Below, in pieces: positions 1 to 64,000 of a stretch of DNA of 64,000 nucleotides. The translations under genes were made by a program, and so were the position numbers. Within the stretch, counting starts at the first letter, position 1. Every line of letters starts with the position of its first letter. Source of the stretch: a virus; the IMG/VR virus record IMGVR_UViG_3300044733_004754; one strand, 5' to 3'. Under the pieces are notes generated by a model. It did no database searches. It was not told where the DNA came from and saw only the letters and a program-made list of their open reading frames with translations.

Positions 1-217
1 TGAAGAGCGGGGCTGGGAACCTAATGGCCTGAAGATCCTCAAAGCCGATCTATCGATTTACACGGATGCAGATCCTGAGTTACAAATGCTTCAAGCACGA
101 ATCGACGTTCAAAAACAAAAGATATCTTTCCTCGAGTCAGTCATAAAGACAATATCTAACAGGGGCTTCTTGATTAAGAACATGATCGATTGGGAGAGGT
201 TTAAGGTAGGTGCATGA
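1..217 (+). CDS. uvsY: UvsY recombination mediator, 3' part (truncated by window edge)
   Basis: Frame 2 reads ...ILKADLSIYTDADPEL...ISNRGFLIKNMIDWERFKVGA*, a typical UvsY C-terminus; ATGA overlap with uvsW as in T4-like synteny. Confidence 0.85.
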   Translation, partial: EERGWEPNGLKILKADLSIYTDADPELQMLQARIDVQKQKISFLESVIKTISNRGFLIKNMIDWERFKVGA

Positions 218-1683
218 CAGAAACACTTCGCATTCACAAACTTAACGACGTACATCTTAAAGTTGTTTGTGATGCTGGTATACTTTACGAACTAGGTGAG
301 TACTTTACATTCAATGTCCCTGGTGCTAGATTTTCTCCTGCATTTAAAAATAGGGTGTGGGATGGAAAAATCCGTCTCTTTCATTCTATGCGTGGTACGC
401 TGTACACAGGACTTTTAAACGAACTCTTATCTTTTGCAAAAGATAGGAAATATAACGTTGAGTATGATAATCTGGATGATTTTGCTGAGGATGAATTTCC
501 TGATCAAAAAGCAAACGAGTTTATATTTACATTGGAATTACCGCATACTGTTCGGGATTATCAGTACGAAGCATTTGTACATTGCGTGAGACGAAACAGA
601 GCGTTGTTGTTATCACCAACCGCGTCGGGCAAGTCATTAATTATCTTTATGCTTGCTGCATATTATGTTAACGAAAAGGTTTTAATTGTAACCCCAAACG
701 TTAGCCTTGTACATCAAATGGCAGCCGACTTTATTTCTTATGGGTGTCCCGAGCACCTCATACACAAGATTCATGAAGGCCAACCAAAAGACAACCCAGA
801 CGCATACTTTACTATCACCACATGGCAAAGTATATACAAACAACCAAAAAAGTGGTTTGATAAGTACGGTGCTGTTATAGGTGATGAGGCTCATCAATTC
901 AAAGCAAAGAGTCTTGTAAGTATAATGGAGCAGCTTGTTCATTGTCGTTATAGGTTCGGATTTACAGGAACATTGGACGGTACCAATACTAACAAGTTAG
1001 TGCTCGAGGGATTGTTTGGCCCTGTTAGACAAGTAACAACAACATCAGAAATGATGCAAAAGAAGAACGTAGCTCAGTTACAAATAAAAGCGCTTGTACT
1101 CAACTACAGTGAAGCAACCCGTAAACTCTTTGCTAAGAGTAGACCTGATTATAAAAGTGAGCTCAAATACATTGTACGTTCTACGCCTCGTAATAAGTTC
1201 TTGATAAACCTTGCATCATCCCTTAAAAACAATACTTTATTGTTGTTTAATTTTGTTGAACATGGTAAGTTGCTGTATAATGCCATTAAACAGCAGAATC
1301 CTAATAGGTCAGTTTTCATGGTGTATGGTAAAGTTGAGGGTGAGGAAAGAGAAGATATACGTAAGTACACAGAAGAAAATACTGACGTGATTATAGTCGC
1401 GTCCTATAAAACATTCTCAACAGGTATAAACATTCCCAGCTTGGAAAATGTAATTTTTGGTAGCCCTAGTAAATCAAGAGTACGAGTATTGCAATCCATT
1501 GGTCGAGCGTTACGAGTAAGCGATAAAAAAGAGTCAGCTAAATTATACGATGTAGCTGACGATATATCATGGCAATCGTATAAAAATACTTCAATACGAC
1601 ATTTCTCTGAGAGAGTTCAAATGTATAATCAAGAACAGTTTGATTATAAAATTTATACAATCAACGTAAAGGACAACTCATGA
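214..1683 (+). CDS. uvsW: UvsW SF2 DNA helicase
   Basis: WDGKIRLF, SPTASGKS, DEAH, TGT and QSIGRALR motifs. Confidence 0.95.
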   Translation: MTETLRIHKLNDVHLKVVCDAGILYELGEYFTFNVPGARFSPAFKNRVWDGKIRLFHSMRGTLYTGLLNELLSFAKDRKYNVEYDNLDDFAEDEFPDQKANEFIFTLELPHTVRDYQYEAFVHCVRRNRALLLSPTASGKSLIIFMLAAYYVNEKVLIVTPNVSLVHQMAADFISYGCPEHLIHKIHEGQPKDNPDAYFTITTWQSIYKQPKKWFDKYGAVIGDEAHQFKAKSLVSIMEQLVHCRYRFGFTGTLDGTNTNKLVLEGLFGPVRQVTTTSEMMQKKNVAQLQIKALVLNYSEATRKLFAKSRPDYKSELKYIVRSTPRNKFLINLASSLKNNTLLLFNFVEHGKLLYNAIKQQNPNRSVFMVYGKVEGEEREDIRKYTEENTDVIIVASYKTFSTGINIPSLENVIFGSPSKSRVRVLQSIGRALRVSDKKESAKLYDVADDISWQSYKNTSIRHFSERVQMYNQEQFDYKIYTINVKDNS

Positions 1684-2069
1684 ACTCAATAATTTTAGTT
1701 AAACTAGCAGATGGTAATGAGTTGATTGGTGAGTTACTTGAAGATCAAAAAACTCATATAAGGCTAATGAAAGCTCTACAGATTCATTATCGTTATTACA
1801 TGGGTGGCATTCCGCATATATCCTTTTCACGATACATGATGTTTACTGCTGAGCCTCATGTTGTTATTGATACGAGACACGTCATGACTATTGCATTAGC
1901 TCGTAAAGCATTCGTTGACTACTACATCGACAATGTGGAAGATTACTTTAGTGGCTCGGAAGACATCGTCGATAACGAACTGACATCAGCTTTGTCTACC
2001 ACACAAAAAGAACAACAAATGAAAAAAATTCTTGAATCAATGCCAACAGATAAAGCGACATTAAATTAA
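1680..2069 (+). CDS. Conserved T4-like hypothetical protein (Sm-like N-terminus)
   Basis: LVKLADGNELIG start; lies between uvsW and gp55. Confidence 0.6.
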   Translation: MNSIILVKLADGNELIGELLEDQKTHIRLMKALQIHYRYYMGGIPHISFSRYMMFTAEPHVVIDTRHVMTIALARKAFVDYYIDNVEDYFSGSEDIVDNELTSALSTTQKEQQMKKILESMPTDKATLN

Positions 2070-2070
2070 C

Positions 2071-2622
2071 ATGAGCACACATTACGTTGATAATAAACAA
2101 TTATATACAGTCATTCTTCAGTACAAAGTAGACGTTGAAAATGCCGAAGTACAAGGATTATCAAAACCACAAATTCCTAACTATGTTGGGGAATGTATCT
2201 TGCTTATCGCTCAGCGGCTTGCAACCAAACCCAACTTTATTAATTATTCATATCGAGAGGAAATGATAAGTGATGGAATCGAAAACTGTATTAGCTATTT
2301 TGATAACTTTGATCCTAGCAAGTCCGATAATCCTTTTGCTTATTTCACACAAATCATATATTTCGCATTTCTTCGACGAATTCAAAAAGAAAAGAAACAG
2401 GTCTATATAAAACACAAAACTGCTGAAAATAGTATGGTGTTTAATGAGATTATAGAACAGGCTGACGGTGACGACTTTATGCCCGTGCTTGAAATTGATG
2501 CCGATAACATATCTGAATTTATCAGGGCATTTGAGGAAAACATTGACAAGAAAAAAGTAAAAAGAAAGAAGGGTGTTGAGTTGTTTATTGAGGAAGATAA
2601 TGAAAATAGCGTTGTTGGGTGA
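2071..2622 (+). CDS. gp55: Late-transcription sigma factor gp55
   Basis: HYVDNK, NFINYSYREEMISDGIENC and NPFAYFTQIIYFAFLRRIQKEKKQ. Confidence 0.95.
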   Translation: MSTHYVDNKQLYTVILQYKVDVENAEVQGLSKPQIPNYVGECILLIAQRLATKPNFINYSYREEMISDGIENCISYFDNFDPSKSDNPFAYFTQIIYFAFLRRIQKEKKQVYIKHKTAENSMVFNEIIEQADGDDFMPVLEIDADNISEFIRAFEENIDKKKVKRKKGVELFIEEDNENSVVG

Positions 2623-3649
2623 CGTGCATTTTGGCGCGCGTAATGATAGCGCTGCCTTTCATAAGCACTTCGCTAAATTCTATAATGAAGTCTTTTTTCC
2701 CTATCTTGAGGAACACAACATCCTTCATGTTATTCAATTGGGTGATGTGTTCGACCGTCGTAAGTATGTTAACTTTCAAAGTCTTCAGCTTGCTCGGGAA
2801 TATTTCTTTAATCGTTTAAACAAAGATTATGTGTCGTGGTTGTTGGTTGGTAATCACGACACATACTATAAAAACACCAATGAAGTAAATTCGTTAGACC
2901 TTTTGCTACAGGGATATCATAACATCCATCGTATTAATAGGTGCCGATCAGTTGAGTTTGAAGATGTTAATTTTATGTTGGTACCCTGGTGGTGTGAAGA
3001 TAATGATGCTCATATCAGGGAAGTATTATCGAGCACATCAGCAACTCATATTGTAGGTCATTTTGAAATTGACGGCTTTGATTTATACAAGGGTGTATCT
3101 TATCAAGGTGAAATAAAACCTTCGCTGTTCAAAAACTTTGAGGCAGTTTATACAGGACATTTCCATCATAAATCGTCTCGAGGGAATATTCATTACCTAG
3201 GTACACCATACGAACTCACGTGGTCAGACTTTGATGATCCAAAAGGATTTCATGTGTTTGATACGGAAACACGAGAGTTATCTTTTGTGCAAAATCCATT
3301 TAAGTTACATCACAAATTATATTATAATGATACGACTATGGATGTTATGAACATTGACCTATCACAATACAATGAAACATTTGTGAAGGTAATTATAGGA
3401 AGCAAATCTAACCCATATATGTTTGATCTGTTTATTGATAAACTTGAAAAAGCAGGCGCATACAGTGTTCAAGTTGTCGACGATCATTTTCATATGGACA
3501 CACTTCAGGATACAGATATAGTAAGTGAGGCAGAGGATACACGAACAATTGTAACCAAATATATTAAACAGCTCGATCATGTTGTAGATAAACAACAGTT
3601 GGAGTCGTTGATGTTAACGCTTTATGAAGAAGCATTGAATGTGGAGTGA
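2600..3649 (+). CDS. gp47: gp47 recombination endonuclease (Mre11/SbcD-like)
   Basis: GDVHFG, LGDVFD, GNHD and GHFH phosphoesterase motifs; ATG at 2600 after AGGAAG. Confidence 0.93.
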   Translation: MKIALLGDVHFGARNDSAAFHKHFAKFYNEVFFPYLEEHNILHVIQLGDVFDRRKYVNFQSLQLAREYFFNRLNKDYVSWLLVGNHDTYYKNTNEVNSLDLLLQGYHNIHRINRCRSVEFEDVNFMLVPWWCEDNDAHIREVLSSTSATHIVGHFEIDGFDLYKGVSYQGEIKPSLFKNFEAVYTGHFHHKSSRGNIHYLGTPYELTWSDFDDPKGFHVFDTETRELSFVQNPFKLHHKLYYNDTTMDVMNIDLSQYNETFVKVIIGSKSNPYMFDLFIDKLEKAGAYSVQVVDDHFHMDTLQDTDIVSEAEDTRTIVTKYIKQLDHVVDKQQLESLMLTLYEEALNVE

Positions 3650-3652
3650 AGG

Positions 3653-5368
3653 TTGATTGTATTTAAGAATTTGAGATGGATGAATCTTTTAAGCACTGGT
3701 AATGTATTTACAGAAGTGTCACTAGATACACACGGACAAACCTTGATTGTCGGTGAGAACGGTGCTGGTAAATCAACCATTCTCGACGCCTTGTCATTTG
3801 TTTTGTATGGCAAATCTTTTCGCAAGATTAACAAACCACAACTTGTCAATACAATAAATGAAAAGAATCTTTTAGTTGAATGTGATTTTTCTATTGGTAA
3901 TCGCACGTACAAAGTACGTCGTGGCATTAAGCCAACTGTGTTTGAGATTTACATTGATGGGAGTTTGTTGAATCAAGACGCAGAGTCGGTCGACTATCAG
4001 GATGTGTTAGAGAAGCAGATTCTTAAACTTAACCACAAAACATTTTCACAGGTTGTCGTTCTCGGTAGTGCATCCTTTGTTCCTTTTATGCAACTAGCGG
4101 CTCAACCTCGTCGTGATATTATTGAGGACTTACTGGATATACAGGTGTTCACAACAATGAACACACTATTGAAAGAAAAGATCACTACGAATAAAAATAA
4201 CCTTGTTGATGTTGATTATCGTATATCTAATACTGAAGATAAGATCAATATTGAGAAACAACACCTTTCTGTACTAGAGCAGAACAAAGATGATCTTGTT
4301 AAACAAAAAACACAACAAATAGATTACTATATTGAACAGGTGAAAAATGCTAATTCCCAAGCAGCAACTCTCTTATACGAAATTACCGAACTGCAAAGTA
4401 CTATTAACGATCAGAGCAAGGTACGGTCAAGGCAGGAGAAAATACTTACGCTTTCTAGACGAATTGACATTAACCTTGAAAAAGCACAAAAAGACGAAGA
4501 ATTCTTCAAAGCTCATGATAACTGTCCCACTTGTCGTCAAGGGATCGCAGACGGACATAAAGCCAGTATACTTAAAGAAACAAGTAGCAAACTGTATGAA
4601 ATACAACAGGGTAAACAAAAGATTGCGGAAGAATTGGCTGCTATCTCTGCCCGTCTAATAGAAATCACTAACATTACATCAATAATAACAGCTAAGCAAA
4701 ATGAGGTGTCCACTAAACAAATCCAGGTTGCTGCATGGGAAAATTTTGTTCAGTACACACAAAAAGAAATCGATACTCTTGTTGTAGACAACGATTTCAA
4801 TGCTAATAAAGACAGACTGATCGATCTACAAAATAAGTTGCAAGAATTGGGACAGCTAAAAGAGAAGTTAGTTAGAGAAAAGTCTGTATATGATGTGGCC
4901 GGTGTTTTGTTAAAAGATGCTGGTATTAAAACAAAAATCATACGTCAGTATATTCCTGTCATTAACAAACTCATCAACAAGTATCTGGCGGCAATGGATT
5001 TCTTCGTTAATTTCGAACTCAATGAGAACTTCGAAGAGAAAATAAAATCACGATTCCGTGATGATTTTAGTTACTCTTCATTTAGCGAGGGTGAGAAGTC
5101 ACGTATTGATTTGGCTTTGTTATTTACGTGGCGTGCTATAGCTAAACTGCGTAACAGTGCGAGTACTAACATTCTTATTCTGGATGAAGTGTTTGATGGT
5201 TCGTTGGATGCCAGAGGTAATGAAGAGCTACTAAAGATTCTACAAACCCTCACAGAGGGTAGTAATGTGTTCGTCATCTCTCATAAAACAGACGCGTTCC
5301 TTGATAAGTTTGAAAGAGTCCTTAAATTTGAAAAACACAAAAACTTTAGCAGGATGATTACATTATGA
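3653..5368 (+). CDS. gp46: gp46 recombination ATPase (Rad50/SbcC-like)
   Basis: GENGAGKS, CPTC zinc hook, FSEGEK signature, LDEVFD, SHK. Confidence 0.95.
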   Translation: MIVFKNLRWMNLLSTGNVFTEVSLDTHGQTLIVGENGAGKSTILDALSFVLYGKSFRKINKPQLVNTINEKNLLVECDFSIGNRTYKVRRGIKPTVFEIYIDGSLLNQDAESVDYQDVLEKQILKLNHKTFSQVVVLGSASFVPFMQLAAQPRRDIIEDLLDIQVFTTMNTLLKEKITTNKNNLVDVDYRISNTEDKINIEKQHLSVLEQNKDDLVKQKTQQIDYYIEQVKNANSQAATLLYEITELQSTINDQSKVRSRQEKILTLSRRIDINLEKAQKDEEFFKAHDNCPTCRQGIADGHKASILKETSSKLYEIQQGKQKIAEELAAISARLIEITNITSIITAKQNEVSTKQIQVAAWENFVQYTQKEIDTLVVDNDFNANKDRLIDLQNKLQELGQLKEKLVREKSVYDVAGVLLKDAGIKTKIIRQYIPVINKLINKYLAAMDFFVNFELNENFEEKIKSRFRDDFSYSSFSEGEKSRIDLALLFTWRAIAKLRNSASTNILILDEVFDGSLDARGNEELLKILQTLTEGSNVFVISHKTDAFLDKFERVLKFEKHKNFSRMITL

Positions 5369-5883
5369 AATTTAAGCACGTTAAACCTGATGATATAATC
5401 CTTACCAGAAACACCGAGCCCTTCAGTTTTTCGGATCCACCTATTGATCCTATTGAGCTTGCAAAAGATCTTTATGAAACACTGATGGAAACAAAATACC
5501 TAGGGTTGTCAGCACCACAAGTAGGTTTGCCATATCGAGTGTTTGCTCTAAGAACAACGCCTGGTATTGTTTGCTTTAATCCTAAAATTGTTGATAGGTC
5601 AAACGAAGAACTACTTCTTGATGAAATGAGTATGACACATGAACATCTGATTGTTCCTGTAAAAAGACCGAAGAAAATAAAAGTACGGTTTACTCTACCG
5701 AATGGGGAAATAAAGACTGAAGTATTTGATGGTATGACCGCGAGATATTTCATGCATCACCTTGACTACCTCGATGGCGTCGTGTATACTCAGCGAGCCA
5801 ATAAGCTACACTATCAGCGCGCTTTGCGCAAGAAAAAAATCTTAGATAGGCAGAACAAACGTGAACAAAAGGATATAGAATGA
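5365..5883 (+). CDS. def: Peptide deformylase-like protein with degenerate catalytic motifs
   Basis: LGLSAPQVG and NPKI match the PDF fold, but EGCLS reads EMSMT and QHExDH reads MHHLDY. Confidence 0.85.
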   Translation: MKFKHVKPDDIILTRNTEPFSFSDPPIDPIELAKDLYETLMETKYLGLSAPQVGLPYRVFALRTTPGIVCFNPKIVDRSNEELLLDEMSMTHEHLIVPVKRPKKIKVRFTLPNGEIKTEVFDGMTARYFMHHLDYLDGVVYTQRANKLHYQRALRKKKILDRQNKREQKDIE

Positions 5884-6641
5884 AGACAGTAATCTTTGGA
5901 AAGGGTAAGGTGGGTATGGCCACCGATATTACTTTGGAAACAAATGCAGACTTTCATGATCCATATAAGGGGGTTCATGTTGATGATTTTAGTAAATATG
6001 AGCTTGCTATCATTTGTGTATCTTCACTAGTTGAAGGACCACATGATCACTCGGCCATTACCGAATGTTTGGTAAAATTAAATGATGTAAAGTTTGATGG
6101 ATTGATTGCCATTCGCTGTACAGTTTCGCCAGCATTTCTCAGCTTGTGGGAAAAACAGTTTCCCAATTTGAAGATCGTTCATTTCCCCGAATTCATGAAA
6201 CAAGGGGATGACAATTATTTGGACGAACCGTGGATTGTTGTGCTTGGAGGTAAGACATCCTTGACGCAGGAGCTTGGTGCATTCCTCATGCGACGTGGGT
6301 ATGGTACTCCTTCAATGCTACACTTTTGTAGCTTAGCTGAGAGCTCACTCATCAAACTACATCAGAACGCAGGACTTGCATTAAAAGTAACATATGCAAA
6401 CATTATGTACGAAACGTGCAAAGCATACGGAGCTGATTATGATGTTGTACGTAAAGGTGTAGCCGCGGATGTACGCGTTGGGCCAGGACACTTGCAAGTA
6501 CCTGGTGAACATGGTTTTGGATTTGCTGGCCATTGTCTACCGAAGGACCTACGTTGCTTAGACAACGCATCCTACAATAGAGGGTTCTGGAATAAAATCC
6601 TTTCTATTAATGATGAACTGAGGAAAAAGAATGTCGGATAA
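5880..6641 (+). CDS. UDP-glucose/GDP-mannose dehydrogenase-like protein (short, lacks C-terminal domain)
   Basis: GKGKVG Rossmann motif, PEF, and GFAGHCLPKD catalytic-Cys motif. Confidence 0.8.
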   Translation: MKTVIFGKGKVGMATDITLETNADFHDPYKGVHVDDFSKYELAIICVSSLVEGPHDHSAITECLVKLNDVKFDGLIAIRCTVSPAFLSLWEKQFPNLKIVHFPEFMKQGDDNYLDEPWIVVLGGKTSLTQELGAFLMRRGYGTPSMLHFCSLAESSLIKLHQNAGLALKVTYANIMYETCKAYGADYDVVRKGVAADVRVGPGHLQVPGEHGFGFAGHCLPKDLRCLDNASYNRGFWNKILSINDELRKKNVG

Positions 6642-7542
6642 AAAGATTGCCTATAGTGAAATCTTTCACTCAATACAGGGTGAGGGACATTACACTGGGC
6701 GCCCTACGGCATGGCTGCGATTCTTTCTGTGTAACCTGCAGTGCAATGGTTTTGGACAAAAAGATCCTACCGATCCTTCAACGTATGTTCTGCCCTATAA
6801 AGAGGTTAACATTGAAGGTATTAAAAGACTCGAGGATCTTCCTGTTTGGAAATATGGATGTGATTCGTCATATTCGTGGTCGGCAAAATTTAAGCATTTG
6901 CAGCATAAGCACATAGCAGAGGATATTTGCACACGTATCCGTCAATCAATGTACCATCCAACTAATCTAGAAGGTAGATTTAACAAAGTTGACGGTACAA
7001 TGCAGCATATGTGCTTTACAGGTGGTGAGCCCTTGATGCGCCATGCACAAATGGCTGCTATTGATATCATTGATCACTTCGCGACAGAAGGCGATTACCC
7101 GTTGTTCATGACGTGGGAGACTAACGGAACACAGGAACTGACGTCGGAGTTTTCTGATTACTTTAGTTCTTATCCGGGTGAAGTATTCTTTTCCGTTTCA
7201 CCAAAACTGTTTACAACATCGGGAGAAAAAACAGAGGATGCTATTAAGCCTGAGATCGTAAAGACCTATGAAGACCTCTCACCACATGGTCAACTGAAGT
7301 TTGTCGTGAACGGCTCAGTTGAGTCATGGAATGAATTGGAAACAACACTAGTTAAATTCAGAGAAGCAGGCGTGACATATCCTGTTTGGGTAATGAGTGC
7401 TGGTGCCACACTCGAGGCTCAAAAAGGAACCGAAGCTAACTACATCGGAGAAGCTCATATTGCTCAAGAAGCATATAAGCGTGGTTACAACTACTCCTCG
7501 CGTGTGCATGTTCACATCTGGGGAAACACTATGGGGACATAA
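6631..7542 (+). CDS. queE: 7-carboxy-7-deazaguanine synthase, radical SAM
   Basis: EIFHSIQGEG, CNLQC...GCD, TGGEPL, ETNGT, SVSPKL, RVHVHIWG. Confidence 0.92.
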   Translation: MSDKKIAYSEIFHSIQGEGHYTGRPTAWLRFFLCNLQCNGFGQKDPTDPSTYVLPYKEVNIEGIKRLEDLPVWKYGCDSSYSWSAKFKHLQHKHIAEDICTRIRQSMYHPTNLEGRFNKVDGTMQHMCFTGGEPLMRHAQMAAIDIIDHFATEGDYPLFMTWETNGTQELTSEFSDYFSSYPGEVFFSVSPKLFTTSGEKTEDAIKPEIVKTYEDLSPHGQLKFVVNGSVESWNELETTLVKFREAGVTYPVWVMSAGATLEAQKGTEANYIGEAHIAQEAYKRGYNYSSRVHVHIWGNTMGT

Positions 7543-7545
7543 TAA

Positions 7546-8073
7546 ATGATGTGGGATTCGCAATACGGGCCTAGACCAAGGCAATACAAATACGTTTCAA
7601 CAAAAGAATATCACGATGCATTTCCTTGTGCATATAGGCAGTGGAAAGCCGACAGTCATTGCAACATGATCCATGGTTACAGTTTCTCAATGAAGTTCTA
7701 TTTTGGAACTGATCACCTCGATGTTCGTAATTGGGTTGCGGATTATGGTGGCCTAAAAGAGCTCAAACATTTTCTAGAAAGCCAATTTGATCATACGTTG
7801 CTCGTAGCTCAGGATGACCCTGAACTCGAGATTTACAAAGAGCTTGAAAGACGTAAGCTGGCCAAGCTAACAATCCTTTCTAAGCTGGGCTGTGAAGGAT
7901 TAGCCGATCAGCTTTATAAATATGTTAATGGTGTTTACATTCCTGATATGTGGGGACCCAGTGAGGCAAAGCGTTTGTGGTGCTTCCGTGTGGAAGTTCG
8001 TGAAACGCAAAGCAATATGGCTTTTAGAGAGGGTCATAGAGAATGGGATGAAGATTTGTTTGAAGGATTATGA
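7546..8073 (+). CDS. queD: 6-carboxytetrahydropterin synthase
   Basis: HCNMIHGY (CxxxHGH-like), DYG.LK, FDHTLL, VRET. Confidence 0.88.
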   Translation: MMWDSQYGPRPRQYKYVSTKEYHDAFPCAYRQWKADSHCNMIHGYSFSMKFYFGTDHLDVRNWVADYGGLKELKHFLESQFDHTLLVAQDDPELEIYKELERRKLAKLTILSKLGCEGLADQLYKYVNGVYIPDMWGPSEAKRLWCFRVEVRETQSNMAFREGHREWDEDLFEGL

Positions 8074-8927
8074 TGAGTGTAAGAATTTTAGTTATGGGGC
8101 TACCTGGATCAGGTAAGACGTACTTGACGCAGCGATTGAAAGAATATATTGAAACGCGTAGCGACTTTAGTACTATGCCATCAGAGAAACTCCTCAATTA
8201 TGAAGCACCTCCTCTGTTTTATAAATCGACTGTTGAATGGTTTAATGCAGATGAGATCCGTAAGAAATTTAATGATTGGGATTTTTCAAAAGAAGGAAGA
8301 ATCCGTCAGTCATTAAGAATGGCTCAATTTGCTTTAGCTTGTAAAAGCGATTATGTTATTTGTGATTTTATTGCCCCACTACCCGAGATGCGTCATAACT
8401 TTAAAGCAGATTGGGTAATTTGGATGGACACAATCGATGTCGGTAAGTATCAAGATACAAACAAGATGTTTGTTCCACCTGACCTATATGATTTTAGAAT
8501 TACAGAGATGAATGCGGAGAAATGGGTACCCTTTATTGGCGAACACATTCTGCATAACGAGCGACGTCCAACATTCAGTTGGAACAAGCCAACAGTTCAA
8601 ATGCTCGGAAGATGGCAGCCGTGGCATGGAGGACATCGAGCTTTGTTTGAGCGTGCTATAAAAAAGACCGGTCAAGTGTGTATAATGATTAGGGATAGTC
8701 ATGGTACGACGGGCAATCCATTTACAGCTGAACAAGTTAAAGATTTTGTTAAACGTGATCTGGACCCTGAGTATCAAGGCATGTATGAAGTAATACTCGT
8801 CCCCAACATTACAAACATTACATATGGTCGCGATGTTGGATACACAATTGAACAAGAAACATTTGATGAGGCTATAACAAATATCAGTGCTACTAATATC
8901 AGAAAAATGATGGGAATAATCAAATGA
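8070..8927 (+). CDS. APS kinase-like domain fused to an HxGH nucleotidyltransferase (candidate mini PAPS synthase)
   Basis: N-terminal GLPGSGKT, NADEIR, DFSKEGR (CysC-like); C-terminal GRWQPWHGGH, YGRDVG, ISATNIR. Confidence 0.7.
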   Translation: MMSVRILVMGLPGSGKTYLTQRLKEYIETRSDFSTMPSEKLLNYEAPPLFYKSTVEWFNADEIRKKFNDWDFSKEGRIRQSLRMAQFALACKSDYVICDFIAPLPEMRHNFKADWVIWMDTIDVGKYQDTNKMFVPPDLYDFRITEMNAEKWVPFIGEHILHNERRPTFSWNKPTVQMLGRWQPWHGGHRALFERAIKKTGQVCIMIRDSHGTTGNPFTAEQVKDFVKRDLDPEYQGMYEVILVPNITNITYGRDVGYTIEQETFDEAITNISATNIRKMMGIIK

Positions 8928-9556
8928 TCGTTTGTGCTACACCACGTTCAGGTGCAACTAAGTTTGCTTCTGATAAGGCTAAGGAACTTAATATCGAATA
9001 TTACGATGAAGTACGTCCAGGGACTACTAAGGTGTTCAGACAGTCCTTTAATAATGTAAAGTGGTTTACGGGTGGGAAAGGACAATACCACGAGCTGCCC
9101 TACACTAACCACTTAGATATGGAAAAGTTTTACGAAGTTTCAAAAGATCCAGGTAATCCAAATTACATCATTCTTGCCAATGGTACGAACAGTCATTGGT
9201 TGTTTGATAGAGCTGATTGGTTTGTAGCACGTCGAAATCTATATGACTGGATGTGTTCCGTATGTAACTTCTGGCTCTTGAACCGGCAAGGTAATATGGG
9301 CGTGCAATTAATGCAAACATATCTTGCATTCATGTTTGAAAATGCGTACGTGTTGTATGATTATTGTACACGAATGAATAAAAAAATTGAATGGTATGAA
9401 GATATGCCATATGCGCGGCGAACTCCGTATGTGTGGCTTAATAAGCATCCCGAATACAAAGAGATTCTTCGTACAATGGAATCATTCGTTCAATACACAA
9501 AAATACTTGATGTGAATAAAGAATTAACGTATGATAGAGGTTTTAAGGAGATATGA
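8924..9556 (+). CDS. Sulfotransferase-like protein
   Basis: N-terminal IVCATPRSGATKF resembles the 5'-PSB loop; RRNLYDWMCS resembles the 3'-PB R...S motif; follows the CysC-like gene. Confidence 0.55.
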   Translation: MIVCATPRSGATKFASDKAKELNIEYYDEVRPGTTKVFRQSFNNVKWFTGGKGQYHELPYTNHLDMEKFYEVSKDPGNPNYIILANGTNSHWLFDRADWFVARRNLYDWMCSVCNFWLLNRQGNMGVQLMQTYLAFMFENAYVLYDYCTRMNKKIEWYEDMPYARRTPYVWLNKHPEYKEILRTMESFVQYTKILDVNKELTYDRGFKEI

Positions 9557-10230
9557 TGGATAAAACCGATCCGCAGTTGGGTGAACAGGTACGTCAACAT
9601 CTTATTAAGGTTGGCCTTGAAACCCCTATGAACTATGACCTTGTAAAAATTAGTAACGAGGAAAAAATCGAGAAGATTAAGAACAACTTCTCTGAAATTA
9701 TGAATACGCTTGGTTTAGATCTAAGTGATGACTCTTTGTGTGATACTCCTAACCGTGTCGCAAAGATGTTTGTCAATGAAATCTTCTTTGGATTGGATTA
9801 CGATAATTTTCCAAAATGCACGCGTATTCAAAACAAGATGGGTGTCAACAACAGCTTTGTCCTAGAACGTAATGTTAATGTTCAATCAAACTGCGAACAT
9901 CATTTTGTAATCATCGACGGTAAAGCTACTGTGGCTTACATTCCGCGTGACACTATTCTAGGCCTTTCAAAACTCAATCGTATTGTTCAGTTCTTTGCTA
10001 AGCGTCCACAAGTACAGGAAAGGCTTACAGAACAAATTGCAGAAACGATTAGCTTCATCACTGGTTCCCCTGACGTTGCTGTATACATCGTTGGTGTGCA
10101 TTATTGTGTGAAATCACGAGGAATTCAGGACGTTGGTTCTTCAACAATGACGCTTGCAACACGCGGTGCATTCTCCGAGGAGCGCTCTGAAATTCGTCGC
10201 GAATTCCTTAATACGGCAAGGATGATGTGA
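9553..10230 (+). CDS. folE: GTP cyclohydrolase I
   Basis: TPNRVAKM, CEHH, LGLSKLNR, RPQVQERLT, HYCVKSRG. Confidence 0.96.
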   Translation: MMDKTDPQLGEQVRQHLIKVGLETPMNYDLVKISNEEKIEKIKNNFSEIMNTLGLDLSDDSLCDTPNRVAKMFVNEIFFGLDYDNFPKCTRIQNKMGVNNSFVLERNVNVQSNCEHHFVIIDGKATVAYIPRDTILGLSKLNRIVQFFAKRPQVQERLTEQIAETISFITGSPDVAVYIVGVHYCVKSRGIQDVGSSTMTLATRGAFSEERSEIRREFLNTARMM

Positions 10231-10781
10231 AGCCATATTGCTACCTCACATGGGATGAGCCGTTTGAGGATTACACCAAGCAACTCCAACATTTTGTTAA
10301 AAGAACTGGTTTTATAGAAAAAGGCACGTTCTTTAACCCTGTTGGAGCTGCTCGTGTATACGATGCAATCCCGTCACTTAAAACACTTTTTGAAAGACAC
10401 GGCTTACATGACTTCCATTCAATGGCCGTAATACGCGTGCTGCCTGCAACAGTTGCACCTAACTATCCACACACGGACGTGATGCCATCACCTAACCAAA
10501 AGGTAGCAATTAACTGGCCAGTGTTTAACTGTGAAGAAACTTTTACCTGTTTTTATGAGGAAAAAGAAAACGCCAATCCACAACTAGTAAAGTTGAGTAA
10601 TGGGTTGCCCTATAAAAAATACAGCTACGAAGATGTTATCGAAATGCACAGGATAAAGATCAATCGTCCAGTTGCACTTCGATATGATGTCTTACACGCT
10701 GTTGTCAACGAAACAAAAAATGTCCGCATTACAACATCGTTTCGATTTGACTTAAACCACTGGGAACTGTTTAATGGCTAA
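10227..10781 (+). CDS. Putative Fe(II)/2OG oxygenase-like (DSBH) protein
   Basis: HTD...LHAV...R.TTSFRF pattern (HxD...H...R). Confidence 0.5.
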   Translation: MKPYCYLTWDEPFEDYTKQLQHFVKRTGFIEKGTFFNPVGAARVYDAIPSLKTLFERHGLHDFHSMAVIRVLPATVAPNYPHTDVMPSPNQKVAINWPVFNCEETFTCFYEEKENANPQLVKLSNGLPYKKYSYEDVIEMHRIKINRPVALRYDVLHAVVNETKNVRITTSFRFDLNHWELFNG

Positions 10782-11157
10782 AGTATACTTTTGTCGTTTC
10801 ACCGACAAGCGAACAAAACAAGTATTCTATAAGTTTGGTCACACATCTAAACAAGACGTTAATGAACGCTTTGATCCAAAGTATGATACGCGCTACAGCG
10901 AATTTCAAATTAAAGCTATTTGCAGTATTAAGGGTACGCTAGAGTGGTGTCAGCAAATTGAGGAGATGTTCAAGGTTCTTTTCCCAAAGAACATATGGCT
11001 CGAAGAGTTTTTCAATGATGAGAGGAAATGGGATAACTTTTCGGGTATTACCGAAATCGTTTATCTCAATAAAGATGAGTACGAGCGAGTGCGTGACGCT
11101 TTTTATTTCTTGAAAGAGTCACAAGCCAAAATAGAGGAAGAACATGAGTATCTTTAA
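10774..11157 (+). CDS. GIY-YIG/T5orf172-like putative nuclease
   Basis: VYFCRF...FYKFGHT...VNERF...IEE...GITE pattern. Confidence 0.5.
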   Translation: MAKVYFCRFTDKRTKQVFYKFGHTSKQDVNERFDPKYDTRYSEFQIKAICSIKGTLEWCQQIEEMFKVLFPKNIWLEEFFNDERKWDNFSGITEIVYLNKDEYERVRDAFYFLKESQAKIEEEHEYL

Positions 11158-11749
11158 ATATCCAGATTGGTCTACAATTCATCACCTTTACTGGACAGAT
11201 ATAATTGAACAGTGCATGGATATTACTCAGCCAGTTAGAATGATTGAGGTTGGCTGTTTTGAGGGTCGGTCAACAATGTGGTTTGCTGATCGTTTAATAA
11301 ATGAGGAGTCACGTTTATTCTGTATCGACACATGGCAAGGTGGCGAAGAGATTGAACGGGTGGGGCTTGACTTTGATATGGAAGAAGTGAAATCTAATTT
11401 CTTCCATAATATAGCAGAACATCCTTACAGCAAGCAGATCATGCCTCTAGTAGGTACGTCACAAAAGATATTGACAATGTTGCTTCATGATATGTACACT
11501 CGACCCGACTTTATCTACTTGGATGGGTCACATACTCAGAAAGACACATTGATAGACTTGGTTCTTTCACTCAGTCTTGTAAAGGTCGGAGGAATTGTTG
11601 TTGTTGACGATTACATGAACAGTATGTCTACAAAAAATGAACTCTTACGTCCAAGAAAGGCTGTTGATTTTGTTGTATCATCTTTTGGAGATTCAGTAAG
11701 TTTTTCAACAACGCCTGAGAAACAGGCTGTCATCATAAGGAACAATTGA
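11144..11749 (+). CDS. Class I SAM-dependent methyltransferase (Methyltransf_24-like)
   Basis: IEVGCFEGRS, CIDTW, DFIYLDGSH, GGIVVVDDY. Confidence 0.85.
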   Translation: MSIFKYPDWSTIHHLYWTDIIEQCMDITQPVRMIEVGCFEGRSTMWFADRLINEESRLFCIDTWQGGEEIERVGLDFDMEEVKSNFFHNIAEHPYSKQIMPLVGTSQKILTMLLHDMYTRPDFIYLDGSHTQKDTLIDLVLSLSLVKVGGIVVVDDYMNSMSTKNELLRPRKAVDFVVSSFGDSVSFSTTPEKQAVIIRNN

Positions 11750-12147
11750 TGGAAAAGAAGTCGTTTATTTGGGTTACCTTCCAGAAAGAAGGTATTCACA
11801 GGTATCCTGAAGCAGGCATTGATCCTGCATTGAAGACGGGTGATTGGCTTGATGTTAGTTTCCTAGCCGAACCACATCGTCACATCTTCCATTTCCGTGT
11901 TGAGATGGAAGTCTTTCATGACAACCGTGATGTTGAGTTCATTCAACTTAAACGTATTATTGAGAGCTGGTATAGGACGAACGTGCTTCAGCTTGATTTT
12001 AAGTCGTGTGAGATGATAGCACGTGACCTACACATGCAACTCATTATCCAATGGCCGGCACGGGATTATGTTGTCGAAGTATCAGAAGATGGTGAGAATG
12101 GCTGCCGAATTTATTTCCCTAAGGATACCTATGTCAAGCGCGATTAA
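11749..12147 (+). CDS. QueD-paralog T-fold protein, DpdL-like (candidate CDG decarboxylase)
   Basis: LAEPHRHIF, DVEFI, KSCEMIA, VSEDGENG; second T-fold gene in the cluster, next to the transglycosylase. Confidence 0.7.
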   Translation: MEKKSFIWVTFQKEGIHRYPEAGIDPALKTGDWLDVSFLAEPHRHIFHFRVEMEVFHDNRDVEFIQLKRIIESWYRTNVLQLDFKSCEMIARDLHMQLIIQWPARDYVVEVSEDGENGCRIYFPKDTYVKRD

Positions 12148-13000
12148 TTTTTGTCATATTAGCCCTACAGCATATTTGGACAAGTACACGTCTACTAATG
12201 GGGCTCATTTGATTCTGGCTCATCTCGTTGAGACGGATCCTGTGTATCGAGATTATTATGCTAATCTTGAGGATGGTAAATACAAGATCATGGACAACAG
12301 TGCTTTTGAGATGTTTAAGCTCGGTAAACCGATGTATGAATCAGCGAAACTCATTGAAATGGGTAAGGCATGTAAGGCTGATTGTATTGTTATGTCTGAC
12401 TATCCGAAACAACCATCTGATGTTACTATCGACGCAGCAAAGAATTTGATTCCGCAATTCAAAGATAGCGGATTCGATACATTCTTTGTTCCACAGAGTC
12501 AGCTTGGTGATATGGACGATCTTATGGTGGCCATTGAATGGGGTCTTCAAAACGAAGATGTAACCCTTATCGGACTTTCAATCCTTTCAACGCCAATTGC
12601 TTGTGGTGTTGATGAGTCAACGTTTGAAGGTGGTAAACGTCACGATGCATATAAATTGCAGCGTTATCTGTCGCGTCTAAGAGTGTTTCATGAGCTCGAA
12701 GCTCGTGGGTATCTTGATGTGTACAGATCCTTTAAACGATTTCATTGTTTGGGGATGGTGGATGGGCCTAGAGAAATCGATCTGCTTCGGAAATATGAAG
12801 ACTATATCTTTTCGTGGGACTCGAGTGCAGCAGTATGGGCTGGCATTAACGGTGTGAGTTTTGACAGCTCACCTACAGGATTAATGTATGGAAAGTTTGA
12901 AAAGGAAGTTGATTTTGACTACGAGGGCGAACATAATGCTCGGTTAGTGATGAGTAACATTCATTTTATCAACGACCTTATTGAAGGAGTCTCTGTGTGA
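12131..13000 (+). CDS. dpdA: TGT-fold 7-deazaguanine DNA transglycosylase (DpdA-like, possibly DpdA3)
   Basis: IMDNSAFE (cf. DSGxF), MSD, FVPQ, FHCLG, SWDSS; inside the folE/queD/queE cluster. Confidence 0.72.
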   Translation: MSSAINFCHISPTAYLDKYTSTNGAHLILAHLVETDPVYRDYYANLEDGKYKIMDNSAFEMFKLGKPMYESAKLIEMGKACKADCIVMSDYPKQPSDVTIDAAKNLIPQFKDSGFDTFFVPQSQLGDMDDLMVAIEWGLQNEDVTLIGLSILSTPIACGVDESTFEGGKRHDAYKLQRYLSRLRVFHELEARGYLDVYRSFKRFHCLGMVDGPREIDLLRKYEDYIFSWDSSAAVWAGINGVSFDSSPTGLMYGKFEKEVDFDYEGEHNARLVMSNIHFINDLIEGVSV

Positions 13001-13566
13001 AGGTTATTGCTCTGACAGGTCCGAAAGGATCAGGCAAAGACACAGCAGCTGATTTCATTTGTAAATATTATACAAATGTTGAGAAGGCTGCTTTTGCTGA
13101 TCCGATCAAGTATATTGTGCAGCATATTTTTAAACTAGATAGTCATTCTAGTCGTGAATATGATCGTCTTAAAAGAAGTAATTTGAGTTTTGAAGATCCG
13201 TCTACTCAAACGACATGGCGTGGAATTAATGGAAGGCATGTTGTTCGTGAGATTGGTATGTTAATGCGTAGTTATGATGAACAACAATTTAATCACTACA
13301 TTCAAAAAGCTATTATTGAAGCGGCAGCGCGCCGCTCCAGTATATTTGTTGTTACAGATTTGAGATTCGACAACGAATATATTATGCTTCGCCGGCACGG
13401 AGCAAAGATCGTAAAGATTGCAAGGCCTGATTATCAGTATGATGGCCATATTACAGAGCGTGGGTTTGATGATCATTTAATCGATTATGTTATTGACAAT
13501 AATGGTTCGCTCGGAGCTTTTGAAGTTAATGTAATGGATGTGATTGATAAGATTATTAAGGAGTGA
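12997..13566 (+). CDS. Deoxynucleoside monophosphate kinase (T4 gp1-like)
   Basis: GPKGSGKDT, AFADPIK, VVTDLRFDNE, HITE. Confidence 0.88.
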   Translation: MKVIALTGPKGSGKDTAADFICKYYTNVEKAAFADPIKYIVQHIFKLDSHSSREYDRLKRSNLSFEDPSTQTTWRGINGRHVVREIGMLMRSYDEQQFNHYIQKAIIEAAARRSSIFVVTDLRFDNEYIMLRRHGAKIVKIARPDYQYDGHITERGFDDHLIDYVIDNNGSLGAFEVNVMDVIDKIIKE

Positions 13567-13568
13567 TT

Positions 13569-14228
13569 ATGAAACATATTATGGGGCCGAACAGTAAGTC
13601 ACAATTGACTAATGTTCAGCAAGACGATGTACAACCAAATGCTGTTGATCTAAGACTTGGCAAAATCTTCAAAGTGTCTTCTTCGACATTTAAAATTGAT
13701 GAGAAAGAAAAGGTACATCGTGGATCATATGAAATCAAACCAGATGCAACTGGGTATTTCAATCTAGCAGAAGGCCATTATGAAGTCGTAATGGAAAATA
13801 TGATTACGGTTGGAGACAATGAAGCAGGGTGGGTTATTACGCGCTCTACGCTGAACCGTAACGGCGTCTTCCTCACATCAGGTTTGTATGATACAGGATA
13901 CGACGGAGTAATGGCTGGAATGATGCACGTTACGTGTGGTCCAATGCGTATCCAAAAGGGTACACGTATCGGTCAATACCTTTCATTCAATGCCGAATCC
14001 CTTCACAAGTACGAAGGAGATTATGGTAAGAATAAGTCTCACGATAAGAAATATCAGGGCGATCCAACTGTAAGCGCAGCCTCACTTGAAGCTACTATGG
14101 CCCTGTTGCAAGGCGACGAGGATAAATCTAATCAAGTGCTAAACGAAGCACTTAATCCACCTAAACGTAAACCAGGAAGACCTTTCGGGACAACGAAAGA
14201 TGAAATGGCAAAAAGGAATTCGCAATGA
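13569..14228 (+). CDS. dCTP deaminase/dUTPase-family protein with C-terminal extension
   Basis: QPNAVDLRL, RSTLNRNG, YDTGYDG, RIGQ. Confidence 0.85.
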   Translation: MKHIMGPNSKSQLTNVQQDDVQPNAVDLRLGKIFKVSSSTFKIDEKEKVHRGSYEIKPDATGYFNLAEGHYEVVMENMITVGDNEAGWVITRSTLNRNGVFLTSGLYDTGYDGVMAGMMHVTCGPMRIQKGTRIGQYLSFNAESLHKYEGDYGKNKSHDKKYQGDPTVSAASLEATMALLQGDEDKSNQVLNEALNPPKRKPGRPFGTTKDEMAKRNSQ

Positions 14229-15079
14229 CATTTGAAATTAAAGTACCTATTGAAGTTCTACGGAGACGTAAACTATTTGTGGCAACACCGATGTATGGTG
14301 GAGCTTGTGCAGGCATGTATGCACGCTCTATTGCTGACCTGTCTGCTATTTGTACACGTTATGGGATCACGCTTCAGCTCTACTACCTCTTTAACGAGTC
14401 ACTAATCACACGTGCTCGTAACTACTGTGTGGATGAGTTTATGCGCAGCGATGCAACACACCTCATGTTTATTGATAGTGATATTGGGTTTAATCCAAAC
14501 GATGTTATTGCTTTGCTTGCGTTGCAAGACGAAGAAAGTCCGTACGATGTGATTGGTGGTCCCTATCCTAAGAAATGTATCTCGTGGGAAAAGATCAAAC
14601 TAGCTGTCGATAAGGGGTTTGCTGATGAAGACCCAAACAGACTAGAGAAGTTTGTTGGTGACTATGTTTTCAATCCTAAAGGTGGACAACGTGAGATTCC
14701 TATTGGTCAGCCTGTTGAGGTGATGGAACTTGGTACAGGGTTCATGATGATTCGTCGCAAGACGTTTGAAGTTTATCGCGATACGTATCCTGAGCTGTCG
14801 TACAAGCCCGATCATGTTCGTACTGAAGCCTTTGATGGCTCACGCGAGATCCATGCATACTTTGATTGTATCATTGATCCACAGAGCAAACGGTATCTTT
14901 CAGAGGATTATAACTTTTGTTATCATGTTGCCAAGGCAGGTATGAAGACATGGTTATGTCCATGGATGAGCATGAACCACGTTGGTAGCTATATCTTTGG
15001 TGGTAGCTTGGCTGACCTTGCTGCAATCGGTGCTCCGGCTACTGCAGATACTGGAATGTTGAAGAAAGGTAAAAAATGA
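14225..15079 (+). CDS. GT-A fold glycosyltransferase-like protein
   Basis: ESLITRARN, FIDSDI (DxD), GTGFMMI, LSEDYNFC. Confidence 0.75.
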   Translation: MTFEIKVPIEVLRRRKLFVATPMYGGACAGMYARSIADLSAICTRYGITLQLYYLFNESLITRARNYCVDEFMRSDATHLMFIDSDIGFNPNDVIALLALQDEESPYDVIGGPYPKKCISWEKIKLAVDKGFADEDPNRLEKFVGDYVFNPKGGQREIPIGQPVEVMELGTGFMMIRRKTFEVYRDTYPELSYKPDHVRTEAFDGSREIHAYFDCIIDPQSKRYLSEDYNFCYHVAKAGMKTWLCPWMSMNHVGSYIFGGSLADLAAIGAPATADTGMLKKGKK

Positions 15080-15741
15080 AACTTGAAAATCGTACAGTAC
15101 AGATTCTAAAGAACTTTGCTACGATTAATCCTTCAATGTTGTTTCGTGAGGGCAATACGCAGGTAACTATTGCTCCTCAACGGAACATTCTTGCTCGAAC
15201 GACGGTCGCAGAGAACTTTCCTAAAGAGTTTGCTATCTTTGATCTATCACGGTTTATTGGAGTGCTATCATTATTTAATGAACCTGAGATTGAATATGAT
15301 GATTCGCGCCTACTGATTAGTCAAGGCCAGCAAAAGGTTGCATATACATTTGCTGACCCATCGTTCATTGTGGCACCCCCATCAAAGACGCCTAATGTTC
15401 AAGATCCTGAGATCCTGTTTCGCCTGACATCCGAGCACTTGCAATCTACTATGCGTGCTCTTGGTGCTCTTCAAGCAACGCATATTATTGTAGAAGGGGA
15501 TGGCGAAAACATTAGTATTGGTGTTGGTAAGCCGAGTGATCCGACAGGAGATACATTTAAGATTGAAGTAGGTCTTAGCAACCATTCATTTAAGTTTGCT
15601 TTCAAAGCAGAGAACATTAAAATCCTGACAGGTGATTATGACGTACAAATTTCCTCTCGCAACATTTCTCATTTCAAAGGTAGTGATGTAGAATATTGGA
15701 TTATGGCAGATGCTAATCATTCCAACTTTGATACGAAATAA
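15076..15741 (+). CDS. gp45: Sliding clamp gp45
   Basis: LKNFATINPS, FAIFDLSRF, GDYDVQIS, EYWI; synteny with gp44. Confidence 0.93.
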   Translation: MKLENRTVQILKNFATINPSMLFREGNTQVTIAPQRNILARTTVAENFPKEFAIFDLSRFIGVLSLFNEPEIEYDDSRLLISQGQQKVAYTFADPSFIVAPPSKTPNVQDPEILFRLTSEHLQSTMRALGALQATHIIVEGDGENISIGVGKPSDPTGDTFKIEVGLSNHSFKFAFKAENIKILTGDYDVQISSRNISHFKGSDVEYWIMADANHSNFDTK

Positions 15742-15746
15742 AAAAC

Positions 15747-16685
15747 ATGCGAGAAGATTTTCTTTGGGTCGAGCGCTATCGACCCCGTACTATTCGTGAT
15801 ACGATTCTACCAGAGGAGCTGAAGGTAACCTTTCAGAAGTTTGTTGATGAAGGTAATATTCCTAATATGCTTTTTACTGGTCGTGCTGGTATTGGTAAGA
15901 CCACTGTTGCGCGAGCTCTCTTGGAGCAAATTGGTGCAGATTATATTGTTATTAATAGCAGTATGCATGGTAATATTGATACTCTTCGCACTGATATACT
16001 TAATTTTGCATCAACCGTTAGCTTTAGTGGGGGTCGTAAATATGTTATTCTAGACGAGGCCGACTATCTCAATCCTAATAGTACACAACCTGCTCTTCGT
16101 AATTTTATAGAGCAGTATAGTAAGAACTGCGGCTTCATCCTCACATGCAACTTTAAAAATAAGTTGATTGAGCCTTTGTGGTCAAGGTGTAGCGTTGTTG
16201 ATTTTGTTATCCCTAAAGAACAACGCTCAAAGATGGCTGCCGCATTCTTCAAACGTGTAAAAGATATCCTCACAACAGAAGGTGTAGAGTACGATAGTAA
16301 AGCAGTTGTGTCAGTGATTGAGAAACACTTCCCCGACTGGCGTCGAGTGTTGAACGAACTCCAACGATACTCGGCGACAGGTAGAATCGATACAGGTATT
16401 CTATCCAACTTGCAAGAGGAAACATTCAAAACACTCGTTGGGTACCTTAAAAATAAGGAATTCACGAACGTTCGTAAATGGGTGGCTGAGAACGCTGATA
16501 TCGATCAGCATGTATTCTTCCGTAAATTTTATGACTCGTCGTATGAGTTTATGAACTCATCTTCAGTAGCACAACTGGTACTACTTCTCTCAAAATACCA
16601 ATATCAAGCAGCTTTTGTTGCTGATCAGGAGATTAATATGGCAGCATGCTTGACCGAAGTTATGGTCGAATGTGAGTTCAAATGA
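15747..16685 (+). CDS. gp44: Clamp loader large subunit gp44
   Basis: WVERYRP, GRAGIGKT, DEAD, SRC, FPDWRR. Confidence 0.95.
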   Translation: MREDFLWVERYRPRTIRDTILPEELKVTFQKFVDEGNIPNMLFTGRAGIGKTTVARALLEQIGADYIVINSSMHGNIDTLRTDILNFASTVSFSGGRKYVILDEADYLNPNSTQPALRNFIEQYSKNCGFILTCNFKNKLIEPLWSRCSVVDFVIPKEQRSKMAAAFFKRVKDILTTEGVEYDSKAVVSVIEKHFPDWRRVLNELQRYSATGRIDTGILSNLQEETFKTLVGYLKNKEFTNVRKWVAENADIDQHVFFRKFYDSSYEFMNSSSVAQLVLLLSKYQYQAAFVADQEINMAACLTEVMVECEFK

Positions 16686-17212
16686 ACTCTGTTGTGATAA
16701 CAGGTCATACCGGTGGTCTTGGATCAGTTCTTATGTCCAAATATCAAGAAAAAGGATGGACCGTATTTGGTGCTTCACGAAGAACAGGGTATGACTTTTC
16801 ACAGCCTCGCGTAGCTCGTAACTTTTGTGAACAGTTACGTGGTTATGATGTTCTGATAAACACAATTACCGGATCAGCTCAACGTAACGTTTTAGAACAC
16901 ATGCACACTCAGTGGAGAGATCAGAAAAAAATAATCTTAAATGTTGGTAGTCGTGCAACACAGTATGGAGCTTCACCTTCTATTTCATATAGTGCAGACA
17001 AAGCTGCTTTAGATTTTGTTGTATCATCACTACAAGCACATGGACCACGTTGGCCAGCTATACTACATATACGTCCGGGTTTTTTTGATTCGAAGCGTGT
17101 TGAGTTGAAAAATGTTCCTAAGATGAAGACGGAGGATGTAGCTGATATGATTATGTTTATGATCGATAATGTTCATAAGTTTAGAATTCTTGATATGATC
17201 CTTGTAGTATGA
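16682..17212 (+). CDS. Short-chain dehydrogenase/reductase-like protein
   Basis: ITGHTGGLG, NVGS, YSADK (YxxxK), IRPG. Confidence 0.8.
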   Translation: MNSVVITGHTGGLGSVLMSKYQEKGWTVFGASRRTGYDFSQPRVARNFCEQLRGYDVLINTITGSAQRNVLEHMHTQWRDQKKIILNVGSRATQYGASPSISYSADKAALDFVVSSLQAHGPRWPAILHIRPGFFDSKRVELKNVPKMKTEDVADMIMFMIDNVHKFRILDMILVV

Positions 17213-17634
17213 ATCCGTTTGATTTTGTTAACAGCATTAACTCAACAGATAAAAAAGATCTTATTAACGCTGGACAAGCCTTAGAAGATGATTATGTTCC
17301 GTTTGTTGTTAACAAGGCACTGTCCTACTTTCCTGAAACGATCCTTTATTCTAATCAGATAAACGCACTACCGCACGCAGGAAAAATACTCCAATATCAC
17401 TATCTTCTAAATACTGTTCGACCTGGAAAAAGGTTTGCTAAATGGGTGAAACGTGAGAACGTAGAAGATATTGAGGCTGTCAAAGAGTACTATAGTTATA
17501 GCATAGAAAAGGCACACCAAGCGCTTGCAATTCTCACGGTTGATAATTTGAATTATATAAAACAAAAATTACAAAGTGGTAGGAATAATGATCAAATTGG
17601 AAACCTTAGTAGAAGTGACGCTAGCAAGCGATGA
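17209..17634 (+). CDS. gp62: Clamp loader small subunit gp62
   Basis: NPFDFVNSIN, YVPFVVNKALS, KRFAKW, VKEYYSYS. Confidence 0.92.
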   Translation: MNPFDFVNSINSTDKKDLINAGQALEDDYVPFVVNKALSYFPETILYSNQINALPHAGKILQYHYLLNTVRPGKRFAKWVKRENVEDIEAVKEYYSYSIEKAHQALAILTVDNLNYIKQKLQSGRNNDQIGNLSRSDASKR

Positions 17635-17983
17635 AGACTTCTTAAAAGTACGCGAGACACTGACACGTATTGGTGTGGCATCCAAAAAAGAAAAGAAGCT
17701 ATATCAGTCGTGTCATATTCTTCATAAACAAGGCCTGTACTACATCGTACACTTCAAAGAGTTGTTTGGCTTAGATAATAAGCCTTCAAACTTTTCTGAA
17801 GAAGATATTGCACGGCGTAATACTATAGCCAACTTGATAGCAGAGTGGGGCTTAGTCAAGCTAGTTGACCCGATCAAAACAAAAGAACCTGTTTCAGCTA
17901 TGTCACAAATAAAAATACTTCCCTACAAAGAAAAGGATGATTGGGAGCTGGTTGCCAAATACAATATTGGACGCAAACTCTAA
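17588..17983 (+). CDS. regA: Translational repressor RegA
   Basis: DFLKVRETLTRIG, LYQSCHILHKQG, IVHFKELF, KYNIG. Confidence 0.95.
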   Translation: MIKLETLVEVTLASDEDFLKVRETLTRIGVASKKEKKLYQSCHILHKQGLYYIVHFKELFGLDNKPSNFSEEDIARRNTIANLIAEWGLVKLVDPIKTKEPVSAMSQIKILPYKEKDDWELVAKYNIGRKL

Positions 17984-18294
17984 ATAGGATTGCCTTTATC
18001 AACAAGGCTAAATTTACTGCCACCTGTAAGTATGCAATAAAGACCTGATTTGTGTTTTTCAGCTACTGTCCAGGTCTTTGTTTCACGGTTGACAAATAAT
18101 ATCATTGTTCCAGCATCGCTACCATTTTTGTCCGCTCGCTCAACCTCACCAATGATGAAAGGTTCCTCTTTGAATTCAGCTAACACTTCGGCCAAGGCTT
18201 TAAGTGGGAAACACATCACTTGAAGCATCGATTGTGCTTGTGAGTAAGCTAAAGAGGAATAGAGAAGCAGGCCACCTAATAATATTTTTTTCAT
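17980..18294 (-). CDS. Secreted hypothetical protein
   Basis: AAGGA RBS then MKKILLGGLLLYSSLAYS signal peptide; upstream GATAAATA. Confidence 0.7.
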   Translation of the reverse strand: MKKILLGGLLLYSSLAYSQAQSMLQVMCFPLKALAEVLAEFKEEPFIIGEVERADKNGSDAGTMILFVNRETKTWTVAEKHKSGLYCILTGGSKFSLVDKGNPI

Positions 18295-18316
18295 AGTATT
18301 TTCCTTGAAGGTTTGG

Positions 18317-18324
18317 TATTTATC
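18317..18324 (-). promoter_or_regulatory. T4-type late promoter variant GATAAATA
   Basis: TATTTATC on + strand, about 23 nt upstream of the 18294 start. Confidence 0.45.
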
Positions 18325-18842
18325 TACCACTTCCCTGCTTCTTGTCCAAAGCCGTAAAACCAAACAAAGAATCGGATTGCGGCTGAAAGTGTTATAATTA
18401 ATATTATGCCCCAAAAAACATTCTCAACGAACTTCTTACGACGCATAGCCTGATCGCGTATCATTTTTTCGCGACGCTCACGTATCTCACGTCGGAGTTG
18501 ATTGAACTGGCTGTACCCTTCCGCGCCGAGGTGTTGAAGTTCTCCATAGTAAAACATATTGTAAATGTCCGTCTCCATTTCACGTAGTCTTTGCTGAGCT
18601 ATAATAATATCAAATGCTTCAGCGGTTTCACTCTTACCAAAACCAATCTTTTCGAATAATCCAACCTTCTGTTCACCCGTATCGGTTTTGTGATTGTTTA
18701 TTAACTGTTGAAGTTGACCGGCTGCATCGGCCCATTTAGAGAGTTGTCTGTAAACACCTTCTATTTCTTGACCAACAGCAACAGCAGCTTTTAGTCCATT
18801 GAAGGCCGCTGTGACCGTTGCCATTAGAGAGATTGGATCCAT
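18324..18842 (-). CDS. Hypothetical membrane protein (hydrophobic N-terminus, C-terminal TM)
   Basis: 172-aa ORF coupled to the upstream gene; VFWGIILIITLSAAIRFFVW. Confidence 0.75.
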   Translation of the reverse strand: MDPISLMATVTAAFNGLKAAVAVGQEIEGVYRQLSKWADAAGQLQQLINNHKTDTGEQKVGLFEKIGFGKSETAEAFDIIIAQQRLREMETDIYNMFYYGELQHLGAEGYSQFNQLRREIRERREKMIRDQAMRRKKFVENVFWGIILIITLSAAIRFFVWFYGFGQEAGKW

Positions 18843-19507
18843 TAATTAGCCAGAGGATTGTCTAACGCTTTTTTAATCTTATCATCTACTTCACGGCGTA
18901 TCGTTCTTAATTCCGCATTTGTTTCACGCTCAATACGATTGACACGCTCATTAACATTTTGTACCGTAGAGTCAACTTGCTTTTGCATTTCTCTTACTTG
19001 TGAATCAGCACTGCGGCGAATCTCTTTTATTTCTGCTTCAGTACCAAGTCTAATTTCTTTTATTTCACTGTCAATCTGTCTTCTAATTTGGTTTATATCT
19101 TTTTCAACTTCACGTTGAGCAACTTTCGATCCGCGTTCAACGCCTTCTAAAACTTGTTCGGTTCGACGAATATCGCCTTTGAGATTCGTGTTCACATCAC
19201 GGGTGTATCCCAACATCTTTTCGTTATCTGCTTCTAATTTTATAATTCTTGCTTCATACTCACTGAAATCTGGTGCAACATAATTTGCAATTTTCTTCTT
19301 CATGCCCTCATAATCTTTATACGCTTCGAATACACCATACATACCACCAATCACAGAAGAAACAATACCAAATGCAATCATTAACTTCGCTGGTGTGAAG
19401 CTATAACCACCAATGCTAATAACAGTATCTTTACTAGCATATTGCTTCATTGCATCCTGAAGTTGATCGACTTTTTTATCGACGTTCTTATCTTCTGTAC
19501 TGCTCAT
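18842..19507 (-). CDS. Membrane-anchored coiled-coil protein
   Basis: TM LMIAFGIVSSVIGGMYGVF followed by long 11-residue-periodic E/I/R coiled coil. Confidence 0.75.
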   Translation of the reverse strand: MSSTEDKNVDKKVDQLQDAMKQYASKDTVISIGGYSFTPAKLMIAFGIVSSVIGGMYGVFEAYKDYEGMKKKIANYVAPDFSEYEARIIKLEADNEKMLGYTRDVNTNLKGDIRRTEQVLEGVERGSKVAQREVEKDINQIRRQIDSEIKEIRLGTEAEIKEIRRSADSQVREMQKQVDSTVQNVNERVNRIERETNAELRTIRREVDDKIKKALDNPLAN

Positions 19508-20948
19508 CTACCATCTCCTTATGGATTCTATCCGACCTTTGATTGAGTTGTCGTAATGCTCTTGCGTTATCTGCAATTGTTGCACGTTTATAAATATCTT
19601 CTGCTTTGTAGAAAGGCATATCAGGTAATTTAGCCTGCTCGTACGCACTAAAACCAGGAACGGTAGACAATGAAGCCATTACAGCATCTTGCGGATCTTG
19701 TTGAGCGTTTCTTTGGGAAGATTGTTGACTTCTCTGTTGATCACCCGCGCGTCGTTGTTGTTCTCTTATTTGTTGCCTTTGTTGTTGGGGTGACTGTGGC
19801 GAAACATTACGACTTGTTATATCAGTTCCTAGTTGCTGAGATTGTTGGTTAGAACTAAGAGCTTGATTAACAATTGGATCACTTGTTACTTGTGGTGTAG
19901 TTAATAACTTTGCAACATCTTCATTACCTACTGAAGGCACAGGAAGTGATGTTGTTGTAGATACCGCGGTAATCTGTTGTGTAACCGTATAACCTGGGCA
20001 CTGTGGGTTGCTTTGTGGGTTTGCAGAACATGCATCAGCAATTTGTTTCTTTCTAAAAGCGTCGGCATATCCTGGGCAACCAGAATTGTAGAGCGGATTT
20101 AACGAACACTGTTGGTTGAAAAATGCTTGTTGATAAAGAGTGCATGCCTGAGAAAAAAGGGGATTGCGCGCGCACTGTTGGTTTAAATAAGCTGATTGAT
20201 ACCCAGGGCACTCAGGTGAATACAAAGGGTTCATCGAGCATTGTTGATTTCTATATGCCTGGGCATAACCTTGACAGTTAGGGCTGTATAAAGAATTGAT
20301 ACTACACTGTGATTGAAAAAATGCTTGTTGATAATTAGGGCAAGTTGTTGCATAAAGAGGATTCACTGCACACTCATCAACAACATACATTGCATTCAAT
20401 GAAATATTTCTAACTTGTGGTCCATAATAACCAGCCCAATACCTATCATCCTTTCCGCTAAAACTAACTTCAAATCTATCAACAGATTGAAGATTGAAGG
20501 GGCTCCCGTAACTTCTTTTACTACTTACAGTTTCCCATCCATTAGTCTGATTAAGAAGATAGTTGTCTCTTTGTTTACTAAACCCAAATTCATCTTTCAG
20601 ATCAACAGCGAAAGAAACGAAGCCTCTATTGAAGTCACTATTCATATACTGAAATGAATAATTGTATCCATGAAGTCTGAGATGGGTGCCTTGCAAAGCA
20701 TCTCTCAACTTAATTTCTTGACTTACTATTTGTTGAGTGTAACCAAACAAAATAGTTTGGGTTGCAGGATTATAAGCTGCGCGATTTCCCCCTGTTGTTC
20801 CTCCAGGATTATAATTACCTGTAACAGTATTCGCCCAATTGTTTTGTATTAAATTGGGTGTTGTCTGTATATTCTGAGCGTTACAGAAGAATGAGAAGAA
20901 TAGCCAAGACGCCAAGCCCAGCAGAAACTTTTTGCCAGAAACTTGCAT
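19488..20948 (-). CDS. Exported protein with Cys-rich tandem repeats and Gln-rich tail
   Basis: Signal peptide, beta-rich N domain, six CxxNPLYxxxCPGY units, poly-Q region. Confidence 0.8.
   Translation of the reverse strand: MQVSGKKFLLGLASWLFFSFFCNAQNIQTTPNLIQNNWANTVTGNYNPGGTTGGNRAAYNPATQTILFGYTQQIVSQEIKLRDALQGTHLRLHGYNYSFQYMNSDFNRGFVSFAVDLKDEFGFSKQRDNYLLNQTNGWETVSSKRSYGSPFNLQSVDRFEVSFSGKDDRYWAGYYGPQVRNISLNAMYVVDECAVNPLYATTCPNYQQAFFQSQCSINSLYSPNCQGYAQAYRNQQCSMNPLYSPECPGYQSAYLNQQCARNPLFSQACTLYQQAFFNQQCSLNPLYNSGCPGYADAFRKKQIADACSANPQSNPQCPGYTVTQQITAVSTTTSLPVPSVGNEDVAKLLTTPQVTSDPIVNQALSSNQQSQQLGTDITSRNVSPQSPQQQRQQIREQQRRAGDQQRSQQSSQRNAQQDPQDAVMASLSTVPGFSAYEQAKLPDMPFYKAEDIYKRATIADNARALRQLNQRSDRIHKEMVDEQYRR
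19988..20378 (-). repeat. Six ~22-aa (66-nt) Cys-pair repeats inside CDS
   Basis: CAVNPLYATTCPNY / CSINSLYSPNCQGY / CSMNPLYSPECPGY / CARNPLFSQACTLY / CSLNPLYNSGCPGY / CSANPQSNPQCPGY. Confidence 0.9.
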
Positions 20949-21429
20949 TTGAATTCTCGCTTAAAGGTTTTGGTTTACGTTCAGGAGAAGTTTCCCAAAC
21001 TCTTTTTGCATCTTCTCCAATCTTGCCGTCGACGGGACAGGGTGTTCCAGCATTCATCATAGCTTCGAACACTCGATCGTCTTGGCAGAGGGTAGCCACA
21101 GCAGCAACCTTCATCCCCATGTCGTATAGATTTTTGGCAAGTTTTAAACGTTCGCAGTTTAAATCACGGACCATTGTTCCACCAGAGATACCTAATATTT
21201 GAGTTTGTACAGCTCCACCGACACCGACAGTACAAAGGTCGTTGTTCAATACATTGAATGAAGGTGATATTGCTGATGCTGGTGGCGATCGAACAGTGGT
21301 ATCGTTGACACTATTACTGTTTGTAGTTACAGTGCTTGTACTTTTTGAATCTGTAACAATCACATCACTTTGTGCAAACGCTAACGAAGACATAACAAAA
21401 AGCACCAAAAGTGATAACTTTTTGAACAT
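20881..21429 (-). CDS. Exported protein with C-terminal membrane anchor
   Basis: Signal peptide, S/T-rich linker, 4 Cys, C-terminal hydrophobic segment; AAAGGA RBS. Confidence 0.8.
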   Translation of the reverse strand: MFKKLSLLVLFVMSSLAFAQSDVIVTDSKSTSTVTTNSNSVNDTTVRSPPASAISPSFNVLNNDLCTVGVGGAVQTQILGISGGTMVRDLNCERLKLAKNLYDMGMKVAAVATLCQDDRVFEAMMNAGTPCPVDGKIGEDAKRVWETSPERKPKPLSENSNASFWQKVSAGLGVLAILLILL

Positions 21430-21457
21430 GTTATATCCTTTCTAACTCTACGGCCTG

Positions 21458-21465
21458 TATTTATC
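21458..21465 (-). promoter_or_regulatory. T4-type late promoter variant GATAAATA heading the minus-strand operon
   Basis: TATTTATC on + strand, about 29 nt upstream of the 21429 start. Confidence 0.5.
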
Positions 21466-21487
21466 CAATCCATTCCTGGAGGCATGT

Positions 21488-21739
21488 ATGATTAAGTTTG
21501 AAGAAACAAAAGACGGATTCATCTTTAGTAAAGATGGTAAACACTTGGCTATTGGTATTTATGAACAAGGTAGCTTTCATTTGCTTCATGACGATAGGTT
21601 GCAGCATTTTTCAAACGCAATGACAGCATTTGTGCACCTGGGAGATATATACGAACCCCGTGATAACACTTATAAGATTCCAGATCGCTTGAAACCTGTT
21701 GACTTCTCAAGAAAACAAAAAGACAATCGGTTCGTCTAA
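21488..21739 (+). CDS. Hypothetical protein
   Basis: GGAGG RBS, 83-aa ORF. Confidence 0.65.
   Translation: MIKFEETKDGFIFSKDGKHLAIGIYEQGSFHLLHDDRLQHFSNAMTAFVHLGDIYEPRDNTYKIPDRLKPVDFSRKQKDNRFV
21699..21727 (+). promoter_or_regulatory. Sigma70-like early promoter
   Basis: TTGACT-N17-GACAAT upstream of the 21755 ORF. Confidence 0.5.
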
Positions 21740-21754
21740 ATGTAAGGAGTAACC

Positions 21755-22066
21755 ATGCCTATCTATTTGATTAATTCCATTTCCACCTTTGCAATGCAGC
21801 ATGCTATTGAAGCCGACACGCTCGAGCATGCTCTGGATGAAATGGTTATGACTGAACATGACCGCCATTTTGACGAAGTATCACAAAAATGGCTTGGCGA
21901 ACAGCTGATCGATGCTCGTGTAATCACAAAAGAAGAGCTGATTGACCATCTCCAGAAGCTAAAAGAGAATAAAGATTATATGACTTCTCATTGGATGGGC
22001 GAGAAGCTGATTCACAAAGTTAAGTACAACGGAAGAGAATCAAATGAAACTACAGATAGTAAGTGA
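21755..22066 (+). CDS. Hypothetical protein
   Basis: AAGGAG RBS, 103-aa ORF. Confidence 0.7.
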   Translation: MPIYLINSISTFAMQHAIEADTLEHALDEMVMTEHDRHFDEVSQKWLGEQLIDARVITKEELIDHLQKLKENKDYMTSHWMGEKLIHKVKYNGRESNETTDSK

Positions 22067-22814
22067 TCTTCATCTCGAGTTTGGACCTATTGAAATTCTG
22101 AATGCTGGTGATACAGATGTTCTGATCTTGTCTGGTGATATCTGCCTTGCGTCAGAGTTTGATAAAGGTATCCGATCATTCTTTCAAAAATGCTCAGAAG
22201 AATTTAAAGACGTGATTTATATTATGGGTAATCACGAGCACTACAGTGGTGATTTTGCTCTGTCCGCAACATTGCTTCGTGAAGGACTGGAGGAGTTCAC
22301 AAACATCCACTTTATGGAAAAAAACACTATCACCATTAAAGATTATACCTTTATTGGCGCTACACTTTGGACCGATATGAATAAAAACGATCCAAACACT
22401 CTATGGCATGTGGGCCGTATGATGAATGACTTTCGTACCGTGAGAAACGGTGATAAAGGAAAGCTGAATCCTACAGATGTCTACGAAGAGCATCTGTCAA
22501 CCCTGGAATACATTCGTAGTGTAGTTGATAAAGATCCGATGCAGAAATATGTTGTTGTGGGACATCATGCACCTTCAAAGCAATCCATCAAGCCACACTA
22601 TCGTGGTGATCATTTAGTAAATGGTGCATACTCTTCAGACTTGTCGGAGTTCATCTTGGATCGTCCGCAAATTAAATTGTGGACGCACGGCCATACTCAT
22701 GACAATTTTGATTACATGGTTGGAACCACTCGTGTACTTTGTAATCCTCGTGGATATTACAAATATGAAGAAAACGACAACTTTGACCCTAACATGGTCG
22801 TGGAGCTTGAATGA
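22044..22814 (+). CDS. Calcineurin-like metallophosphoesterase
   Basis: SDLHLE, GD, GNHE, HHAP, HGHTH, NPRGY. Confidence 0.9.
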   Translation: MKLQIVSDLHLEFGPIEILNAGDTDVLILSGDICLASEFDKGIRSFFQKCSEEFKDVIYIMGNHEHYSGDFALSATLLREGLEEFTNIHFMEKNTITIKDYTFIGATLWTDMNKNDPNTLWHVGRMMNDFRTVRNGDKGKLNPTDVYEEHLSTLEYIRSVVDKDPMQKYVVVGHHAPSKQSIKPHYRGDHLVNGAYSSDLSEFILDRPQIKLWTHGHTHDNFDYMVGTTRVLCNPRGYYKYEENDNFDPNMVVELE

Positions 22815-23233
22815 ATAATTGGGACACAAGGTTTCTTGACCTTGCATTTTTTGTATCACAGTGGTCAAAGGACCCATCAACCAAGGTGGGTTCTGTGATC
22901 GTTAATGAGCATAAACAAGTGCTCAGTATGGGGTACAATGGATTCCCACGTAATGTTGAAGACTCTGTTGAAAGATACGCAGACCGACGTACTAAGTACC
23001 TTTTTGTTGCTCACGCGGAACGTAATGCTCTTGATAATGCTTTTGTGGACGTCCGCGGAGCAACTCTTTATTCTACTCTTTGTCCTTGTAACGAGTGTGC
23101 AAAAAGCATAATTCAGAGAGGCATTAAGAAAGTTGTAACAACAGTACCTCCGCTAGAAAAGAAAGAAGCCCTCAACATGAACATAACATTTCAAATGTTC
23201 AAAGAGGCTGATGTAGAACTTGTATTTGAATGA
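22811..23233 (+). CDS. dCMP deaminase
   Basis: SKDPSTKVG, GYNGFP, HAERNA, PCNEC. Confidence 0.92.
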   Translation: MNNWDTRFLDLAFFVSQWSKDPSTKVGSVIVNEHKQVLSMGYNGFPRNVEDSVERYADRRTKYLFVAHAERNALDNAFVDVRGATLYSTLCPCNECAKSIIQRGIKKVVTTVPPLEKKEALNMNITFQMFKEADVELVFE

Positions 23234-23241
23234 TGGAGTAG

Positions 23242-23249
23242 TATAAATA
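23242..23249 (+). promoter_or_regulatory. T4 late promoter TATAAATA
   Basis: Exact gp55 consensus in the intergenic region before hsp20. Confidence 0.8.
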
Positions 23250-23253
23250 TATT

Positions 23254-23365
23254 CATCTCTCGGGATGGGATCAAGCAGTGTGGGGTTAAGGCTTGTAAAA
23301 TATTCCCCACACCAACGCCTTCGGGGTTGGTTTTTTATTTTAACTCGCTTAATTAAGGAGCAATT
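23254..23365 (+). promoter_or_regulatory. Structured leader or small RNA upstream of hsp20
   Basis: GTGTGGGG/CCCCACAC stem, CAAGC/GCTTG pairing, ACCAAC-GCCTTCGGG-GTTGGT plus T-run, CTCGCTTAATTAAGGAG hairpin over the SD. Confidence 0.55.
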
Positions 23366-23851
23366 ATGACATACATTAAAGATGTTTTTGGCCGCGATCT
23401 GTTCAAAGATTTTGACAAGTTTTATGTTGGATTCGATGAACAATTTAACAGAATGGCTAAGATGCACGATGATCTTACCAAGTCCATTCCAAACTACCCT
23501 CCATACAATATCAAAAAGACTGGTGACAACACATATGTTGTTGAGCTAGCTGTTGCTGGTTTTGCCCGTCAAGATATTGAAATTGAGCTAGCAGACAACA
23601 AGATGATCGTGCGTGGTAACACCGCTTCTGAAGAAGACGATAAGAACTTTATTTGGAAAGGCATTGCCAATCGTAACTTCACACGTACGTTTGCACTTGA
23701 AGATCAAATCGAGGTCAAGGATGCGGAAATGCTGAACGGCATGCTTCGTGTTTTCCTCGAGCGTATTATTCCTGACCACAAAAAGCCAAAGAAGGTTGAG
23801 GTTAAAGAAAAGGCTTCAACAAAATCACAATCACAACTACTTACAGAATAG
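23366..23851 (+). CDS. Small heat shock protein Hsp20 (IbpA-like)
   Basis: NYPPYNI, ELAVAGF, GIANRNFTRTF, NGML. Confidence 0.95.
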   Translation: MTYIKDVFGRDLFKDFDKFYVGFDEQFNRMAKMHDDLTKSIPNYPPYNIKKTGDNTYVVELAVAGFARQDIEIELADNKMIVRGNTASEEDDKNFIWKGIANRNFTRTFALEDQIEVKDAEMLNGMLRVFLERIIPDHKKPKKVEVKEKASTKSQSQLLTE

Positions 23852-23870
23852 TCCAAAAGATTAGCTGTAA

Positions 23871-23900
23871 GGATAGCCGGCCCTGCCGGCTATCTTTGTT
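23871..23900 (+). terminator. Intrinsic terminator-like hairpin after hsp20
   Basis: GATAGCCGG-CCCTG-CCGGCTATC followed by TTTGTT. Confidence 0.7.
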
Positions 23901-23919
23901 CACAAGACAAAGGATAAAA

Positions 23920-24063
23920 ATGCAGACCGTTATACAAAAACTAAAAACATGGTGGACCTCTCTCCAACAATCAGAAGCTGAGCGTTATTTGTCGCACGCC
24001 GTCGACGCTGCGGATTTAAAGGTTCGTATACAACACTTACGTGACAGGGGGATCCCAGCATGA
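23920..24063 (+). CDS. Small DUF3563-like protein (47 aa, absent from ORF track)
   Basis: AAGGA RBS; MQTVIQKLKTWWTSLQQSEAERYLSHAVDAADLKVRIQHLRDRGIPA. Confidence 0.6.
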   Translation: MQTVIQKLKTWWTSLQQSEAERYLSHAVDAADLKVRIQHLRDRGIPA

Positions 24064-24158
24064 GTAAAATCAAAACATTCCTCTCATTTATACTCGACTT
24101 CTTTCATGAAGTAGGTAAACTACGTGCTAAAACAAAGGCTCGCTATAATATGCATTGA
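24060..24158 (+). CDS. Small hypothetical peptide (32 aa)
   Basis: ATGA overlap with previous ORF; MSKIKTFLSFILDFFHEVGKLRAKTKARYNMH. Confidence 0.45.
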   Translation: MSKIKTFLSFILDFFHEVGKLRAKTKARYNMH

Positions 24159-24165
24159 CTAAATA
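24158..24165 (+). promoter_or_regulatory. Late promoter variant ACTAAATA
   Basis: TAAATA core about 25 nt upstream of the 24191 gene. Confidence 0.5.
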
Positions 24166-24190
24166 GGGTATCAACCCTTTTTTAAGTGCC

Positions 24191-24925
24191 ATGCAAACAT
24201 TCCAGCAATATAACGAAAGTCTTACAAAAGCAACACTTGAGTATCATCGTGTACTGAATCCAAAGTTTTGGGACGGTAAAGAACTAGATTCTCAAGTGCG
24301 CACTAAATTGCTTCAGATAGCTCGTGTTTGGGCCAAGTTTGCAAATATTGATAACAATAATATCGTTGATATTATTCTTACTGGTGGTAATGCAAATTAC
24401 AACTACACTCGTCAATCTGATCTTGATGTTCATTTGGTTATTGATTATGAGAAAGTGAGCTGCGAAGGTGAGCTTGTAATGGACTATTTCATGGCAAAAA
24501 AAGCTCTATGGGCGGCCAATCACTCCAATATAAAGGTGCTTGGCTACCCTGTCGAGCTGTTTGCAGAGGATAAGCGTGCGAAACATCCTCAAGGCCAAGG
24601 TGTATTCTCTTTGCTAAAGAACAAATGGATTCAAGAGCCTAAGTTTACCAAAATGAACTTTTCAAAGAATACGTTGTTACTGCAAAAAGTTGAATTTTAT
24701 ATGAAACAAATAGACACTATGGTTAAGAGTAAGAATAGTGTTGAAGCAGCCAATGAACTAAAAGATAAGATCAGATCCATGCGTGGTGCTTCAATCCAGG
24801 CAGGTGGTGAATTCTCGTTTGAGAATTTAGTATTTAAAGAGTTGCGCAATCGTGGTTATTTGGATAAACTGTCTAATTACTTGAAGAAAAATCAAGAGCG
24901 CGAGCTGTCTTTGTTTAAAAAGTGA
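24191..24925 (+). CDS. Pol-beta superfamily nucleotidyltransferase with capsid-targeting-like N-terminus
   Basis: LTGGNANYNYTRQSDLDVH (hG[GS]x9-13DhD), third acidic residue in PVELF; N-terminus MQTFQQYNE. Confidence 0.75.
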   Translation: MQTFQQYNESLTKATLEYHRVLNPKFWDGKELDSQVRTKLLQIARVWAKFANIDNNNIVDIILTGGNANYNYTRQSDLDVHLVIDYEKVSCEGELVMDYFMAKKALWAANHSNIKVLGYPVELFAEDKRAKHPQGQGVFSLLKNKWIQEPKFTKMNFSKNTLLLQKVEFYMKQIDTMVKSKNSVEAANELKDKIRSMRGASIQAGGEFSFENLVFKELRNRGYLDKLSNYLKKNQERELSLFKK

Positions 24926-24952
24926 CTTGGTACCAGCGAGGTATCCTTAATT

Positions 24953-27649
24953 ATGAAGTTCTACACACACGTTTTCAAAGCGTTTGATAAGATTTATGTT
25001 CGTGGATATGAAGATGGCGTTCGTTTTCAGGACGTTGTTGAATATGACCCATATATTTTTACCGCTTCTTTGACCGGTCGTTCAGAGTATAAGACCCTAG
25101 CAGGCAGGCCCGTAGCTAAGCTCCACCTTGGGTCGATGCGCGATGCGGCTAGCTACATCAAGAACAACAAAGACGTGGCTGGTCATGAGATGTATGGTTA
25201 TGGTCCCGAATCATATCACTACCAGTACATCAACGACGCTTTCCCAGGGGAGGTTAACTATGATCCCTCGTTGATATCTGTTGTCACGTTAGACATTGAA
25301 ACAGATTCTGAAGGTGGATTTCCGAACATCAAAGAAGCAGATAAAGCACTAACAGCTATTACGATTCGTAAGAATCAACAAGCTGTTACGTTTGGACTCT
25401 TTCCGTACACACCAGAACTTGATTATGTCACATACGTCGAGTGCCGTAGTGAACGAGACATGATCGAAAGATTTCTCGCACTGTGGAGGACAGAGGAATG
25501 GATGCCTGATGTTGTTACAGGCTGGAACGTTGAGTTCTTCGATATTCCCTACCTGATCAACCGTATCACGCGGCTATTTGATGAAAAGGTTGCAAAAAGA
25601 TTGTCGCCTTGGAATCTCTGGGAACAACGCCGTGATCCGAGCTCGGAAGACATGGCTGAGTACATGAATATTCCGGCTGGTATATCCGTCCTGGACTACA
25701 TGCAGTTGTACAAGAAGTTCTCGTTCACGAATCAAGAGTCCTTTAAACTTGACCATATTGCTTTTGTAGAGCTTGGTGAGCGTAAGTTGGATTTCAACGA
25801 ACTTGGTTTTGAGACTCTCGATGAGTTCTACAAAGGTGATTTTCGTAACTATATTAATTACAACATTCGTGACGTTGATCTTGTATACAAGCTAGATCAG
25901 AAGATGAAGTTCTTAGAGCAGGTATATGCTATTGCATACGACGGTAAGGTTAACTTCATCGACAGCTTGACCACAGTGAGTATGTGGGATGTTATCATCC
26001 ACAACTATCTGATGGAGCGTAAGATTGTGATCCCGATAAAGAGCATTGGGAACAAACCTCGTCAGATCGAAGGTGCATATGTGAAAGACCCTCAGTGTGG
26101 AATACACGATTGGGTCGTATCATTTGACTTGAACAGTCTGTATCCACACCTGATCATGCAGTACAACATCTCACCTGAAACGATGCGTGGGCAGTTAATG
26201 CAATACGATCTCAGCGTCACATCGAAGAGTGTTGATATGTTTCTTGATGGTGAGCTAGATGTTGTGCGGGATGAGCAACAACGTAATCAGCTTCGCGAAG
26301 ATATCAAAAACGCAGTCAATGGGTTTGCTCCTAATTCGTCATCATCAAAACTGACTGACTACTTTTTGAACTTTGAGACCATTCGCGAACCACTAGAGAA
26401 GCATAACCTAACTATCGCACCGACTGGTTGTGTGTTCGACAAAACAACACGAGGATTTCTGCCTACTCTCATGGAGACCATGTACAATGATCGGTCTTTG
26501 TGGAAGAAGCGAATGCTTGAGGCAAAGAAGGCGTATGAACAGACTCCTACACGAGAACTTTCAAACGAGATTGCAAGATGTCATAACATGCAGCTCGCTA
26601 AAAAGATTCAGCTGAATAGTGCTTATGGCGCCTTGTCGAATCAGTTCTTTCGTTGGTTTGATAACAGGCTTGCGGAATCAATTACAAAGTCTGGTCAGCT
26701 CTCTATTCGATGGATGGAGAAGAAGATCAATGCACAGTTAAACAAGATCCTCAGGACAGATAACGAGGACTTTGTGATTGCTATTGATACGGACTCGATG
26801 TATATCAAACTTGGTAAGTTTGTTGAGAAAACATATCCCGATCGCAATAAACCAATAACCGTTACATATATCGACAAAGTGTGTGCGGAATACTTTGAGC
26901 CTTTCATTGATAAAAGCTACCAAGAGCTTGCTGATTATGTTTCTGCATATGAGCAGAAAATGAAAATGAAACGAGAGGCCATTGCTGATAAAGGTCTTTG
27001 GACGGGAAAGAAACACTACATACTGAATGTTTATGATCTCGAGGGTGTTAGGTTTGCAGAACCTAAACTGAAAATTCAAGGTATCGAGTCTGTTCGTTCA
27101 TCGACACCTGCAACCTGTCGTGAGCATCTCAAAGCAGCATTCTCTGTTATCATGAACGAAAACGAGTCCTCTCTACAAAAGTTTATCAAAGACTATCGTA
27201 GAGTTTTCAAGACGTTGCCTTTTGAAGATATCGCTTTTCCTCGTAGCGTAAGAGGGATGTTGAAAAGTGATCAGTTTGATAAGAAGACAAAAAAGCTCAT
27301 ACAGAAATCCTATAACACAGGAACGATGAATTTCTTACTGGGCACACCGATCCACGTCAAAGGATCGTTGATGTATAACCATCTTATCCATCTCAAGAAT
27401 CTTGAAACTAAGTATATGCCTATTGGTGAAGGTGAGAAGATTAAGTTCTGTTATCTGCTTGACTCCTCACCCCTACCGACAAATGTTATCGCTGCACCAG
27501 GAAAGCTACCTAAAGAGCTTGGACTAAACAAATTCCTCGATTACGATACGCAGTTCGACAAATCATTTATGGAACCATTGCGTACAATCATGGAAGCAAT
27601 TGGATGGAAGGAAGAAAATGAACAACAAAGCCTCGATCAGTTCTTTTGA
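24953..27649 (+). CDS. gp43: Family B DNA polymerase gp43
   Basis: DIET, FDIPY, DLNSLYP, KIQLNSAYG, DTDS, KKHY. Confidence 0.97.
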   Translation: MKFYTHVFKAFDKIYVRGYEDGVRFQDVVEYDPYIFTASLTGRSEYKTLAGRPVAKLHLGSMRDAASYIKNNKDVAGHEMYGYGPESYHYQYINDAFPGEVNYDPSLISVVTLDIETDSEGGFPNIKEADKALTAITIRKNQQAVTFGLFPYTPELDYVTYVECRSERDMIERFLALWRTEEWMPDVVTGWNVEFFDIPYLINRITRLFDEKVAKRLSPWNLWEQRRDPSSEDMAEYMNIPAGISVLDYMQLYKKFSFTNQESFKLDHIAFVELGERKLDFNELGFETLDEFYKGDFRNYINYNIRDVDLVYKLDQKMKFLEQVYAIAYDGKVNFIDSLTTVSMWDVIIHNYLMERKIVIPIKSIGNKPRQIEGAYVKDPQCGIHDWVVSFDLNSLYPHLIMQYNISPETMRGQLMQYDLSVTSKSVDMFLDGELDVVRDEQQRNQLREDIKNAVNGFAPNSSSSKLTDYFLNFETIREPLEKHNLTIAPTGCVFDKTTRGFLPTLMETMYNDRSLWKKRMLEAKKAYEQTPTRELSNEIARCHNMQLAKKIQLNSAYGALSNQFFRWFDNRLAESITKSGQLSIRWMEKKINAQLNKILRTDNEDFVIAIDTDSMYIKLGKFVEKTYPDRNKPITVTYIDKVCAEYFEPFIDKSYQELADYVSAYEQKMKMKREAIADKGLWTGKKHYILNVYDLEGVRFAEPKLKIQGIESVRSSTPATCREHLKAAFSVIMNENESSLQKFIKDYRRVFKTLPFEDIAFPRSVRGMLKSDQFDKKTKKLIQKSYNTGTMNFLLGTPIHVKGSLMYNHLIHLKNLETKYMPIGEGEKIKFCYLLDSSPLPTNVIAAPGKLPKELGLNKFLDYDTQFDKSFMEPLRTIMEAIGWKEENEQQSLDQFF

Positions 27650-27908
27650 TGATGATTTTGGTTTTACCTTTGCTGATGAAAGTACAATTAGACAAGATCA
27701 CTTAATCGAAGCTGCTGCTGATCTTAACAATGAGTTGACTGACAAAATACAACAGATGTATGATGCGATAATCCCTCTGTTAAAAAACTTAAATAAGAAT
27801 CCTGAACAAGATATTATTAAGTGGCCTAACAGGCAAGAAAAGATTGCTCAGTTTAAAATGAAACTAGATCAAATAGGTGGAGATTATATTAAGGTGAAAA
27901 AACTATGA
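27618..27908 (+). CDS. Conserved T4-like hypothetical protein
   Basis: FDDDFGFTF...PLLKNLNKNPEQDIIKWPNR. Confidence 0.7.
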   Translation: MNNKASISSFDDDFGFTFADESTIRQDHLIEAAADLNNELTDKIQQMYDAIIPLLKNLNKNPEQDIIKWPNRQEKIAQFKMKLDQIGGDYIKVKKL

Positions 27909-28090
27909 ATGATTTTGAAGTGCATCAACGAGGAACGGCTGAGGAGCTACGTCGTTCACGTGACCTAGCTAATACTATCGAGCAGCTCATTGTTCAATAT
28001 GGGGAAGGTATTGTTCCACATACTATCCTTCAAAAATATAAAGAGCTTAGACAAATATATGCAAGACATATCGCAAGCGAGGAGTGTTAA
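27905..28090 (+). CDS. Hypothetical protein
   Basis: 61-aa ORF coupled to both neighbours. Confidence 0.6.
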   Translation: MNDFEVHQRGTAEELRRSRDLANTIEQLIVQYGEGIVPHTILQKYKELRQIYARHIASEEC

Positions 28091-29118
28091 TGAGTGAATT
28101 TTTACGTGATCTGATTAAGGAACTTAAAGATGAAGACACTTCTTTGGCCTCTGACGGCTCTGGTAGTGCTGAGTTTGGGGGTTTTATTGATACTGGTAGC
28201 TACATTCTCAACGCTGTTCTCTCGGGTAGCCTCTATGGTGGCGTACCTGATAATAAAGTTACTGCATTTGCAGGCGAGTCCGCTACTGGTAAGACTTACT
28301 TCGTTCTTGGGGTCGTCAGGAGTTTCCTCGACAAACATCCCAAAGGAGCAGTCGTCTACTACGACACAGAAGCAGCCGTAACAAAGCATATGATGGAGGA
28401 GCGTGGTATTGACACGTCTCGTGTTATCATTGCTGAGCCTGATACCATTCAGAAGTTTAAAACCCATGCATTGAAATTGCTCGATGCATACGAACAAAAA
28501 GAAGAAGCATCACGTCCACCGATGATGTTTGTGTTGGATAGCTTGGGAATGCTTTCTACTTCCAAAGAGATGGAAGATAGTCTCGAAGGTAAAGATACCA
28601 GAGACATGACTAAAGCACAGATTATTAAAGCAGCTTTTAGAGTGTTGACTCTTAAACTAGCGAAGGTGAGAATCCCTCTGCTTGTAACTAATCACGTCTA
28701 TGAACTCGTCGGTTCATACGTGCCAACAAAGGAGCTCGGTGGTGGAACAGGACTTAAATATGCGGCTAGCACTATTGCTATGCTCTCCAAACGTAAGGAA
28801 AAAGATGGCACTGACGTCGTCGGAAACATTGTCAAGATCAAAATGTACAAATCCCGACTTTCAAAAGAAAACAGTCAAGCAGAAGTGTTACTTACTTACG
28901 CCAAAGGACTTGACAGGTACTACGGTCTCCTTGAGCTAGCAGAGAAGTACGGAGTATTTAAAAAGGTGTCTACACGATATCAACTACCAGACGGTACGAG
29001 TGCCTTTGGTAAAAATATTAATGAAGACCCAGAAAAATATTATACTGATGAAGTGATGAAGCTGCTGGAAGCAGCAGCACAACAAGAATTTAAATATGGA
29101 GTGAATACAAATGAGTGA
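28090..29118 (+). CDS. uvsX: UvsX RecA-like recombinase
   Basis: IDTGSY, AGESATGKT, DSLG, TNHVY, GGGTGLKYAAS. Confidence 0.95.
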   Translation: MSEFLRDLIKELKDEDTSLASDGSGSAEFGGFIDTGSYILNAVLSGSLYGGVPDNKVTAFAGESATGKTYFVLGVVRSFLDKHPKGAVVYYDTEAAVTKHMMEERGIDTSRVIIAEPDTIQKFKTHALKLLDAYEQKEEASRPPMMFVLDSLGMLSTSKEMEDSLEGKDTRDMTKAQIIKAAFRVLTLKLAKVRIPLLVTNHVYELVGSYVPTKELGGGTGLKYAASTIAMLSKRKEKDGTDVVGNIVKIKMYKSRLSKENSQAEVLLTYAKGLDRYYGLLELAEKYGVFKKVSTRYQLPDGTSAFGKNINEDPEKYYTDEVMKLLEAAAQQEFKYGVNTNE

Positions 29119-29767
29119 AAATGCCCTTGTCCCAGCAGAATCTGCTTCTTACACAGCAGCTACCACGGAGTTTAATAAGCTGAATTATCAGCCTATTTTT
29201 CCGACTCTTATTACAACGGTCAAATTGGATCTTCCTGTTGCTGAAATGAAGGCCGGTCTCCTTCAGCTTGCAGGTGAATCACAAAACTACGAAGGTGGGT
29301 TTACTACGTTCTTTAATCGTCAAGAGCTAGATCATGTTTCGGGAATCAAGCAGCTTAAAGAAGCCATCTATGGCATTGCCTGTGCATTTGGGCGAGAATT
29401 GAAATACGAATGCAATTACGATAAATGTTCTATCCAACTCTGGGTTAATGTTATGAGGAAAGGTGGCTATCACCCACCTCATAACCATGCACGTTCCACC
29501 TTCTCTGGGACGTATTATGCAGAGGTGAATGATAACATGAGTCCTTTCGTGTTTTTTAACCCAACGAAAGACCTACGTATGCATGATCCAGTTGTACGGC
29601 CAGAAGATGCTGGTCCGTTTACTTCCGAGCAGATGATCATCAAACCAGAAACCGGATCTCTTTCCATGTGGCCGTCGTGGTTGTATCATCACGTACCACA
29701 AATGAATGTAGATGGTCCACGTGTTTCACTTTCCTTCAATGTAGATTTTCTTCCGCCAGGAGCATAA
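29111..29767 (+). CDS. 2OG-Fe(II) oxygenase-like protein
   Basis: WVN, HPPHNH, SGTYY, WPSWLYHHV, RVSLSFN. Confidence 0.85.
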   Translation: MSENALVPAESASYTAATTEFNKLNYQPIFPTLITTVKLDLPVAEMKAGLLQLAGESQNYEGGFTTFFNRQELDHVSGIKQLKEAIYGIACAFGRELKYECNYDKCSIQLWVNVMRKGGYHPPHNHARSTFSGTYYAEVNDNMSPFVFFNPTKDLRMHDPVVRPEDAGPFTSEQMIIKPETGSLSMWPSWLYHHVPQMNVDGPRVSLSFNVDFLPPGA

Positions 29768-31138
29768 ATGGTTGTTGAAGATTTGATCTTTAGTAATCTG
29801 ATCTTCAATGAAGGGTATGGTCGAAAGGTCATACCCTTTTTAGTTCACGATTACTTTAGCAGTAGAATTGATAAAGAAATCTTCAAAGCGATCACTGGTT
29901 ATGTTGATCGTTTTAATAGCTTTCCGAATCAGGTAGCTCTATCGATTGAACTTGAGAACGCTCGCACTCTCAGTCAAGACGAGTTTGTTCAAGCTAAACA
30001 AAAAATCGACACATATTGTGATCAGCAGAACGATGTTGATTGGTTAGTTGACCAGACAGAAAAGTTTTGCAAGGATCGAGCGATCTATAATGCTATTTCT
30101 GAATCAATAAAGATTCTTGACGATAAGTCGGGTAAAACGAATCCAAATTCCATTCCTTCGCTGCTTGAACAAGCTCTGTCTGTTTCATTTGATACTCAGA
30201 TCGGTCATGACTTCTTTGATGACGTTGATCAACGGTATGAGTTCTATCACAAAAAAGAAGAGCGTATTCCTTTCGATATTGATTTTCTCAATAAGATATC
30301 CAAGGGCGGATTGCCCCGCAAAACATTAAATGTAGCGCTTGCAGGCACTGGCGTTGGTAAATCACTTTTTATGTGTCATTGTGCTGCTGCCAATATTGTT
30401 CAGGGCAAGAATGTTCTTTACATTACGATGGAAATGGCTGAAGAAAGAATTGCCGAACGTATTGATGCAAATCTCATGAACGTGACAGTTGATGATCTTG
30501 CGTTATTACCCAGAGACGCTTTTGAAAAGAAGATAGAGAGGGTGAAAGAAAAGACTGTAGGAAAGCTGATAATCAAGGAATACCCAACATCATCAGCAGG
30601 TGCTGCAAACTTTCGACATCTACTCAATGAACTTAGTTTAAAGAAGAAATTCAAGCCCGACATAATTTACATTGACTATCTTAACATATGTGCATCAAGT
30701 CGTCTTAAACAATCCGCTAACGTCAATTCATATACATATGTAAAAGCTATCGCTGAAGAGATTAGAGGACTAGCTGTTGAGTTTAATGTGCCTATTGTGT
30801 CCGCAACGCAGACAAATAGAGCTGGATATTCAAGCTCTGATGTAGGTCTTGAAAATACATCCGAATCGTTTGGCTTACCAGCAACAGTAGATATGATGTT
30901 TGCTATAATTTCATCCGAGGAACTGGAAGACTTGAACCAACTTATGTTTAAACAATTGAAAAACAGATATGCGGATCCTTCCAAGTTTCGTAAGTTTGTC
31001 GTAGGCGTAGACAGAGCGAAGATGAAGCTCTACGACGTCGAACAATCAGCACAAGATGATCTTATGCCAGATACTGCGTTGTTCGATAAAGACACCAATC
31101 GAAAATTTACTAAAGATATATTTAAAGGATTTAGTTGA
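29768..31138 (+). CDS. gp41: Replicative DNA helicase gp41
   Basis: LAGTGVGKS, EMAEE, KEYPT, IDYLN, ATQTNR, SESFGLPAT. Confidence 0.96.
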   Translation: MVVEDLIFSNLIFNEGYGRKVIPFLVHDYFSSRIDKEIFKAITGYVDRFNSFPNQVALSIELENARTLSQDEFVQAKQKIDTYCDQQNDVDWLVDQTEKFCKDRAIYNAISESIKILDDKSGKTNPNSIPSLLEQALSVSFDTQIGHDFFDDVDQRYEFYHKKEERIPFDIDFLNKISKGGLPRKTLNVALAGTGVGKSLFMCHCAAANIVQGKNVLYITMEMAEERIAERIDANLMNVTVDDLALLPRDAFEKKIERVKEKTVGKLIIKEYPTSSAGAANFRHLLNELSLKKKFKPDIIYIDYLNICASSRLKQSANVNSYTYVKAIAEEIRGLAVEFNVPIVSATQTNRAGYSSSDVGLENTSESFGLPATVDMMFAIISSEELEDLNQLMFKQLKNRYADPSKFRKFVVGVDRAKMKLYDVEQSAQDDLMPDTALFDKDTNRKFTKDIFKGFS

Positions 31139-31317
31139 TGCTCCCCACACAATTCATCTTGTGGTTGATTATATTTCCACTTGTTGTTTGTGGCTTTTTA
31201 ATAAACACTTCAGTAAGGGCATTCATATTTTTATTTAACTGTCCGTTTGATACATGGCGGTACATAGGAAAGAGTTTAGATGAAATACAGCTAGAAGAAA
31301 AAAATAGAAGAGAATGA
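31138..31317 (+). CDS. Small membrane protein
   Basis: Hydrophobic N-terminal half; coupled to neighbours. Confidence 0.5.
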   Translation: MLPTQFILWLIIFPLVVCGFLINTSVRAFIFLFNCPFDTWRYIGKSLDEIQLEEKNRRE

Positions 31318-31760
31318 AAGTATTAGTAACCGGCTCCAAAGACCCCTATCTTGAACAGGAAATACTTGCAGCGTCAAGATTCTTTGGAAAAGAGCTTCTA
31401 TCAAAACAATTAATAAAACATATACATCTTGAAATCATAGTTGTATCGACCAGTCCTGATCTCGGTAACTGTTGCATTACGTATTATAATGATTGGTACA
31501 AAGCACGTGAATTTGAGATCCAACTTAAACGAAAGAAATCTACTGACAGTATGATACAAACCCTCGCTCATGAAATGGTACATCTCAAACAATTTGCAAT
31601 GGGTGAGCTTAACGATGAACATACAAAGTGGAAAAGCGTGCCAATAGATTCTAACAAATTGGAATACCACGATTTACCTTGGGAAGTAGAGGCTTCTTCG
31701 CTTGAATATATACTATTCTCTATGTACCAAGAATACAAACAGCATTTACTTAGGAGTTAA
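31314..31760 (+). CDS. HExxH zinc metallopeptidase-like protein
   Basis: TLAHEMVHLKQ...PWEVEA. Confidence 0.8.
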   Translation: MKVLVTGSKDPYLEQEILAASRFFGKELLSKQLIKHIHLEIIVVSTSPDLGNCCITYYNDWYKAREFEIQLKRKKSTDSMIQTLAHEMVHLKQFAMGELNDEHTKWKSVPIDSNKLEYHDLPWEVEASSLEYILFSMYQEYKQHLLRS

Positions 31761-31761
31761 C

Positions 31762-32343
31762 ATGGATAAAGCAACAATAGCCTCAGCATTTACACGGTAT
31801 GGAACTGATAAGGGTCCAAGACGACACAATTATCAGACTGCATATGCAAGTATTTTCAGTGATTGGACACCAGAATCATTACTTGAGATAGGTGTATGGG
31901 AAGGAGCTTCATTAGCTGCTTGGAAAGACTTGTTCCCCGAGGCCACACTTGCTGGTATTGAATTGAGACGGTATGAAACTATGGAGGCTGCCGCAAATAT
32001 ACCTATGTTCCATGGTAACTCGACGAGTAAAGAATTTATTGATTCGGTTGTCACAACACAATATGATGTCATTATTGATGATGGCGATCATCGTCCTGAT
32101 GTTATGTGGAAAACATTCCTCAATCTTGAGGATAAATGGAAAAAATATTACATATTTGAAGACGTGTGTTTGGAAGAAAATGAAAAACTTCTACGCAGAC
32201 GACTGCTTAGTAGAGGATATCGCAACATTAATACATTCACCTCCTCATTTAATGATCCAAAGACAAATCTTCGTGGATGGGTGCAGGTTCAAGGTGAGAA
32301 GGTATATCCGCCGTTTTATATTACGATTGTGTCGAGGGAATGA
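31762..32343 (+). CDS. SAM-dependent methyltransferase (sugar O-methyltransferase-like)
   Basis: GTDK, LLEIGVWEGASL, DVIIDDGDH, YIFED. Confidence 0.8.
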   Translation: MDKATIASAFTRYGTDKGPRRHNYQTAYASIFSDWTPESLLEIGVWEGASLAAWKDLFPEATLAGIELRRYETMEAAANIPMFHGNSTSKEFIDSVVTTQYDVIIDDGDHRPDVMWKTFLNLEDKWKKYYIFEDVCLEENEKLLRRRLLSRGYRNINTFTSSFNDPKTNLRGWVQVQGEKVYPPFYITIVSRE

Positions 32344-33144
32344 TTGATAGATATACAGTGGAAAGGGAAAGTGGGGTATGGCGATATCGTATCCCCCATT
32401 TGTTATGCACACAATATTTCAAACAAACTTCAAGTACCAGTCAATTTAACATTTCGTTGGGCACATGGATCTGACCATAAGATCCACCCTCATGATCCTG
32501 AAACCTTATGGGAACGTGCATCATATATTGAGCGTGCTTGTTACAAAGGAAGCACACAGGTAAGTGTTTTTCATAAATTTAAAAATCCTCTCGATATAAA
32601 TCATACTAACTATGATTGGGAGGTTGTTGGTAAAGATCCTTTGCATAACTATTGGTTTCCGACAAAACCAAACAGAACACAAAGCAATCTTATTGTTGTG
32701 AATTCAACACAGGGCAATTCACAGTCTTTAAAAGAATATGGCAAAGAATGGAAAGATCCTGCTGCACCCTTTTGGCCCAAAATTATTGAACGAATACAAC
32801 AAAGAGGATTTGAAGTAGAGGTGGTGGATTATAGAACATCGGTTCATCACCTAATAAATATTTTAAGACAAGCAAAAGGGTTTGTTGGATATCATGGTAC
32901 CGCTGCTTGGCCCGCGAAGTTTATGCATGTGCCGAGTGTTCTTTTTGCTGACGGTGGTTCTTTGACGTCAAGATCTTTTTGCTACGCTTTTGTAGAGAGA
33001 CATGCGTCGCGCTGGAAAGAAGTAGTAGACAATCTCGATTCTTACTTGTCATATTCCCAGCAGAAGATTGAAGAAACAAAAAAAGCATATAAAACATATA
33101 TGCCTAGTAAAAAATTTTTAGGACATCTTGTTTATGGGTTTTAA
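32344..33144 (+). CDS. Putative GT-B glycosyltransferase-like protein
   Basis: GYGD near N-terminus and FVGYHGTAAW resemble GT9-type motifs; in glycosylation cluster. Confidence 0.5.
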   Translation: MIDIQWKGKVGYGDIVSPICYAHNISNKLQVPVNLTFRWAHGSDHKIHPHDPETLWERASYIERACYKGSTQVSVFHKFKNPLDINHTNYDWEVVGKDPLHNYWFPTKPNRTQSNLIVVNSTQGNSQSLKEYGKEWKDPAAPFWPKIIERIQQRGFEVEVVDYRTSVHHLINILRQAKGFVGYHGTAAWPAKFMHVPSVLFADGGSLTSRSFCYAFVERHASRWKEVVDNLDSYLSYSQQKIEETKKAYKTYMPSKKFLGHLVYGF

Positions 33145-33820
33145 TGTCTACATAGGTTACGATGAACGTGAGGATATAGCGGCACAGGTGTGCAAGTTCT
33201 CTATTACATCGCGCTGTTCTCAACCAGTCGATGTTAATTTTCTAAAAAGCAAAGATATACCTGAATTCACAAGACCGCGAGAACCTCAACAGTCAACGGA
33301 TTTTACCTATACCCGGTTTTTAATTCCGTATTTACAAGATTATCTACCTGGGTTTTCTATCTTCTGCGATTGTGACTTTCTTTTCCTAGTAGACATAGAA
33401 GACCTGATACAAAATATTGACCCGAATATGGCTATCAGTGTATGTAAACATCCAGCATATATTCCACGTTCAGCAATCAAAATGGACGGTGTTGTCCAGC
33501 ATACTATGCTACGAAAAAATTGGGCCAGTTTAATTGTGTTTAACAATGCGCATCCATCGAATCAATTACTTACCCCAGGATATATAAACACAGTCACACC
33601 GGGACGTAAACTTCATCTGCTTGATTGGTTGAAAGATGATGAGATAGGAAGTATTCCATTGAACTGGAATGTGTTGGATGATTACTACCATCTCACTGAT
33701 CTGAAGGCAATCCATTATACCGATGGTGGGCCTTGGTTTGATAATTATCGAAACACGATGTATTCACATTATTGGATGAAAGAGTATGACACCTTCCAAA
33801 GAACTACAAGCAAGTATTGA
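33134..33820 (+). CDS. GT-A (GT8-like) glycosyltransferase
   Basis: YIGYD, STDFTYTRF, FCDCDFL, RKNWAS, HYTDGGPW. Confidence 0.85.
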   Translation: MGFNVYIGYDEREDIAAQVCKFSITSRCSQPVDVNFLKSKDIPEFTRPREPQQSTDFTYTRFLIPYLQDYLPGFSIFCDCDFLFLVDIEDLIQNIDPNMAISVCKHPAYIPRSAIKMDGVVQHTMLRKNWASLIVFNNAHPSNQLLTPGYINTVTPGRKLHLLDWLKDDEIGSIPLNWNVLDDYYHLTDLKAIHYTDGGPWFDNYRNTMYSHYWMKEYDTFQRTTSKY

Positions 33821-34298
33821 TATACATAAGCAGTTTGTTGAAGAACGTTCCAGTATGTTCAGAGGATATTCAATACTCCCATATGTACCTGAACTAATGA
33901 GCCTCATTCGCAACTCAAACATATCTTCCTGTTTAGATTATGGGTGTGGTCGTGGTGAGGCATGGGAGCTACATAACTTAAAAAAACTTTTTGATTTGAA
34001 AGATCTTTATCTCTATGATCCGACCATAGCAGAATTTCAGAATCGTCCCAATAATCAAGTTGATCTTGTCATATGTATTGATGTGATGGAACACGTACCA
34101 GAGCATTGTGTTGAGGAAGTTTTGGATGATGTAGCTTTCTTTGCTAAAAAAGCCATATTTTTCAATATTTCAACTAGACCCGCAGCGAAAGTATTACCAA
34201 ACGGATCAAACGCGCATCAAACAGTACGACCCCGTGAGTGGTGGCAGGAAAAGATCAACACGATGAACAAACTTGTTATCACGTATTATTCCTCATGA
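33786..34298 (+). CDS. SAM-dependent methyltransferase
   Basis: LDYGCGRG, YDP, DVMEHVPE, NAH. Confidence 0.85.
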   Translation: MTPSKELQASIDIHKQFVEERSSMFRGYSILPYVPELMSLIRNSNISSCLDYGCGRGEAWELHNLKKLFDLKDLYLYDPTIAEFQNRPNNQVDLVICIDVMEHVPEHCVEEVLDDVAFFAKKAIFFNISTRPAAKVLPNGSNAHQTVRPREWWQEKINTMNKLVITYYSS

Positions 34299-35047
34299 TA
34301 TCGATAAATGTCACGTATTATAATGAACCACATTTCCTCAAGTGGTGGTACGAGGCCATGTTACGTATGGAAGATCAACAATGTCCTTACATTCTTAATA
34401 TTGGTGACGATGGATCAATGCGTGATCCGGCAATAAATTTCTTTGAAAAGAATCCACCAACAAAAAACATGCGTTTGTTTCGTGTGAAAGAGGATATTGG
34501 TTTCAATTCCCACGGTACACGTAACTTGTTAATGCGAGAAACCACAACAGATTGGAATTTAAATTCTGACATCGATAGACGCTATCCCGACACTACCCTT
34601 CGTTCAATTCATAAGAACGAAAAGAATCTGAAACCGAGTTTATATTATTCCTTTTGGGAAAAAATACAATCTTCTCATGATAGATTTTCTGTGAATGAAT
34701 ATCTTGTTCATAAAGAAACTTTTTGGAAGACAGGTGGCTACGATGAAGAATTTGTAAATATTCATTTTGGTGATCGCTATTTTCTTGATGCATTAAGAAG
34801 GGTCGCTAAGAGAAAAAAGATCGATTTTTGGCACGTTAAATATGTACGCGGTGCTCGTGACGTTACATGGACAGATGTGCCATTTACTATATACCCCGAT
34901 GATAAGACGCTTATACATCCTAATGATAGATGGGCTAATGAAGAGTTTCGTTTTGCATTAAAGAAATTCGTCCAAGATAGAAACAAGACGCACGAAGGTC
35001 GTATGTCTAAGAAAGTTATCAACTTCGAATGGGAACGGATTTTCTAG
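34295..35047 (+). CDS. GT2/GT7-like glycosyltransferase
   Basis: GDDGS, RNL, SDID, GGYDEEF...GD. Confidence 0.8.
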   Translation: MISINVTYYNEPHFLKWWYEAMLRMEDQQCPYILNIGDDGSMRDPAINFFEKNPPTKNMRLFRVKEDIGFNSHGTRNLLMRETTTDWNLNSDIDRRYPDTTLRSIHKNEKNLKPSLYYSFWEKIQSSHDRFSVNEYLVHKETFWKTGGYDEEFVNIHFGDRYFLDALRRVAKRKKIDFWHVKYVRGARDVTWTDVPFTIYPDDKTLIHPNDRWANEEFRFALKKFVQDRNKTHEGRMSKKVINFEWERIF

Positions 35048-35050
35048 CAC

Positions 35051-36217
35051 ATGGCTCCACCAATTAAAACCGAGGTTCAAGACGCAACAATAGGGTTAGG
35101 GTATATTGGTGAAACAATACTACAGTGTGCGATTGCAGCACGTTTACAAATTAGAAACAGGTCAATCACAGCCAGCGATGTTGTAGAAAAAATTCGTGAT
35201 TTTGTTGAGGAGCGGAAAGGTAAAAATTGGAATCCTCCGCTGGGTAGTCGTAAAACAAAAATGATAACACGTGAACTCAGCTACTATGCTGTCAACATGA
35301 ATATAGCAGGAAAAGACCAAGTCGTTAACTACTTGTCGCTAAACAAAACAGCATATGACTTTCTTCAGTCAAATAGACTAACTCTCACGAAACGCAAAGA
35401 TACACGTCGTCTGATAGACGATTCTGTTAGGTATGTAAACAGCCGTGAACCAAAAGAGCATGCTGAATATTTCTATACAAACGGTTTCATAGATCTACTT
35501 GAAATCGTGTCTTTGGGCGTGATAGGACAACAAAAAGATGTTAGCGGTGACATATTAACAAAAGCTGATATTAAGACGTCGTATCGTGAAGGGTATGTAC
35601 CAGGTAAACGTAATAGTGGTACCCTTAAAGATTTTAACTTAAATTTATCTGTAAAAATACGTGGTGAAAAACAATTTGGTCAGGTGAGTGGTTTTGATGG
35701 TAGTAGAATGAACATATTTGCTTCTTCTGTAGGTGTAAAGTTAAGTCCAGGCGTAATCAATCAGATTAACGAAATAGCCAAAACAGTCCCAAAAAGTGAT
35801 ATTACTCGCGATGCTGTTGAGAAAGCACATAGACAAGCTATGGCAATAGTGTATCCTTTCATTGCTGAACAGATAAATCAAGGTCGGGTAGGGTTTGATA
35901 CATTCATAGATGGTATCTTTAACTTTATAGCTCTTCGCGACCCATCCGTTAGCATTATTGATATTGGCTCCGGGTATAAAAGATACGTTACACAAAAGCT
36001 ATCATATATTAAGGACGCTTCCGTAGGGTATCAAAGAAGGTTGCGAGCTGTATCCACCGAAACAGGAACAGGTAACTGGAACTTGAATGTATATGTTGAT
36101 AATAATCAAGGTTCTCAATACGTTGTAAAGTTGTCATCGCGGACGATTGGAACGATAGCAAGGAACTATATTACTTCGGGGATCGTGTTGCGAAAATGGT
36201 TAGCGGAATTAGAGTAA
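35051..36217 (+). CDS. Hypothetical protein, possible PD-(D/E)XK nuclease
   Basis: GYIGETIL helix with Glu, KADI...NLSVK pattern. Confidence 0.5.
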   Translation: MAPPIKTEVQDATIGLGYIGETILQCAIAARLQIRNRSITASDVVEKIRDFVEERKGKNWNPPLGSRKTKMITRELSYYAVNMNIAGKDQVVNYLSLNKTAYDFLQSNRLTLTKRKDTRRLIDDSVRYVNSREPKEHAEYFYTNGFIDLLEIVSLGVIGQQKDVSGDILTKADIKTSYREGYVPGKRNSGTLKDFNLNLSVKIRGEKQFGQVSGFDGSRMNIFASSVGVKLSPGVINQINEIAKTVPKSDITRDAVEKAHRQAMAIVYPFIAEQINQGRVGFDTFIDGIFNFIALRDPSVSIIDIGSGYKRYVTQKLSYIKDASVGYQRRLRAVSTETGTGNWNLNVYVDNNQGSQYVVKLSSRTIGTIARNYITSGIVLRKWLAELE

Positions 36218-36440
36218 AACCACAAGAAAGACCATAATGTTTCTTTTTGAAAAAAGTACGACTGTGTTCCTCCTATCGTATTTGGACGCTACTCAGAAGT
36301 TAATCAGTTTCTCACTAGAAACAATACCACACTCAGCCCCTCTTATCTTAAATCTAGCAACGCTTCAGATGACTATAAGTGTCACTTCTGACCTGCTATT
36401 AGAGTCACTAAAAAATTCAAATACGTAGTAATTGTAGGTT

Positions 36441-36448
36441 TATAAATA
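36441..36448 (+). promoter_or_regulatory. T4 late promoter TATAAATA
   Basis: Exact consensus about 40 nt upstream of the 36487 ORF. Confidence 0.8.
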
Positions 36449-36486
36449 CATCCAGAGTTAGGCTAAGGTAAACCTCTGAGGTATAC

Positions 36487-37833
36487 ATGGAAAAAAATAA
36501 AAAGAAAAACAACGGCAAAAAAGTTGTCGTTGATAAAAGTAATTCAAAATCACAGATCATTCTCAATCCTCCAGAAAAAGAGAATCCTGCTCCTTATAAA
36601 GAGCAATTTCTCAACGCTTTGAATAAACATCGTGTCTCGCTCGAGGAAAGAACAAAGATAGTTCTCACTGCCAAGTCTGTACAGATGGGTGTTCCTGCTT
36701 TTGTTTTAGAACAAGTATACCTCCGTGGCGCCAAATCATTGCCTGATAACTGTAATCTTACACGTGAACAATACGCAATGAATCGTGTTAATTCATTCAT
36801 TGCTGGAGGCGCAGCTTTGAAAGAAGATTCTGATTTACTACCTATTTTTGAACGCATTGGTATGAAAGGAACTGGTGGTGCTGGTCGTCCTCATATCAAA
36901 CGCGAAGTCAATCCATACAACCGTAAAATTGTGTTTCATGTTGTTGATGCAAAAGGTCGTGTGAAACATACTACAACTGATGAAATGGCAGCAAAGCGTC
37001 ACTTAGCATCGAAATATCAATCGTATATGGAAATGACCGAGAATCCTGCTAAGAGATTTGAAGGTACAAAGAGCCTTGTTAAAACGTACAAAGACGATAC
37101 ACCTGGCGAACAAAAGGAAGAGAAGATGAAAGGTAAAGATCCCTGCTGGAAAGGATATGAAATGGTTGGCCAGAAACTCAAGGCAGGCCGCAAAGTACCT
37201 AACTGCGTTCCAAAGAATGAAGAAGTTATCAATGAGGGTGAAGGTATTGTAACTCCAAGAAAAACAAGAGCGTCTTTTTTACCTCCTGCTCCAGGAACAT
37301 ACGCTCATGCTCTTAAAAGTGGTGAGTATGCAAAGTATGGCTTCACCAAATCCGGAAAGGAAACCGCAGCTAAAAAGCGCGAAGGAATGAAGAAAGAAGA
37401 AGTTGAGCAGGTTGATGAAGCTCATTTCAGAAACCAAGGCTTTCTAGGTGCTAATGCTAAGAGAGCATTTCGAAGTGCAGAACTTGCACATGAACTAGGT
37501 CACGAAGATAGAGGAAAAAAATCAAGTGACCCGCGCCGCGACGCTGTAATAAAATCGTATAACGAAAAACCACATGATGTTCACATCAACGGTAAAAAAT
37601 GGAAGACATTTGGATCATTCAGTCATGCACATAACGTAGCCAAAAAAATTAAAGGTGCTACCGTGCATGTTTCAGAAGAGTTAGCAATGGAACAAATGAA
37701 CACAAAAAAGCATGTTCGTTCTGGTGATCCAAACAAATCTGGTACATTTGAGCGTCAACCAGATGGAAGATTCAAGATGGTATCGAAGCTTGATGCTCTC
37801 AAGCAGCGACTCAAAGCTAAACACCAAAAGTAA
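36487..37833 (+). CDS. Late, modular, charged protein (putative head-internal polyprotein)
   Basis: Late promoter; K/E-rich modules incl. CWKGYEMVG..VPNCVP; many xEE/LxE junctions. Confidence 0.65.
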   Translation: MEKNKKKNNGKKVVVDKSNSKSQIILNPPEKENPAPYKEQFLNALNKHRVSLEERTKIVLTAKSVQMGVPAFVLEQVYLRGAKSLPDNCNLTREQYAMNRVNSFIAGGAALKEDSDLLPIFERIGMKGTGGAGRPHIKREVNPYNRKIVFHVVDAKGRVKHTTTDEMAAKRHLASKYQSYMEMTENPAKRFEGTKSLVKTYKDDTPGEQKEEKMKGKDPCWKGYEMVGQKLKAGRKVPNCVPKNEEVINEGEGIVTPRKTRASFLPPAPGTYAHALKSGEYAKYGFTKSGKETAAKKREGMKKEEVEQVDEAHFRNQGFLGANAKRAFRSAELAHELGHEDRGKKSSDPRRDAVIKSYNEKPHDVHINGKKWKTFGSFSHAHNVAKKIKGATVHVSEELAMEQMNTKKHVRSGDPNKSGTFERQPDGRFKMVSKLDALKQRLKAKHQK

Positions 37834-37842
37834 GAAAACAAC

Positions 37843-38145
37843 ATGCAGTCATTTAAAAATTTTTTGCTTGTTGAGTACAAAACACCTGCATGGTCACGCC
37901 GTGAAGGCAAGAACCCTGAGGGTGGTTTGAATCGTAAAGGTATTGCTTCTTATCGTGCTGCAAATCCTGGTTCAAAATTATCGATGGCTGTTACGACAAA
38001 ACCTTCCAAGTTAAAACCTGGAAGTAAGGCTGCCAATCGTCGCAAATCATTCTGTGCACGGATGAGTGGCGTTGATGGACCAATGAAGAAACCAAACGGT
38101 GAGCCTACTCGTAAGGCTCTCGCACTAAGAAAATGGAATTGCTAA
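37843..38145 (+). CDS. Basic putative internal head protein (DUF6321-like)
   Basis: MQSFKNFLLVE CTS-like start; EGKNPEGGLN, RRKSFCARM, RKWNC. Confidence 0.7.
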   Translation: MQSFKNFLLVEYKTPAWSRREGKNPEGGLNRKGIASYRAANPGSKLSMAVTTKPSKLKPGSKAANRRKSFCARMSGVDGPMKKPNGEPTRKALALRKWNC

Positions 38146-38146
38146 T

Positions 38147-38593
38147 ATGGAAGAACTCATTCAACAGATGAAAGTATATCTTGCAGACAACGTTGCATTT
38201 GGTATGAAGGCACAACAATACCACTGGAATGTTGAAGGAGATGATTTTCCTCAGTACCACACATTCTTAGGTAATCTATACGAAGAAGTCAATAGTGTAA
38301 CAGATCAGATTGGTGAGCATATTCGTACGCTGGATGCATACGCTCCTCTTTCTTTCAGAAGACTACTTGAACTAACAAGTATTGAAGAGACAGATGTAGC
38401 TCCTGGAAGAATGGTTATGATACGTAACCTGTACAGTGACAATAACAAAGTTCTGTCTTCGATTATGGAGGCATATAGGCTTGCAGAAAGATACAATGAA
38501 TTGGGATTGTCTAATTTTCTACAAGATCGAATAACAGCACATAAAAAACATCAGTGGATGCTACGCTCTATTCTGAAAGAAGAACAACAATGA
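38147..38593 (+). CDS. dps: Dps/ferritin-like DNA protection protein
   Basis: HWNVEG.DF...H..L..LYEE...DQIGEHIR, HKKHQWMLRS. Confidence 0.9.
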   Translation: MEELIQQMKVYLADNVAFGMKAQQYHWNVEGDDFPQYHTFLGNLYEEVNSVTDQIGEHIRTLDAYAPLSFRRLLELTSIEETDVAPGRMVMIRNLYSDNNKVLSSIMEAYRLAERYNELGLSNFLQDRITAHKKHQWMLRSILKEEQQ

Positions 38594-38796
38594 CCTACAG
38601 AAGTCTTTCTACCATCATACGAGAATTGCGTGAGAAACGAGAAAATCAATCGCAGTACAGATCTCTAACTCATGCTGCTAGATCGATCTATAACAGACAG
38701 ATTACGCCCGCATCTTCTGAACCAACAGAACAAGAGCTTGCACATATTCAAAATATTAAACAACAAGTGAAACTTAAAATAATCGACAATCCCTAA
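38590..38796 (+). CDS. Hypothetical protein
   Basis: 68-aa ORF overlapping dps stop; YRSL occurs twice; KIID end. Confidence 0.6.
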   Translation: MTYRSLSTIIRELREKRENQSQYRSLTHAARSIYNRQITPASSEPTEQELAHIQNIKQQVKLKIIDNP

Positions 38797-38806
38797 GGAG
38801 AAACAA

Positions 38807-39724
38807 ATGATTAAAGATTTATCCCAGAGCCTTGTGGCTGCTGTAAACGAGATCAACAAAAAATCTCGTGAGCAGTATATTACAGAACGTAATGCTTTGA
38901 ATGAAAAAATGGCTGCGAAAGCCATGAAGATGCCCAAGCAACCTGAGCCTAAAGCTGACCCTGCCGCTCATACGGGTGCTGCTGGTATGGCAAAGAAAAA
39001 CATGGGCGAAGCTGCAGAAGGCTCGACTCCACGTAATGCTAAAGAAAAAGAGCTTGCTAAGCTACATGGTAACCCAAACAAAATTACTCATGGCGATGTT
39101 CTGAAGGGCCGTGGAGTAGTTCGTAAAGAAGCATGGGAAGACATGCTGAAAGCTGTGAAGGAAAAAGGTACAGGCAAATTTGACAAGAAAGAGACGAAGC
39201 CTGGTGTAACTCGTTATACCCGCAAATCCTCAACCTATGATGATGGTGGCCAGGACAAGGATATGAAACTAGCTAACGATAAACGTAAGATGTATATCCG
39301 TTCAAACGAAGAAGTACAGCAAGTTGACGAGCTTAGCTATGAAACTCTTGATAGATACAAACGTGCTGCTAGAAAAGATATGTATAAAATGCAAGGACCT
39401 GATGGTAAACCTTCAGAGAAGAATAAAGAAAAACATGCCAAGCGAGTGGCTGGTTATAGAAAGGCATGGCATAAACAAGAAGATATGAAAGAGAACAAAG
39501 ATACACCAGGAAACAGCACACACCAGTGCGCTATCCATGTTAAGTCTGAACAGTATGGCGAAGGTAAAACTCTTACAAGCCAGCACGCAGAACCAGATCA
39601 GAATGGACATATTGAGTGGTATGATGTAATGTTTGCTGAGGGTATCAAGCGCGTTATGACCTCGGATATCGAGGTGCTTGTGTCCGAAGGCCACATGAAC
39701 CACAAGAAAAAAGGAAAAATGTAA
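38807..39724 (+). CDS. Putative head-internal modular protein
   Basis: AAGGAG RBS; EEVQQVDELSYETLDRYKR module; C-terminal HQCAIHV...EWYDVMF domain. Confidence 0.65.
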   Translation: MIKDLSQSLVAAVNEINKKSREQYITERNALNEKMAAKAMKMPKQPEPKADPAAHTGAAGMAKKNMGEAAEGSTPRNAKEKELAKLHGNPNKITHGDVLKGRGVVRKEAWEDMLKAVKEKGTGKFDKKETKPGVTRYTRKSSTYDDGGQDKDMKLANDKRKMYIRSNEEVQQVDELSYETLDRYKRAARKDMYKMQGPDGKPSEKNKEKHAKRVAGYRKAWHKQEDMKENKDTPGNSTHQCAIHVKSEQYGEGKTLTSQHAEPDQNGHIEWYDVMFAEGIKRVMTSDIEVLVSEGHMNHKKKGKM

Positions 39725-40383
39725 TGAAAAAGGATCTTAACGAGCTGTCGCGGACAGGTATTCTTTCTCGTTATATCAGCAAAGCTCGCACTCAGGCAAA
39801 TAGTCCTGGAACGTCAACACGTACAGCTTTGAAAAGAGAGCGTGGTATTGACCTCGCTCGTAAAAAGAAATGGGGTGGTATTGAGGATATGCCTGGTAAG
39901 CCTGCTAAAGTTGTGGGGACAAGTATGAAAAAAGAAGAGGCTGAACAAATTGATGAACTTAGTGTTGATGCTCTTGAAAGATATAAACGCAAAGCTGGCG
40001 AACAAATGAAACAAAACACTGATGCCACAGCTACTCATGATCGTGTAGCAAAGCCAGGTAAAGAAAAAGTTGTTGCTAAAAGAATTGCAGGACGTAGTTT
40101 AGCTACTCATAAACAAGTTCAACAAATGTATAAACAAATGAATAAAGAAGAATATGGGGATGTTAGTATGAAATCATTCAATCAGTTTATTGCAGAAGCA
40201 GCCACTAAAGTACATCCTAATGCTATCCACGTATCGGATGCTGGTGCTGGTAAGTATAAGGTTCATGCCGTAGGTAGTGAGCATGCAGACCGTATCAAAG
40301 TTGGTGAACACCTCACCGACACGGAGCTGGATGATTTTTCGGAAATGGGTGGCAAAATTAAGAATGTGAAAGCTAAGGATTAA
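39724..40383 (+). CDS. Putative head-internal modular protein
   Basis: NELS..ILSRY and DELSVDALERY modules; internal MKSFNQFIAE. Confidence 0.65.
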   Translation: MKKDLNELSRTGILSRYISKARTQANSPGTSTRTALKRERGIDLARKKKWGGIEDMPGKPAKVVGTSMKKEEAEQIDELSVDALERYKRKAGEQMKQNTDATATHDRVAKPGKEKVVAKRIAGRSLATHKQVQQMYKQMNKEEYGDVSMKSFNQFIAEAATKVHPNAIHVSDAGAGKYKVHAVGSEHADRIKVGEHLTDTELDDFSEMGGKIKNVKAKD

Positions 40384-40384
40384 A

Positions 40385-40675
40385 ATGCCATTCCTACCTG
40401 CTCTTGGATCGAGGCTTGTTGTTGGAGGTGAGGATCAGAAGTATGAACCTGTACCAGAGAAGGTTGCTCAGCAAAGAACTGAGCAACGTTCTCCAACGAC
40501 TGTTGTTGTTATTGGTGAGCAGGTTCCAAAAACATTGCATGAACACGTCTTTAAATATCAACGCGCTCCTCGAGGTGAGGTTGTTCAAGCCAAAAACACG
40601 ACGTCAACAAATAACAAGAGACCACAAAAAACCTCTCAATATAAAAGAGACTTGTTGACTTCTAAAGAGTCATAA
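40385..40675 (+). CDS. Hypothetical protein
   Basis: 96-aa ORF directly after the previous stop. Confidence 0.5.
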   Translation: MPFLPALGSRLVVGGEDQKYEPVPEKVAQQRTEQRSPTTVVVIGEQVPKTLHEHVFKYQRAPRGEVVQAKNTTSTNNKRPQKTSQYKRDLLTSKES

Positions 40676-40678
40676 ATA
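40654..40678 (+). promoter_or_regulatory. Late promoter variant CATAAATA, preceded by GTTGACTTCT
   Basis: CATAAATA at 40671-40678 before AAGGAG RBS of the structural gene. Confidence 0.55.
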
Positions 40679-40704
40679 TCACTAAACATCTCAAGGAGAT
40701 AAAA

Positions 40705-41577
40705 ATGCCATTATGGGGATTAAACGATACTGCTTCTAACAGCGTAATTTGGGCACCATCGCAAGTTGGTAACGCTCCTACGCGTGCACAAGCTAATCTT
40801 TTGTATGGAAATACAACACCAAACGCATACTTCAATGGTGTGACTGTTGGTATGTTCGCTTCTGACACAGCAGAAACTGCAGCAACAGGTAGTGGTGTTG
40901 CAGAGATTGTTATTACGTCAGCAGGTTCGGGTTATACGGCTAATGCAGTTGTTACCATTACATCGAGTGCTGGTGTTAGCGCAACAGCCAACGCTCAAGC
41001 AAACGCAACAGGCCGTATTGCTACCATTAACATTACTGAAGTTGGTTATGGCTACACACAGACACCAACCGTAACTGTTGCAGCACCTGCAGCGCTTACT
41101 TTCTCGGGCAATTCAACAGGCGTTGTTGTCGGTAATAGCACGGTCAAGGGCTTTATCCTTCTCGGTACAGCAAACGTTGCATTGCTTGCAAACGGCGATA
41201 CAGTTACATATCTTGTTGGTACTAGTAACACAGCGATTGGTGGACTTGCAAACAACACCACGTATTTTGTGACTGTTGCCAATTCCACGGCCATTCAGCT
41301 ATCTGCTGACCAAGAAGACTATAACGGCGGTGTGTTTATTAACTTAGCGTCTGTCGGTACAGGTGCACAGGCAGGCCATAGTCTGACAGGTCAAACAGCC
41401 GTTGCCGTTGCTTCGTTATCTGGCGGTAAGAACAAAGGTATTACAGCTGGCTGGAATATTCGTACAGTTGGTACAGGTGGCCGTGCTGGTCGTGTTACAT
41501 ATGAATGTCTTGTTGCAACGCGTAACATTTCTGGCGATGGCTCTGACGATAGACAGCTCCCTGATTCTGAAGCATAA
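40705..41577 (+). CDS. Virion structural protein (G/T/A/N-rich)
   Basis: MPLWG start, GSGYT/GYGYT motifs, AGW...GRAGRVTYECLVA end; late promoter. Confidence 0.7.
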   Translation: MPLWGLNDTASNSVIWAPSQVGNAPTRAQANLLYGNTTPNAYFNGVTVGMFASDTAETAATGSGVAEIVITSAGSGYTANAVVTITSSAGVSATANAQANATGRIATINITEVGYGYTQTPTVTVAAPAALTFSGNSTGVVVGNSTVKGFILLGTANVALLANGDTVTYLVGTSNTAIGGLANNTTYFVTVANSTAIQLSADQEDYNGGVFINLASVGTGAQAGHSLTGQTAVAVASLSGGKNKGITAGWNIRTVGTGGRAGRVTYECLVATRNISGDGSDDRQLPDSEA

Positions 41578-41581
41578 TTAA

Positions 41582-42151
41582 ATGGTCGATCGCGCTAAAA
41601 AAATTAGTGAACTTCCAGCAGCAACGACGGTAGCAAATACAGATTTTGTTATCGTCGTTGCTAACACCTCTGGTACGGCGAACACAAAGCGCATCACTGC
41701 CAATAACTTCCGTAACAGCTTACTTACGTCGTTCACATCGAATACCGTAACCATTACAACGCTAACAACATCCAATACAACTGCTAACAACCTTGTAGCA
41801 ACAACGATATCGGCCGATGATGTAACGTGTACAGGTAATGTGTATTTGGGCGTTGTTCAATCAAATGCAGCCCAATTGATACACATTCATGGCACTATTC
41901 ACTCAAACATAGAGCCCCATACACCAAACAATTACGAAATAGGCAATACCTCACATTATTGGGGTGCTATTCATATCAAAACTGTAAAGTTTGCTGATGG
42001 CACGTCACAGAATACAACGTTTAAATGGAGTAGTGTTCCAGCTAATTCAACAGCAAATGGAACGACAGGTCAGGTTGCATTTGATTCAGATTATGTGTAC
42101 GTGTGTGTTACAACAAACACATGGAAGAGGTTATCACTAGGTACTTATTGA
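41582..42151 (+). CDS. Putative fibre/structural protein
   Basis: KKISELPAAT start; C-terminal GTTGQVAFDSDYVYVCVTTNTWKR fibre-type motif. Confidence 0.65.
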   Translation: MVDRAKKISELPAATTVANTDFVIVVANTSGTANTKRITANNFRNSLLTSFTSNTVTITTLTTSNTTANNLVATTISADDVTCTGNVYLGVVQSNAAQLIHIHGTIHSNIEPHTPNNYEIGNTSHYWGAIHIKTVKFADGTSQNTTFKWSSVPANSTANGTTGQVAFDSDYVYVCVTTNTWKRLSLGTY

Positions 42152-42546
42152 TGCAAATTGAAAAACTTGACGAAACAAATTTTTTATTATACGCAGCAAA
42201 ACATTATGATAACCCACACTGTTATGATACGCTTGAGTTTTACGATGATTTGAACAGATTCAAATATATAAAGAGATTATTCAATCGTTATGAAGAAACT
42301 GGTGAGTTGAAAGAACGGTTAATCATCAACCATTTAACCGTTCTCTATAATATTTTTGGGGTTGAGGCAGCAACAAGACTGCTATTCTTAAAATTACGCG
42401 GACATTATAACTTTCTCAAACCCTTTCTTATGTTGATGGGGTATATGCCTGACGTTGTATATAACATTGGGATTGAGGGCAAGAATATTGAGTGTTCAAG
42501 TATACCAACGGATGAAAACATCGTTAACATATTACAACAGATATGA
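42151..42546 (+). CDS. Conserved T4-like hypothetical protein
   Basis: LLYAAKHYDNPHC..EFYDDL.RFKYIKRL, ERLIINHL. Confidence 0.75.
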   Translation: MQIEKLDETNFLLYAAKHYDNPHCYDTLEFYDDLNRFKYIKRLFNRYEETGELKERLIINHLTVLYNIFGVEAATRLLFLKLRGHYNFLKPFLMLMGYMPDVVYNIGIEGKNIECSSIPTDENIVNILQQI

Positions 42547-42737
42547 AAACATTTAAACAGTTCTACGCAGAGATGAGTTTTTCAACCGGTAGCGTTGCAA
42601 TCAATGCAGTTGCTGGAGGAAACATTGCAGGAATTGGTTTTGGTCCTGATGGTGAGCCTGGAGGTCGTAAAGCAATTATGACTAAAAGGATATTAAGAAG
42701 GAAGCGCCCAAATGTGGTTAGTAAAGTTCCTACCTGA
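42543..42737 (+). CDS. Small putative internal head protein
   Basis: Starts MKTFKQFYAE, close to T4 capsid-targeting sequence MKTYQEFIAE. Confidence 0.6.
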   Translation: MKTFKQFYAEMSFSTGSVAINAVAGGNIAGIGFGPDGEPGGRKAIMTKRILRRKRPNVVSKVPT

Positions 42738-43161
42738 TTGGTTCTTTTACGGTGTATTGTTTGTTGGTATTGTCGGTCTTGCAGTCACATACCTACTAAA
42801 ATTCATACCGTTTCCTCCTTTATATGTGTATAGAACTCCTATACAGCTAGCTGCTGTCGCACTTATTGTGATTGGCACTTTCATGATTGGAGCTGTGTGG
42901 AATGAAAACGCCTGGAAGGCACGTATAGCCGAGCTCGAGAAGGAAGTAGCTGAAGCTCAAGCAAAATCTGCACAGGTTACCGTCGAGACAGTAACAAAAT
43001 ATGTTGATAGGACAAAAGTTATAAAAGAAAAGGGAGCGACCGTTGTTCAATATGTAGACAGAGAAATCGTTAAATATGACAACGTATGTAAGCTACCCCC
43101 AGAAGTATCCAAAGCACACAATGATGCCGCATCTTTTAAGCTGAAAGAGGGGTCTAAATGA
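42712..43161 (+). CDS. Inner-membrane spanin (Rz-like)
   Basis: N-terminal TMs, coiled coil, C-terminal Cys (VCKLP..HNDAA); upstream of lipoprotein and endolysin. Confidence 0.7.
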   Translation: MWLVKFLPDWFFYGVLFVGIVGLAVTYLLKFIPFPPLYVYRTPIQLAAVALIVIGTFMIGAVWNENAWKARIAELEKEVAEAQAKSAQVTVETVTKYVDRTKVIKEKGATVVQYVDREIVKYDNVCKLPPEVSKAHNDAASFKLKEGSK

Positions 43162-43433
43162 AGGTCATGCTCTGGTTGAGTCCTCTATTATTAACAGGTT
43201 GTATGGTATCAGCACCCGTTAAACATGCCCTTCCTGATATGCCTGCACTGCTTATAGAGAGATGTGTCGAATTAAAGTTGTTGAATGAGAAAGAGGAAAA
43301 GTTATCGGAACTCTTAAAAACTGTTACACATAACTATATGATGTACCATGAGTGTGCTACAAAGCATGACCTAATCATTAAGTGGTATAAAGAGCAAAAA
43401 CAAATTCACGACGTTATTCACGATAAAAAGTAG
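43158..43433 (+). CDS. Outer-membrane spanin lipoprotein (Rz1-like)
   Basis: LLTGC lipobox, Pro-rich, YHEC; coupled to the i-spanin. Confidence 0.7.
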   Translation: MKVMLWLSPLLLTGCMVSAPVKHALPDMPALLIERCVELKLLNEKEEKLSELLKTVTHNYMMYHECATKHDLIIKWYKEQKQIHDVIHDKK

Positions 43434-43439
43434 GTTACC

Positions 43440-44066
43440 ATGGAACTAACAAAAGAACAACTCAAACAGCTGTTACCAAAGAATCCTTATATTGATTACT
43501 GGCACGCTGCATTAACAAAGTTACTACCTGATTATGATATCAACACATCACAAAGAATCGCTGCATTTATTGCTCAATGCTCGCACGAGTCAGCTGGGTT
43601 CACTGCCCTCAAAGAGAATTTGAATTATCGTTGGCAAACACTACGTAAACTGTTTCCAAAGTACTTTCCTGACGATGCGATCGCTCAAGAATACGCTAAT
43701 AAACCTAACAAGCAAGAGGCAATTGCAAACCGTATCTATGCTAGTCGTATGGGTAATGGGGATGAAGCATCAGGCGATGGGTATCGTTTCTGTGGACGTG
43801 GTTTGATTCAATTGACAGGCCGAAACAATTACACGTTCTTTGCTGGTAGCCTGGATATAACAGTTGAAGAAGCTACAGAGTATCTGAATACGTTCGAAGG
43901 CGCAGCACAATCGGCTTGTTGGTTTTGGGAAACCAACAACCTCAATCAATGGGCAGATAAGGGTGATATTCTGACGCTAACAAAAAGAATCAATGGTGGA
44001 ACGATAGGATTAGATGATCGAATCAAACATTATGAACATGCTTTACACGTATTAGGAACACATTAA
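43440..44066 (+). CDS. GH19 family endolysin
   Basis: AFIAQCSHES, ENLNY, GRGLIQLTG, SACWFW, TKRINGG. Confidence 0.92.
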   Translation: MELTKEQLKQLLPKNPYIDYWHAALTKLLPDYDINTSQRIAAFIAQCSHESAGFTALKENLNYRWQTLRKLFPKYFPDDAIAQEYANKPNKQEAIANRIYASRMGNGDEASGDGYRFCGRGLIQLTGRNNYTFFAGSLDITVEEATEYLNTFEGAAQSACWFWETNNLNQWADKGDILTLTKRINGGTIGLDDRIKHYEHALHVLGTH

Positions 44067-45211
44067 TGTCAAATAAAACATTCAAATTATTTGCTCAAAA
44101 AATGGGTGGCAGACCTTCCGCCTCTTTTATCGGTAGAGCTGGTGAATTATTCTATGATCCAGAAATTGGATCTATCAAACTTTCTAACGGTACAACCTCA
44201 GGTGGTATAACCATCACGGAACCTGTTAGTGTTAACGTAGCAGATAATCAATGGTATGTTGATCCAAGTAGAACAGATATTGTAGCTGGTACTTCAACTG
44301 GAAGTGAAAACAATCCTTTCTTATCAATCACTGCTGCTTTGGCATATATTGAAGCAAGAATTGCTGATGGTAGTTTGACGATTGTTGTATCGGGAACAGT
44401 TGTTGATAACCCACAGTTTATTATTCTAAAAAGTTCAACTACAGAAGATGTTATATTAACTCGTGGTCATATTTTTATTGTTGGTGATACACCAGACGCA
44501 GGACACATACCGATATGGATTCACGGACACGTTATTATTACACCATCTGTTTCTGGAGCAACTGCTGTAAATGTTAATCACTTTGGTTTGTTTCACGTTG
44601 CTGTTCTTCCAACAGGTGCTTATCACGGCATTGAAATAGATGGTTCCAATGCTTGTAGAATTTATCTGGAAGATGCTTATGTGTATCAAGGAAACAGTAG
44701 TAAGTCTTGTGTATATGCAAATAATACTGGCAATGATACACGTGTATCATTGCTTAATTGCTCTATGTCTAGAGCAAATGGTTCAACTCATCTTATTGAT
44801 ATTCAGCGTGGATATTGTCAAATTGACAATCTTGAAACTAATGGAATTGGACAAGTATTGAACCTAGCAAACGATTCAACTGGAACTATGTTGAATAGTT
44901 CCATTGATGCTGGTACGGGCGCTGTTATAACATTAAGTGGAACAGCACAATTTGGTATGGCTACTTGTATCCTTAATAATACTGGCGCTGCTGCTAACAC
45001 TTATGGAGTTACAATGAGTGGAACTGCCAGTATGCAATTTGGCGTGGTTACATTTAATGTACCAAATGCACAGGCAACCAATCGTGCTATCAACGGTGTA
45101 GCAGGAAATGTGGTATTATATGCTAATCCAATATTCCGATATCTAACTTGCAGTAAGATATCAACAGCAATAACATTGATACCATTAGACACCGCGTTTA
45201 CCGCAGTATAA
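44066..45211 (+). CDS. Beta-rich (beta-helix-like) putative fibre/structural protein inserted in lysis cassette
   Basis: GELFYD..IKLSNGTTSGG fibre-type N-terminus; GSENNPFLSITAAL motif; G/N/T/I-rich. Confidence 0.6.
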   Translation: MSNKTFKLFAQKMGGRPSASFIGRAGELFYDPEIGSIKLSNGTTSGGITITEPVSVNVADNQWYVDPSRTDIVAGTSTGSENNPFLSITAALAYIEARIADGSLTIVVSGTVVDNPQFIILKSSTTEDVILTRGHIFIVGDTPDAGHIPIWIHGHVIITPSVSGATAVNVNHFGLFHVAVLPTGAYHGIEIDGSNACRIYLEDAYVYQGNSSKSCVYANNTGNDTRVSLLNCSMSRANGSTHLIDIQRGYCQIDNLETNGIGQVLNLANDSTGTMLNSSIDAGTGAVITLSGTAQFGMATCILNNTGAAANTYGVTMSGTASMQFGVVTFNVPNAQATNRAINGVAGNVVLYANPIFRYLTCSKISTAITLIPLDTAFTAV

Positions 45212-45265
45212 TATGATCACCTTAAACATTACGAACACGCTCTTCGTGTTCTTGGAGGACATTAA
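45212..45265 (+). pseudogene. Orphan duplicate of the endolysin 3' end
   Basis: Encodes YDHLKHYEHALRVLGGH* versus endolysin DDRIKHYEHALHVLGTH* (44013-44066). Confidence 0.8.
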
Positions 45266-45423
45266 TGAAGCAGGAAAAAGAAGCACCTGTTCATGACGAT
45301 ATAAAGGAGCAGGTAGAAGTATCAAGTCCGTGGTTTAAGATGAAGATAGATGATATTAGCTGGAAAACTATTGTTATTGTAGGCATGGTACTAGGGTCAA
45401 TTGTTTACATTATCAAAGGTTAA
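45265..45423 (+). CDS. Small single-TM protein (52 aa, absent from ORF track)
   Basis: GGAGG RBS; MKQEKE...WKTIVIVGMVLGSIVYIIKG. Confidence 0.6.
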   Translation: MKQEKEAPVHDDIKEQVEVSSPWFKMKIDDISWKTIVIVGMVLGSIVYIIKG

Positions 45424-45424
45424 T

Positions 45425-45658
45425 ATGAAATATATACTTCTTTTAATAATACCTTTCATGGTTGCATGCCAGGAAAGGTATCGTTATCCATGCCAGGACC
45501 CAAGCAATTGGGAAAACAAATTATGTCAAAAACCATATTGCAGTGCTAATGGCACGTGTCCTGAAGATTTGAGGCATTATGAAAAAGACAAATCTAAACA
45601 GAACGGCAATGGTAACAGCAATACAACAAACAATATATGCCCAGGGAGTTGTAAATGA
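45425..45658 (+). CDS. Cys-rich lipoprotein
   Basis: MKYILLLIIPFMVAC lipobox-like; RYPCQDP..C..PYCSANGTCP. Confidence 0.7.
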   Translation: MKYILLLIIPFMVACQERYRYPCQDPSNWENKLCQKPYCSANGTCPEDLRHYEKDKSKQNGNGNSNTTNNICPGSCK

Positions 45659-46128
45659 TTAAAGATATATGGTCAGGTCCAAAGTATTCAGAAAGTGAAC
45701 TGAATGCACGCTTAAAATTCTTTATTGGTATAATTTTGGGTTTAACGTTGTTTGGTATTGTTTTCGTTGTGTTGTACAGCCTTATTTTTGTGACGCAACC
45801 TATGAATGGTATGAGCCCTGTTGATAACAAGTTTTTTGAACTCATTATACCCGTTGCAACATTTCTGACTGGAACACTTTCAGGGATCATGCTTGCTGGT
45901 AATGACAAAGATCTCCAAGCAAAAGCATTGGAAGCAGCAAATAAACCACCACCTCCCTCAGCACCTCCACCTGCAGTACCCTCTGTTCCTTCGATGTCCA
46001 GTATGATGTCAATGCCGGTCGCTCCTTCACGATTAGAGCCTGTTTTAGAGCTTAGCCAACCAGGACCTGTTACAACCGGATTCAATGGAAAGCCAGCACC
46101 TCCTGCTGCTCCACAACCTCTTCTATAA
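45655..46128 (+). CDS. Two-TM membrane protein with Pro-rich tail (holin candidate)
   Basis: Two hydrophobic helices; lysis-region context. Confidence 0.6.
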   Translation: MIKDIWSGPKYSESELNARLKFFIGIILGLTLFGIVFVVLYSLIFVTQPMNGMSPVDNKFFELIIPVATFLTGTLSGIMLAGNDKDLQAKALEAANKPPPPSAPPPAVPSVPSMSSMMSMPVAPSRLEPVLELSQPGPVTTGFNGKPAPPAAPQPLL

Positions 46129-46137
46129 GGATCTAAC

Positions 46138-46365
46138 ATGAAAATCTTTATAACAGCTGCTATTATAGGATTAATTCCTCTTCTAAGCTATCACAACATT
46201 TCGTTTGCCGACGACAAGAAAGTCGAGACAAAGAAAGTTTGTGTTGATAAAAGAGATGCAAAGGGCGATGTCATTAAAAAAGCTGATGGCAAGCCCGTTC
46301 AAGAGTGTAAGGAGATGAAGGTTCATAAAAAATTAGAAGGAACGGAAGTTCCTCCAAAGAAATAA
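46138..46365 (+). CDS. Small secreted protein
   Basis: Signal peptide, two Cys, K-rich. Confidence 0.6.
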   Translation: MKIFITAAIIGLIPLLSYHNISFADDKKVETKKVCVDKRDAKGDVIKKADGKPVQECKEMKVHKKLEGTEVPPKK

Positions 46366-46610
46366 TGGATCTTGCGGCCATGGAACTATTTGATACCACC
46401 TCAAGGATCGCTGTTTTGGAAAATGAAATTAAAAATATTAGTTCTGAGATAAAAGAGTTTAGAATGGATTCAAAAGAACAGCATAAAAATATGATGGACA
46501 AGATCGACGATATCGATAAACGGCTTACAGCCATTGAAAGATGGAGATGGATGGTCGTTGGTGGAGCTATTGTCCTCGGATATTTGGTATCTCATTTCCT
46601 CAAAACATAA
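46365..46610 (+). CDS. XhlA/holin-like coiled coil plus C-terminal TM protein
   Basis: RIAVLE...RLTAIERWRWMVVGGAIVLGYL. Confidence 0.6.
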   Translation: MDLAAMELFDTTSRIAVLENEIKNISSEIKEFRMDSKEQHKNMMDKIDDIDKRLTAIERWRWMVVGGAIVLGYLVSHFLKT

Positions 46611-46613
46611 CCG

Positions 46614-46642
46614 TTGACTTCTTAGAATAAACCTCCTACAGT
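46614..46642 (+). promoter_or_regulatory. Sigma70-like promoter for primase
   Basis: TTGACT-N17-TACAGT, then AGGAGG RBS. Confidence 0.6.
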
Positions 46643-46666
46643 CGATTTGCTGACTTAGGAGGTTTT

Positions 46667-47695
46667 ATGCAATGGATTGATGTGAAATATATTGGTGCGC
46701 TAGCACCAAGGCTCTCAATGTTTACACGGAAGCACGAGACACTGTGGAATATGAGATGTCCAATATGTGGTGACTCACGCAAGAGTAAAACAAAGGCGCG
46801 TGGATATATTTTAGGCCGTGATGGCAAATTTATCTACACGTGCCATAATTGTAATGTTACTATGCCTTTCTCAAAGTTTTTGGAACAAGTAGACCCAAAT
46901 GCTTATAATGACTACCGGCGTGAAACCTTCCTAGAACGAAAAGGAAGTACAGAAAGGATAGTTGAGCCAGAGCCCGATATATCCAGGTTTATTACGCCGA
47001 AATTCATTAAATTTACAGCGCTGTCGGGATTAAAGAAGATCTCGCAGTTGCCTGTTGAACATCCAGCAAAGCGTTATGTTGTAGGTAGGAAGATCCCTCC
47101 CCACATGCACTCGAAGTTGTTCTATGCTCCTAAGTTTAAAGCATGGACAAATACTATTATTCCTAACAAATTCGATCTTTCAAATAAAGATGAGCCACGT
47201 TTAATTATTCCTTTTGTGGATCAGAATGGAAATCTGTTCGGCTATCAAGGACGGGCATTCTTTGATGTAGAGCTTAGATACATAACAATAATGCTTGATG
47301 AAGAGAAACCAAAAGTATATGGATTGGAGAGACTTGATGTACGAAAGAAAGTATTTGTTGTTGAAGGGCCGATTGATTCTATGTTCCTTTCTAATTGTAT
47401 TGCCATGGGTAGCTCTCACTTGGATAGAGCGTCTCAGCGGCTAGGAATCACACCTAGTAATACGGTTGTTGTTTATGATAATGAACCACGTAATAAAAAT
47501 ATTGTTAGCGCTATTGAAAAGTGTATCAATGCAGGTTATAATGTGTGTATATGGCCAGACACCGTCACGCATAAAGACATCAACGAAATGATTTGTGGTG
47601 GGTTATCGTCGTCAGATATTCACAATATTATAGAAAACAATACATTTAAAGATTTAACAGCAAGATTGAGGTTATCGCAATGGAAAAAAATATGA
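46667..47695 (+). CDS. gp61: DNA primase gp61
   Basis: RCPICGDS...CHNC zinc finger, YQGR, VEGPIDS, DNEPRN, KDINEM. Confidence 0.95.
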   Translation: MQWIDVKYIGALAPRLSMFTRKHETLWNMRCPICGDSRKSKTKARGYILGRDGKFIYTCHNCNVTMPFSKFLEQVDPNAYNDYRRETFLERKGSTERIVEPEPDISRFITPKFIKFTALSGLKKISQLPVEHPAKRYVVGRKIPPHMHSKLFYAPKFKAWTNTIIPNKFDLSNKDEPRLIIPFVDQNGNLFGYQGRAFFDVELRYITIMLDEEKPKVYGLERLDVRKKVFVVEGPIDSMFLSNCIAMGSSHLDRASQRLGITPSNTVVVYDNEPRNKNIVSAIEKCINAGYNVCIWPDTVTHKDINEMICGGLSSSDIHNIIENNTFKDLTARLRLSQWKKI

Positions 47696-47889
47696 AGACG
47701 TTACTGAGTACTTACTATGGTGACGGAAATGGCAGGGCAGCGCGTTTGTATGCTGTAAGACAGATGAATGAGACGTTTGAGATCGAGTTTATGGAAAACG
47801 ATAAAATTGTTAGTTCAGTACCCATCCCATATAGTGAAAGGTTTGCTGAAGATGCATGTGAAAATTGGGTGGAAGGTATCATTAAATGA
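47692..47889 (+). CDS. Hypothetical protein
   Basis: 65-aa coupled ORF ending AEDACENWV. Confidence 0.6.
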   Translation: MKTLLSTYYGDGNGRAARLYAVRQMNETFEIEFMENDKIVSSVPIPYSERFAEDACENWVEGIIK

Positions 47890-48572
47890 ACGTTAAGTTA
47901 ATTAGTTATCAAAAGCCTAGTAAAGAACTTGTTTCGGAGGGTTTGTATGACGTACAAGAGCTCGTTGCCTATTGCGCACGTGTCAGCAATCCGTCAAACC
48001 AGCATAACACGGAAACTTCCGCAAAGCTCATCAAATACCTCATTAAACACCAACACTGGTCACCACTTGAAATGGTCTCAGCCTGTCTTGAAATCACAAC
48101 CACCCGAGACATTGCCCGCCAAATCCTCCGTCACAGAAGTTTCAGTTTCCAGGAGTTCTCCCAGCGTTACGCAGACCCCACACGCGAAATGGATTTCGTA
48201 CTACGAGACTGCCGTCTTCAGGACAACAACAATCGACAAAATAGTGTAGATATTAATCCACGCGAAAACGATCAGCATCGACAGCTGCTCTATCAATGGC
48301 AGCAAATGCAACAACGCGTTTTAACCGAAGCAAAAATGGCCTATGAATGGGCTGTAAGCAAGGGTATTGCAAAGGAAGTTGCACGCGCTGTATTGCCGGA
48401 AGGACTCACTCTCTCGCGTCTTTATATGAACGGAACCCTGCGTTCATGGATACACTATATACAGCTCCGATCTGCCAACGGAACTCAAAAAGAGCATATG
48501 GAAATAGCAAAAGCATGTGCTGTAGTTATTGCTGAAGTATTTCCTCTGACATCACAAGTCGTTTCTGAATAA
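47886..48572 (+). CDS. thyX: FAD-dependent thymidylate synthase
   Basis: HWSPLE, RHRSFSFQEFSQRY, ARAVLP, TQKEH. Confidence 0.95.
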   Translation: MNVKLISYQKPSKELVSEGLYDVQELVAYCARVSNPSNQHNTETSAKLIKYLIKHQHWSPLEMVSACLEITTTRDIARQILRHRSFSFQEFSQRYADPTREMDFVLRDCRLQDNNNRQNSVDINPRENDQHRQLLYQWQQMQQRVLTEAKMAYEWAVSKGIAKEVARAVLPEGLTLSRLYMNGTLRSWIHYIQLRSANGTQKEHMEIAKACAVVIAEVFPLTSQVVSE

Positions 48573-48591
48573 TAATAAATTGGAGCTTTGT

Positions 48592-50406
48592 ATGAAGGAT
48601 ACCTTTCTTGGTATTGAGGTAGATTATTCGCGTGATGGTCTTTTTGATGAACTTGGCATCAAACGTCTTCGTGAATCGTATATGAAAGATGATGAAACAA
48701 GTCCTCAGCATAGATTTGCATTCGTGTCAAAACAATTCGGCAGTAACCCAGAGCATGCGCAGCGTCTTTACGAATATTCTAGTAAACATTGGCTTTCCTA
48801 CTCTACTCCCATTCTGTCTTTTGGGCGTAGTGCTAGGGGATTGCCTATTTCATGTTTTCTACCATACCTACACGATAGTGCAGAGGGTTTGGTGGATTGT
48901 CTGTCGGAAGTGAACTGGTTATCAATGCTTGGAGGAGGTATTGGAATTGGAGTTGGAATACGTTCTGCTGATGATAAGTCTACTGGTATTATGCCTCACC
49001 TACGCACTTATGACGCATCCTCGCTTGCATATCGTCAGGGTCGTACTCGTCGTGGCAGTTATGCTGCATATCTTGACATTTCCCACCCTGATGTTCATCT
49101 CTTCCTTGAGATGCGTAAACCCACAGGCGATCCTAATATGCGTGCCCTGAATCTGCATCATGGAATTAATATTACAAATGATTTTATGCAGATTATTGAA
49201 AAGTCTATGAAAGACCCTAACGCAGATGACAGTTGGGAGCTTCGCGATCCTCATAACAAAGAGGTGCGAGAAGTTGTATCAGCGAAGGAATTGTGGCAAA
49301 AGATCCTTGATTTGAGGATGCACACAGGTGAGCCTTACTTGCACTTTATTGACACCAGTAATAATGCTATGCCTAGCTTTCAAAAGGAGAAAGGCCTTTC
49401 TATCAGGCAATCGAACCTTTGTAGTGAAATTGTTCTACCTACAGATCGAAACCGGACCGCTGTGTGCTGTCTGTCGTCTGTTAACTTGGAGTATTACGAT
49501 GATTGGAAAAATGACAGACATTTTCTTCGGGACGTGGCCGAGATGCTTGATAACGTTCTACAGCATTTCATTGATAATGCTCCTGATAGCATATCACGAG
49601 CAAAATATTCTGCTAGCATGGAACGGTCTATTGGTGTTGGTGCCCTCGGTTTTCATGCATATCTACAAAAAGAGGGCGTTGCGTTCGAAGGTGTCGTAGC
49701 AAAGATTATCAATAACAAGATCTTTAAACACATCAGCAGTGGGCTTGATACAGCCAACCTTGAATTAGGTAAAGAACGAGGGGAAGCCCCTGATACAAAA
49801 GGAACTGGCCGCAGGTTCTCACATACCATGGCTATTGCTCCTAATGCTAGCTCCAGCATTATTATGGGCAACACAAGTCCTTCCATTGAACCGTATCGTG
49901 CTAATGCTTATCGTCAAGACACCCTTTCCGGTGCTCATTTAAATAAAAACAAATGGTTGGATCGTGTTATTCAGAAACACCTTCAGTATGGAGACGAAAA
50001 CGCATCAATCAGTACCGATGAATATGATGAAATCTGGTCAAGTATTATCGCTAACGATGGATCTGTTCAGCACCTTGATTTTCTTGATGAGCAGACGAAA
50101 GATGTATTTAAGACGTCGATGGAAATTGATCAACGTTGGATTATTGAACATGCTGCTGATCGTCAAAAGTATATCGATCAGGCGCAGTCGCTGAACGTAT
50201 TTTTCCGTCCAGACAGTGACATTAAGTACATTCATGCGGTTCACTTCCTTGCATGGAAGTTGGGCCTTAAAACACTGTATTACTGCCGTAGTGAGAAACT
50301 AGCCAAGGCAGATAAAGTATCAAAGAGGATCGAACGTCAAGTAATCCAAGAAATCGATCTCAAAGCTGTTGCTGATGGCGACGTATGCCTTGCATGTGAG
50401 GGATAA
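48592..50406 (+). CDS. nrdA: Ribonucleotide reductase class I large subunit
   Basis: PISCF, QSNLCSEI, VCCLSS, APNASS, DQAQS, TLYY, C-terminal CLAC. Confidence 0.95.
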   Translation: MKDTFLGIEVDYSRDGLFDELGIKRLRESYMKDDETSPQHRFAFVSKQFGSNPEHAQRLYEYSSKHWLSYSTPILSFGRSARGLPISCFLPYLHDSAEGLVDCLSEVNWLSMLGGGIGIGVGIRSADDKSTGIMPHLRTYDASSLAYRQGRTRRGSYAAYLDISHPDVHLFLEMRKPTGDPNMRALNLHHGINITNDFMQIIEKSMKDPNADDSWELRDPHNKEVREVVSAKELWQKILDLRMHTGEPYLHFIDTSNNAMPSFQKEKGLSIRQSNLCSEIVLPTDRNRTAVCCLSSVNLEYYDDWKNDRHFLRDVAEMLDNVLQHFIDNAPDSISRAKYSASMERSIGVGALGFHAYLQKEGVAFEGVVAKIINNKIFKHISSGLDTANLELGKERGEAPDTKGTGRRFSHTMAIAPNASSSIIMGNTSPSIEPYRANAYRQDTLSGAHLNKNKWLDRVIQKHLQYGDENASISTDEYDEIWSSIIANDGSVQHLDFLDEQTKDVFKTSMEIDQRWIIEHAADRQKYIDQAQSLNVFFRPDSDIKYIHAVHFLAWKLGLKTLYYCRSEKLAKADKVSKRIERQVIQEIDLKAVADGDVCLACEG

Positions 50407-50655
50407 ATGAAAAGAATTCTAAAGTTTGAAGCACCTTGGTGCACCAAATGTAAGCAGATGGATAAAGTCATGGAGGGTATGCACATACCTTTCCATGTCG
50501 AAAAAATCGATGTAGAAGATAACATTGAATCAACCATATTTTATGGTATCAAAGGTATTCCACATATGATTATTCTTGATGAAAACAATAACATCCTTCA
50601 AAGAATTAGCGGTACATTTACTCAACAACAATTAGAAGAGGCATTACAACAATGA
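50407..50655 (+). CDS. Thioredoxin-like protein
   Basis: APWCTKCK and GIP cis-Pro motif; next to nrdA. Confidence 0.85.
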   Translation: MKRILKFEAPWCTKCKQMDKVMEGMHIPFHVEKIDVEDNIESTIFYGIKGIPHMIILDENNNILQRISGTFTQQQLEEALQQ

Positions 50656-51080
50656 AGAAATTACTAGCCCTTATTTTACTTGTTCCTTGTTTAGCTTTCG
50701 CTCAAAACAAAACAGGTGTTACATATGATGTTGTGTTGACACGCGTCATTGATGGAGATACTGTTGCTTTTCAAGCAAATTGGCTTCCCGATCCATTGAA
50801 GAAAGAGTTGTCTATTCGTGTGTATGGTGTTGATACACCAGAGAAGTCTTTTCGTGCAAAATGTGAATCAGAAGCTAAACGTGGAGAAGCAGCAACACAA
50901 TTCACCAAGGACCTTATCAATAAAAGTACAAAACGTCAAATTATCCTTATGGATTGGGACAAATACGGCGGTCGTGTACTTGGTGATATCGTTTTAGATG
51001 GTAGGAGTCTTCGTCAGCAACTGATTGCAAATGGTTTTGCAAGAGAGTATTTTGGTGAAGCAAAGATAAGCTGGTGTTAA
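50652..51080 (+). CDS. Secreted thermonuclease (SNase-like)
   Basis: Signal peptide, VIDGDT, IRVYGVDTPE, DKYGGRVL, GFAREY. Confidence 0.9.
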   Translation: MKKLLALILLVPCLAFAQNKTGVTYDVVLTRVIDGDTVAFQANWLPDPLKKELSIRVYGVDTPEKSFRAKCESEAKRGEAATQFTKDLINKSTKRQIILMDWDKYGGRVLGDIVLDGRSLRQQLIANGFAREYFGEAKISWC

Positions 51081-51728
51081 ATGATTGGTCCTATTGATTC
51101 ATGGCAGAAGTTTGACGTATTTGATCCGGATCTTATCGAAAGACTCCAGCAATACTATGACTCTATAGGTGTTTATAGAACACCGGTTATGAAGAAAGCA
51201 GATCCAGGCAAGGCTCTTCAATGGGTCGAGCCTATTCTGCGGAAATATTATCCAATCAAAAAGTTTCTTGGTGGGAATTTCTATAAGCATGAAGTTCCAT
51301 ACCACCCACACGTTGATCATTTACCTGAATGGCCTCTTGCTGTTAATTTTGTTATTCCCATTTATATTGAAGGTACTGGTGTTGATATGATTGTATTTGA
51401 TCAACGATGGCATATGAAACCTATAACATGGTCTATGGTTCAAAAAGTGAACGAATTTTTTCGTAATGGATTCTCTGTTACCATGCCTGAGCAGGGTATA
51501 CCTGGGACACAGGAGATCGAAGGACACACAGGAAAAGATATTGACCGCGCATTTTGGGAGCGACACCTTGATCATGCACACGCTTATTACTATGGTTTAT
51601 CGGGTAAAGCGTTCCCTTATGTGCCGGGAAGTCTTATAATGTTTGAGACAAAGCATATACATTGTACAGGTAAATTCAAAGGCCTCAAGCTAGGTCTAAC
51701 ATTAAGATATTCAGTCGAGGAAGTATGA
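51081..51728 (+). CDS. Hypothetical protein, possible DSBH oxygenase
   Basis: PHVD...FETKHIHCT pattern. Confidence 0.5.
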   Translation: MIGPIDSWQKFDVFDPDLIERLQQYYDSIGVYRTPVMKKADPGKALQWVEPILRKYYPIKKFLGGNFYKHEVPYHPHVDHLPEWPLAVNFVIPIYIEGTGVDMIVFDQRWHMKPITWSMVQKVNEFFRNGFSVTMPEQGIPGTQEIEGHTGKDIDRAFWERHLDHAHAYYYGLSGKAFPYVPGSLIMFETKHIHCTGKFKGLKLGLTLRYSVEEV

Positions 51729-52714
51729 ACGCTACTAAAAGAAAATTAAAACTAACAGATGAAAGAAGTTCATTCAAACCATTTAACTACCCTTGGGCAT
51801 ATGATGCATGGTTGAAACATGAACAGAGTCACTGGCTACACACCGAAGTTCCAATGATTGAGGATGTGAAAGATTGGAAGAACAAACTAACAGTATCCGA
51901 AAAGAAGTTCTTAACAAATATCTTCCGGTTCTTTACGCAGGGAGATGTGGACGTTGCGGGCGGATACGTCAAGAACTACTTACCGTACTTTCCGCAGCCG
52001 GAGGTGCGAATGATGTTGAGTGGTTTTGCTGCAAGGGAAGCACTTCATGTAGCTGCTTACAGTCACTTGATCGAGACCTTAGGAATGCCGGAGTCAACGT
52101 ACAACGAGTTCCTAGAGTACGAAGAGATGAGAGCGAAGCACGACTACTTCTTATCGATTGCAGGCCAGGATCAGCAGACAATTGCACAGCAGATTGCGGC
52201 ATTCAGCGCGTTTACAGAGGGAATGCAGCTTTTTTCGAGCTTCATCATGCTCCTAAACTTTCCACGTCATGGGAAGATGAAAGGGATGGGTCAAATTGTG
52301 ACATGGAGTATTGTAGATGAAACAATGCATGCAGAGTCTATGATAAAGTTGTTCCGTACATTCATCGAAGAAAACAGGGACATTTGGAATGATGAGCTTA
52401 AAGGACAAATCTATACAATTGCTGGAAAAATGGTTGAGCTCGAAGATCGGTTTATCGATTTATCATTTAGTATGGGTAGTATGGATAATCTGGACGCTGA
52501 CGACGTTAAACGTTATATCCGCTATATTACTGATCGTCGCCTTATCAGTCTTGGTCTCAAAGGTATTATGAAGGTAAAGAAGAACCCTTTGCCTTGGGTC
52601 GAAGAAATGATTAATGCTCCAACACATACAAACTTTTTTGAAAACCGTGCTACCGACTATGCGAAGGGCGCGGTAACTGGTTCGTGGGATGAGGTTTGGG
52701 CCAAAGCGGCCTAA
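51725..52714 (+). CDS. nrdB: Ribonucleotide reductase class I small subunit
   Basis: FFTQGD, REALHVAAY, EGMQLFSSF, DETMH, NFFENRATDY. Confidence 0.96.
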   Translation: MNATKRKLKLTDERSSFKPFNYPWAYDAWLKHEQSHWLHTEVPMIEDVKDWKNKLTVSEKKFLTNIFRFFTQGDVDVAGGYVKNYLPYFPQPEVRMMLSGFAAREALHVAAYSHLIETLGMPESTYNEFLEYEEMRAKHDYFLSIAGQDQQTIAQQIAAFSAFTEGMQLFSSFIMLLNFPRHGKMKGMGQIVTWSIVDETMHAESMIKLFRTFIEENRDIWNDELKGQIYTIAGKMVELEDRFIDLSFSMGSMDNLDADDVKRYIRYITDRRLISLGLKGIMKVKKNPLPWVEEMINAPTHTNFFENRATDYAKGAVTGSWDEVWAKAA

Positions 52715-52736
52715 TTTTAATTTAATTTGTGAGGAA

Positions 52737-53747
52737 ATGATGAGAAATTTTATTGGTGTATTTTTAATGCTTTTATCTGGTTATGTTAGTGCTCAAAACA
52801 TTATTACAGGAGCAGGAGCAACGTTCCCATATCCAATCTATGCAAAATGGGCGGAAGCGTACAAGAAAGAATCTGGTGTCGGATTGAACTATCAAAGTAT
52901 TGGTAGTTCGGGCGGTATCCGACAAATTAACTCGGGTACGGTTACGTTTGGTGCCTCAGACGCTCCTGTAAAAGGGGATGAGTTAGAAAAAAGAGGACAG
53001 GTGCAGTTCCCTGCAATTATTGGAGGGACTGTACCAATTGTAAACTTAGATGGGTTTGCACCTGGTGAACTACGGATTACAGGTCCTGTTCTTGCACGGG
53101 TTTTTATGGGTACGATCACTCGTTGGAACGACCCTCAACTCCGTGAGTTAAATCCTGGAAAAAATCTTCCTAACTCTGCTATTACAGTAGTTCACCGAGC
53201 AGATGGATCTGGTACAACATTCAACTTCACTGATTATTTGACAGTTGTTAGTAAGGAGTGGGAAGAAAAAGTTGGAAGAGGTGCAGCAGTAAAGTGGCCA
53301 GCTGCTAGTTCAGTCGGCGGTAAAGGCAATGAAGGTGTAGCTGCTAATGTTGGTAGAATTAAAGGATCAATCGGTTATGTTGAATATGCTTATGTTAAAA
53401 AGAATAACATGACATATCTCAAATTACAAAATAAAGATGGAGCATTTGTCGATCCAGATGATACATCATTTGCTGCTGCAGCAGAGGGGGCGGACTGGTT
53501 TAGCATACCGGGAATGGGTCTCAGTATTGTTGAACAGCCTGGTAAGATTACTTGGCCTATCAGTACTGCTAGCTTCATTATCATGTACAAAGAGCCAAAG
53601 GATAAAAAAGCAAGTGATGATGTGTTGAAGTTTTTTGACTGGGCGTTTAAAAATGGTGCCAAAATGAGTGAAGAACTAGACTATGTGCACTTGCCTGTAT
53701 CTCTTCAAAACGAAATTAGGAAACGTGTTTGGTCTCAAATTAAGTGA
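52737..53747 (+). CDS. pstS: Phosphate ABC transporter substrate-binding protein
   Basis: Signal peptide, GAGATFPYP, YQSIGSSGG, FGASD, RADGSGTT. Confidence 0.95.
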   Translation: MMRNFIGVFLMLLSGYVSAQNIITGAGATFPYPIYAKWAEAYKKESGVGLNYQSIGSSGGIRQINSGTVTFGASDAPVKGDELEKRGQVQFPAIIGGTVPIVNLDGFAPGELRITGPVLARVFMGTITRWNDPQLRELNPGKNLPNSAITVVHRADGSGTTFNFTDYLTVVSKEWEEKVGRGAAVKWPAASSVGGKGNEGVAANVGRIKGSIGYVEYAYVKKNNMTYLKLQNKDGAFVDPDDTSFAAAAEGADWFSIPGMGLSIVEQPGKITWPISTASFIIMYKEPKDKKASDDVLKFFDWAFKNGAKMSEELDYVHLPVSLQNEIRKRVWSQIK

Positions 53748-53757
53748 AGGATGCGAC

Positions 53758-54450
53758 ATGGCTAAGGGATACTTAAATTTTCGTGATGGAACAGAACTTG
53801 ATCTTGATTATGCCTTCCCAAGCCATCTCAAGAAAGTAGCCATGTCAATGTCAGGAGGGGTGGAGTCAGCAGCACTCTACCTTCTCCTCGAACGTTTCTA
53901 TGGTAAAGAAAACGTGTATGTGTTTACAGCTCATGTACCACGACGTTATTGGGAAGCCGTGAAAGCACTTGAGCTCTGTGATTATCTTGGCGTTACACAA
54001 AGAAAGGTTATATCAGATACTCCTGCGTTTAATGATATGAGTCCTCCTGAGAACAAACGCATGAGGCTACTTGCTAAGCAGCAATGTAATTTTGATGGAT
54101 GGTTCAATGGGGCCAATAAACTCATGTTCGCTCCGACAAAAATACTATCACAAACACAAAAAAATTTTGTTAGATCAGAAAACGTTTACCTGCCTTTTAT
54201 TGACCTCTTAAAACAAAACACGATCGAAATCTTTTACCTTCTTAGTCGACAAGATGTCTTGTTTAACACTCACTCCTGTACGATAAACCATTTCAATAAC
54301 AATCATTGTGGTACGTGTTACTGTTGTCATGAACGAGTGAGAGGGTTTGCTGTTTTGGGCGAGCGAGACAAAGCTACATATAACGTCGAGTGGAATAACA
54401 TGCTTCAAGAGTGTTTCTACAGCGACAAACATATAGTTAAAAACTGGTAG
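53758..54450 (+). CDS. QueC-like PP-loop ATPase
   Basis: MSGGVES PP-loop, PF..L.K, THSC...CGTCYCCHER zinc site. Confidence 0.75.
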   Translation: MAKGYLNFRDGTELDLDYAFPSHLKKVAMSMSGGVESAALYLLLERFYGKENVYVFTAHVPRRYWEAVKALELCDYLGVTQRKVISDTPAFNDMSPPENKRMRLLAKQQCNFDGWFNGANKLMFAPTKILSQTQKNFVRSENVYLPFIDLLKQNTIEIFYLLSRQDVLFNTHSCTINHFNNNHCGTCYCCHERVRGFAVLGERDKATYNVEWNNMLQECFYSDKHIVKNW

Positions 54451-54459
54451 GAGTAGCTT

Positions 54460-54639
54460 ATGCTTGACGACGAACAAGATGGACCAATTATCTGTTACAA
54501 CTGTGACGCTGAATTTATCGTCCACACCCCATACAAAACAGAGGAATCAGTATGCTTTTGTCCATACTGTGGTAGTGAGGTCGAAGGAGACGATGAAGAA
54601 ATGGATGACGATCTTTTTGACGAACTTGATCCGAGATGA
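54460..54639 (+). CDS. Zinc-ribbon protein with acidic tail (59 aa, absent from ORF track)
   Basis: AGGAG RBS; CYNC...FCPYCG then D/E-rich tail. Confidence 0.8.
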   Translation: MLDDEQDGPIICYNCDAEFIVHTPYKTEESVCFCPYCGSEVEGDDEEMDDDLFDELDPR

Positions 54640-55031
54640 CTTGGCTCCTTAACGGAGCCGTTTTTGAAGAACCTTCTGAAAATGATTATGGATTTGTATA
54701 CAAAATAACAAACAATATTGATAGTAAAGTTTACATTGGTAAAAAGTTATTTTGGTTTAAGAAGACAAAGACATTAAAAGGCAAGAAAAAAAGATATTTG
54801 GCTCCTTCTGATTGGAAAACATATTTCGGTAGTTCTAAAGCAGTTCAAGAAGACGTTAAACGTCTTGGTGAAGATATGTTTACTCGTGAAATAATCCGTC
54901 TATGTAAGAATAAAGGTGAATGTTCATATTATGAAGCCAAATTTCAATTCGAACATAATGTTCTATACGAACCACAAAGGTATTACAACGACTGGATTAT
55001 ATGTCGTGTGCATAGAAAACACATATTATGA
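54636..55031 (+). CDS. GIY-YIG endonuclease (Seg-like, catalytic domain only)
   Basis: GFVYKIT...YIGKK, YFGSS, FTREI, YYN. Confidence 0.85.
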   Translation: MTWLLNGAVFEEPSENDYGFVYKITNNIDSKVYIGKKLFWFKKTKTLKGKKKRYLAPSDWKTYFGSSKAVQEDVKRLGEDMFTREIIRLCKNKGECSYYEAKFQFEHNVLYEPQRYYNDWIICRVHRKHIL

Positions 55032-56539
55032 ATAATTATGTTGATGTTGTAATATTTGAGGCTGCGTGGTCCTACATCACACAGACTACTACCGATGTTC
55101 ACCTTAATGAAAAGCACGGTGGCATTTCATTTAATGGTGACCGTACATCATATCCATCTCGTTTCCTTGGACCCTCCAAAATAGCACAACGAATTCGCGA
55201 AGGTGGATATACTTGCCAAGTCATATCTTTTGTTCACTTCCTCAATCAAGATCAACTTGTAAGTATTATTAACAAGTTCGTTGGGCCTAGAACTATTATT
55301 GGTATTAGTTCAACTTTTGCCAATGGTAGAGGATGTAAAGCCATTGCTCATTTTATGCGCAATATCATTGGCCCAAAGATCACTAACACAAACAAAACAA
55401 TTATCGGTGGACCTTCGGCTCACATTTGGTCAAAGATTATTGAAAAAAACGGCTATCAGTTTGACCACGTTATAGTAAGTTTTGCTGAGAACAAAATCCT
55501 TCAAATCATTAATAACATTAAGAATTCGGGTCTCTTTAGAAAGATCACTGCACCTTGGGACATTCAAACCTGCCAGCATAGGTGGCATTCTTCATCTATT
55601 ATTCAACGTAATGAGTCACTTCCGCTAGAGTGTGCAAGAGGATGTATCTTTGAGTGTAAGTTCTGTCGTTTTACTATGCTAGGTAAAAAGAAAGGCACAT
55701 ATGTACGGGACATCAATTTAATAAAAGACGAAATGTTGTATAACTATGATCATTTTGGTACAACAAACTATATGTTGACTGATGATACCTTCAATGACAC
55801 ACCAGAGAAGGTTGAGGCCTGGGCGGATATGGTAAGTAGCCTACCTTTCAAAATCCAGTATGTGACATACTTGCGCGTGGACTTGATACATCGCTTTCCA
55901 CATACAGCCAAACTCCTGCAAGACTCGGGTCTGCTAGCCACGCATTTTGGTATAGAGTCCCTAACGCCGAAAGCGTCAACCCTCATCGGCAAAGCATGGT
56001 CAGGTAAACATGCACGTGAGTATGTTCCTGAGCTTACTAAAAATGTATGGGGTGACAAAATAAATGTGTTCATATCTTTGATAGCAGGACTACCTCATGA
56101 AACACCAGACGATTGGCAAAGAGCAGGAGAATGGGCTGTTGAAAACAATCTTAGTGCCTATTATGCGACGTTAGGCATAGAAAAGTTCAGAAATAACTAC
56201 AAAGGTATCTGGAATGAAGATGAACGTGAAGGTATAAGCTACTTCGATATTCATGCTGAAGAGTATGGATATCAATTCGTTACACATAAAGGTCGATCAA
56301 TGTGGATCCTTGATGGAATGACCGAACACGATGTAGCAAGACGTGTTGCGCCGTTGAATGATTACTTCGACAAGCATTGTCGGGTCACTGCTTGGGGCAC
56401 AATGGAGATGTTATCACTAGGTATTAATCAAAATTATATATTAAACAACCCTCGTAATGTTGTATATGGCAATACAACCTTCAATACTCTCCGTGATGAT
56501 TTCGTAACAAATTACTTCCACGGACTGATGGAATTATAA
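55028..56539 (+). CDS. Radical SAM protein with B12-binding-like N domain (class B-like)
   Basis: IGISSTF, IIGG, ARGCIFECKFC, DDTFND, FGIES, IAGLPHET. Confidence 0.85.
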   Translation: MNNYVDVVIFEAAWSYITQTTTDVHLNEKHGGISFNGDRTSYPSRFLGPSKIAQRIREGGYTCQVISFVHFLNQDQLVSIINKFVGPRTIIGISSTFANGRGCKAIAHFMRNIIGPKITNTNKTIIGGPSAHIWSKIIEKNGYQFDHVIVSFAENKILQIINNIKNSGLFRKITAPWDIQTCQHRWHSSSIIQRNESLPLECARGCIFECKFCRFTMLGKKKGTYVRDINLIKDEMLYNYDHFGTTNYMLTDDTFNDTPEKVEAWADMVSSLPFKIQYVTYLRVDLIHRFPHTAKLLQDSGLLATHFGIESLTPKASTLIGKAWSGKHAREYVPELTKNVWGDKINVFISLIAGLPHETPDDWQRAGEWAVENNLSAYYATLGIEKFRNNYKGIWNEDEREGISYFDIHAEEYGYQFVTHKGRSMWILDGMTEHDVARRVAPLNDYFDKHCRVTAWGTMEMLSLGINQNYILNNPRNVVYGNTTFNTLRDDFVTNYFHGLMEL

Positions 56540-58077
56540 TGGCTGTTGATTTTTTAATACTAGCTGCCGACTCCTCGATGGGTGGGGATTACCACGCTTC
56601 TTATAAAAAAGTTAAAGAAGACGTGAGAGCTATCAATGCTCATTTGTACGAACTTCACATCCACTTGGGAATGCGTGTCCTGGGCCCTTCAAAGATTGCG
56701 TGGATAGCACGCAAACATGGGTACACATCACAAGTGCTGTCAAAGCTCCAAATGCTCACCGCTCAGGAAATTTTGTCTCTCTGTGAAGGGTTCGTTAATG
56801 AGAAAACAATCATTGGTATCTCAACTAGCTTACTGGGGTATCCACATGGTGACTTCTCGACGCAATCATTTCACGACAGTAATTTACAGGATGAGAGTGC
56901 AATACATAAACTTATTCATACCATTGATCACTTTAGAGAAAAGTACAAAACAAAGATTATAGTTGGTGGATCACAAGCTGTTGCATTCCAAGATATTTTT
57001 GAAGCTGATTATATGCTTCAGGGCGAAGCGGAGAATACGTTACCACAGTTGCTTGATAAGATAAAAAGAAGTGGTATCCAAAAACAACCATACGACTGGC
57101 AGATAACAACTTGTGATTTTAAATGGCACGACACTGATTGTATTGTTCCTAGAGAGCCAGTTCCATTAGAGACCTCAAGAGGATGCATCTTCAGATGTCG
57201 GTTCTGTCAATTTGCAAACATTGGTAAGAAGATAGGTACATTCGAACGACCTCTTGAAAATATTAAAGAAGAGATATGTAATAATTATGAAAAGTATCAA
57301 ACTACCCACTACTGGTTAGCTGACGATACTTTTAATGATAATGACGAACGCGTTAATCAATTTTGCGAGATGTTAGAGTCACTTCCCTTCAGAATTAATC
57401 TGATGGGTTACATTCGTCTTGATCTTGCTCATAGGTATCAAAAAACCACACAACGTCTTCTGAATGCTGGACTTGTTGGGTGCTCATTTGGAATCGAATC
57501 CTTTCACCCCCAAGCAGCTAATGCTGTTGGTAAAGCGTTTAGTGCAAAGTATGCCAAGGAATTTCTCGATCACTTCTACTTTGATATGGCCAAAGAGAAC
57601 GTGATGATTAATTGTTGCAACATTATTGGGTTACCTGGTGAAGGGATTAAAGACCTAGAAAAAACGTTAGATTGGTATTCAAAACGAAGACATATACACA
57701 TGAATTGGTCTGCTTTAACTCTATATGACCCCACTCGTTCAAAAAAAGAACAAGAGAAGAGTATTTTTGAGAAAGAGGCATCTAAGTATGGATATGTGTT
57801 TTTTGAAGACAAGCCGATAAACTATTGGGAAAGCCCAACAATGAATTGGGATATGGCTGTGACTATACGTAATCGTATAACTCGTAAAATGAAAAATCAC
57901 AATATTGAAGCCGGTGAGCCTTGGCTAAACATGCATTATTTGAGTATACTAGGCATTACGCCGAAAGAAGCAAGAGCCAGATATCAGAACTGGGAGAAAT
58001 TGTATTTGCAAGAGACAAGAAAGATCATTGACCATAACAGTCAATACTTTAACTTTATTAAATGGAAGTACACATGA
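56539..58077 (+). CDS. Second radical SAM protein with B12-binding-like N domain (tandem paralog)
   Basis: LGPSKIA, IGISTS, SRGCIFRCRFC, DDTFND, FGIES, IIGLPGE. Confidence 0.85.
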   Translation: MAVDFLILAADSSMGGDYHASYKKVKEDVRAINAHLYELHIHLGMRVLGPSKIAWIARKHGYTSQVLSKLQMLTAQEILSLCEGFVNEKTIIGISTSLLGYPHGDFSTQSFHDSNLQDESAIHKLIHTIDHFREKYKTKIIVGGSQAVAFQDIFEADYMLQGEAENTLPQLLDKIKRSGIQKQPYDWQITTCDFKWHDTDCIVPREPVPLETSRGCIFRCRFCQFANIGKKIGTFERPLENIKEEICNNYEKYQTTHYWLADDTFNDNDERVNQFCEMLESLPFRINLMGYIRLDLAHRYQKTTQRLLNAGLVGCSFGIESFHPQAANAVGKAFSAKYAKEFLDHFYFDMAKENVMINCCNIIGLPGEGIKDLEKTLDWYSKRRHIHMNWSALTLYDPTRSKKEQEKSIFEKEASKYGYVFFEDKPINYWESPTMNWDMAVTIRNRITRKMKNHNIEAGEPWLNMHYLSILGITPKEARARYQNWEKLYLQETRKIIDHNSQYFNFIKWKYT

Positions 58078-58262
58078 AAGCATTGAAGAAACAACAGATC
58101 AAAGAAAACATTACTCTTCAGAATCGATTTAATAATGAACTCATTACTGGTGATGTTCTTTCAGAGGATGAAATTGAAGGTAAGAAGTTCTTCGTTGTAA
58201 GGACAGGACAACCTTCACGGGTTCTTAAACTTGCTAAGGATGCATATACCTTAAAAAAATAA
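58074..58262 (+). CDS. Hypothetical protein
   Basis: 62-aa coupled ORF. Confidence 0.55.
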   Translation: MKALKKQQIKENITLQNRFNNELITGDVLSEDEIEGKKFFVVRTGQPSRVLKLAKDAYTLKK

Positions 58263-58275
58263 TTTTGTTGGTATG

Positions 58276-58304
58276 TTGACTTTTGTTTTTTTATTCTTTA
58301 ATAT
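58276..58304 (+). promoter_or_regulatory. Sigma70-like early promoter
   Basis: TTGACT-N17-TAATAT. Confidence 0.55.
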
Positions 58305-58351
58305 GTCGTGGCTTGCTTAACAAGCGTTTCTTAACCAAAGGAGAACTTTAT

Positions 58352-58609
58352 ATGATGACTCAAAAGCAAAAACTTCGTCGTGCTTTTAACAATGGTGCTG
58401 TTTTGACCACGAAGCAAATTCGTAACCTTTATCGTATTGCTTCCCCTACGAAAGTTATTAGCCAACTTCGCCTTGAAGATGGTTTTCCTGTGCATTCTGT
58501 TCAAACGGTTACCAGCCGTGGTGAAACGGTAGTTAAGTACCGTACTGGCCGTCCTGGTCCTCGTGTTGTTGCAGCAGGTTATCGCGCTATTAGTTTGGGC
58601 CTTGCCTAA
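58352..58609 (+). CDS. Basic winged-HTH-like protein
   Basis: AAGGAG RBS; LTTKQIRNLYRIASPTKVISQLR HTH-like segment. Confidence 0.6.
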   Translation: MMTQKQKLRRAFNNGAVLTTKQIRNLYRIASPTKVISQLRLEDGFPVHSVQTVTSRGETVVKYRTGRPGPRVVAAGYRAISLGLA

Positions 58610-58629
58610 ATGTTAGTTTAGTGTAAACT

Positions 58630-58652
58630 AAGGGCCTTAGGGCCCTTTTTTT
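58630..58652 (+). terminator. Rho-independent terminator
   Basis: AAGGGCC-TTAG-GGCCCTT followed by T-run. Confidence 0.85.
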
Positions 58653-58666
58653 GTTTGGAGATTATT

Positions 58667-58990
58667 ATGACCGAAATCAAACCTGAAATGATCAACGAAA
58701 ATTACTACACTCTCTCTGGTGAGAAAGAACGTCGTAGGTTCCGTGAGTGGCTAACTGGGATGATGAAAGTACAGCCTATATACGTTACGTTCATTAAGAG
58801 CGATGGGTCGAAACGTGAGATGCGTTGTAGTCTTCGAGAAGAAGATCTTGTTGTTTATGAGAAGAAAACAGATCTTGTTAAAGAAAAGAACGATGACGTT
58901 TGCGCTGTGTGGGATCTAGATAAATCAGCGTGGCGCTCGTTTCGTTATGATTCAATTAAGCAAATTCGTGTTGAAGTGGGTGATGAATGA
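58667..58990 (+). CDS. WYL_2/SH3-like (DUF2693-like) protein
   Basis: VTFIKSDGSKREMRCSL...VWDLDKSAWRSFR. Confidence 0.75.
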   Translation: MTEIKPEMINENYYTLSGEKERRRFREWLTGMMKVQPIYVTFIKSDGSKREMRCSLREEDLVVYEKKTDLVKEKNDDVCAVWDLDKSAWRSFRYDSIKQIRVEVGDE

Positions 58991-59451
58991 CAAATGTTTA
59001 CAATCGTAAGGTAGGGTTCACATGCTCTACATTTGACCTACTACATGCTGGTCATATTCTTATGCTTGAAGAAGCAAAGAGCGTCTGCGAGTACCTTATT
59101 TGCGGACTACAAATTGATCCAAGCATTGATAGAACAGAGAAGAACAAACCTGTTCAAACAATTGTTGAACGATATGTTCAGCTCAAAGCTGTTAAGTATG
59201 TTGACGAGATTATTGTTTATGAAACAGAACAAGATCTCGTTGACCTTATTCAAATGCTTCCTATTGATATACGAATCCTTGGTGAAGAATATATCGATAA
59301 AAACTTTACTGGCCGTGATTATTGTATTGAACGAGGTATTGAATTCTACTTCAATAAACGGACTCATCGATTTAGTAGTTCAGGACTACGTAAACGCGTA
59401 ACAGAAGCCAATGTAGCCAAGCAATCTGAAGACAACTATCGCAACGTTTAA
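58987..59451 (+). CDS. Glycerol-3-phosphate cytidylyltransferase-like (TagD-like)
   Basis: TFDLLHAGH, KPVQ..ER, YVDE, FSSSGLR. Confidence 0.88.
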   Translation: MTNVYNRKVGFTCSTFDLLHAGHILMLEEAKSVCEYLICGLQIDPSIDRTEKNKPVQTIVERYVQLKAVKYVDEIIVYETEQDLVDLIQMLPIDIRILGEEYIDKNFTGRDYCIERGIEFYFNKRTHRFSSSGLRKRVTEANVAKQSEDNYRNV

Positions 59452-59453
59452 TT

Positions 59454-60407
59454 ATGAATACAGTAGCTGTAACCGGATCCCATGGCTTTATTGGATCCAT
59501 TCTTCGTAAAATGCTAACAGAGCAAGGACTTGAGGTCCTTGCCTGTGATATCAACCTCGATCATTCGTTATGGACAAAGTACGCAAAATCGGTGTACCAC
59601 GGTTCATTTGATGATGATGCATATGTTGATCAGATCGTAAGATCAAACGTGTCTACAATCCTCCACCTAGCAGCAACAAGTACTGTTGGCCCGGACGCTG
59701 AAGATCCAATGACATACTATTGGAACAATACTGCTCGGACCATCAATTTCCTCAAAAAGCTGATTGATCGTAAATGGAAAGGACACATTATCTTTGCTAG
59801 TACAGCAGCTGTTTATAGACTCAATGGTTTCTTAGAACCTAAGAAAGAAACATACTTTGCTGATCCGGCAAGTAATTATGGTAGGAGCAAACTACAATGC
59901 GAGAGAATGCTTGATTACTGTTCTCTCTACGGCATAAATGTTACATCATTTCGTTTCTTTAATGTTGCGGGAGCGTACGATGAGTTTGGCGAAGAACATC
60001 AAGACACCCACCTTATTTCACGGATATGTGTTTCTGCGATTAATAATAGTCCCGTTACTGTTTATGGTGATGACTATCCCACTCCTGATGGTACTTGCAT
60101 TAGGGACTATGTTCATGTATTGGACATCTGTCGTGCGCAATGCTTTGCCGCTCAGAACAAAATCTATGGCACATACAACCTTGGATCAAAGCAAGGAACG
60201 TCCGTTTTTGAAATGATTGATATGTTCAATAAACAGACAGGGTGTAGTGTTACATACGAAACGGGTCAACGACGACCTGGTGATGTTCCATATCTGGTGG
60301 CAGAGCCAACCAAGTTTACACTGCATGGATTCACGTATAAGTATAACATAGAAGACATTATTAGTTCGTCATGGAAGCATTTTAAAAGGATACATTATGG
60401 GATTTGA
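59454..60407 (+). CDS. galE: UDP-glucose 4-epimerase-like
   Basis: TGSHGFIG, HLAA, STAAVY, YGRSK, RFFNVAG, DGTCIRDYVHV, RRPGD. Confidence 0.88.
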   Translation: MNTVAVTGSHGFIGSILRKMLTEQGLEVLACDINLDHSLWTKYAKSVYHGSFDDDAYVDQIVRSNVSTILHLAATSTVGPDAEDPMTYYWNNTARTINFLKKLIDRKWKGHIIFASTAAVYRLNGFLEPKKETYFADPASNYGRSKLQCERMLDYCSLYGINVTSFRFFNVAGAYDEFGEEHQDTHLISRICVSAINNSPVTVYGDDYPTPDGTCIRDYVHVLDICRAQCFAAQNKIYGTYNLGSKQGTSVFEMIDMFNKQTGCSVTYETGQRRPGDVPYLVAEPTKFTLHGFTYKYNIEDIISSSWKHFKRIHYGI

Positions 60408-61392
60408 TGTTAATGAAGTTTCAAAGAACTCTAAAGGTGGAACAGAGCTAATGAGGGTTGGACTTGAGAGCCGTCTTGATCCTGCTCTTGTTGAAGACTT
60501 TCAAATTATACCTTCTCGAGTGAGAGAGCTAGACGAATCAAAGATTCGTGTCTTATGGCTCCATGATTTGCCCGGTGACCCTGAATGTGATCATCTTAAG
60601 AATGGTGGACATGATAAGTTCCATCAACTTGTATGTGTATCTAACTGGCAAATGCAGCAGTTTTCAGCTTACTATAGAATCCCTTTTAGTAAGTTCCTTG
60701 TCATTGAAAACGCTATTGAACCTATTGCAGAAAGCGAGATCGTTAAACCAACAGACAAGTTTAAAATCATTTACCACACCACACCTCATCGTGGTCTAGA
60801 ACTACTTGTTCCAGTGTTTACCAAGCTAGCTGAGAAGTATGACTTCATTGAGCTTGATGTGTATTCCAGCTTCAAGATCTATGGTTGGGAACAACGTGAT
60901 ACACAATACGAACAACTGTTCGAAGTTTGTCGTAATCATAATCAGATCAATTACCATGGTACGGTCTCAAATGATGAGGTCCGTAAGGCTGTTGCACAGG
61001 CTCATGTGTTTGCATACCCTTCTATTTGGGCTGAGACATCTTGTTTGAGTCTGATGGAAGCTATGAGTGCTAAATGTATCTGCTTGCATCCCAACTACGC
61101 AGCTCTGTTTGAGACTGCAGGTGGAACAACAATGATGTACCAGTGGCATGAGGATGCAAACGCACACGCTCAAATCCTCTACACACACCTTGAAAATATT
61201 ATTGAGAATCGTAATGATCCTACAATAACAAACGTTACCGGAATACAGAGCAGTTATGCTAATCTACGTTACTCGTGGCCGCGGATCGTTTCCATGTGGA
61301 CCGATCTGCTTAACAGTCTCAAGAGAGCTTTCCCCGATGTAGAAAGCAGAAAGCTGTCGAGCGGCGAAGTATTTCACTATAGAGTAGGTTGA
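60397..61392 (+). CDS. GT4-like glycosyltransferase
   Basis: GGTE, WLHD, PHRGL, YPSIWAETSCLSLMEA. Confidence 0.85.
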   Translation: MGFDVNEVSKNSKGGTELMRVGLESRLDPALVEDFQIIPSRVRELDESKIRVLWLHDLPGDPECDHLKNGGHDKFHQLVCVSNWQMQQFSAYYRIPFSKFLVIENAIEPIAESEIVKPTDKFKIIYHTTPHRGLELLVPVFTKLAEKYDFIELDVYSSFKIYGWEQRDTQYEQLFEVCRNHNQINYHGTVSNDEVRKAVAQAHVFAYPSIWAETSCLSLMEAMSAKCICLHPNYAALFETAGGTTMMYQWHEDANAHAQILYTHLENIIENRNDPTITNVTGIQSSYANLRYSWPRIVSMWTDLLNSLKRAFPDVESRKLSSGEVFHYRVG

Positions 61393-61417
61393 CATTAGAA
61401 CGCGTATAGGTTAACAT
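61389..61417 (+). promoter_or_regulatory. Sigma70-like promoter for rnh
   Basis: TTGACA-N17-TAACAT. Confidence 0.65.
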
Positions 61418-61447
61418 AACATATCATTAACTCTTTAACCTACAATT

Positions 61448-62299
61448 ATGATTCTCCTTGACTTATCACAAGTAATGATTTCGAACATTATGATGCAGGT
61501 TGGACAGCACACTGATGCTATTCAACCTGATCTTGTTCGACATATGGTAATCAATACCATTCGTTCTCTTAAAGTAAAGTTTTCAGACTATAGTGAGCTT
61601 GTTATTGCTTGCGATGATAAGAAGTACTGGCGTCGTGATTACTTTGCTCCATATAAAGGCAATCGAAAAGCTGATCGAGAGAAGTCTAACATTGACTGGG
61701 CAGTACTATTTGACACTCTCAATCAAGTTAAAAACGAGCTGAAAGACAATTTCCCATACAGAGTTATACAAGTCGAGGGTGCCGAGGCAGATGATGTCAT
61801 TGGTACTTTGGTGATGAAATTCGGTTCAGAACTAAATAATGAGGATAAGATCCTTATCTTGAGTGGTGATAAGGATTTTGTACAGCTGCAGCAGTGGGGT
61901 AATGTTACACAGTACGATCCTATTCGTAAGAAAGATATCACTTCTAACAATCCGGAAAAGTTTATTCATCATTTGATTCTTTCGGGTGACAGAGGGGATG
62001 GGATTCCGAATGTACTATCGCCTGACAACTGCATTATAGAAGGAATGCGACAGAAGCCTCTTCGCGAGACGAAGATTGAAGAGTTGTTGAATACTGAATG
62101 GGAAGATCTACCTAATGAAATTAGACGTAATTGGGACCGTAATCGAATGTTGATTGATCTTACTTTTATTCCAGAACGGATAAAAGACTCTATCCTTGCA
62201 GAGTATGAAGCGCAAGCCAACAAACCTCGTGATAAGATGTTTAACTATTTTATCCAGCATAAAATGAAACTCCTAATGGAGTCAATTGGTGATTTTTAA
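61448..62299 (+). CDS. rnh: T4-type RNase H / 5'-3' exonuclease
   Basis: WRRDYFAPYKGNR, EADD, SGDKDFVQL, GDRGDGIPN. Confidence 0.95.
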   Translation: MILLDLSQVMISNIMMQVGQHTDAIQPDLVRHMVINTIRSLKVKFSDYSELVIACDDKKYWRRDYFAPYKGNRKADREKSNIDWAVLFDTLNQVKNELKDNFPYRVIQVEGAEADDVIGTLVMKFGSELNNEDKILILSGDKDFVQLQQWGNVTQYDPIRKKDITSNNPEKFIHHLILSGDRGDGIPNVLSPDNCIIEGMRQKPLRETKIEELLNTEWEDLPNEIRRNWDRNRMLIDLTFIPERIKDSILAEYEAQANKPRDKMFNYFIQHKMKLLMESIGDF

Positions 62300-62721
62300 T
62301 GCGACTAGCTATATCACAAATTCTTAAAGCCTGTTCCGAATATCCAGTCAATCAGAGAGCACAATACCTTGCTCAGCACGACACATTAGCGCTTCGTGTT
62401 GTGCTACAGTATGCTCTTGATCCACGTGTAAAGTTTATTCTTCCACACGGTGTGCCACCCTTTAAACCAACAGAGCATCTTGATCAAGAAGGTAATCTTT
62501 ATAGAGACTTTCGTAAGTTAAGTAATTTCATTGAGGGTGGTGGGTATCCTGACATGCATCACATCAAACGCGAGACGTTGTTCATTCAATTCCTTGAAGG
62601 ACTGTTTCCCGAAGATGCAAAACTGATTTGTAGTGTCAAAGACAAAAAGCTCCCATACAAAGGGATCACAGTTAAGATTGTTAATCAAGCCTTTCCAGGA
62701 CTAATCAAAGAAAAGGAGTAA
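62299..62721 (+). CDS. Conserved T4-like hypothetical protein
   Basis: LPHGVPPFK, KRETLFIQFLEGL, KDKKLPYKGIT. Confidence 0.75.
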   Translation: MRLAISQILKACSEYPVNQRAQYLAQHDTLALRVVLQYALDPRVKFILPHGVPPFKPTEHLDQEGNLYRDFRKLSNFIEGGGYPDMHHIKRETLFIQFLEGLFPEDAKLICSVKDKKLPYKGITVKIVNQAFPGLIKEKE

Positions 62722-62729
62722 GAGTAAAA

Positions 62730-62900
62730 GTGTCCAAAAAGCAAAAGAAACCTGGTCCTTCGTTGTATGAAGGTGAAGAGAACACTCGACATCAGTTCAG
62801 AGTCAAAAAGAAGATACAAAATCAAAAGATGTTAAAGAATTTGGATAGAGCTCTTAGAGCTAAAGATTATAATAAATTAGCAACCATTGACGACTTTTAA
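62730..62900 (+). CDS. Small basic hypothetical protein (56 aa, GTG start, absent from ORF track)
   Basis: Open frame MSKKQKKPG...LATIDDF fills the gap between genes. Confidence 0.5.
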   Translation: MSKKQKKPGPSLYEGEENTRHQFRVKKKIQNQKMLKNLDRALRAKDYNKLATIDDF

Positions 62901-62909
62901 GGAGCAATC

Positions 62910-63308
62910 ATGTTTAGTTTTTTAAAGAATCTTTTTAAACCAAAAGATACAGACAAACCTCATCCACTTGATGGTCCTGTACGCGCAGCAAACGAGAAAG
63001 CTGCTTTACCGAAGCCAGTTGAAGTACAGTTACCTGCTGAAAATACAATCACGGTTACTGAGCCTGCAAAAGCAACTGTAACCGTGAGTATTCCTGAAGC
63101 TAAAGTAGAAGCTGTTGCACCTCAACCAGCACCTCTTAAGCCAGCAGAGAAGTGGCCATTTCCAACGAGCGCCCCCGTTGAACCACCAGCCGTTCCTGTT
63201 GTTGAGTTCAAAGAAAAGAAACCTCGTAAGCCTCGTGCACCCAAGCAGTTGCATCCTATTCAGCAGGAAGCATCGAGAACTGTTATTCGTAAATCAAAAA
63301 AGAAGTAA
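62910..63308 (+). CDS. Pro/Ala/Lys-rich hypothetical protein
   Basis: AAGGAG RBS; amphipathic MFSFLKNLF start. Confidence 0.65.
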   Translation: MFSFLKNLFKPKDTDKPHPLDGPVRAANEKAALPKPVEVQLPAENTITVTEPAKATVTVSIPEAKVEAVAPQPAPLKPAEKWPFPTSAPVEPPAVPVVEFKEKKPRKPRAPKQLHPIQQEASRTVIRKSKKK

Positions 63309-63547
63309 TGCCAACATATACTTTTTTCAACGAAAAGACCAACGAAACGTTTGATAAGTTTATGTCAATCTCTGCAAAGGAGCAATTCCTTGCAGAGAAT
63401 GTCGATATCAAGCAGGTCATCCAAGCTCCCTCATTAAACTACTCTGGTACTACGAGTAAACCGGATGCAGGGTTCCGTGATGTATTAAAAGAGATAAGGA
63501 GTAAGCACGATCAGCGCATTACGCGCAGTACTATAAACACGTTCTGA
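63308..63547 (+). CDS. FmdB-like small protein
   Basis: MPTYTF...GFRDVLKEI pattern typical upstream of phage phoH. Confidence 0.6.
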   Translation: MPTYTFFNEKTNETFDKFMSISAKEQFLAENVDIKQVIQAPSLNYSGTTSKPDAGFRDVLKEIRSKHDQRITRSTINTF

Positions 63548-63562
63548 CAAGGAGAATTACAA

Positions 63563-64000
63563 TTGAACGTTAAACTTGCATATGCCAACGATAGTCAGTT
63601 CGTTCCTCATAAAAAGGAACGTAAGAGAAGAATCCCACAGACAAAAGATATGTTATCAATAAAACACATTGAACCAATGACGTGGGCACAGACAGATATG
63701 ATGGAGGCTTATGCAAGGGGCGCTAATGTAGTAGCAACAGGTTCAGCAGGGACAGGTAAAAGCTATATTGCGTCTTATCTTGCATTGAACAGTCTTCTGC
63801 AGCGGCAAGTATGTAAGATTGTTGTTGTACGTAGTGCTGTACCGACGAGAGATATGGGACATCTGCCTGGATCTCTACAAGAGAAGTCTGAAATATACAC
63901 TATTCCATATAAACAGATATTCAATGATCTTTGTGAGAATGGTACAGCATGGGACATTCTTGTTAAAAAGAATATGGTTGAGTTTATTACAACGTCATAT
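63563..64000 (+). CDS. phoH: PhoH-like ATPase (5' part, truncated by window edge)
   Basis: AAGGAG RBS, TTG start; GSAGTGKS, RSAVPTRDMGHLPGSLQEK. Confidence 0.9.
   Translation, partial: MNVKLAYANDSQFVPHKKERKRRIPQTKDMLSIKHIEPMTWAQTDMMEAYARGANVVATGSAGTGKSYIASYLALNSLLQRQVCKIVVVRSAVPTRDMGHLPGSLQEKSEIYTIPYKQIFNDLCENGTAWDILVKKNMVEFITTSY

Follow-up and report, generated by a model that had tools for sequence, protein, structure and literature searches.

The window analysed here is the 64-kb part available from the genome of an uncultured T4-like phage. A plus-strand run between gp46 and gp45, 6631-13566, has ORFs for QueE, QueD, FolE, a DpdL-type T-fold protein and a TGT-fold protein, whose coordinates and identities all agree with those given in a preliminary description of this DNA. 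The gene junctions throughout 5880-15741 are either overlaps of 1-17 nt or a 3-nt gap, in keeping with the translational coupling claimed there. Five further genes are interleaved in the operon (8070-9556 and 10227-11749). The features are as follows.

6631-7542, plus strand: QueE-like radical-SAM 7-carboxy-7-deazaguanine (CDG) synthase, 303 aa (phrog_2076, E 1.3e-51, full length)
7546-8073, plus strand: QueD, 6-carboxytetrahydropterin synthase, T-fold (Pfam PF01242 [PTPS], 54.3 bits, cut-off 22.4)
8070-8927, plus strand: P-loop kinase fused to an HxGH nucleotidyltransferase (weak APS-kinase and NMNAT-type matches)
8924-9556, plus strand: sulfotransferase-like ORF (Atlas lead to Sulfotransfer_3, a lead only)
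9553-10230, plus strand: FolE, GTP cyclohydrolase I (NCBIfam NF006824, 299.3 bits, cut-off 202; Pfam PF01227, E 1.8e-54)
10227-11749, plus strand: inserts, comprising two unknown proteins (184 aa and 127 aa) followed by a class-I SAM methyltransferase at 11144-11749
11749-12147, plus strand: DpdL, QueD paralogue and proposed CDG decarboxylase, 132 aa from ATG (motif LAEPHRHIF)
12131-13000, plus strand: transglycosylase of the DpdA3 family, 289 aa, with a TIM-barrel TGT fold but lacking a Zn subdomain (model and profile search)
12997-13566, plus strand: dNMP kinase, T4 gp1 type (Pfam DNMK, 82.8 bits; phrog_139, E 3.5e-42)
13563-14228, plus strand: dUTPase/dCTP-deaminase-fold protein with a 60-aa basic tail (Pfam DCD, 53.2 bits)
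53758-54450, plus strand: divergent PP-loop protein of the QueC family, 230 aa (Pfam QueC match confined to the C-terminal part, 33.7 bits, cut-off 22)

FolE, QueD and QueE, by homology the enzymes that would take GTP to CDG, are all present. E. coli QueE matches the QueE-like ORF by tblastn (E 4e-5), and the NCBIfam QueE models match the N-terminus of its product only, with scores under their cut-offs. Alignment revealed an atypical cluster motif, CX3CX38C, with a 38-residue insertion between the second and third cysteines; QueE of the Cellulophaga phage phiST carries a shorter insertion at the same site. QueD, which also matches phrog_2389 (E 1.2e-34), has the motif CNMIHGY, with HGY replacing the textbook HGH, and this CxxxHGY variant is common to phiST, ACP17 and the Rhizobium phage RHph_I1_18. 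As deviations from the textbook motifs, CX3CX38C in QueE and HGY in QueD count against reading the run as a modification module.

The second T-fold protein is placed as DpdL. Its LAEPHRHIF sequence conforms to the DpdL motif LxxxHRHxF (PMC10516641), it is 37% identical to phiST DpdL CGPG_00067 by BLASTP (E 1e-18), and the best 22 VIA matches of its structural model are all T-fold enzymes, the first being PTPS 2dj6 (Z 8.6). Clusters homologous to DpdL number at least 8000, and the gene lies directly upstream of DpdA3 in all 24 close loci and in 11 of the 13 divergent loci. Because heterologous expression failed, with neither the phiST DpdL and DpdA nor the ACP17 pair yielding 2'-deoxy-7-deazaguanosine (dDG) in E. 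coli, not even the founding DpdL has a proven decarboxylase activity (PMC10516641). The AF2 model of the 12131-13000 protein (pLDDT 88.9) has the predicted TGT fold: its top Foldseek matches in the PDB are ArcTGT 1iq8, DpdA 7ui4 and TGTs, and the nearest named viral structure, found in BFVD, is phiST DpdA3 M4SLA5 (TM 0.77/0.85). The protein belongs to the DpdA3 family: its family profile matches the founding DpdA3, phiST CGPG_00065 (E 4.6e-45), and gives no match with DpdA1 of the Escherichia phage CAjan; hhalign returned 97% probability over 243 columns in the DpdA3 comparison. This family, with 1249 homologous clusters, conserves D55 (61/62), D90 (53/62), Q/H122 (61/62) and D230 (61/62) in the 62 sequences compared. 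D55, D90 and D230 may correspond to the TGT catalytic aspartates, judging by the order of the motifs and by an alignment of low statistical significance. A further TGT (PF01702) was found neither in four cultured relatives nor in one complete IMG/VR relative.

Because 12131-13000 falls within the DpdA3 family and 11749-12147 is a DpdL, the run 6631-13000 is likely to be a DpdL/DpdA3-type 7-deazaguanine DNA-modification module in an uncultured T4-like phage; that the locus is a deazaguanine DNA-modification system is very likely. The QueE, QueD, FolE, DpdL and DpdA3 core is kept in 25 IMG/VR relatives, among which the inserts differ. Given that tRNA queuosine synthesis likewise draws on FolE, QueD and QueE, the genes might serve metabolism or tRNA, supplying the host with pterin or queuosine precursors while the TGT-fold protein acts on tRNA. 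We consider this highly improbable: the TGT-fold protein is of the DpdA3 family and not Tgt, DpdL would remove the carboxyl group required for queuosine synthesis, and the phage DNA of the founding member is fully substituted (PMC10516641). QueF and QueA are also absent, as tblastn with E. coli QueC, QueF, QueA and Tgt returned no match in the 64-kb window at E<=0.1, in line with the earlier statement that the operon lacks queF, queA and tRNA tgt.

In a DNA-modification pathway, FolE, QueD and QueE would turn GTP into CDG, DpdL would strip the carboxyl group from CDG to give 7-deazaguanine, and DpdA3 would swap guanine for 7-deazaguanine by TGT double-displacement chemistry via D55, D90 and D230. 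The outcome would be virion DNA with dDG replacing most or all dG, which should withstand guanine-dependent restriction enzymes, as measured for phiST. By analogy with phiST, we lean towards plain dDG as the main product: with the same five genes, phiST contains 302,000 dDG per 10^6 nt and lacks dG altogether (PMC10516641). Both the identity of the base and the time of its entry may differ from this scheme, in view of the kinase and pyrophosphatase genes that adjoin DpdA3 and of the QueC-like gene elsewhere in the window.

The operon had been described as QueC-free, which holds for the operon itself but not for the window, where the divergent QueC-family ORF lies 41 kb downstream of the operon and adjoins a PstS-like gene. 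This ORF matches phrog_1550 and aligns with E. coli QueC by hhalign at 94% probability over 167 columns, covering SGGxxS and C-x9-CxxCxxC. Because the window thus encodes a QueC-family PP-loop protein with a Zn-cysteine cluster, an amido or cyano product is conceivable: the QueC-like enzyme would make 7-amido- or 7-cyano-7-deazaguanine from CDG, and DpdA3 would insert it, so that the DNA would contain dADG or dPreQ0, with or without dDG. The intact PP-loop and four-Cys Zn motifs are consistent with such an activity, the complete relative G001 and the Vibrio phage D479 have QueC-like genes as well, and a canonical QueC adjoins the DpdA3-family gene at locus L057. Certain Campylobacter phages pair DpdA3 with a QueC homologue, and CP220 produces dADG with DpdA3 and QueC* (PMC10516641). 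We nevertheless judge this product improbable here, as the gene is remote from the operon and beside a PstS-like neighbour, the Pfam QueC model fits its C-terminal part alone, and the NCBIfam QueC score, 24.5 bits, falls far short of the cut-off of 150. Moreover, only 21 clusters are homologous to it, compared with the 1249 of DpdA3; it is missing in the Aeromonas phage Ahp1_CNU-2021 (Ahp1), RHph_I1_18, the Vibrio phage Bakedbeans and phiST, all of which have DpdL and DpdA3; and DpdL is kept and coupled to DpdA3.

The five interleaved genes are variable cassettes and not part of the core. The 8070-9556 insert, within which phrog_10255 matches, is missing between QueD and FolE in L012, L017 and L026-28, and each of the 10227-11749 inserts is found in only some relatives. 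The methyltransferase scores 65.4 bits with Methyltransf_24, and the 184-aa and 127-aa ORFs had no family match in Pfam, NCBIfam and phrog searches. Downstream lies a glycosyltransferase (GT)-like gene, 14225-15079, with a DSD motif and weak GT-A matches. Together these genes could elaborate the deazaguanine by sulfation, hydroxylation, methylation or glycosylation into an undescribed base, an outcome that we regard as very doubtful. Translational coupling within the operon, a methyltransferase that is a real SAM enzyme, retention of the GT-like gene in all close relatives and the GT-like gene adjoining DpdL in ACP17 argue for it. On the other hand, every cassette is missing from some relatives that retain the core. 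The GT-like gene occurs only where gp45 comes next, and no copy lies near DpdA3 in Ahp1, D479 or Bakedbeans, nor in 11 of 13 divergent loci. Plain 7-deazaguanine has no evident group to accept such additions, and the kinase-nucleotidyltransferase fusion equally suits NAD salvage or PAPS synthesis. In the dDG pathway, the five interleaved genes would be dispensable cassettes gained and lost among relatives.

The dNMP kinase, whose start overlaps the DpdA3 stop by 4 nt, is a conserved neighbour whose role in the pathway we infer. In 21 of 24 evaluable IMG/VR relatives, as well as in Ahp1, D479 and Bakedbeans, it is the very next gene after DpdA3, and the dUTPase-fold gene (90 bits with NCBIfam dUTPase NF002598, under the cut-off of 130) is the most constant DpdA3 neighbour (24/24 close and 11/12 evaluable divergent loci), counts that are not independent because many loci share ancestry. 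In several lineages, DpdA3 stands beside or is fused to kinase-type (DNMK, AAA_18/28, DUF3310) and NTP-pyrophosphatase-type (dUTPase-like, MazG) genes. Such neighbours would allow, rather than demonstrate, a pre-replicative exchange of the base in free nucleotides and not in DNA, an unlikely but appreciable alternative within the same pathway. The pyrophosphatase (dUTPase-fold here, MazG in phiST) would make dGMP from dGTP, and in this mononucleotide DpdA3 would put 7-deazaguanine in place of guanine. Once rephosphorylated by the neighbouring dNMP kinase, the modified nucleotide would be used by the polymerase to make DNA with complete substitution, on the pattern of the S-2L Z-genome pathway.

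Beyond the neighbour counts, several observations point in this direction. The Ahp1 kinase is an extra paralogue, the canonical gp1 elsewhere scoring 167.8 bits, and Ahp1 and D479 each have a second dUTPase-family gene elsewhere. In RHph_I1_18, DpdA3 is fused to DUF3310, the sole Pfam domain of the T7 gp1.7 nucleotide kinase, although the DUF3310 score is borderline (24.2 against a cut-off of 24). The order at L057 is QueC, MazG, DUF3310, DpdA3; in phiST the gene preceding DpdA3 matches AAA_18, with MazG two genes earlier and directly upstream of DpdL; and the preceding gene in L053 and L058 matches AAA_28. No such neighbours occur in CAjan, the DpdA1 control, which is a single lineage. The complete replacement in all measured DpdA3 phages and the failed reconstitution in E. 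coli (PMC10516641) also fit, as does, weakly, the acidic pI of 4.86 of the window DpdA3. Opposed to this are the published, post-replicative view (PMC10516641) and the fact that characterised TGT-fold enzymes all act on polynucleotides. In addition, genes for dNMP kinase and dUTPase are commonplace in T4-like phages, the sole DNMK in G001 and D479 may simply be the general gp1, and a kinase beside DpdA3 is missing in most divergent loci.

Complete base replacement is also achieved by the Z-genome pathway of cyanophage S-2L (PurZ, MazZ, DatZ), in which NTP pyrophosphatase and nucleotide-level enzymes are clustered. It is an analogy for pre-replicative exchange only, with another base, other enzymes and no transglycosylase, and nothing in the window is homologous to PurZ. 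Bacterial Dpd (DpdA/DpdB, 7UI4; PMC10164549) shares the TIM-barrel TGT fold (Foldseek E 1.6e-7) and three active-site aspartates, but structural similarity is low (TM 0.52), and bacterial DpdA, 413 aa in the solved structure, requires the DpdB ATPase, not seen in the window, and modifies <0.1% of G. CAjan and other Queuovirinae (DpdA1, preQ0) likewise combine FolE, QueD and QueE with a TGT-fold DNA transglycosylase as anti-restriction armour, whereas CAjan encodes a preQ0 transporter along with a canonical QueC but no DpdL, has a DpdA1 outside the window family profile and no kinase or dUTPase beside DpdA, and shows partial, motif-specific modification. CP220 (dADG, complete G replacement; PMC10516641), compared by description, also has a DpdA3-type gene, FolE, QueD, QueE and a QueC-family gene in its genome, but lacks DpdL, while the QueC-like gene of the window lies far from the operon and has diverged strongly; tblastn with phiST DpdA3 does not reach CP220 proteins. 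The closest counterpart is phiST (dDG; Hutinet et al., NAR 2023, PMC10516641). It is a 79-kb siphovirus and not a large T4-like myovirus, the DpdA3 proteins are only about 23-27% identical, AAA_18 and MazG take the places of DNMK and the dUTPase-fold gene, the five unrelated interleaved genes and the QueC-like gene elsewhere are particular to the window, and dDG was measured in phiST, whereas the window product is predicted. The two nevertheless have the same five genes, DpdL immediately before the DpdA3 region, the LxxxHRHxF motif, full-length DpdA3 homology, kinase-like and NTP-pyrophosphatase-like genes beside DpdA3 and a cluster free of canonical QueC. The architecture is the already published DpdL/DpdA3 type (PMC10516641), here in a T4-like phage.

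The T4-like phage markers in the window include a Rad50-like gp46, the gp45 clamp and the gp44 clamp loader; its G+C content is about 40%. When the operon was searched by megablast, none of 50,697 phage records matched, and thus no close cultured relative was found. Near-identical contigs of 142-166 kb are on record. On the plus strand, fifteen genes occupy positions 5880-15741, joined either by overlaps of 1-17 nt or by a 3-nt gap. The preliminary description had named five of them, encoding QueE, QueD, FolE, a 132-aa T-fold protein and a 289-aa TGT-fold protein, and all five were recovered. These and the other genes that bear on the pathway are as follows:

6631-7542, plus strand: QueE
7546-8073, plus strand: QueD
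9553-10230, plus strand: FolE, GTP cyclohydrolase I
11749-12147, plus strand: DpdL, a QueD paralogue and putative decarboxylase of 7-carboxy-7-deazaguanine (CDG)
12131-13000, plus strand: TGT-fold protein of the DpdA3 family, 289 aa
13563-14228: dUTPase/dCTP-deaminase-fold protein with a 60-residue Lys/Arg/Pro-rich C-terminal tail
14225-15079: GT-A-like protein (FIDSDIGF, phrog_1574), with no curated family above cut-off
53758-54450, plus strand: divergent QueC-family PP-loop protein

The module is flanked by a truncated-looking nucleotide-sugar dehydrogenase gene (5880-6641; 253 aa, central domain only) and by a short SDR/epimerase-like ORF (16682-17212; 176 aa).

The genes for the early steps were assigned by sequence homology. 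FolE matched NF006824 at 299.3 bits (cut-off 202) and TIGR00063 at 217 bits (cut-off 181.6). QueE matched phrog_2076 over its full length (E 1.3e-51) and was found by tblastn with E. coli QueE (E 4e-5), while scoring 23-37 bits against NCBIfam QueE equivalogs with cut-offs of 200-300. Its cysteine motif reads CX3CX38C, not CX3CX2C, reflecting a 38-residue insertion within the radical-SAM motif. CX3CX2C is the form in QueE of E. coli, of the DpdA1-encoding Escherichia phage CAjan and of ACP17, a phage with DpdL; the insertion recurs in the Aeromonas phage Ahp1_CNU-2021 (Ahp1), and in the Cellulophaga phage phiST fewer residues are inserted at this position. QueD matched Pfam PTPS (PF01242) above cut-off and scored 35 bits against NCBIfam QueD (cut-off 89). 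In its CNMIHGY motif, Tyr replaces the second zinc-binding His of CxxxHGH, a variant common to QueD of phiST, ACP17 and the Rhizobium phage RHph_I1_18.

We next consider the two genes that distinguish the module, whose kinship to TGT and PTPS enzymes in the PDB was visible by fold comparison only. No Pfam or NCBIfam family matched the 12131-13000 ORF (Pfam TGT, PF01702, included) or the DpdL ORF (Pfam PTPS included), and sequence searches of the PDB, with single sequences as well as profiles, retrieved no TGT for the former and no PTPS for the latter. The TGT fold attributed to 12131-13000 was borne out by an AF2 model built from 16 homologues (pLDDT 88.9, pTM 0.87), for which the top 50 Foldseek matches in the PDB were all ArcTGT, DpdA (7UI4) or TGT (best E 4.5e-8); 7UI4 is the bacterial DNA preQ0 insertase DpdA (PMC10164549). 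The best named viral model match, in BFVD, was M4SLA5 of phiST (E 6e-16, TM 0.77/0.85). M4SLA5 is CGPG_00065, the founding DpdA3 (PMC10516641).

Family comparisons gave the same placement. By hhalign, the family aligned with phiST DpdA3 at 97% probability over 243 columns, and a profile of 62 diverse members matched CGPG_00065 at E 4.6e-45, spanning positions 2-268 of 271. The same profile matched nothing in CAjan, DpdA1 included, and nothing anywhere in ACP17, whose gp123 and gp124 also gave no hhalign match to the family; gp124 resembles a glycosyltransferase. A tblastn search with phiST DpdA3 did not reach Campylobacter phages. By these sequence comparisons, 12131-13000 is a member of the DpdA3 family, as set against phiST DpdA3 and CAjan DpdA1. 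The clade is large: clustering at 90% identity gives 1249 clusters, and at 50% there are 1016 representatives. Among the 62 members, D55 (DNSAFE) is conserved in 61, D230 (WDSS) in 61 and D90 (SDYP) in 53, with Glu in a further six; Q122 (PQS) is also conserved. TGT and DpdA enzymes have three active-site aspartates, which act as general acid/base, in base recognition and as nucleophile. Along the sequence, D55, D90, Q122 and D230 come in the same order as the active-site residues reported for TGT/DpdA with the 7UI4 structure (PMC10164549). An hhalign match that is not significant by itself pairs D90 and D230 with the FDEC and FDC motifs of E. coli Tgt, and D55 is assigned to the active site by motif order only. 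PF01702 detected no other TGT in the four cultured phages and one complete IMG/VR relative examined.

The T-fold gene at 11749-12147 was likewise placed, with DpdL rather than QueD. Its LAEPHRHIF motif fits LxxxHRHxF, the signature that separates DpdL from the CxxxHGH of QueD (PMC10516641), and BLASTP aligned it over its full length with phiST DpdL, CGPG_00067 (37% identity, E 1e-18). Its identity to the counterparts in ACP17 and PA5oct is about 50%. In an alignment of 14 sequences, including phiST, ACP17, Ahp1, the Vibrio phage D479 and RHph_I1_18, H44, H46 and F48 do not vary, and R45 hardly does. The structural model is moderate (pLDDT 64.9, with a poor N-terminus); nevertheless, its top 22 matches in a VIA search were all T-fold enzymes, led by the PTPS 2dj6 (Z 8.6, rmsd 2.5, 93 aa, 27% identity) and with E. 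coli QueD 3qn0 (Z 7.4) among them, and Foldseek also ranked E. coli QueD first (E 0.04). The hhalign match to phage QueD was partial (66%). The family comprises at least 8000 clusters. Inside the operon, the DpdL context holds, with FolE, QueD, QueE and DpdA present and QueC absent.

Taken by homology, FolE, QueD and QueE would produce CDG. By analogy with phiST, DpdL would then decarboxylate CDG to 7-deazaguanine, which DpdA3 would install to yield restriction-resistant DNA substituted with 2'-deoxy-7-deazaguanosine (dDG) (PMC10516641). CDG decarboxylation by DpdL is a proposed activity even for the founding phiST member (PMC10516641).

We compared the region among 25 IMG/VR relatives and four cultured phages (Ahp1, D479, RHph_I1_18 and Bakedbeans). 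All five of QueE, QueD, FolE, DpdL and DpdA3 are kept across them, and in RHph_I1_18 the module likewise lies between gp46/PDF and gp45. Five interleaved genes, encoding a kinase-nucleotidyltransferase fusion, a sulfotransferase-like ORF, two unknown ORFs and a methyltransferase, vary independently. Because they come and go while the core set stays, we read them as cassettes of a plastic region and not as members of the pathway. The cassette at 8070-9556 encodes a fusion of an APS-kinase-like P-loop domain with a small HxGH nucleotidyltransferase, and then the sulfotransferase-like ORF (TPRSGAT); this pair, which could represent a PAPS synthase with its sulfotransferase or a NadR-like NAD salvage enzyme, is missing from several relatives with an intact deazaguanine core.

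Two other modifications were considered. In the window's lineage and in RHph_I1_18, the GT-like gene at 14225-15079 is in every case the immediate upstream neighbour of gp45, and it tracks gp45, not DpdA3, which makes a glycosylated deazaguanine a weak candidate here. Together with the dNMP kinase and dCTPase-like genes, it could also be taken for part of a T4-type hydroxymethylcytosine pathway. That reading is unlikely because the relatives have no second ThyA-family gene: each carries at most one, and the complete relative G001 carries none.

Genes for nucleotide enzymes recur beside DpdA3. A dNMP kinase gene directly follows it in 21 of the 24 evaluable close relatives and in three cultured phages, and in Ahp1 this kinase is additional to the canonical gp1. 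In RHph_I1_18 (locus L005, 8001-9269), the DpdA3 homologue carries a fused DUF3310 at its C-terminus; the nucleotide kinase gp1.7 of T7 has DUF3310 as its sole Pfam domain. One IMG/VR contig (L057, 4341-5738) has the order QueC, MazG, stand-alone DUF3310 protein, DpdA3. The gene before DpdA3 in phiST and in two further loci (L053 and L058) encodes a small protein of the P-loop kinase type (AAA_18 or AAA_28), and a MazG gene lies directly upstream of phiST DpdL. A dUTPase-fold gene follows DpdA3 in nearly every locus; in Ahp1 and D479 it is a second copy, a further dUTPase-family gene lying elsewhere. Its counterpart in the window, 13563-14228, scores below the dUTPase equivalog cut-off. On a 257-kb IMG/VR phage contig (L046), DpdA3 and the dUTPase-fold gene are separated by a PAS-GGDEF diguanylate cyclase gene (5797-6720).

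This pattern is compatible with a reading that we consider unlikely: DpdA3 might be the first TGT-fold enzyme to swap bases on free deoxyguanine nucleotides, before replication, instead of on DNA. Together with the pyrophosphatases (dUTPase-fold, MazG) and kinases (dNMP kinase, AAA_18/28, DUF3310) whose genes accompany it or are fused to it, DpdA3 would in that case supply the polymerase with 7-deaza-dGTP. Nucleotide exchange would explain both the replacement of all G in every DpdA3 phage measured and the failure of DpdA3 and DpdL in E. coli, where their reconstitution was reported as unsuccessful (PMC10516641). On the other hand, the compared loci are related to each other, and kinase and dUTPase-type genes are common in phages. 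The control is also thin: it comprises CAjan and six close IMG/VR relatives, and CAjan, the single DpdA1 control, has none of these kinase or pyrophosphatase neighbours. Searching phages by tblastn with E. coli Tgt yielded only bacterial-type Tgt and no broad DpdA1/DpdA2 control set.

The architecture had been described as QueC-free, which holds for the operon but not for the window. Although tblastn with E. coli QueC, QueF, QueA and Tgt found nothing in the window, the QueC-like protein of G001 led to the ORF at 53758-54450. It matched Pfam QueC at 33.7 bits (cut-off 22) through its C-terminal part alone (profile positions 153-207), and scored 24.5 bits against NCBIfam TIGR00364 (cut-off 150). 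In an hhalign comparison with E. coli QueC (94% probability), its SGGVES PP-loop and C-x9-CxxCxxC zinc motif were aligned. Among 5.8 billion proteins it had only 21 homologous clusters. More distant QueC-like genes, also remote from the module, occur in G001 and D479; Ahp1, RHph_I1_18, Bakedbeans and phiST, which were also examined, have no such gene. Because a QueC-family ORF is present in the window, though the operon is QueC-free, the pathway may yield an amido or cyano deazaguanine instead of the 7-deazaguanine favoured here. The adjoining gene (52689-53747) encodes, judging from its translation only, a PstS-like phosphate-binding protein with a signal peptide; PstS is a common auxiliary gene in aquatic phages.

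The module is common among uncultured T4-like phages, and in Ahp1 (Aeromonas), D479 and Bakedbeans (Vibrio) and RHph_I1_18 (Rhizobium) its genes are annotated as 'hypothetical protein'. The main value of the finding is that these four cultured phages offer ready material for DpdL and DpdA3 biochemistry. To our knowledge, neither protein has been reconstituted by anyone, and our literature search on both found nothing after 2023. The recurring kinase and pyrophosphatase neighbours, one fusion included, make it testable whether complete G replacement takes place before or after replication. Fully deaza-substituted DNA also bears on restriction mapping, sequencing chemistry and the host range of phages used in therapy.

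Since a 2023 publication already described how DpdL and DpdA3 would lead to 7-deazaguanine DNA, there is little here that is new in kind: by homology, the module is a DpdL/DpdA3 system of the phiST type, carried by a new host lineage. It differs from that of phiST in its low sequence identity, its kinase and pyrophosphatase neighbours, its interleaved cassettes and its remote QueC-like gene.

Follow-up and report, generated by a model that had tools for sequence, protein, structure and literature searches.

The closest described counterpart of this locus is the phiST-type dDG pathway (Cui et al. 2023, PMC10516641): dDG was measured in phiST, DpdL was defined by the signature motif LxxxHRHxF, and DpdL plus DpdA3 yielded no dDG in E. 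coli, so that other enzymes may be needed. The 64,000-nucleotide stretch analyzed here (the window) likewise has FolE, QueD, QueE, DpdL and DpdA3, and in both genomes a nucleotide-pool enzyme (MazG-like in phiST, dUTPase-like in the window) and a P-loop kinase lie beside DpdA3/DpdL, but the window differs by six extra genes interleaved with the cluster.

PAPS synthases (PAPSS1/2; CysC, CysN/CysC and SAT/APS-kinase fusions) combine an APS-kinase-family P-loop domain with an HxxH-superfamily adenylyl-transfer domain, as does one of the extra gene products, here called kinNT, which follows the kinase-then-transferase order of metazoan PAPSS and is also genomically partnered with sulfotransferases. 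However, its transferase domain is only ~110 aa long and NMNAT-like, and is not a PF01747 ATP sulfurylase, to which it shows only sub-threshold similarity (HxxH and ISxTxIR). In its kinase domain, alanine takes the place of the serine in the APS-kinase ISP motif. PAPS-dependent sulfotransferases (Sulfotransfer_1/_3; 3-OST, Stf0, TPST, StaL) share with a second product, ORF210, a PRSGxT PSB-type loop where the first strand turns into a helix, a 3'-PB-type motif made of a strand Arg and a helix Ser, and a His that is invariant past the central strand, but known members measure 250-350 aa against 210 aa for ORF210, which reaches no Pfam or profile significance. Finally, phage cassettes for virion or cell-surface glycosylation resemble the surroundings of kinNT in most phages carrying it (GT25, DXD glycosyltransferases, Methyltransf_24, RCC1/TIG, neck/tail genes), whereas the kinNT kit also includes sulfotransferases and an enzyme for the sulfate donor and, in the clade of the window, sits in the replication rather than the tail region. 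No description of a phage glycosylation cassette with such additions was found in the literature searched.

Layout of the cluster

The window belongs to a T4-like phage in whose 7-deazaguanine DNA-modification cluster a PAPS-type sulfation kit is embedded, along with an oxygenase and a methyltransferase. The frame of the cluster is phiST-type and QueC-poor (QueE, QueD, FolE, DpdL, DpdA3; Table 1). The cluster lies between gp46/47 and gp45, a plastic region in T4-like genomes.

Table 1. Genes of the cluster and its flanks, with window coordinates and basis of assignment
Feature	Coordinates	Strand	Basis
Nucleotide-sugar dehydrogenase-like, short (253 aa)	5880..6641	+	Pfam UDPG_MGDP_dh central domain, 59.9 bits
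QueE-like radical SAM enzyme (CDG synthase)	6631..7542	+	phrog_2076, 1.3e-51; weak N-terminal NCBIfam QueE matches
QueD (CPH4 synthase)	7546..8073	+	Pfam PTPS, 54 bits; phrog_2389, 1.2e-34
kinNT, APS-kinase-family P-loop + NMNAT-like adenylyltransferase fusion	8070..8927	+	Pfam; profile against solved structures
ORF210, minimal, sulfotransferase-like	8924..9556	+	PAPS-loop motifs and fold
FolE, GTP cyclohydrolase I (core pathway gene)	9553..10230	+	Pfam, 184 bits; NCBIfam, 299 bits
ORF184, 2OG/Fe(II) dioxygenase fold	10227..10781	+	Invariant HxD...H and R167; predicted fold
ORF127 (127 aa), T5orf172/MUG113-like, GIY-YIG-like	10774..11157	+	Atlas feature match 0.94 to T5orf172/MUG113 clusters
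Class I SAM methyltransferase (Methyltransf_24, CmcI/O-MT-like)	11144..11749	+	Pfam, 65.4 bits
DpdL (proposed CDG decarboxylase)	11746..12147	+	LxxxHRHxF signature
DpdA3-type transglycosylase candidate	12131..13000	+	Identity to DpdL-neighbor genes; phiST gp042
dNMP kinase, conserved DpdA3 neighbor	12997..13566	+	Pfam DNMK, 82.8 bits
dUTPase/dCTP-deaminase-like	13563..14228	+	Pfam DCD, 53 bits; NCBIfam dUTPase, 90 bits, under cut-off
GT-A-like protein	14225..15079	+	Sub-threshold Anp1 match

An earlier note on this DNA had placed four genes between queD and the DpdL/DpdA pair: an APS-kinase/nucleotidyltransferase fusion, a sulfotransferase-like ORF with TPRSGAT, an HxD..H oxygenase-like ORF and a SAM methyltransferase. 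All four are found where it located them, on the + strand and with each start overlapping the preceding stop by 4-17 nt, and their family assignments agree with ours, although FolE and the T5orf172-like ORF127 had been left out of the interval. Start/stop overlap is common to the whole + strand run 214-17983 and is therefore not specific evidence for gene coupling. At the flanks, the UDP-sugar dehydrogenase proposed at 5880 shows the family likeness, but the match is partial (NCBIfam NDP-sugar dehydrogenase, 76 bits, under cut-off); the gene occupies the upstream flank in all clade loci. The GT-A call at 14225 falls below threshold, but the gene has a 52% identical homolog at the equivalent position in Rhizobium phage RHph_I1_18. 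Elsewhere the window holds other glycan genes (cytidylyltransferase, 58987; epimerase, 59454; GT1, 60397), an MT/GT run at 31702-35047, and a weak QueC-like PP-loop protein 40 kb from the cluster.

The DpdA3 candidate is 36-54% identical to genes adjacent to DpdL in Ahp1_CNU-2021, D479 and RHph_I1_18, and to a homolog in Bakedbeans that lies elsewhere on the record, away from DpdL; it is colinear with phiST gp042 (23% identity, E 4e-6), which we take to be the DpdA3 described in PMC10516641. A dNMP kinase accompanies DpdA3 in three relatives (L004, L005, L007), and a dUTPase-like gene lies near it in four of four (L004-L007).

Predicted enzymes of the sulfation kit

kinNT comprises an APS-kinase-family domain (~residues 1-150) and an NMNAT-like domain with HxGH/ISxTxIR (~residues 170-285). 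The former scores 23.5 bits with Pfam APS_kinase (cut-off 21.1) and 24 bits with KTI12, while a nine-sequence profile finds APS kinases as the top solved structures (2yvu, 2e-12) and matches the APS-kinase domains of PAPSS1/2 at ~1e-7, the next kinase class being PSTK (3e-5). In the segment aligned to the APS-binding region, D61, R64, F72, R77 and R83 show no variation. The C-terminal domain matches NMN adenylyltransferases (2qjt, 9e-8; 1f9a, 1e-6), which are also its best NCBIfam and PDB matches. kinNT is a candidate minimal PAPS synthase.

ORF210 belongs to no Pfam or NCBIfam family and is sulfotransferase-like by its PAPS-loop motifs and predicted fold, although Pfam, sequence-profile and hhalign comparisons with sulfotransferases are not significant. 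Its N-terminal TPRSGxT, a PSB-type loop lacking the Walker A lysine, its 3'-PB-type VAR(R)N...S motif (alignment A1) and H91 are invariant. With the AF2 model (pLDDT 84.6), sulfotransferases top the VIA wide structural search over residues 1-208 at Z 7-8, the grey zone of that tool, and are the only proteins aligning along the full length. Its Atlas feature neighbors include Sulfotransfer_3 viral clusters; small P-loop kinases, too, are among its matches in Foldseek and in Atlas searches by shape.

ORF184 was assigned to no family by sequence, but H82xD84...H157...R167 is invariant (alignment A2), and in Foldseek searches its AF2 model (pLDDT 83) has named matches that are nearly all 2OG/Fe(II) dioxygenases (prob 0.96-1.0), with a few other cupin-fold proteins; the modeled fold is that of a 2OG/Fe(II) dioxygenase.

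Distribution with and without deazaguanine genes

Homologs of kinNT number over 7,800, and 88 sampled loci display at least six distinct gene arrangements. Canonical, Pfam-verified Sulfotransfer_1/_3 genes lie beside close kinNT homologs at 52 of the 88, accompanied in the family by RCC1/TIG proteins (32/88), GT25 (30/88), Methyltransf_24 (21/88) and DXD glycosyltransferases (20/88), and many loci adjoin the T4 neck/tail genes (gp15 and neck proteins). Deazaguanine genes occur at only 14. About a third of the loci have no nearby sulfotransferase, nor do Sanovirus and DLP6 phages; in Sanovirus the fusion gene adjoins a NADAR gene, with MazG nearby. ORF210 has PRSGxT in common with the phage sulfotransferases, and no homology to the canonical ones associated with kinNT was detectable. 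The Ralstonia jumbo phage RsoM2USA encodes an ORF210-like protein (gp246; 28% identity, 2e-16) two genes from an APS kinase (gp248, 49 bits), and its record has no match to DpdL or DpdA3. The pairing of kinNT with sulfotransferase-like genes is functional, not accidental.

Of 29 phage records with DpdL homologs, phiST and ACP17 among them, none has a match to kinNT, ORF210 or ORF184. Similarly, neither kinNT nor an ORF210 homolog is found in the DpdA3 relatives Ahp1_CNU-2021, D479, RHph_I1_18 and Bakedbeans, the single weak ORF210 match lying inside a DnaB-like helicase gene. Two contigs, 82-83% complete, carry a sulfotransferase, Methyltransf_24 and kinNT, with FolE and DpdL not found, and in another the dpd genes are ~40 kb away from kinNT. 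Homologs of the window methyltransferase (26-32% identity) adjoin kinNT in 15 dpd-less loci and those of the GT-A gene in nine; these three genes are mostly found without dpd genes, beside neck/tail genes and glycosyltransferases.

The order kinNT-ORF210-FolE-ORF184, in contrast, is strictly kept in the dpd cluster at all clade loci. ORF184 homologs were seen in this metagenomic clade only, and ORF210 and ORF184 are always inside the cluster, RsoM2USA gp246 excepted; the order, seen in a single lineage, amounts to one evolutionary event. ORF127 is missing from L017/L018 and Methyltransf_24 from L015-L018. ORF210 of the window shares only 52% identity with its counterparts in L013/L014/L021, where flanking genes are 93-100% identical, a pattern that does not resemble an enzyme whose substrate is a fixed DNA base; across the clade identity drops to 30%, ORF210 diverging far faster than DpdL or DpdA3 while keeping its place. 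In a second lineage (L022, L023, L024, L092) kinNT lies among FolE, QueD, QueE and sugar-nucleotide genes, with no sulfotransferase within 10 kb.

The co-occurrence with dpd genes that the earlier note proposed to check mostly fails for kinNT, the methyltransferase and GT-A; ORF210 and ORF184 lie in the dpd cluster throughout their one clade. Its idea of sulfation is supported by the kinNT-sulfotransferase pairing, but its target, a deazaguanine base or attached sugar, finds no support, kinNT being mostly in dpd-less loci and the 29 DpdL isolates lacking kinNT, ORF210 and ORF184. The link of the kit to deazaguanine is weak.

Possible acceptors of sulfate

We favor, at a probability of about one half, accessory genes of a PAPS-making glyco-sulfation kit interleaved with a phiST-type deazaguanine cluster in a plastic region. 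Judging from family membership and conserved APS-binding positions, the N-terminal domain of kinNT would convert APS to PAPS, and the NMNAT-like domain would probably serve as an ATP sulfurylase of a non-canonical kind, adenylylating sulfate. ORF210, by motifs and fold, would be a minimal PAPS-dependent sulfotransferase, on whose acceptor the Methyltransf_24 enzyme and GT-A-like protein may also work. Since the kit occurs in other T4-like phages with GT25, DXD glycosyltransferases, RCC1/TIG fibre-like and neck/tail genes, this acceptor is most likely a glycan, carried either by virion proteins or by the host envelope, rather than the deazaguanine base. Counting against this reading are the confinement of ORF210/ORF184 to the dpd cluster across the clade, the second lineage, the GT-A homolog following DpdA3 and a dUTPase-like gene in RHph_I1_18, the absence of canonical sulfotransferase, GT25 and RCC1 genes from the 64-kb window, and sulfotransferase comparisons of ORF210 that are non-significant by sequence profile and in the grey zone by structure. 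Moreover, an oxygenase followed by a sulfotransferase/methyltransferase is a chemically coherent C-H decoration.

The confinement to the dpd cluster, the second lineage and the GT-A position, with the conserved kinNT-ORF210-FolE-ORF184 order and the failure of DpdL and DpdA3 to yield dDG in E. coli (PMC10516641), would fit a decorated deazaguanine, in which 7-deazaguanine, or a group attached to it, would be hydroxylated by ORF184 and the hydroxyl capped by ORF210 (with PAPS from kinNT) and/or the methyltransferase. The DNA would then carry a base with a sulfate or methoxy group, or else a sulfated sugar. We consider this unlikely. Sulfated nucleobases are not known. The conserved order counts as a single evolutionary event; kinNT, the methyltransferase and GT-A are mostly dpd-less and near tail genes, some clade members do without the methyltransferase and ORF127, ORF210 diverges far faster than DpdL/DpdA3, and phiST produces dDG without kinNT, ORF210 or ORF184 (PMC10516641).

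Sulfation might also be absent altogether, kinNT serving NAD-type salvage (a nicotinamide riboside/nucleoside kinase plus NMN adenylyltransferase, as a domain-swapped NadR) and ORF210 being a degenerate P-loop protein that binds nucleotides or acts as a kinase. The NMNAT matches of the C-terminal domain, the NADAR and MazG neighbors in Sanovirus, the kinase-like shape matches of ORF210 and its lack of a Pfam sulfotransferase call point this way, but the reading is improbable given that the kinNT N-terminal domain is specifically nearest APS kinases, substrate-loop positions included, that verified sulfotransferases at 52/88 loci are hard to explain otherwise, and that ORF210 lacks the Walker A lysine required by kinases, has PRSGxT and aligns full-length with sulfotransferases only. 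Slightly less probable still is sulfation directed at a small molecule or at host metabolism, unrelated to DNA and virion glycans, such as PAPS supplied as an auxiliary metabolic function or sulfate transfer to a metabolite or signaling compound of the host; it would suit the loci, Sanovirus and DLP6 included, with no nearby sulfotransferase, and the very small core of ORF210, without the extended acceptor loops found in enzymes that act on polymers, but glycosyltransferases, Methyltransf_24 and structural genes recur beside kinNT.

The deazaguanine cluster and its setting

The region is framed by genes of a T4-like phage (UvsW, gp46/gp47-like, gp45, gp44, gp62 and RegA), and from 214 to 17983 every gene lies on the + strand, with starts that overlap or abut the preceding stops almost everywhere. 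The overlaps between neighbours that the earlier note had reported in the sulfation, oxidation and methylation stretch are real, but the same packing runs through the whole interval and is therefore a habit of this genome rather than a mark of that stretch. The same note had passed over FolE in its list of the genes concerned. With it, all five genes of the phiST-type set making dDG (QueE, QueD, FolE, DpdL and DpdA3) are present in the window, so that this frame corresponds to a cluster of phiST type, with dDG as its predicted product. Homologs of DpdL, whose signature comes from Cui et al. 2023 (PMC10516641), were found on 29 phage records, phiST and ACP17 among them, while those of DpdA3 adjoin DpdL in Ahp1_CNU-2021, D479 and RHph_I1_18 and in Bakedbeans are about 7 kb away from it. 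The window DpdA3 aligns colinearly with phiST gp042, taken to be the DpdA3 of PMC10516641 (23% identity, E 4e-6). A megablast search with 7500-13000 as query gave no match among 50,697 phage records.

Genes of the deazaguanine cluster and those embedded in it, in window coordinates
Feature	Coordinates	Strand	Assignment and basis
QueE-like	6631-7542	+	phrog_2076, 1.3e-51
QueD	7546-8073	+	
kinNT	8070-8927	+	APS-kinase-family domain + NMNAT-like adenylyltransferase
ORF210	8924-9556	+	sulfotransferase-like by motifs/fold
FolE	9553-10230	+	Pfam 184 bits, NCBIfam 299 bits; strong
ORF184	10227-10781	+	invariant H82xD84...H157...R167
ORF127	10774-11157	+	T5orf172/MUG113-type small protein (a lead only)
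MT	11144-11749	+	Methyltransf_24 class I SAM methyltransferase
DpdL	11746-12147	+	signature LxxxHRHxF
DpdA3	12131-13000	+	36-54% identity to genes on DpdL-bearing records of four phages

No QueC gene lies within the cluster. A PP-loop ATPase of 255 aa at 53683-54450 (+) carries a C-terminal Cys motif of QueC type and scores 33 bits against Pfam QueC (cut-off 22), over the last 55 profile positions only, and 24 bits against NCBIfam QueC (cut-off 150). This protein may be a QueC of diverged sequence, or else an ADG synthase resembling QueC*, and if so, the reading of the cluster as QueC-free and dDG-making would be unsafe.

DpdA3, a dNMP kinase and a dUTPase/DCD-like gene (window 12131-14228) are contiguous also in Aeromonas phage Ahp1_CNU-2021 and Vibrio phage D479, and the dUTPase-like gene of Bakedbeans is located about 4.5 kb further along. 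In phiST, a MazG-like gene precedes DpdL and a P-loop AAA_18 gene separates DpdL from DpdA3. This recurrence of nucleotide-pool enzymes beside DpdA3 and DpdL in the loci compared (L004, L005, L007 and L100) hints at a nucleotide-level step. In the locus of Rhizobium phage RHph_I1_18 (7338-8162 and 10818-11756), FolE/DpdL are separated from DpdA3 by a macro-domain (Appr-1-p processing) gene, and a 52% identical homolog of the window GT-A-like protein (GT-A, 14225-15079) follows DpdA3 and a dUTPase-like gene, immediately before gp45.

kinNT and its neighbours across phages

The earlier note correctly described the gene at 8070-8927 (kinNT) as a fusion of APS kinase and nucleotidyltransferase. 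Its score against Pfam APS_kinase (PF01583) is 23.5 bits, just above the cut-off of 21.1, and a KTI12 match is likewise marginal. In a search with a profile built from nine homologs, the leading matches are solved APS kinases (2e-12 to 1e-6), before the next kinase class (3e-5). The Walker A motif is GLPGSGKT, satisfying the pattern GxxGxGK[ST], and residues D61, R64, F72, R77 and R83 are invariant and align to the APS-binding segment (DxxR...FSxxxR...R) of 2yvu, 7yq0 and 3uie; we presume their roles to be those seen in APS kinase structures. The ISP serine of APS kinases is not kept, the family having F-[IV]-A-P with an invariant A102. The C-terminal 110 residues contain HGGH and ISATNIR, where NMN adenylyltransferases of the archaeal/NadM type have HxGH and ISSTxIR, and match NMN adenylyltransferases in a profile search of the PDB (9e-8 to 1e-6), but reach only 30 bits against the NCBIfam NMNAT models, far under the cut-offs of 127-181; these matches do not specify a substrate. 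The profile search against the PDB gave no significant match of this domain to ATP sulfurylase (PF01747); its HxxH and ISxTxIR segments show no more than sub-threshold similarity to the sulfurylase portion of 2gks, the best matches being NMNATs. Judged only by its partnership with sulfotransferases, the domain may work like a sulfurylase. The scans for promoters, terminators and TATAAATA did not rise above chance, and the TATAAATA lying 150 nt before kinNT, at 7915, does not qualify as a late promoter.

Homologs of kinNT number more than 7,800, and kinNT is present also in Sanovirus siphophages and Stenotrophomonas phage DLP_6. All ORFs were clustered for 88 kinNT loci, made up of the window itself, 80 from IMG/VR and seven contigs from protein look-ups. 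A Pfam-verified Sulfotransfer_1/_3 family is the commonest neighbour (52/88 loci), followed by RCC1/TIG (32), GT25 (30), gp15 (26), neck protein (24), Methyltransf_24 (21), a DXD glycosyltransferase (20) and homologs of the window GT-A (18). These genes recur in at least six orders, such as RCC1-ST-tail chaperone-GT25-kinNT-(MT)-GT, ST-ST-203aa-kinNT-neck-gp15 and GTA-GTA-kinNT. Deazaguanine genes lie near kinNT in only 14 of the 88 loci, namely the window clade and a second type. The co-occurrence with dpd genes that the earlier note proposed as a check is largely lacking for kinNT, MT and GT-A. Two kinNT contigs, 82-83% complete, carry a sulfotransferase, a methyltransferase and kinNT without DpdL or FolE, and on a third the dpd genes and kinNT are 40 kb apart. 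Both kinNT and an ORF210 homolog are absent from the four isolated DpdA3 relatives (Ahp1_CNU-2021, D479, RHph_I1_18 and Bakedbeans), the sole weak ORF210 match in RHph_I1_18 lying within a DnaB-like helicase gene, and tblastn of kinNT, ORF210 and ORF184 against the 50,697 phage records matched none of the 29 DpdL phages.

The second type, a separate phage lineage (L022, 1-20849; also L023, L024 and L092), places kinNT among FolE, QueD and QueE. Its order is DpdL-like, cytidylyltransferase/mannose-P-isomerase, glycosyltransferase, GMP-reductase/IMPDH-like, DUF6071, FolE, cytidylyltransferase, kinNT, QueD, FAD oxidase (DAO), QueE-like, GT1 and epimerase, with no DpdA within 10 kb and no sulfotransferase in reach. 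The GMP-reductase homolog is reminiscent of toyocamycin-type 7-deazapurine nucleotide pathways. The DUF6071 protein and a 278-aa ORF, considered as sulfotransferase or DpdA, were set aside on their N-terminal GCSF[TS]E motif; judged by eye only, they look like an SGNH hydrolase.

In Ralstonia phage RsoM2USA (7109-9061), an APS kinase (gp248, 49 bits against the family), a protein of unknown function (gp247), an ORF210-like protein (gp246) and an NT5C-family nucleotidase (gp245) stand in a row, so that the APS kinase is two genes away from the ORF210-like gene. Speculatively, gp245 could remove PAP, the by-product of sulfotransfer. The idea that gp247 is a detached transferase domain was dropped, no similarity having been found.

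ORF210, ORF184 and the methyltransferase

ORF210 of the window matches no family model in Pfam or NCBIfam, including the sulfotransferase models PF00685 and PF13469 in Pfam. Pfam searches with 14 homologs gave noise and one Sulfotransfer_4 match at E 0.095, and a profile search against PDB sequences gave no match. The 14 homologs nevertheless share an N-terminal MIVCATPRSGxT, H56-E57, H91-W92, V101-A102-R103 and S112, so that a 5'-PSB loop (P[KR]SGxT, here TPRSGxT) and a 3'-PB motif (strand-R...helix-S, here VAR and S112) are present in all of them. The loop, which lacks the Walker A lysine, is similar to the PRSG[ST]T with which canonical phage sulfotransferases open. Alignment with these by hhalign places R104-N105...S112 on the invariant R111...S119, over the 3'-PB segment only and with a probability of 14%. 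With an AF2 model (pLDDT 84.6), an exhaustive structural search (VIA wide) returned sulfotransferases as the top seven and most of the top 20 matches, covering residues 1-208 at Z 7-8, the grey zone of the tool, whereas small kinases cover residues 1-164 only. Foldseek gave a mixed list that includes small kinases, and the Atlas shape search gave the viral family itself and then small kinases; Atlas feature neighbours include viral Sulfotransfer_3 clusters. We read ORF210 as quite probably a minimal sulfotransferase.

ORF184 likewise matches no Pfam model, and a profile search against PDB sequences gave nothing useful. Its invariant H82, D84 and H157 form an HxD/E...H iron triad, with R167 as candidate 2OG ligand, and Foldseek with its model (pLDDT 83) returned nearly exclusively 2OG/Fe(II) dioxygenases, along with a handful of other proteins of cupin fold (probability 0.96-1.0, TM 0.3-0.5). 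ORF184 thus shows the double-stranded beta-helix fold and iron triad of a 2OG/Fe(II) dioxygenase. A second 2OG-Fe(II) oxygenase (2OG-FeII_Oxy_5, 91 bits) is encoded at 29111-29767 (+), directly after a UvsX/RecA-like gene. The methyltransferase (MT) scores 65.4 bits against Methyltransf_24 (Pfam gathering score 26.3) and is above cut-off for CmcI and O-methyltransferase models too. DpdM, the deazaguanine methyltransferase, belongs to the DUF3109/YkgJ family and has a CxxxCxxCC motif (PMC10516641); MT has neither a DUF3109 match nor this Cys motif, matches only Methyltransf_24 of the two families, and was rejected as DpdM.

All contexts recovered for homologs of ORF210 (n = 31) and ORF184 (n = 19) belong to one T4-like clade with a single gene order: pdf, sugar dehydrogenase-like, QueE, QueD, kinNT, (68-aa ORF), ORF210, FolE, ORF184, [ORF127], [MT], DpdL, DpdA3, dNMP kinase, dUTPase-like, GT-A and gp45. 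MT is absent in L015-L018 and ORF127 in L017 and L018, relatives of the window phage; in this one branch (L017/L018, 8381-9004) a Vut_1 gene (YhhQ-type queuosine-precursor transporter family) lies between QueD and kinNT. Between phages that share 93-100% identity in the flanking genes, identity in ORF210 drops to 52%, a pattern more in keeping with an acceptor that varies than with an unchanging base. Window 8927-9152 does not align with 9801-10211 of a further relative (L013), although the DNA on either side is about 94% identical; this segment, spanning the kinNT/ORF210 junction, the 68-aa ORF (relatives only) and the ORF210 N-terminus, is a local replacement hot spot.

The acceptor

Through many rearrangements kinNT stays paired with sulfotransferases, and for this reason a role in PAPS supply is a well-supported prediction for kinNT. 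Its usual neighbours, i.e., glycosyltransferases, O-methyltransferase-like enzymes, fibre-like proteins and neck or tail genes, point to a glycan as acceptor, and we put at about 0.5 the probability that the acceptor is something other than DNA, of glycan type or otherwise, and that the genes came to lie in the dpd cluster by accident. Sulfation of a small molecule or metabolite is rather remote. The absence of any sulfation, with kinNT as a NAD-type salvage enzyme and ORF210 as a degenerate kinase, would suit the NMN adenylyltransferase matches but hardly the invariant APS-binding segment, and appears improbable.

A decorated deazaguanine or DNA-linked sugar, the pathway proposed by the earlier note, is unlikely as well. 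In its favour, ORF210 and ORF184 are known inside the dpd cluster only; the second lineage likewise mixes kinNT with FolE, QueD and QueE, and adds the GMP-reductase-like gene, cytidylyltransferases, glycosyltransferases and an epimerase; and GT-A follows DpdA3 and a dUTPase-like gene in RHph_I1_18. Moreover, DpdL and DpdA3 alone did not reconstitute dDG (Cui et al., PMC10516641). However, this supporting context is drawn entirely from one or two lineages and does not amount to independent co-occurrence. In its specific form, the clade phages would hydroxylate 7-deazaguanine via ORF184, whether as base, as nucleotide or in DNA, and ORF210 would then O-sulfate it with the phage's own PAPS, O-methylation being an alternative cap; this scheme is a long shot.

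Nothing relevant on phage PAPS or sulfotransferase systems was found in the literature searched. If the prediction for kinNT holds, its presence in thousands of phage contigs and its link with sulfotransferases would point to a widespread phage sulfation system, in which ATP sulfurylase may in addition have been replaced by a non-orthologous enzyme. An acceptor glycan on the virion or envelope would make sulfation a new layer of phage surface chemistry, bearing on adsorption, superinfection exclusion and immune recognition, while sulfated 7-deazaguanine would add a new class to the known DNA hypermodifications and be the first sulfated nucleobase in any DNA.

Further glycan genes are scattered over the early region of the window, among them a weakly supported methyltransferase/glycosyltransferase cassette at 31762-35047. 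Neighbouring genes at 55028-58077 (+) encode two methyltransferase-like radical SAM proteins with B12-binding domains (503 and 512 aa), and after them, at 58987-61392, come genes for a cytidylyltransferase of TagD type, an epimerase/dehydratase of NDP-sugars and a GT1 glycosyltransferase; 55028-61392 is a second modification or glycan cluster. Finally, 51725-53747 (+) encodes NrdB (450 bits) and then a full-length PstS phosphate-binding protein (385 bits), a phosphate-uptake auxiliary gene.
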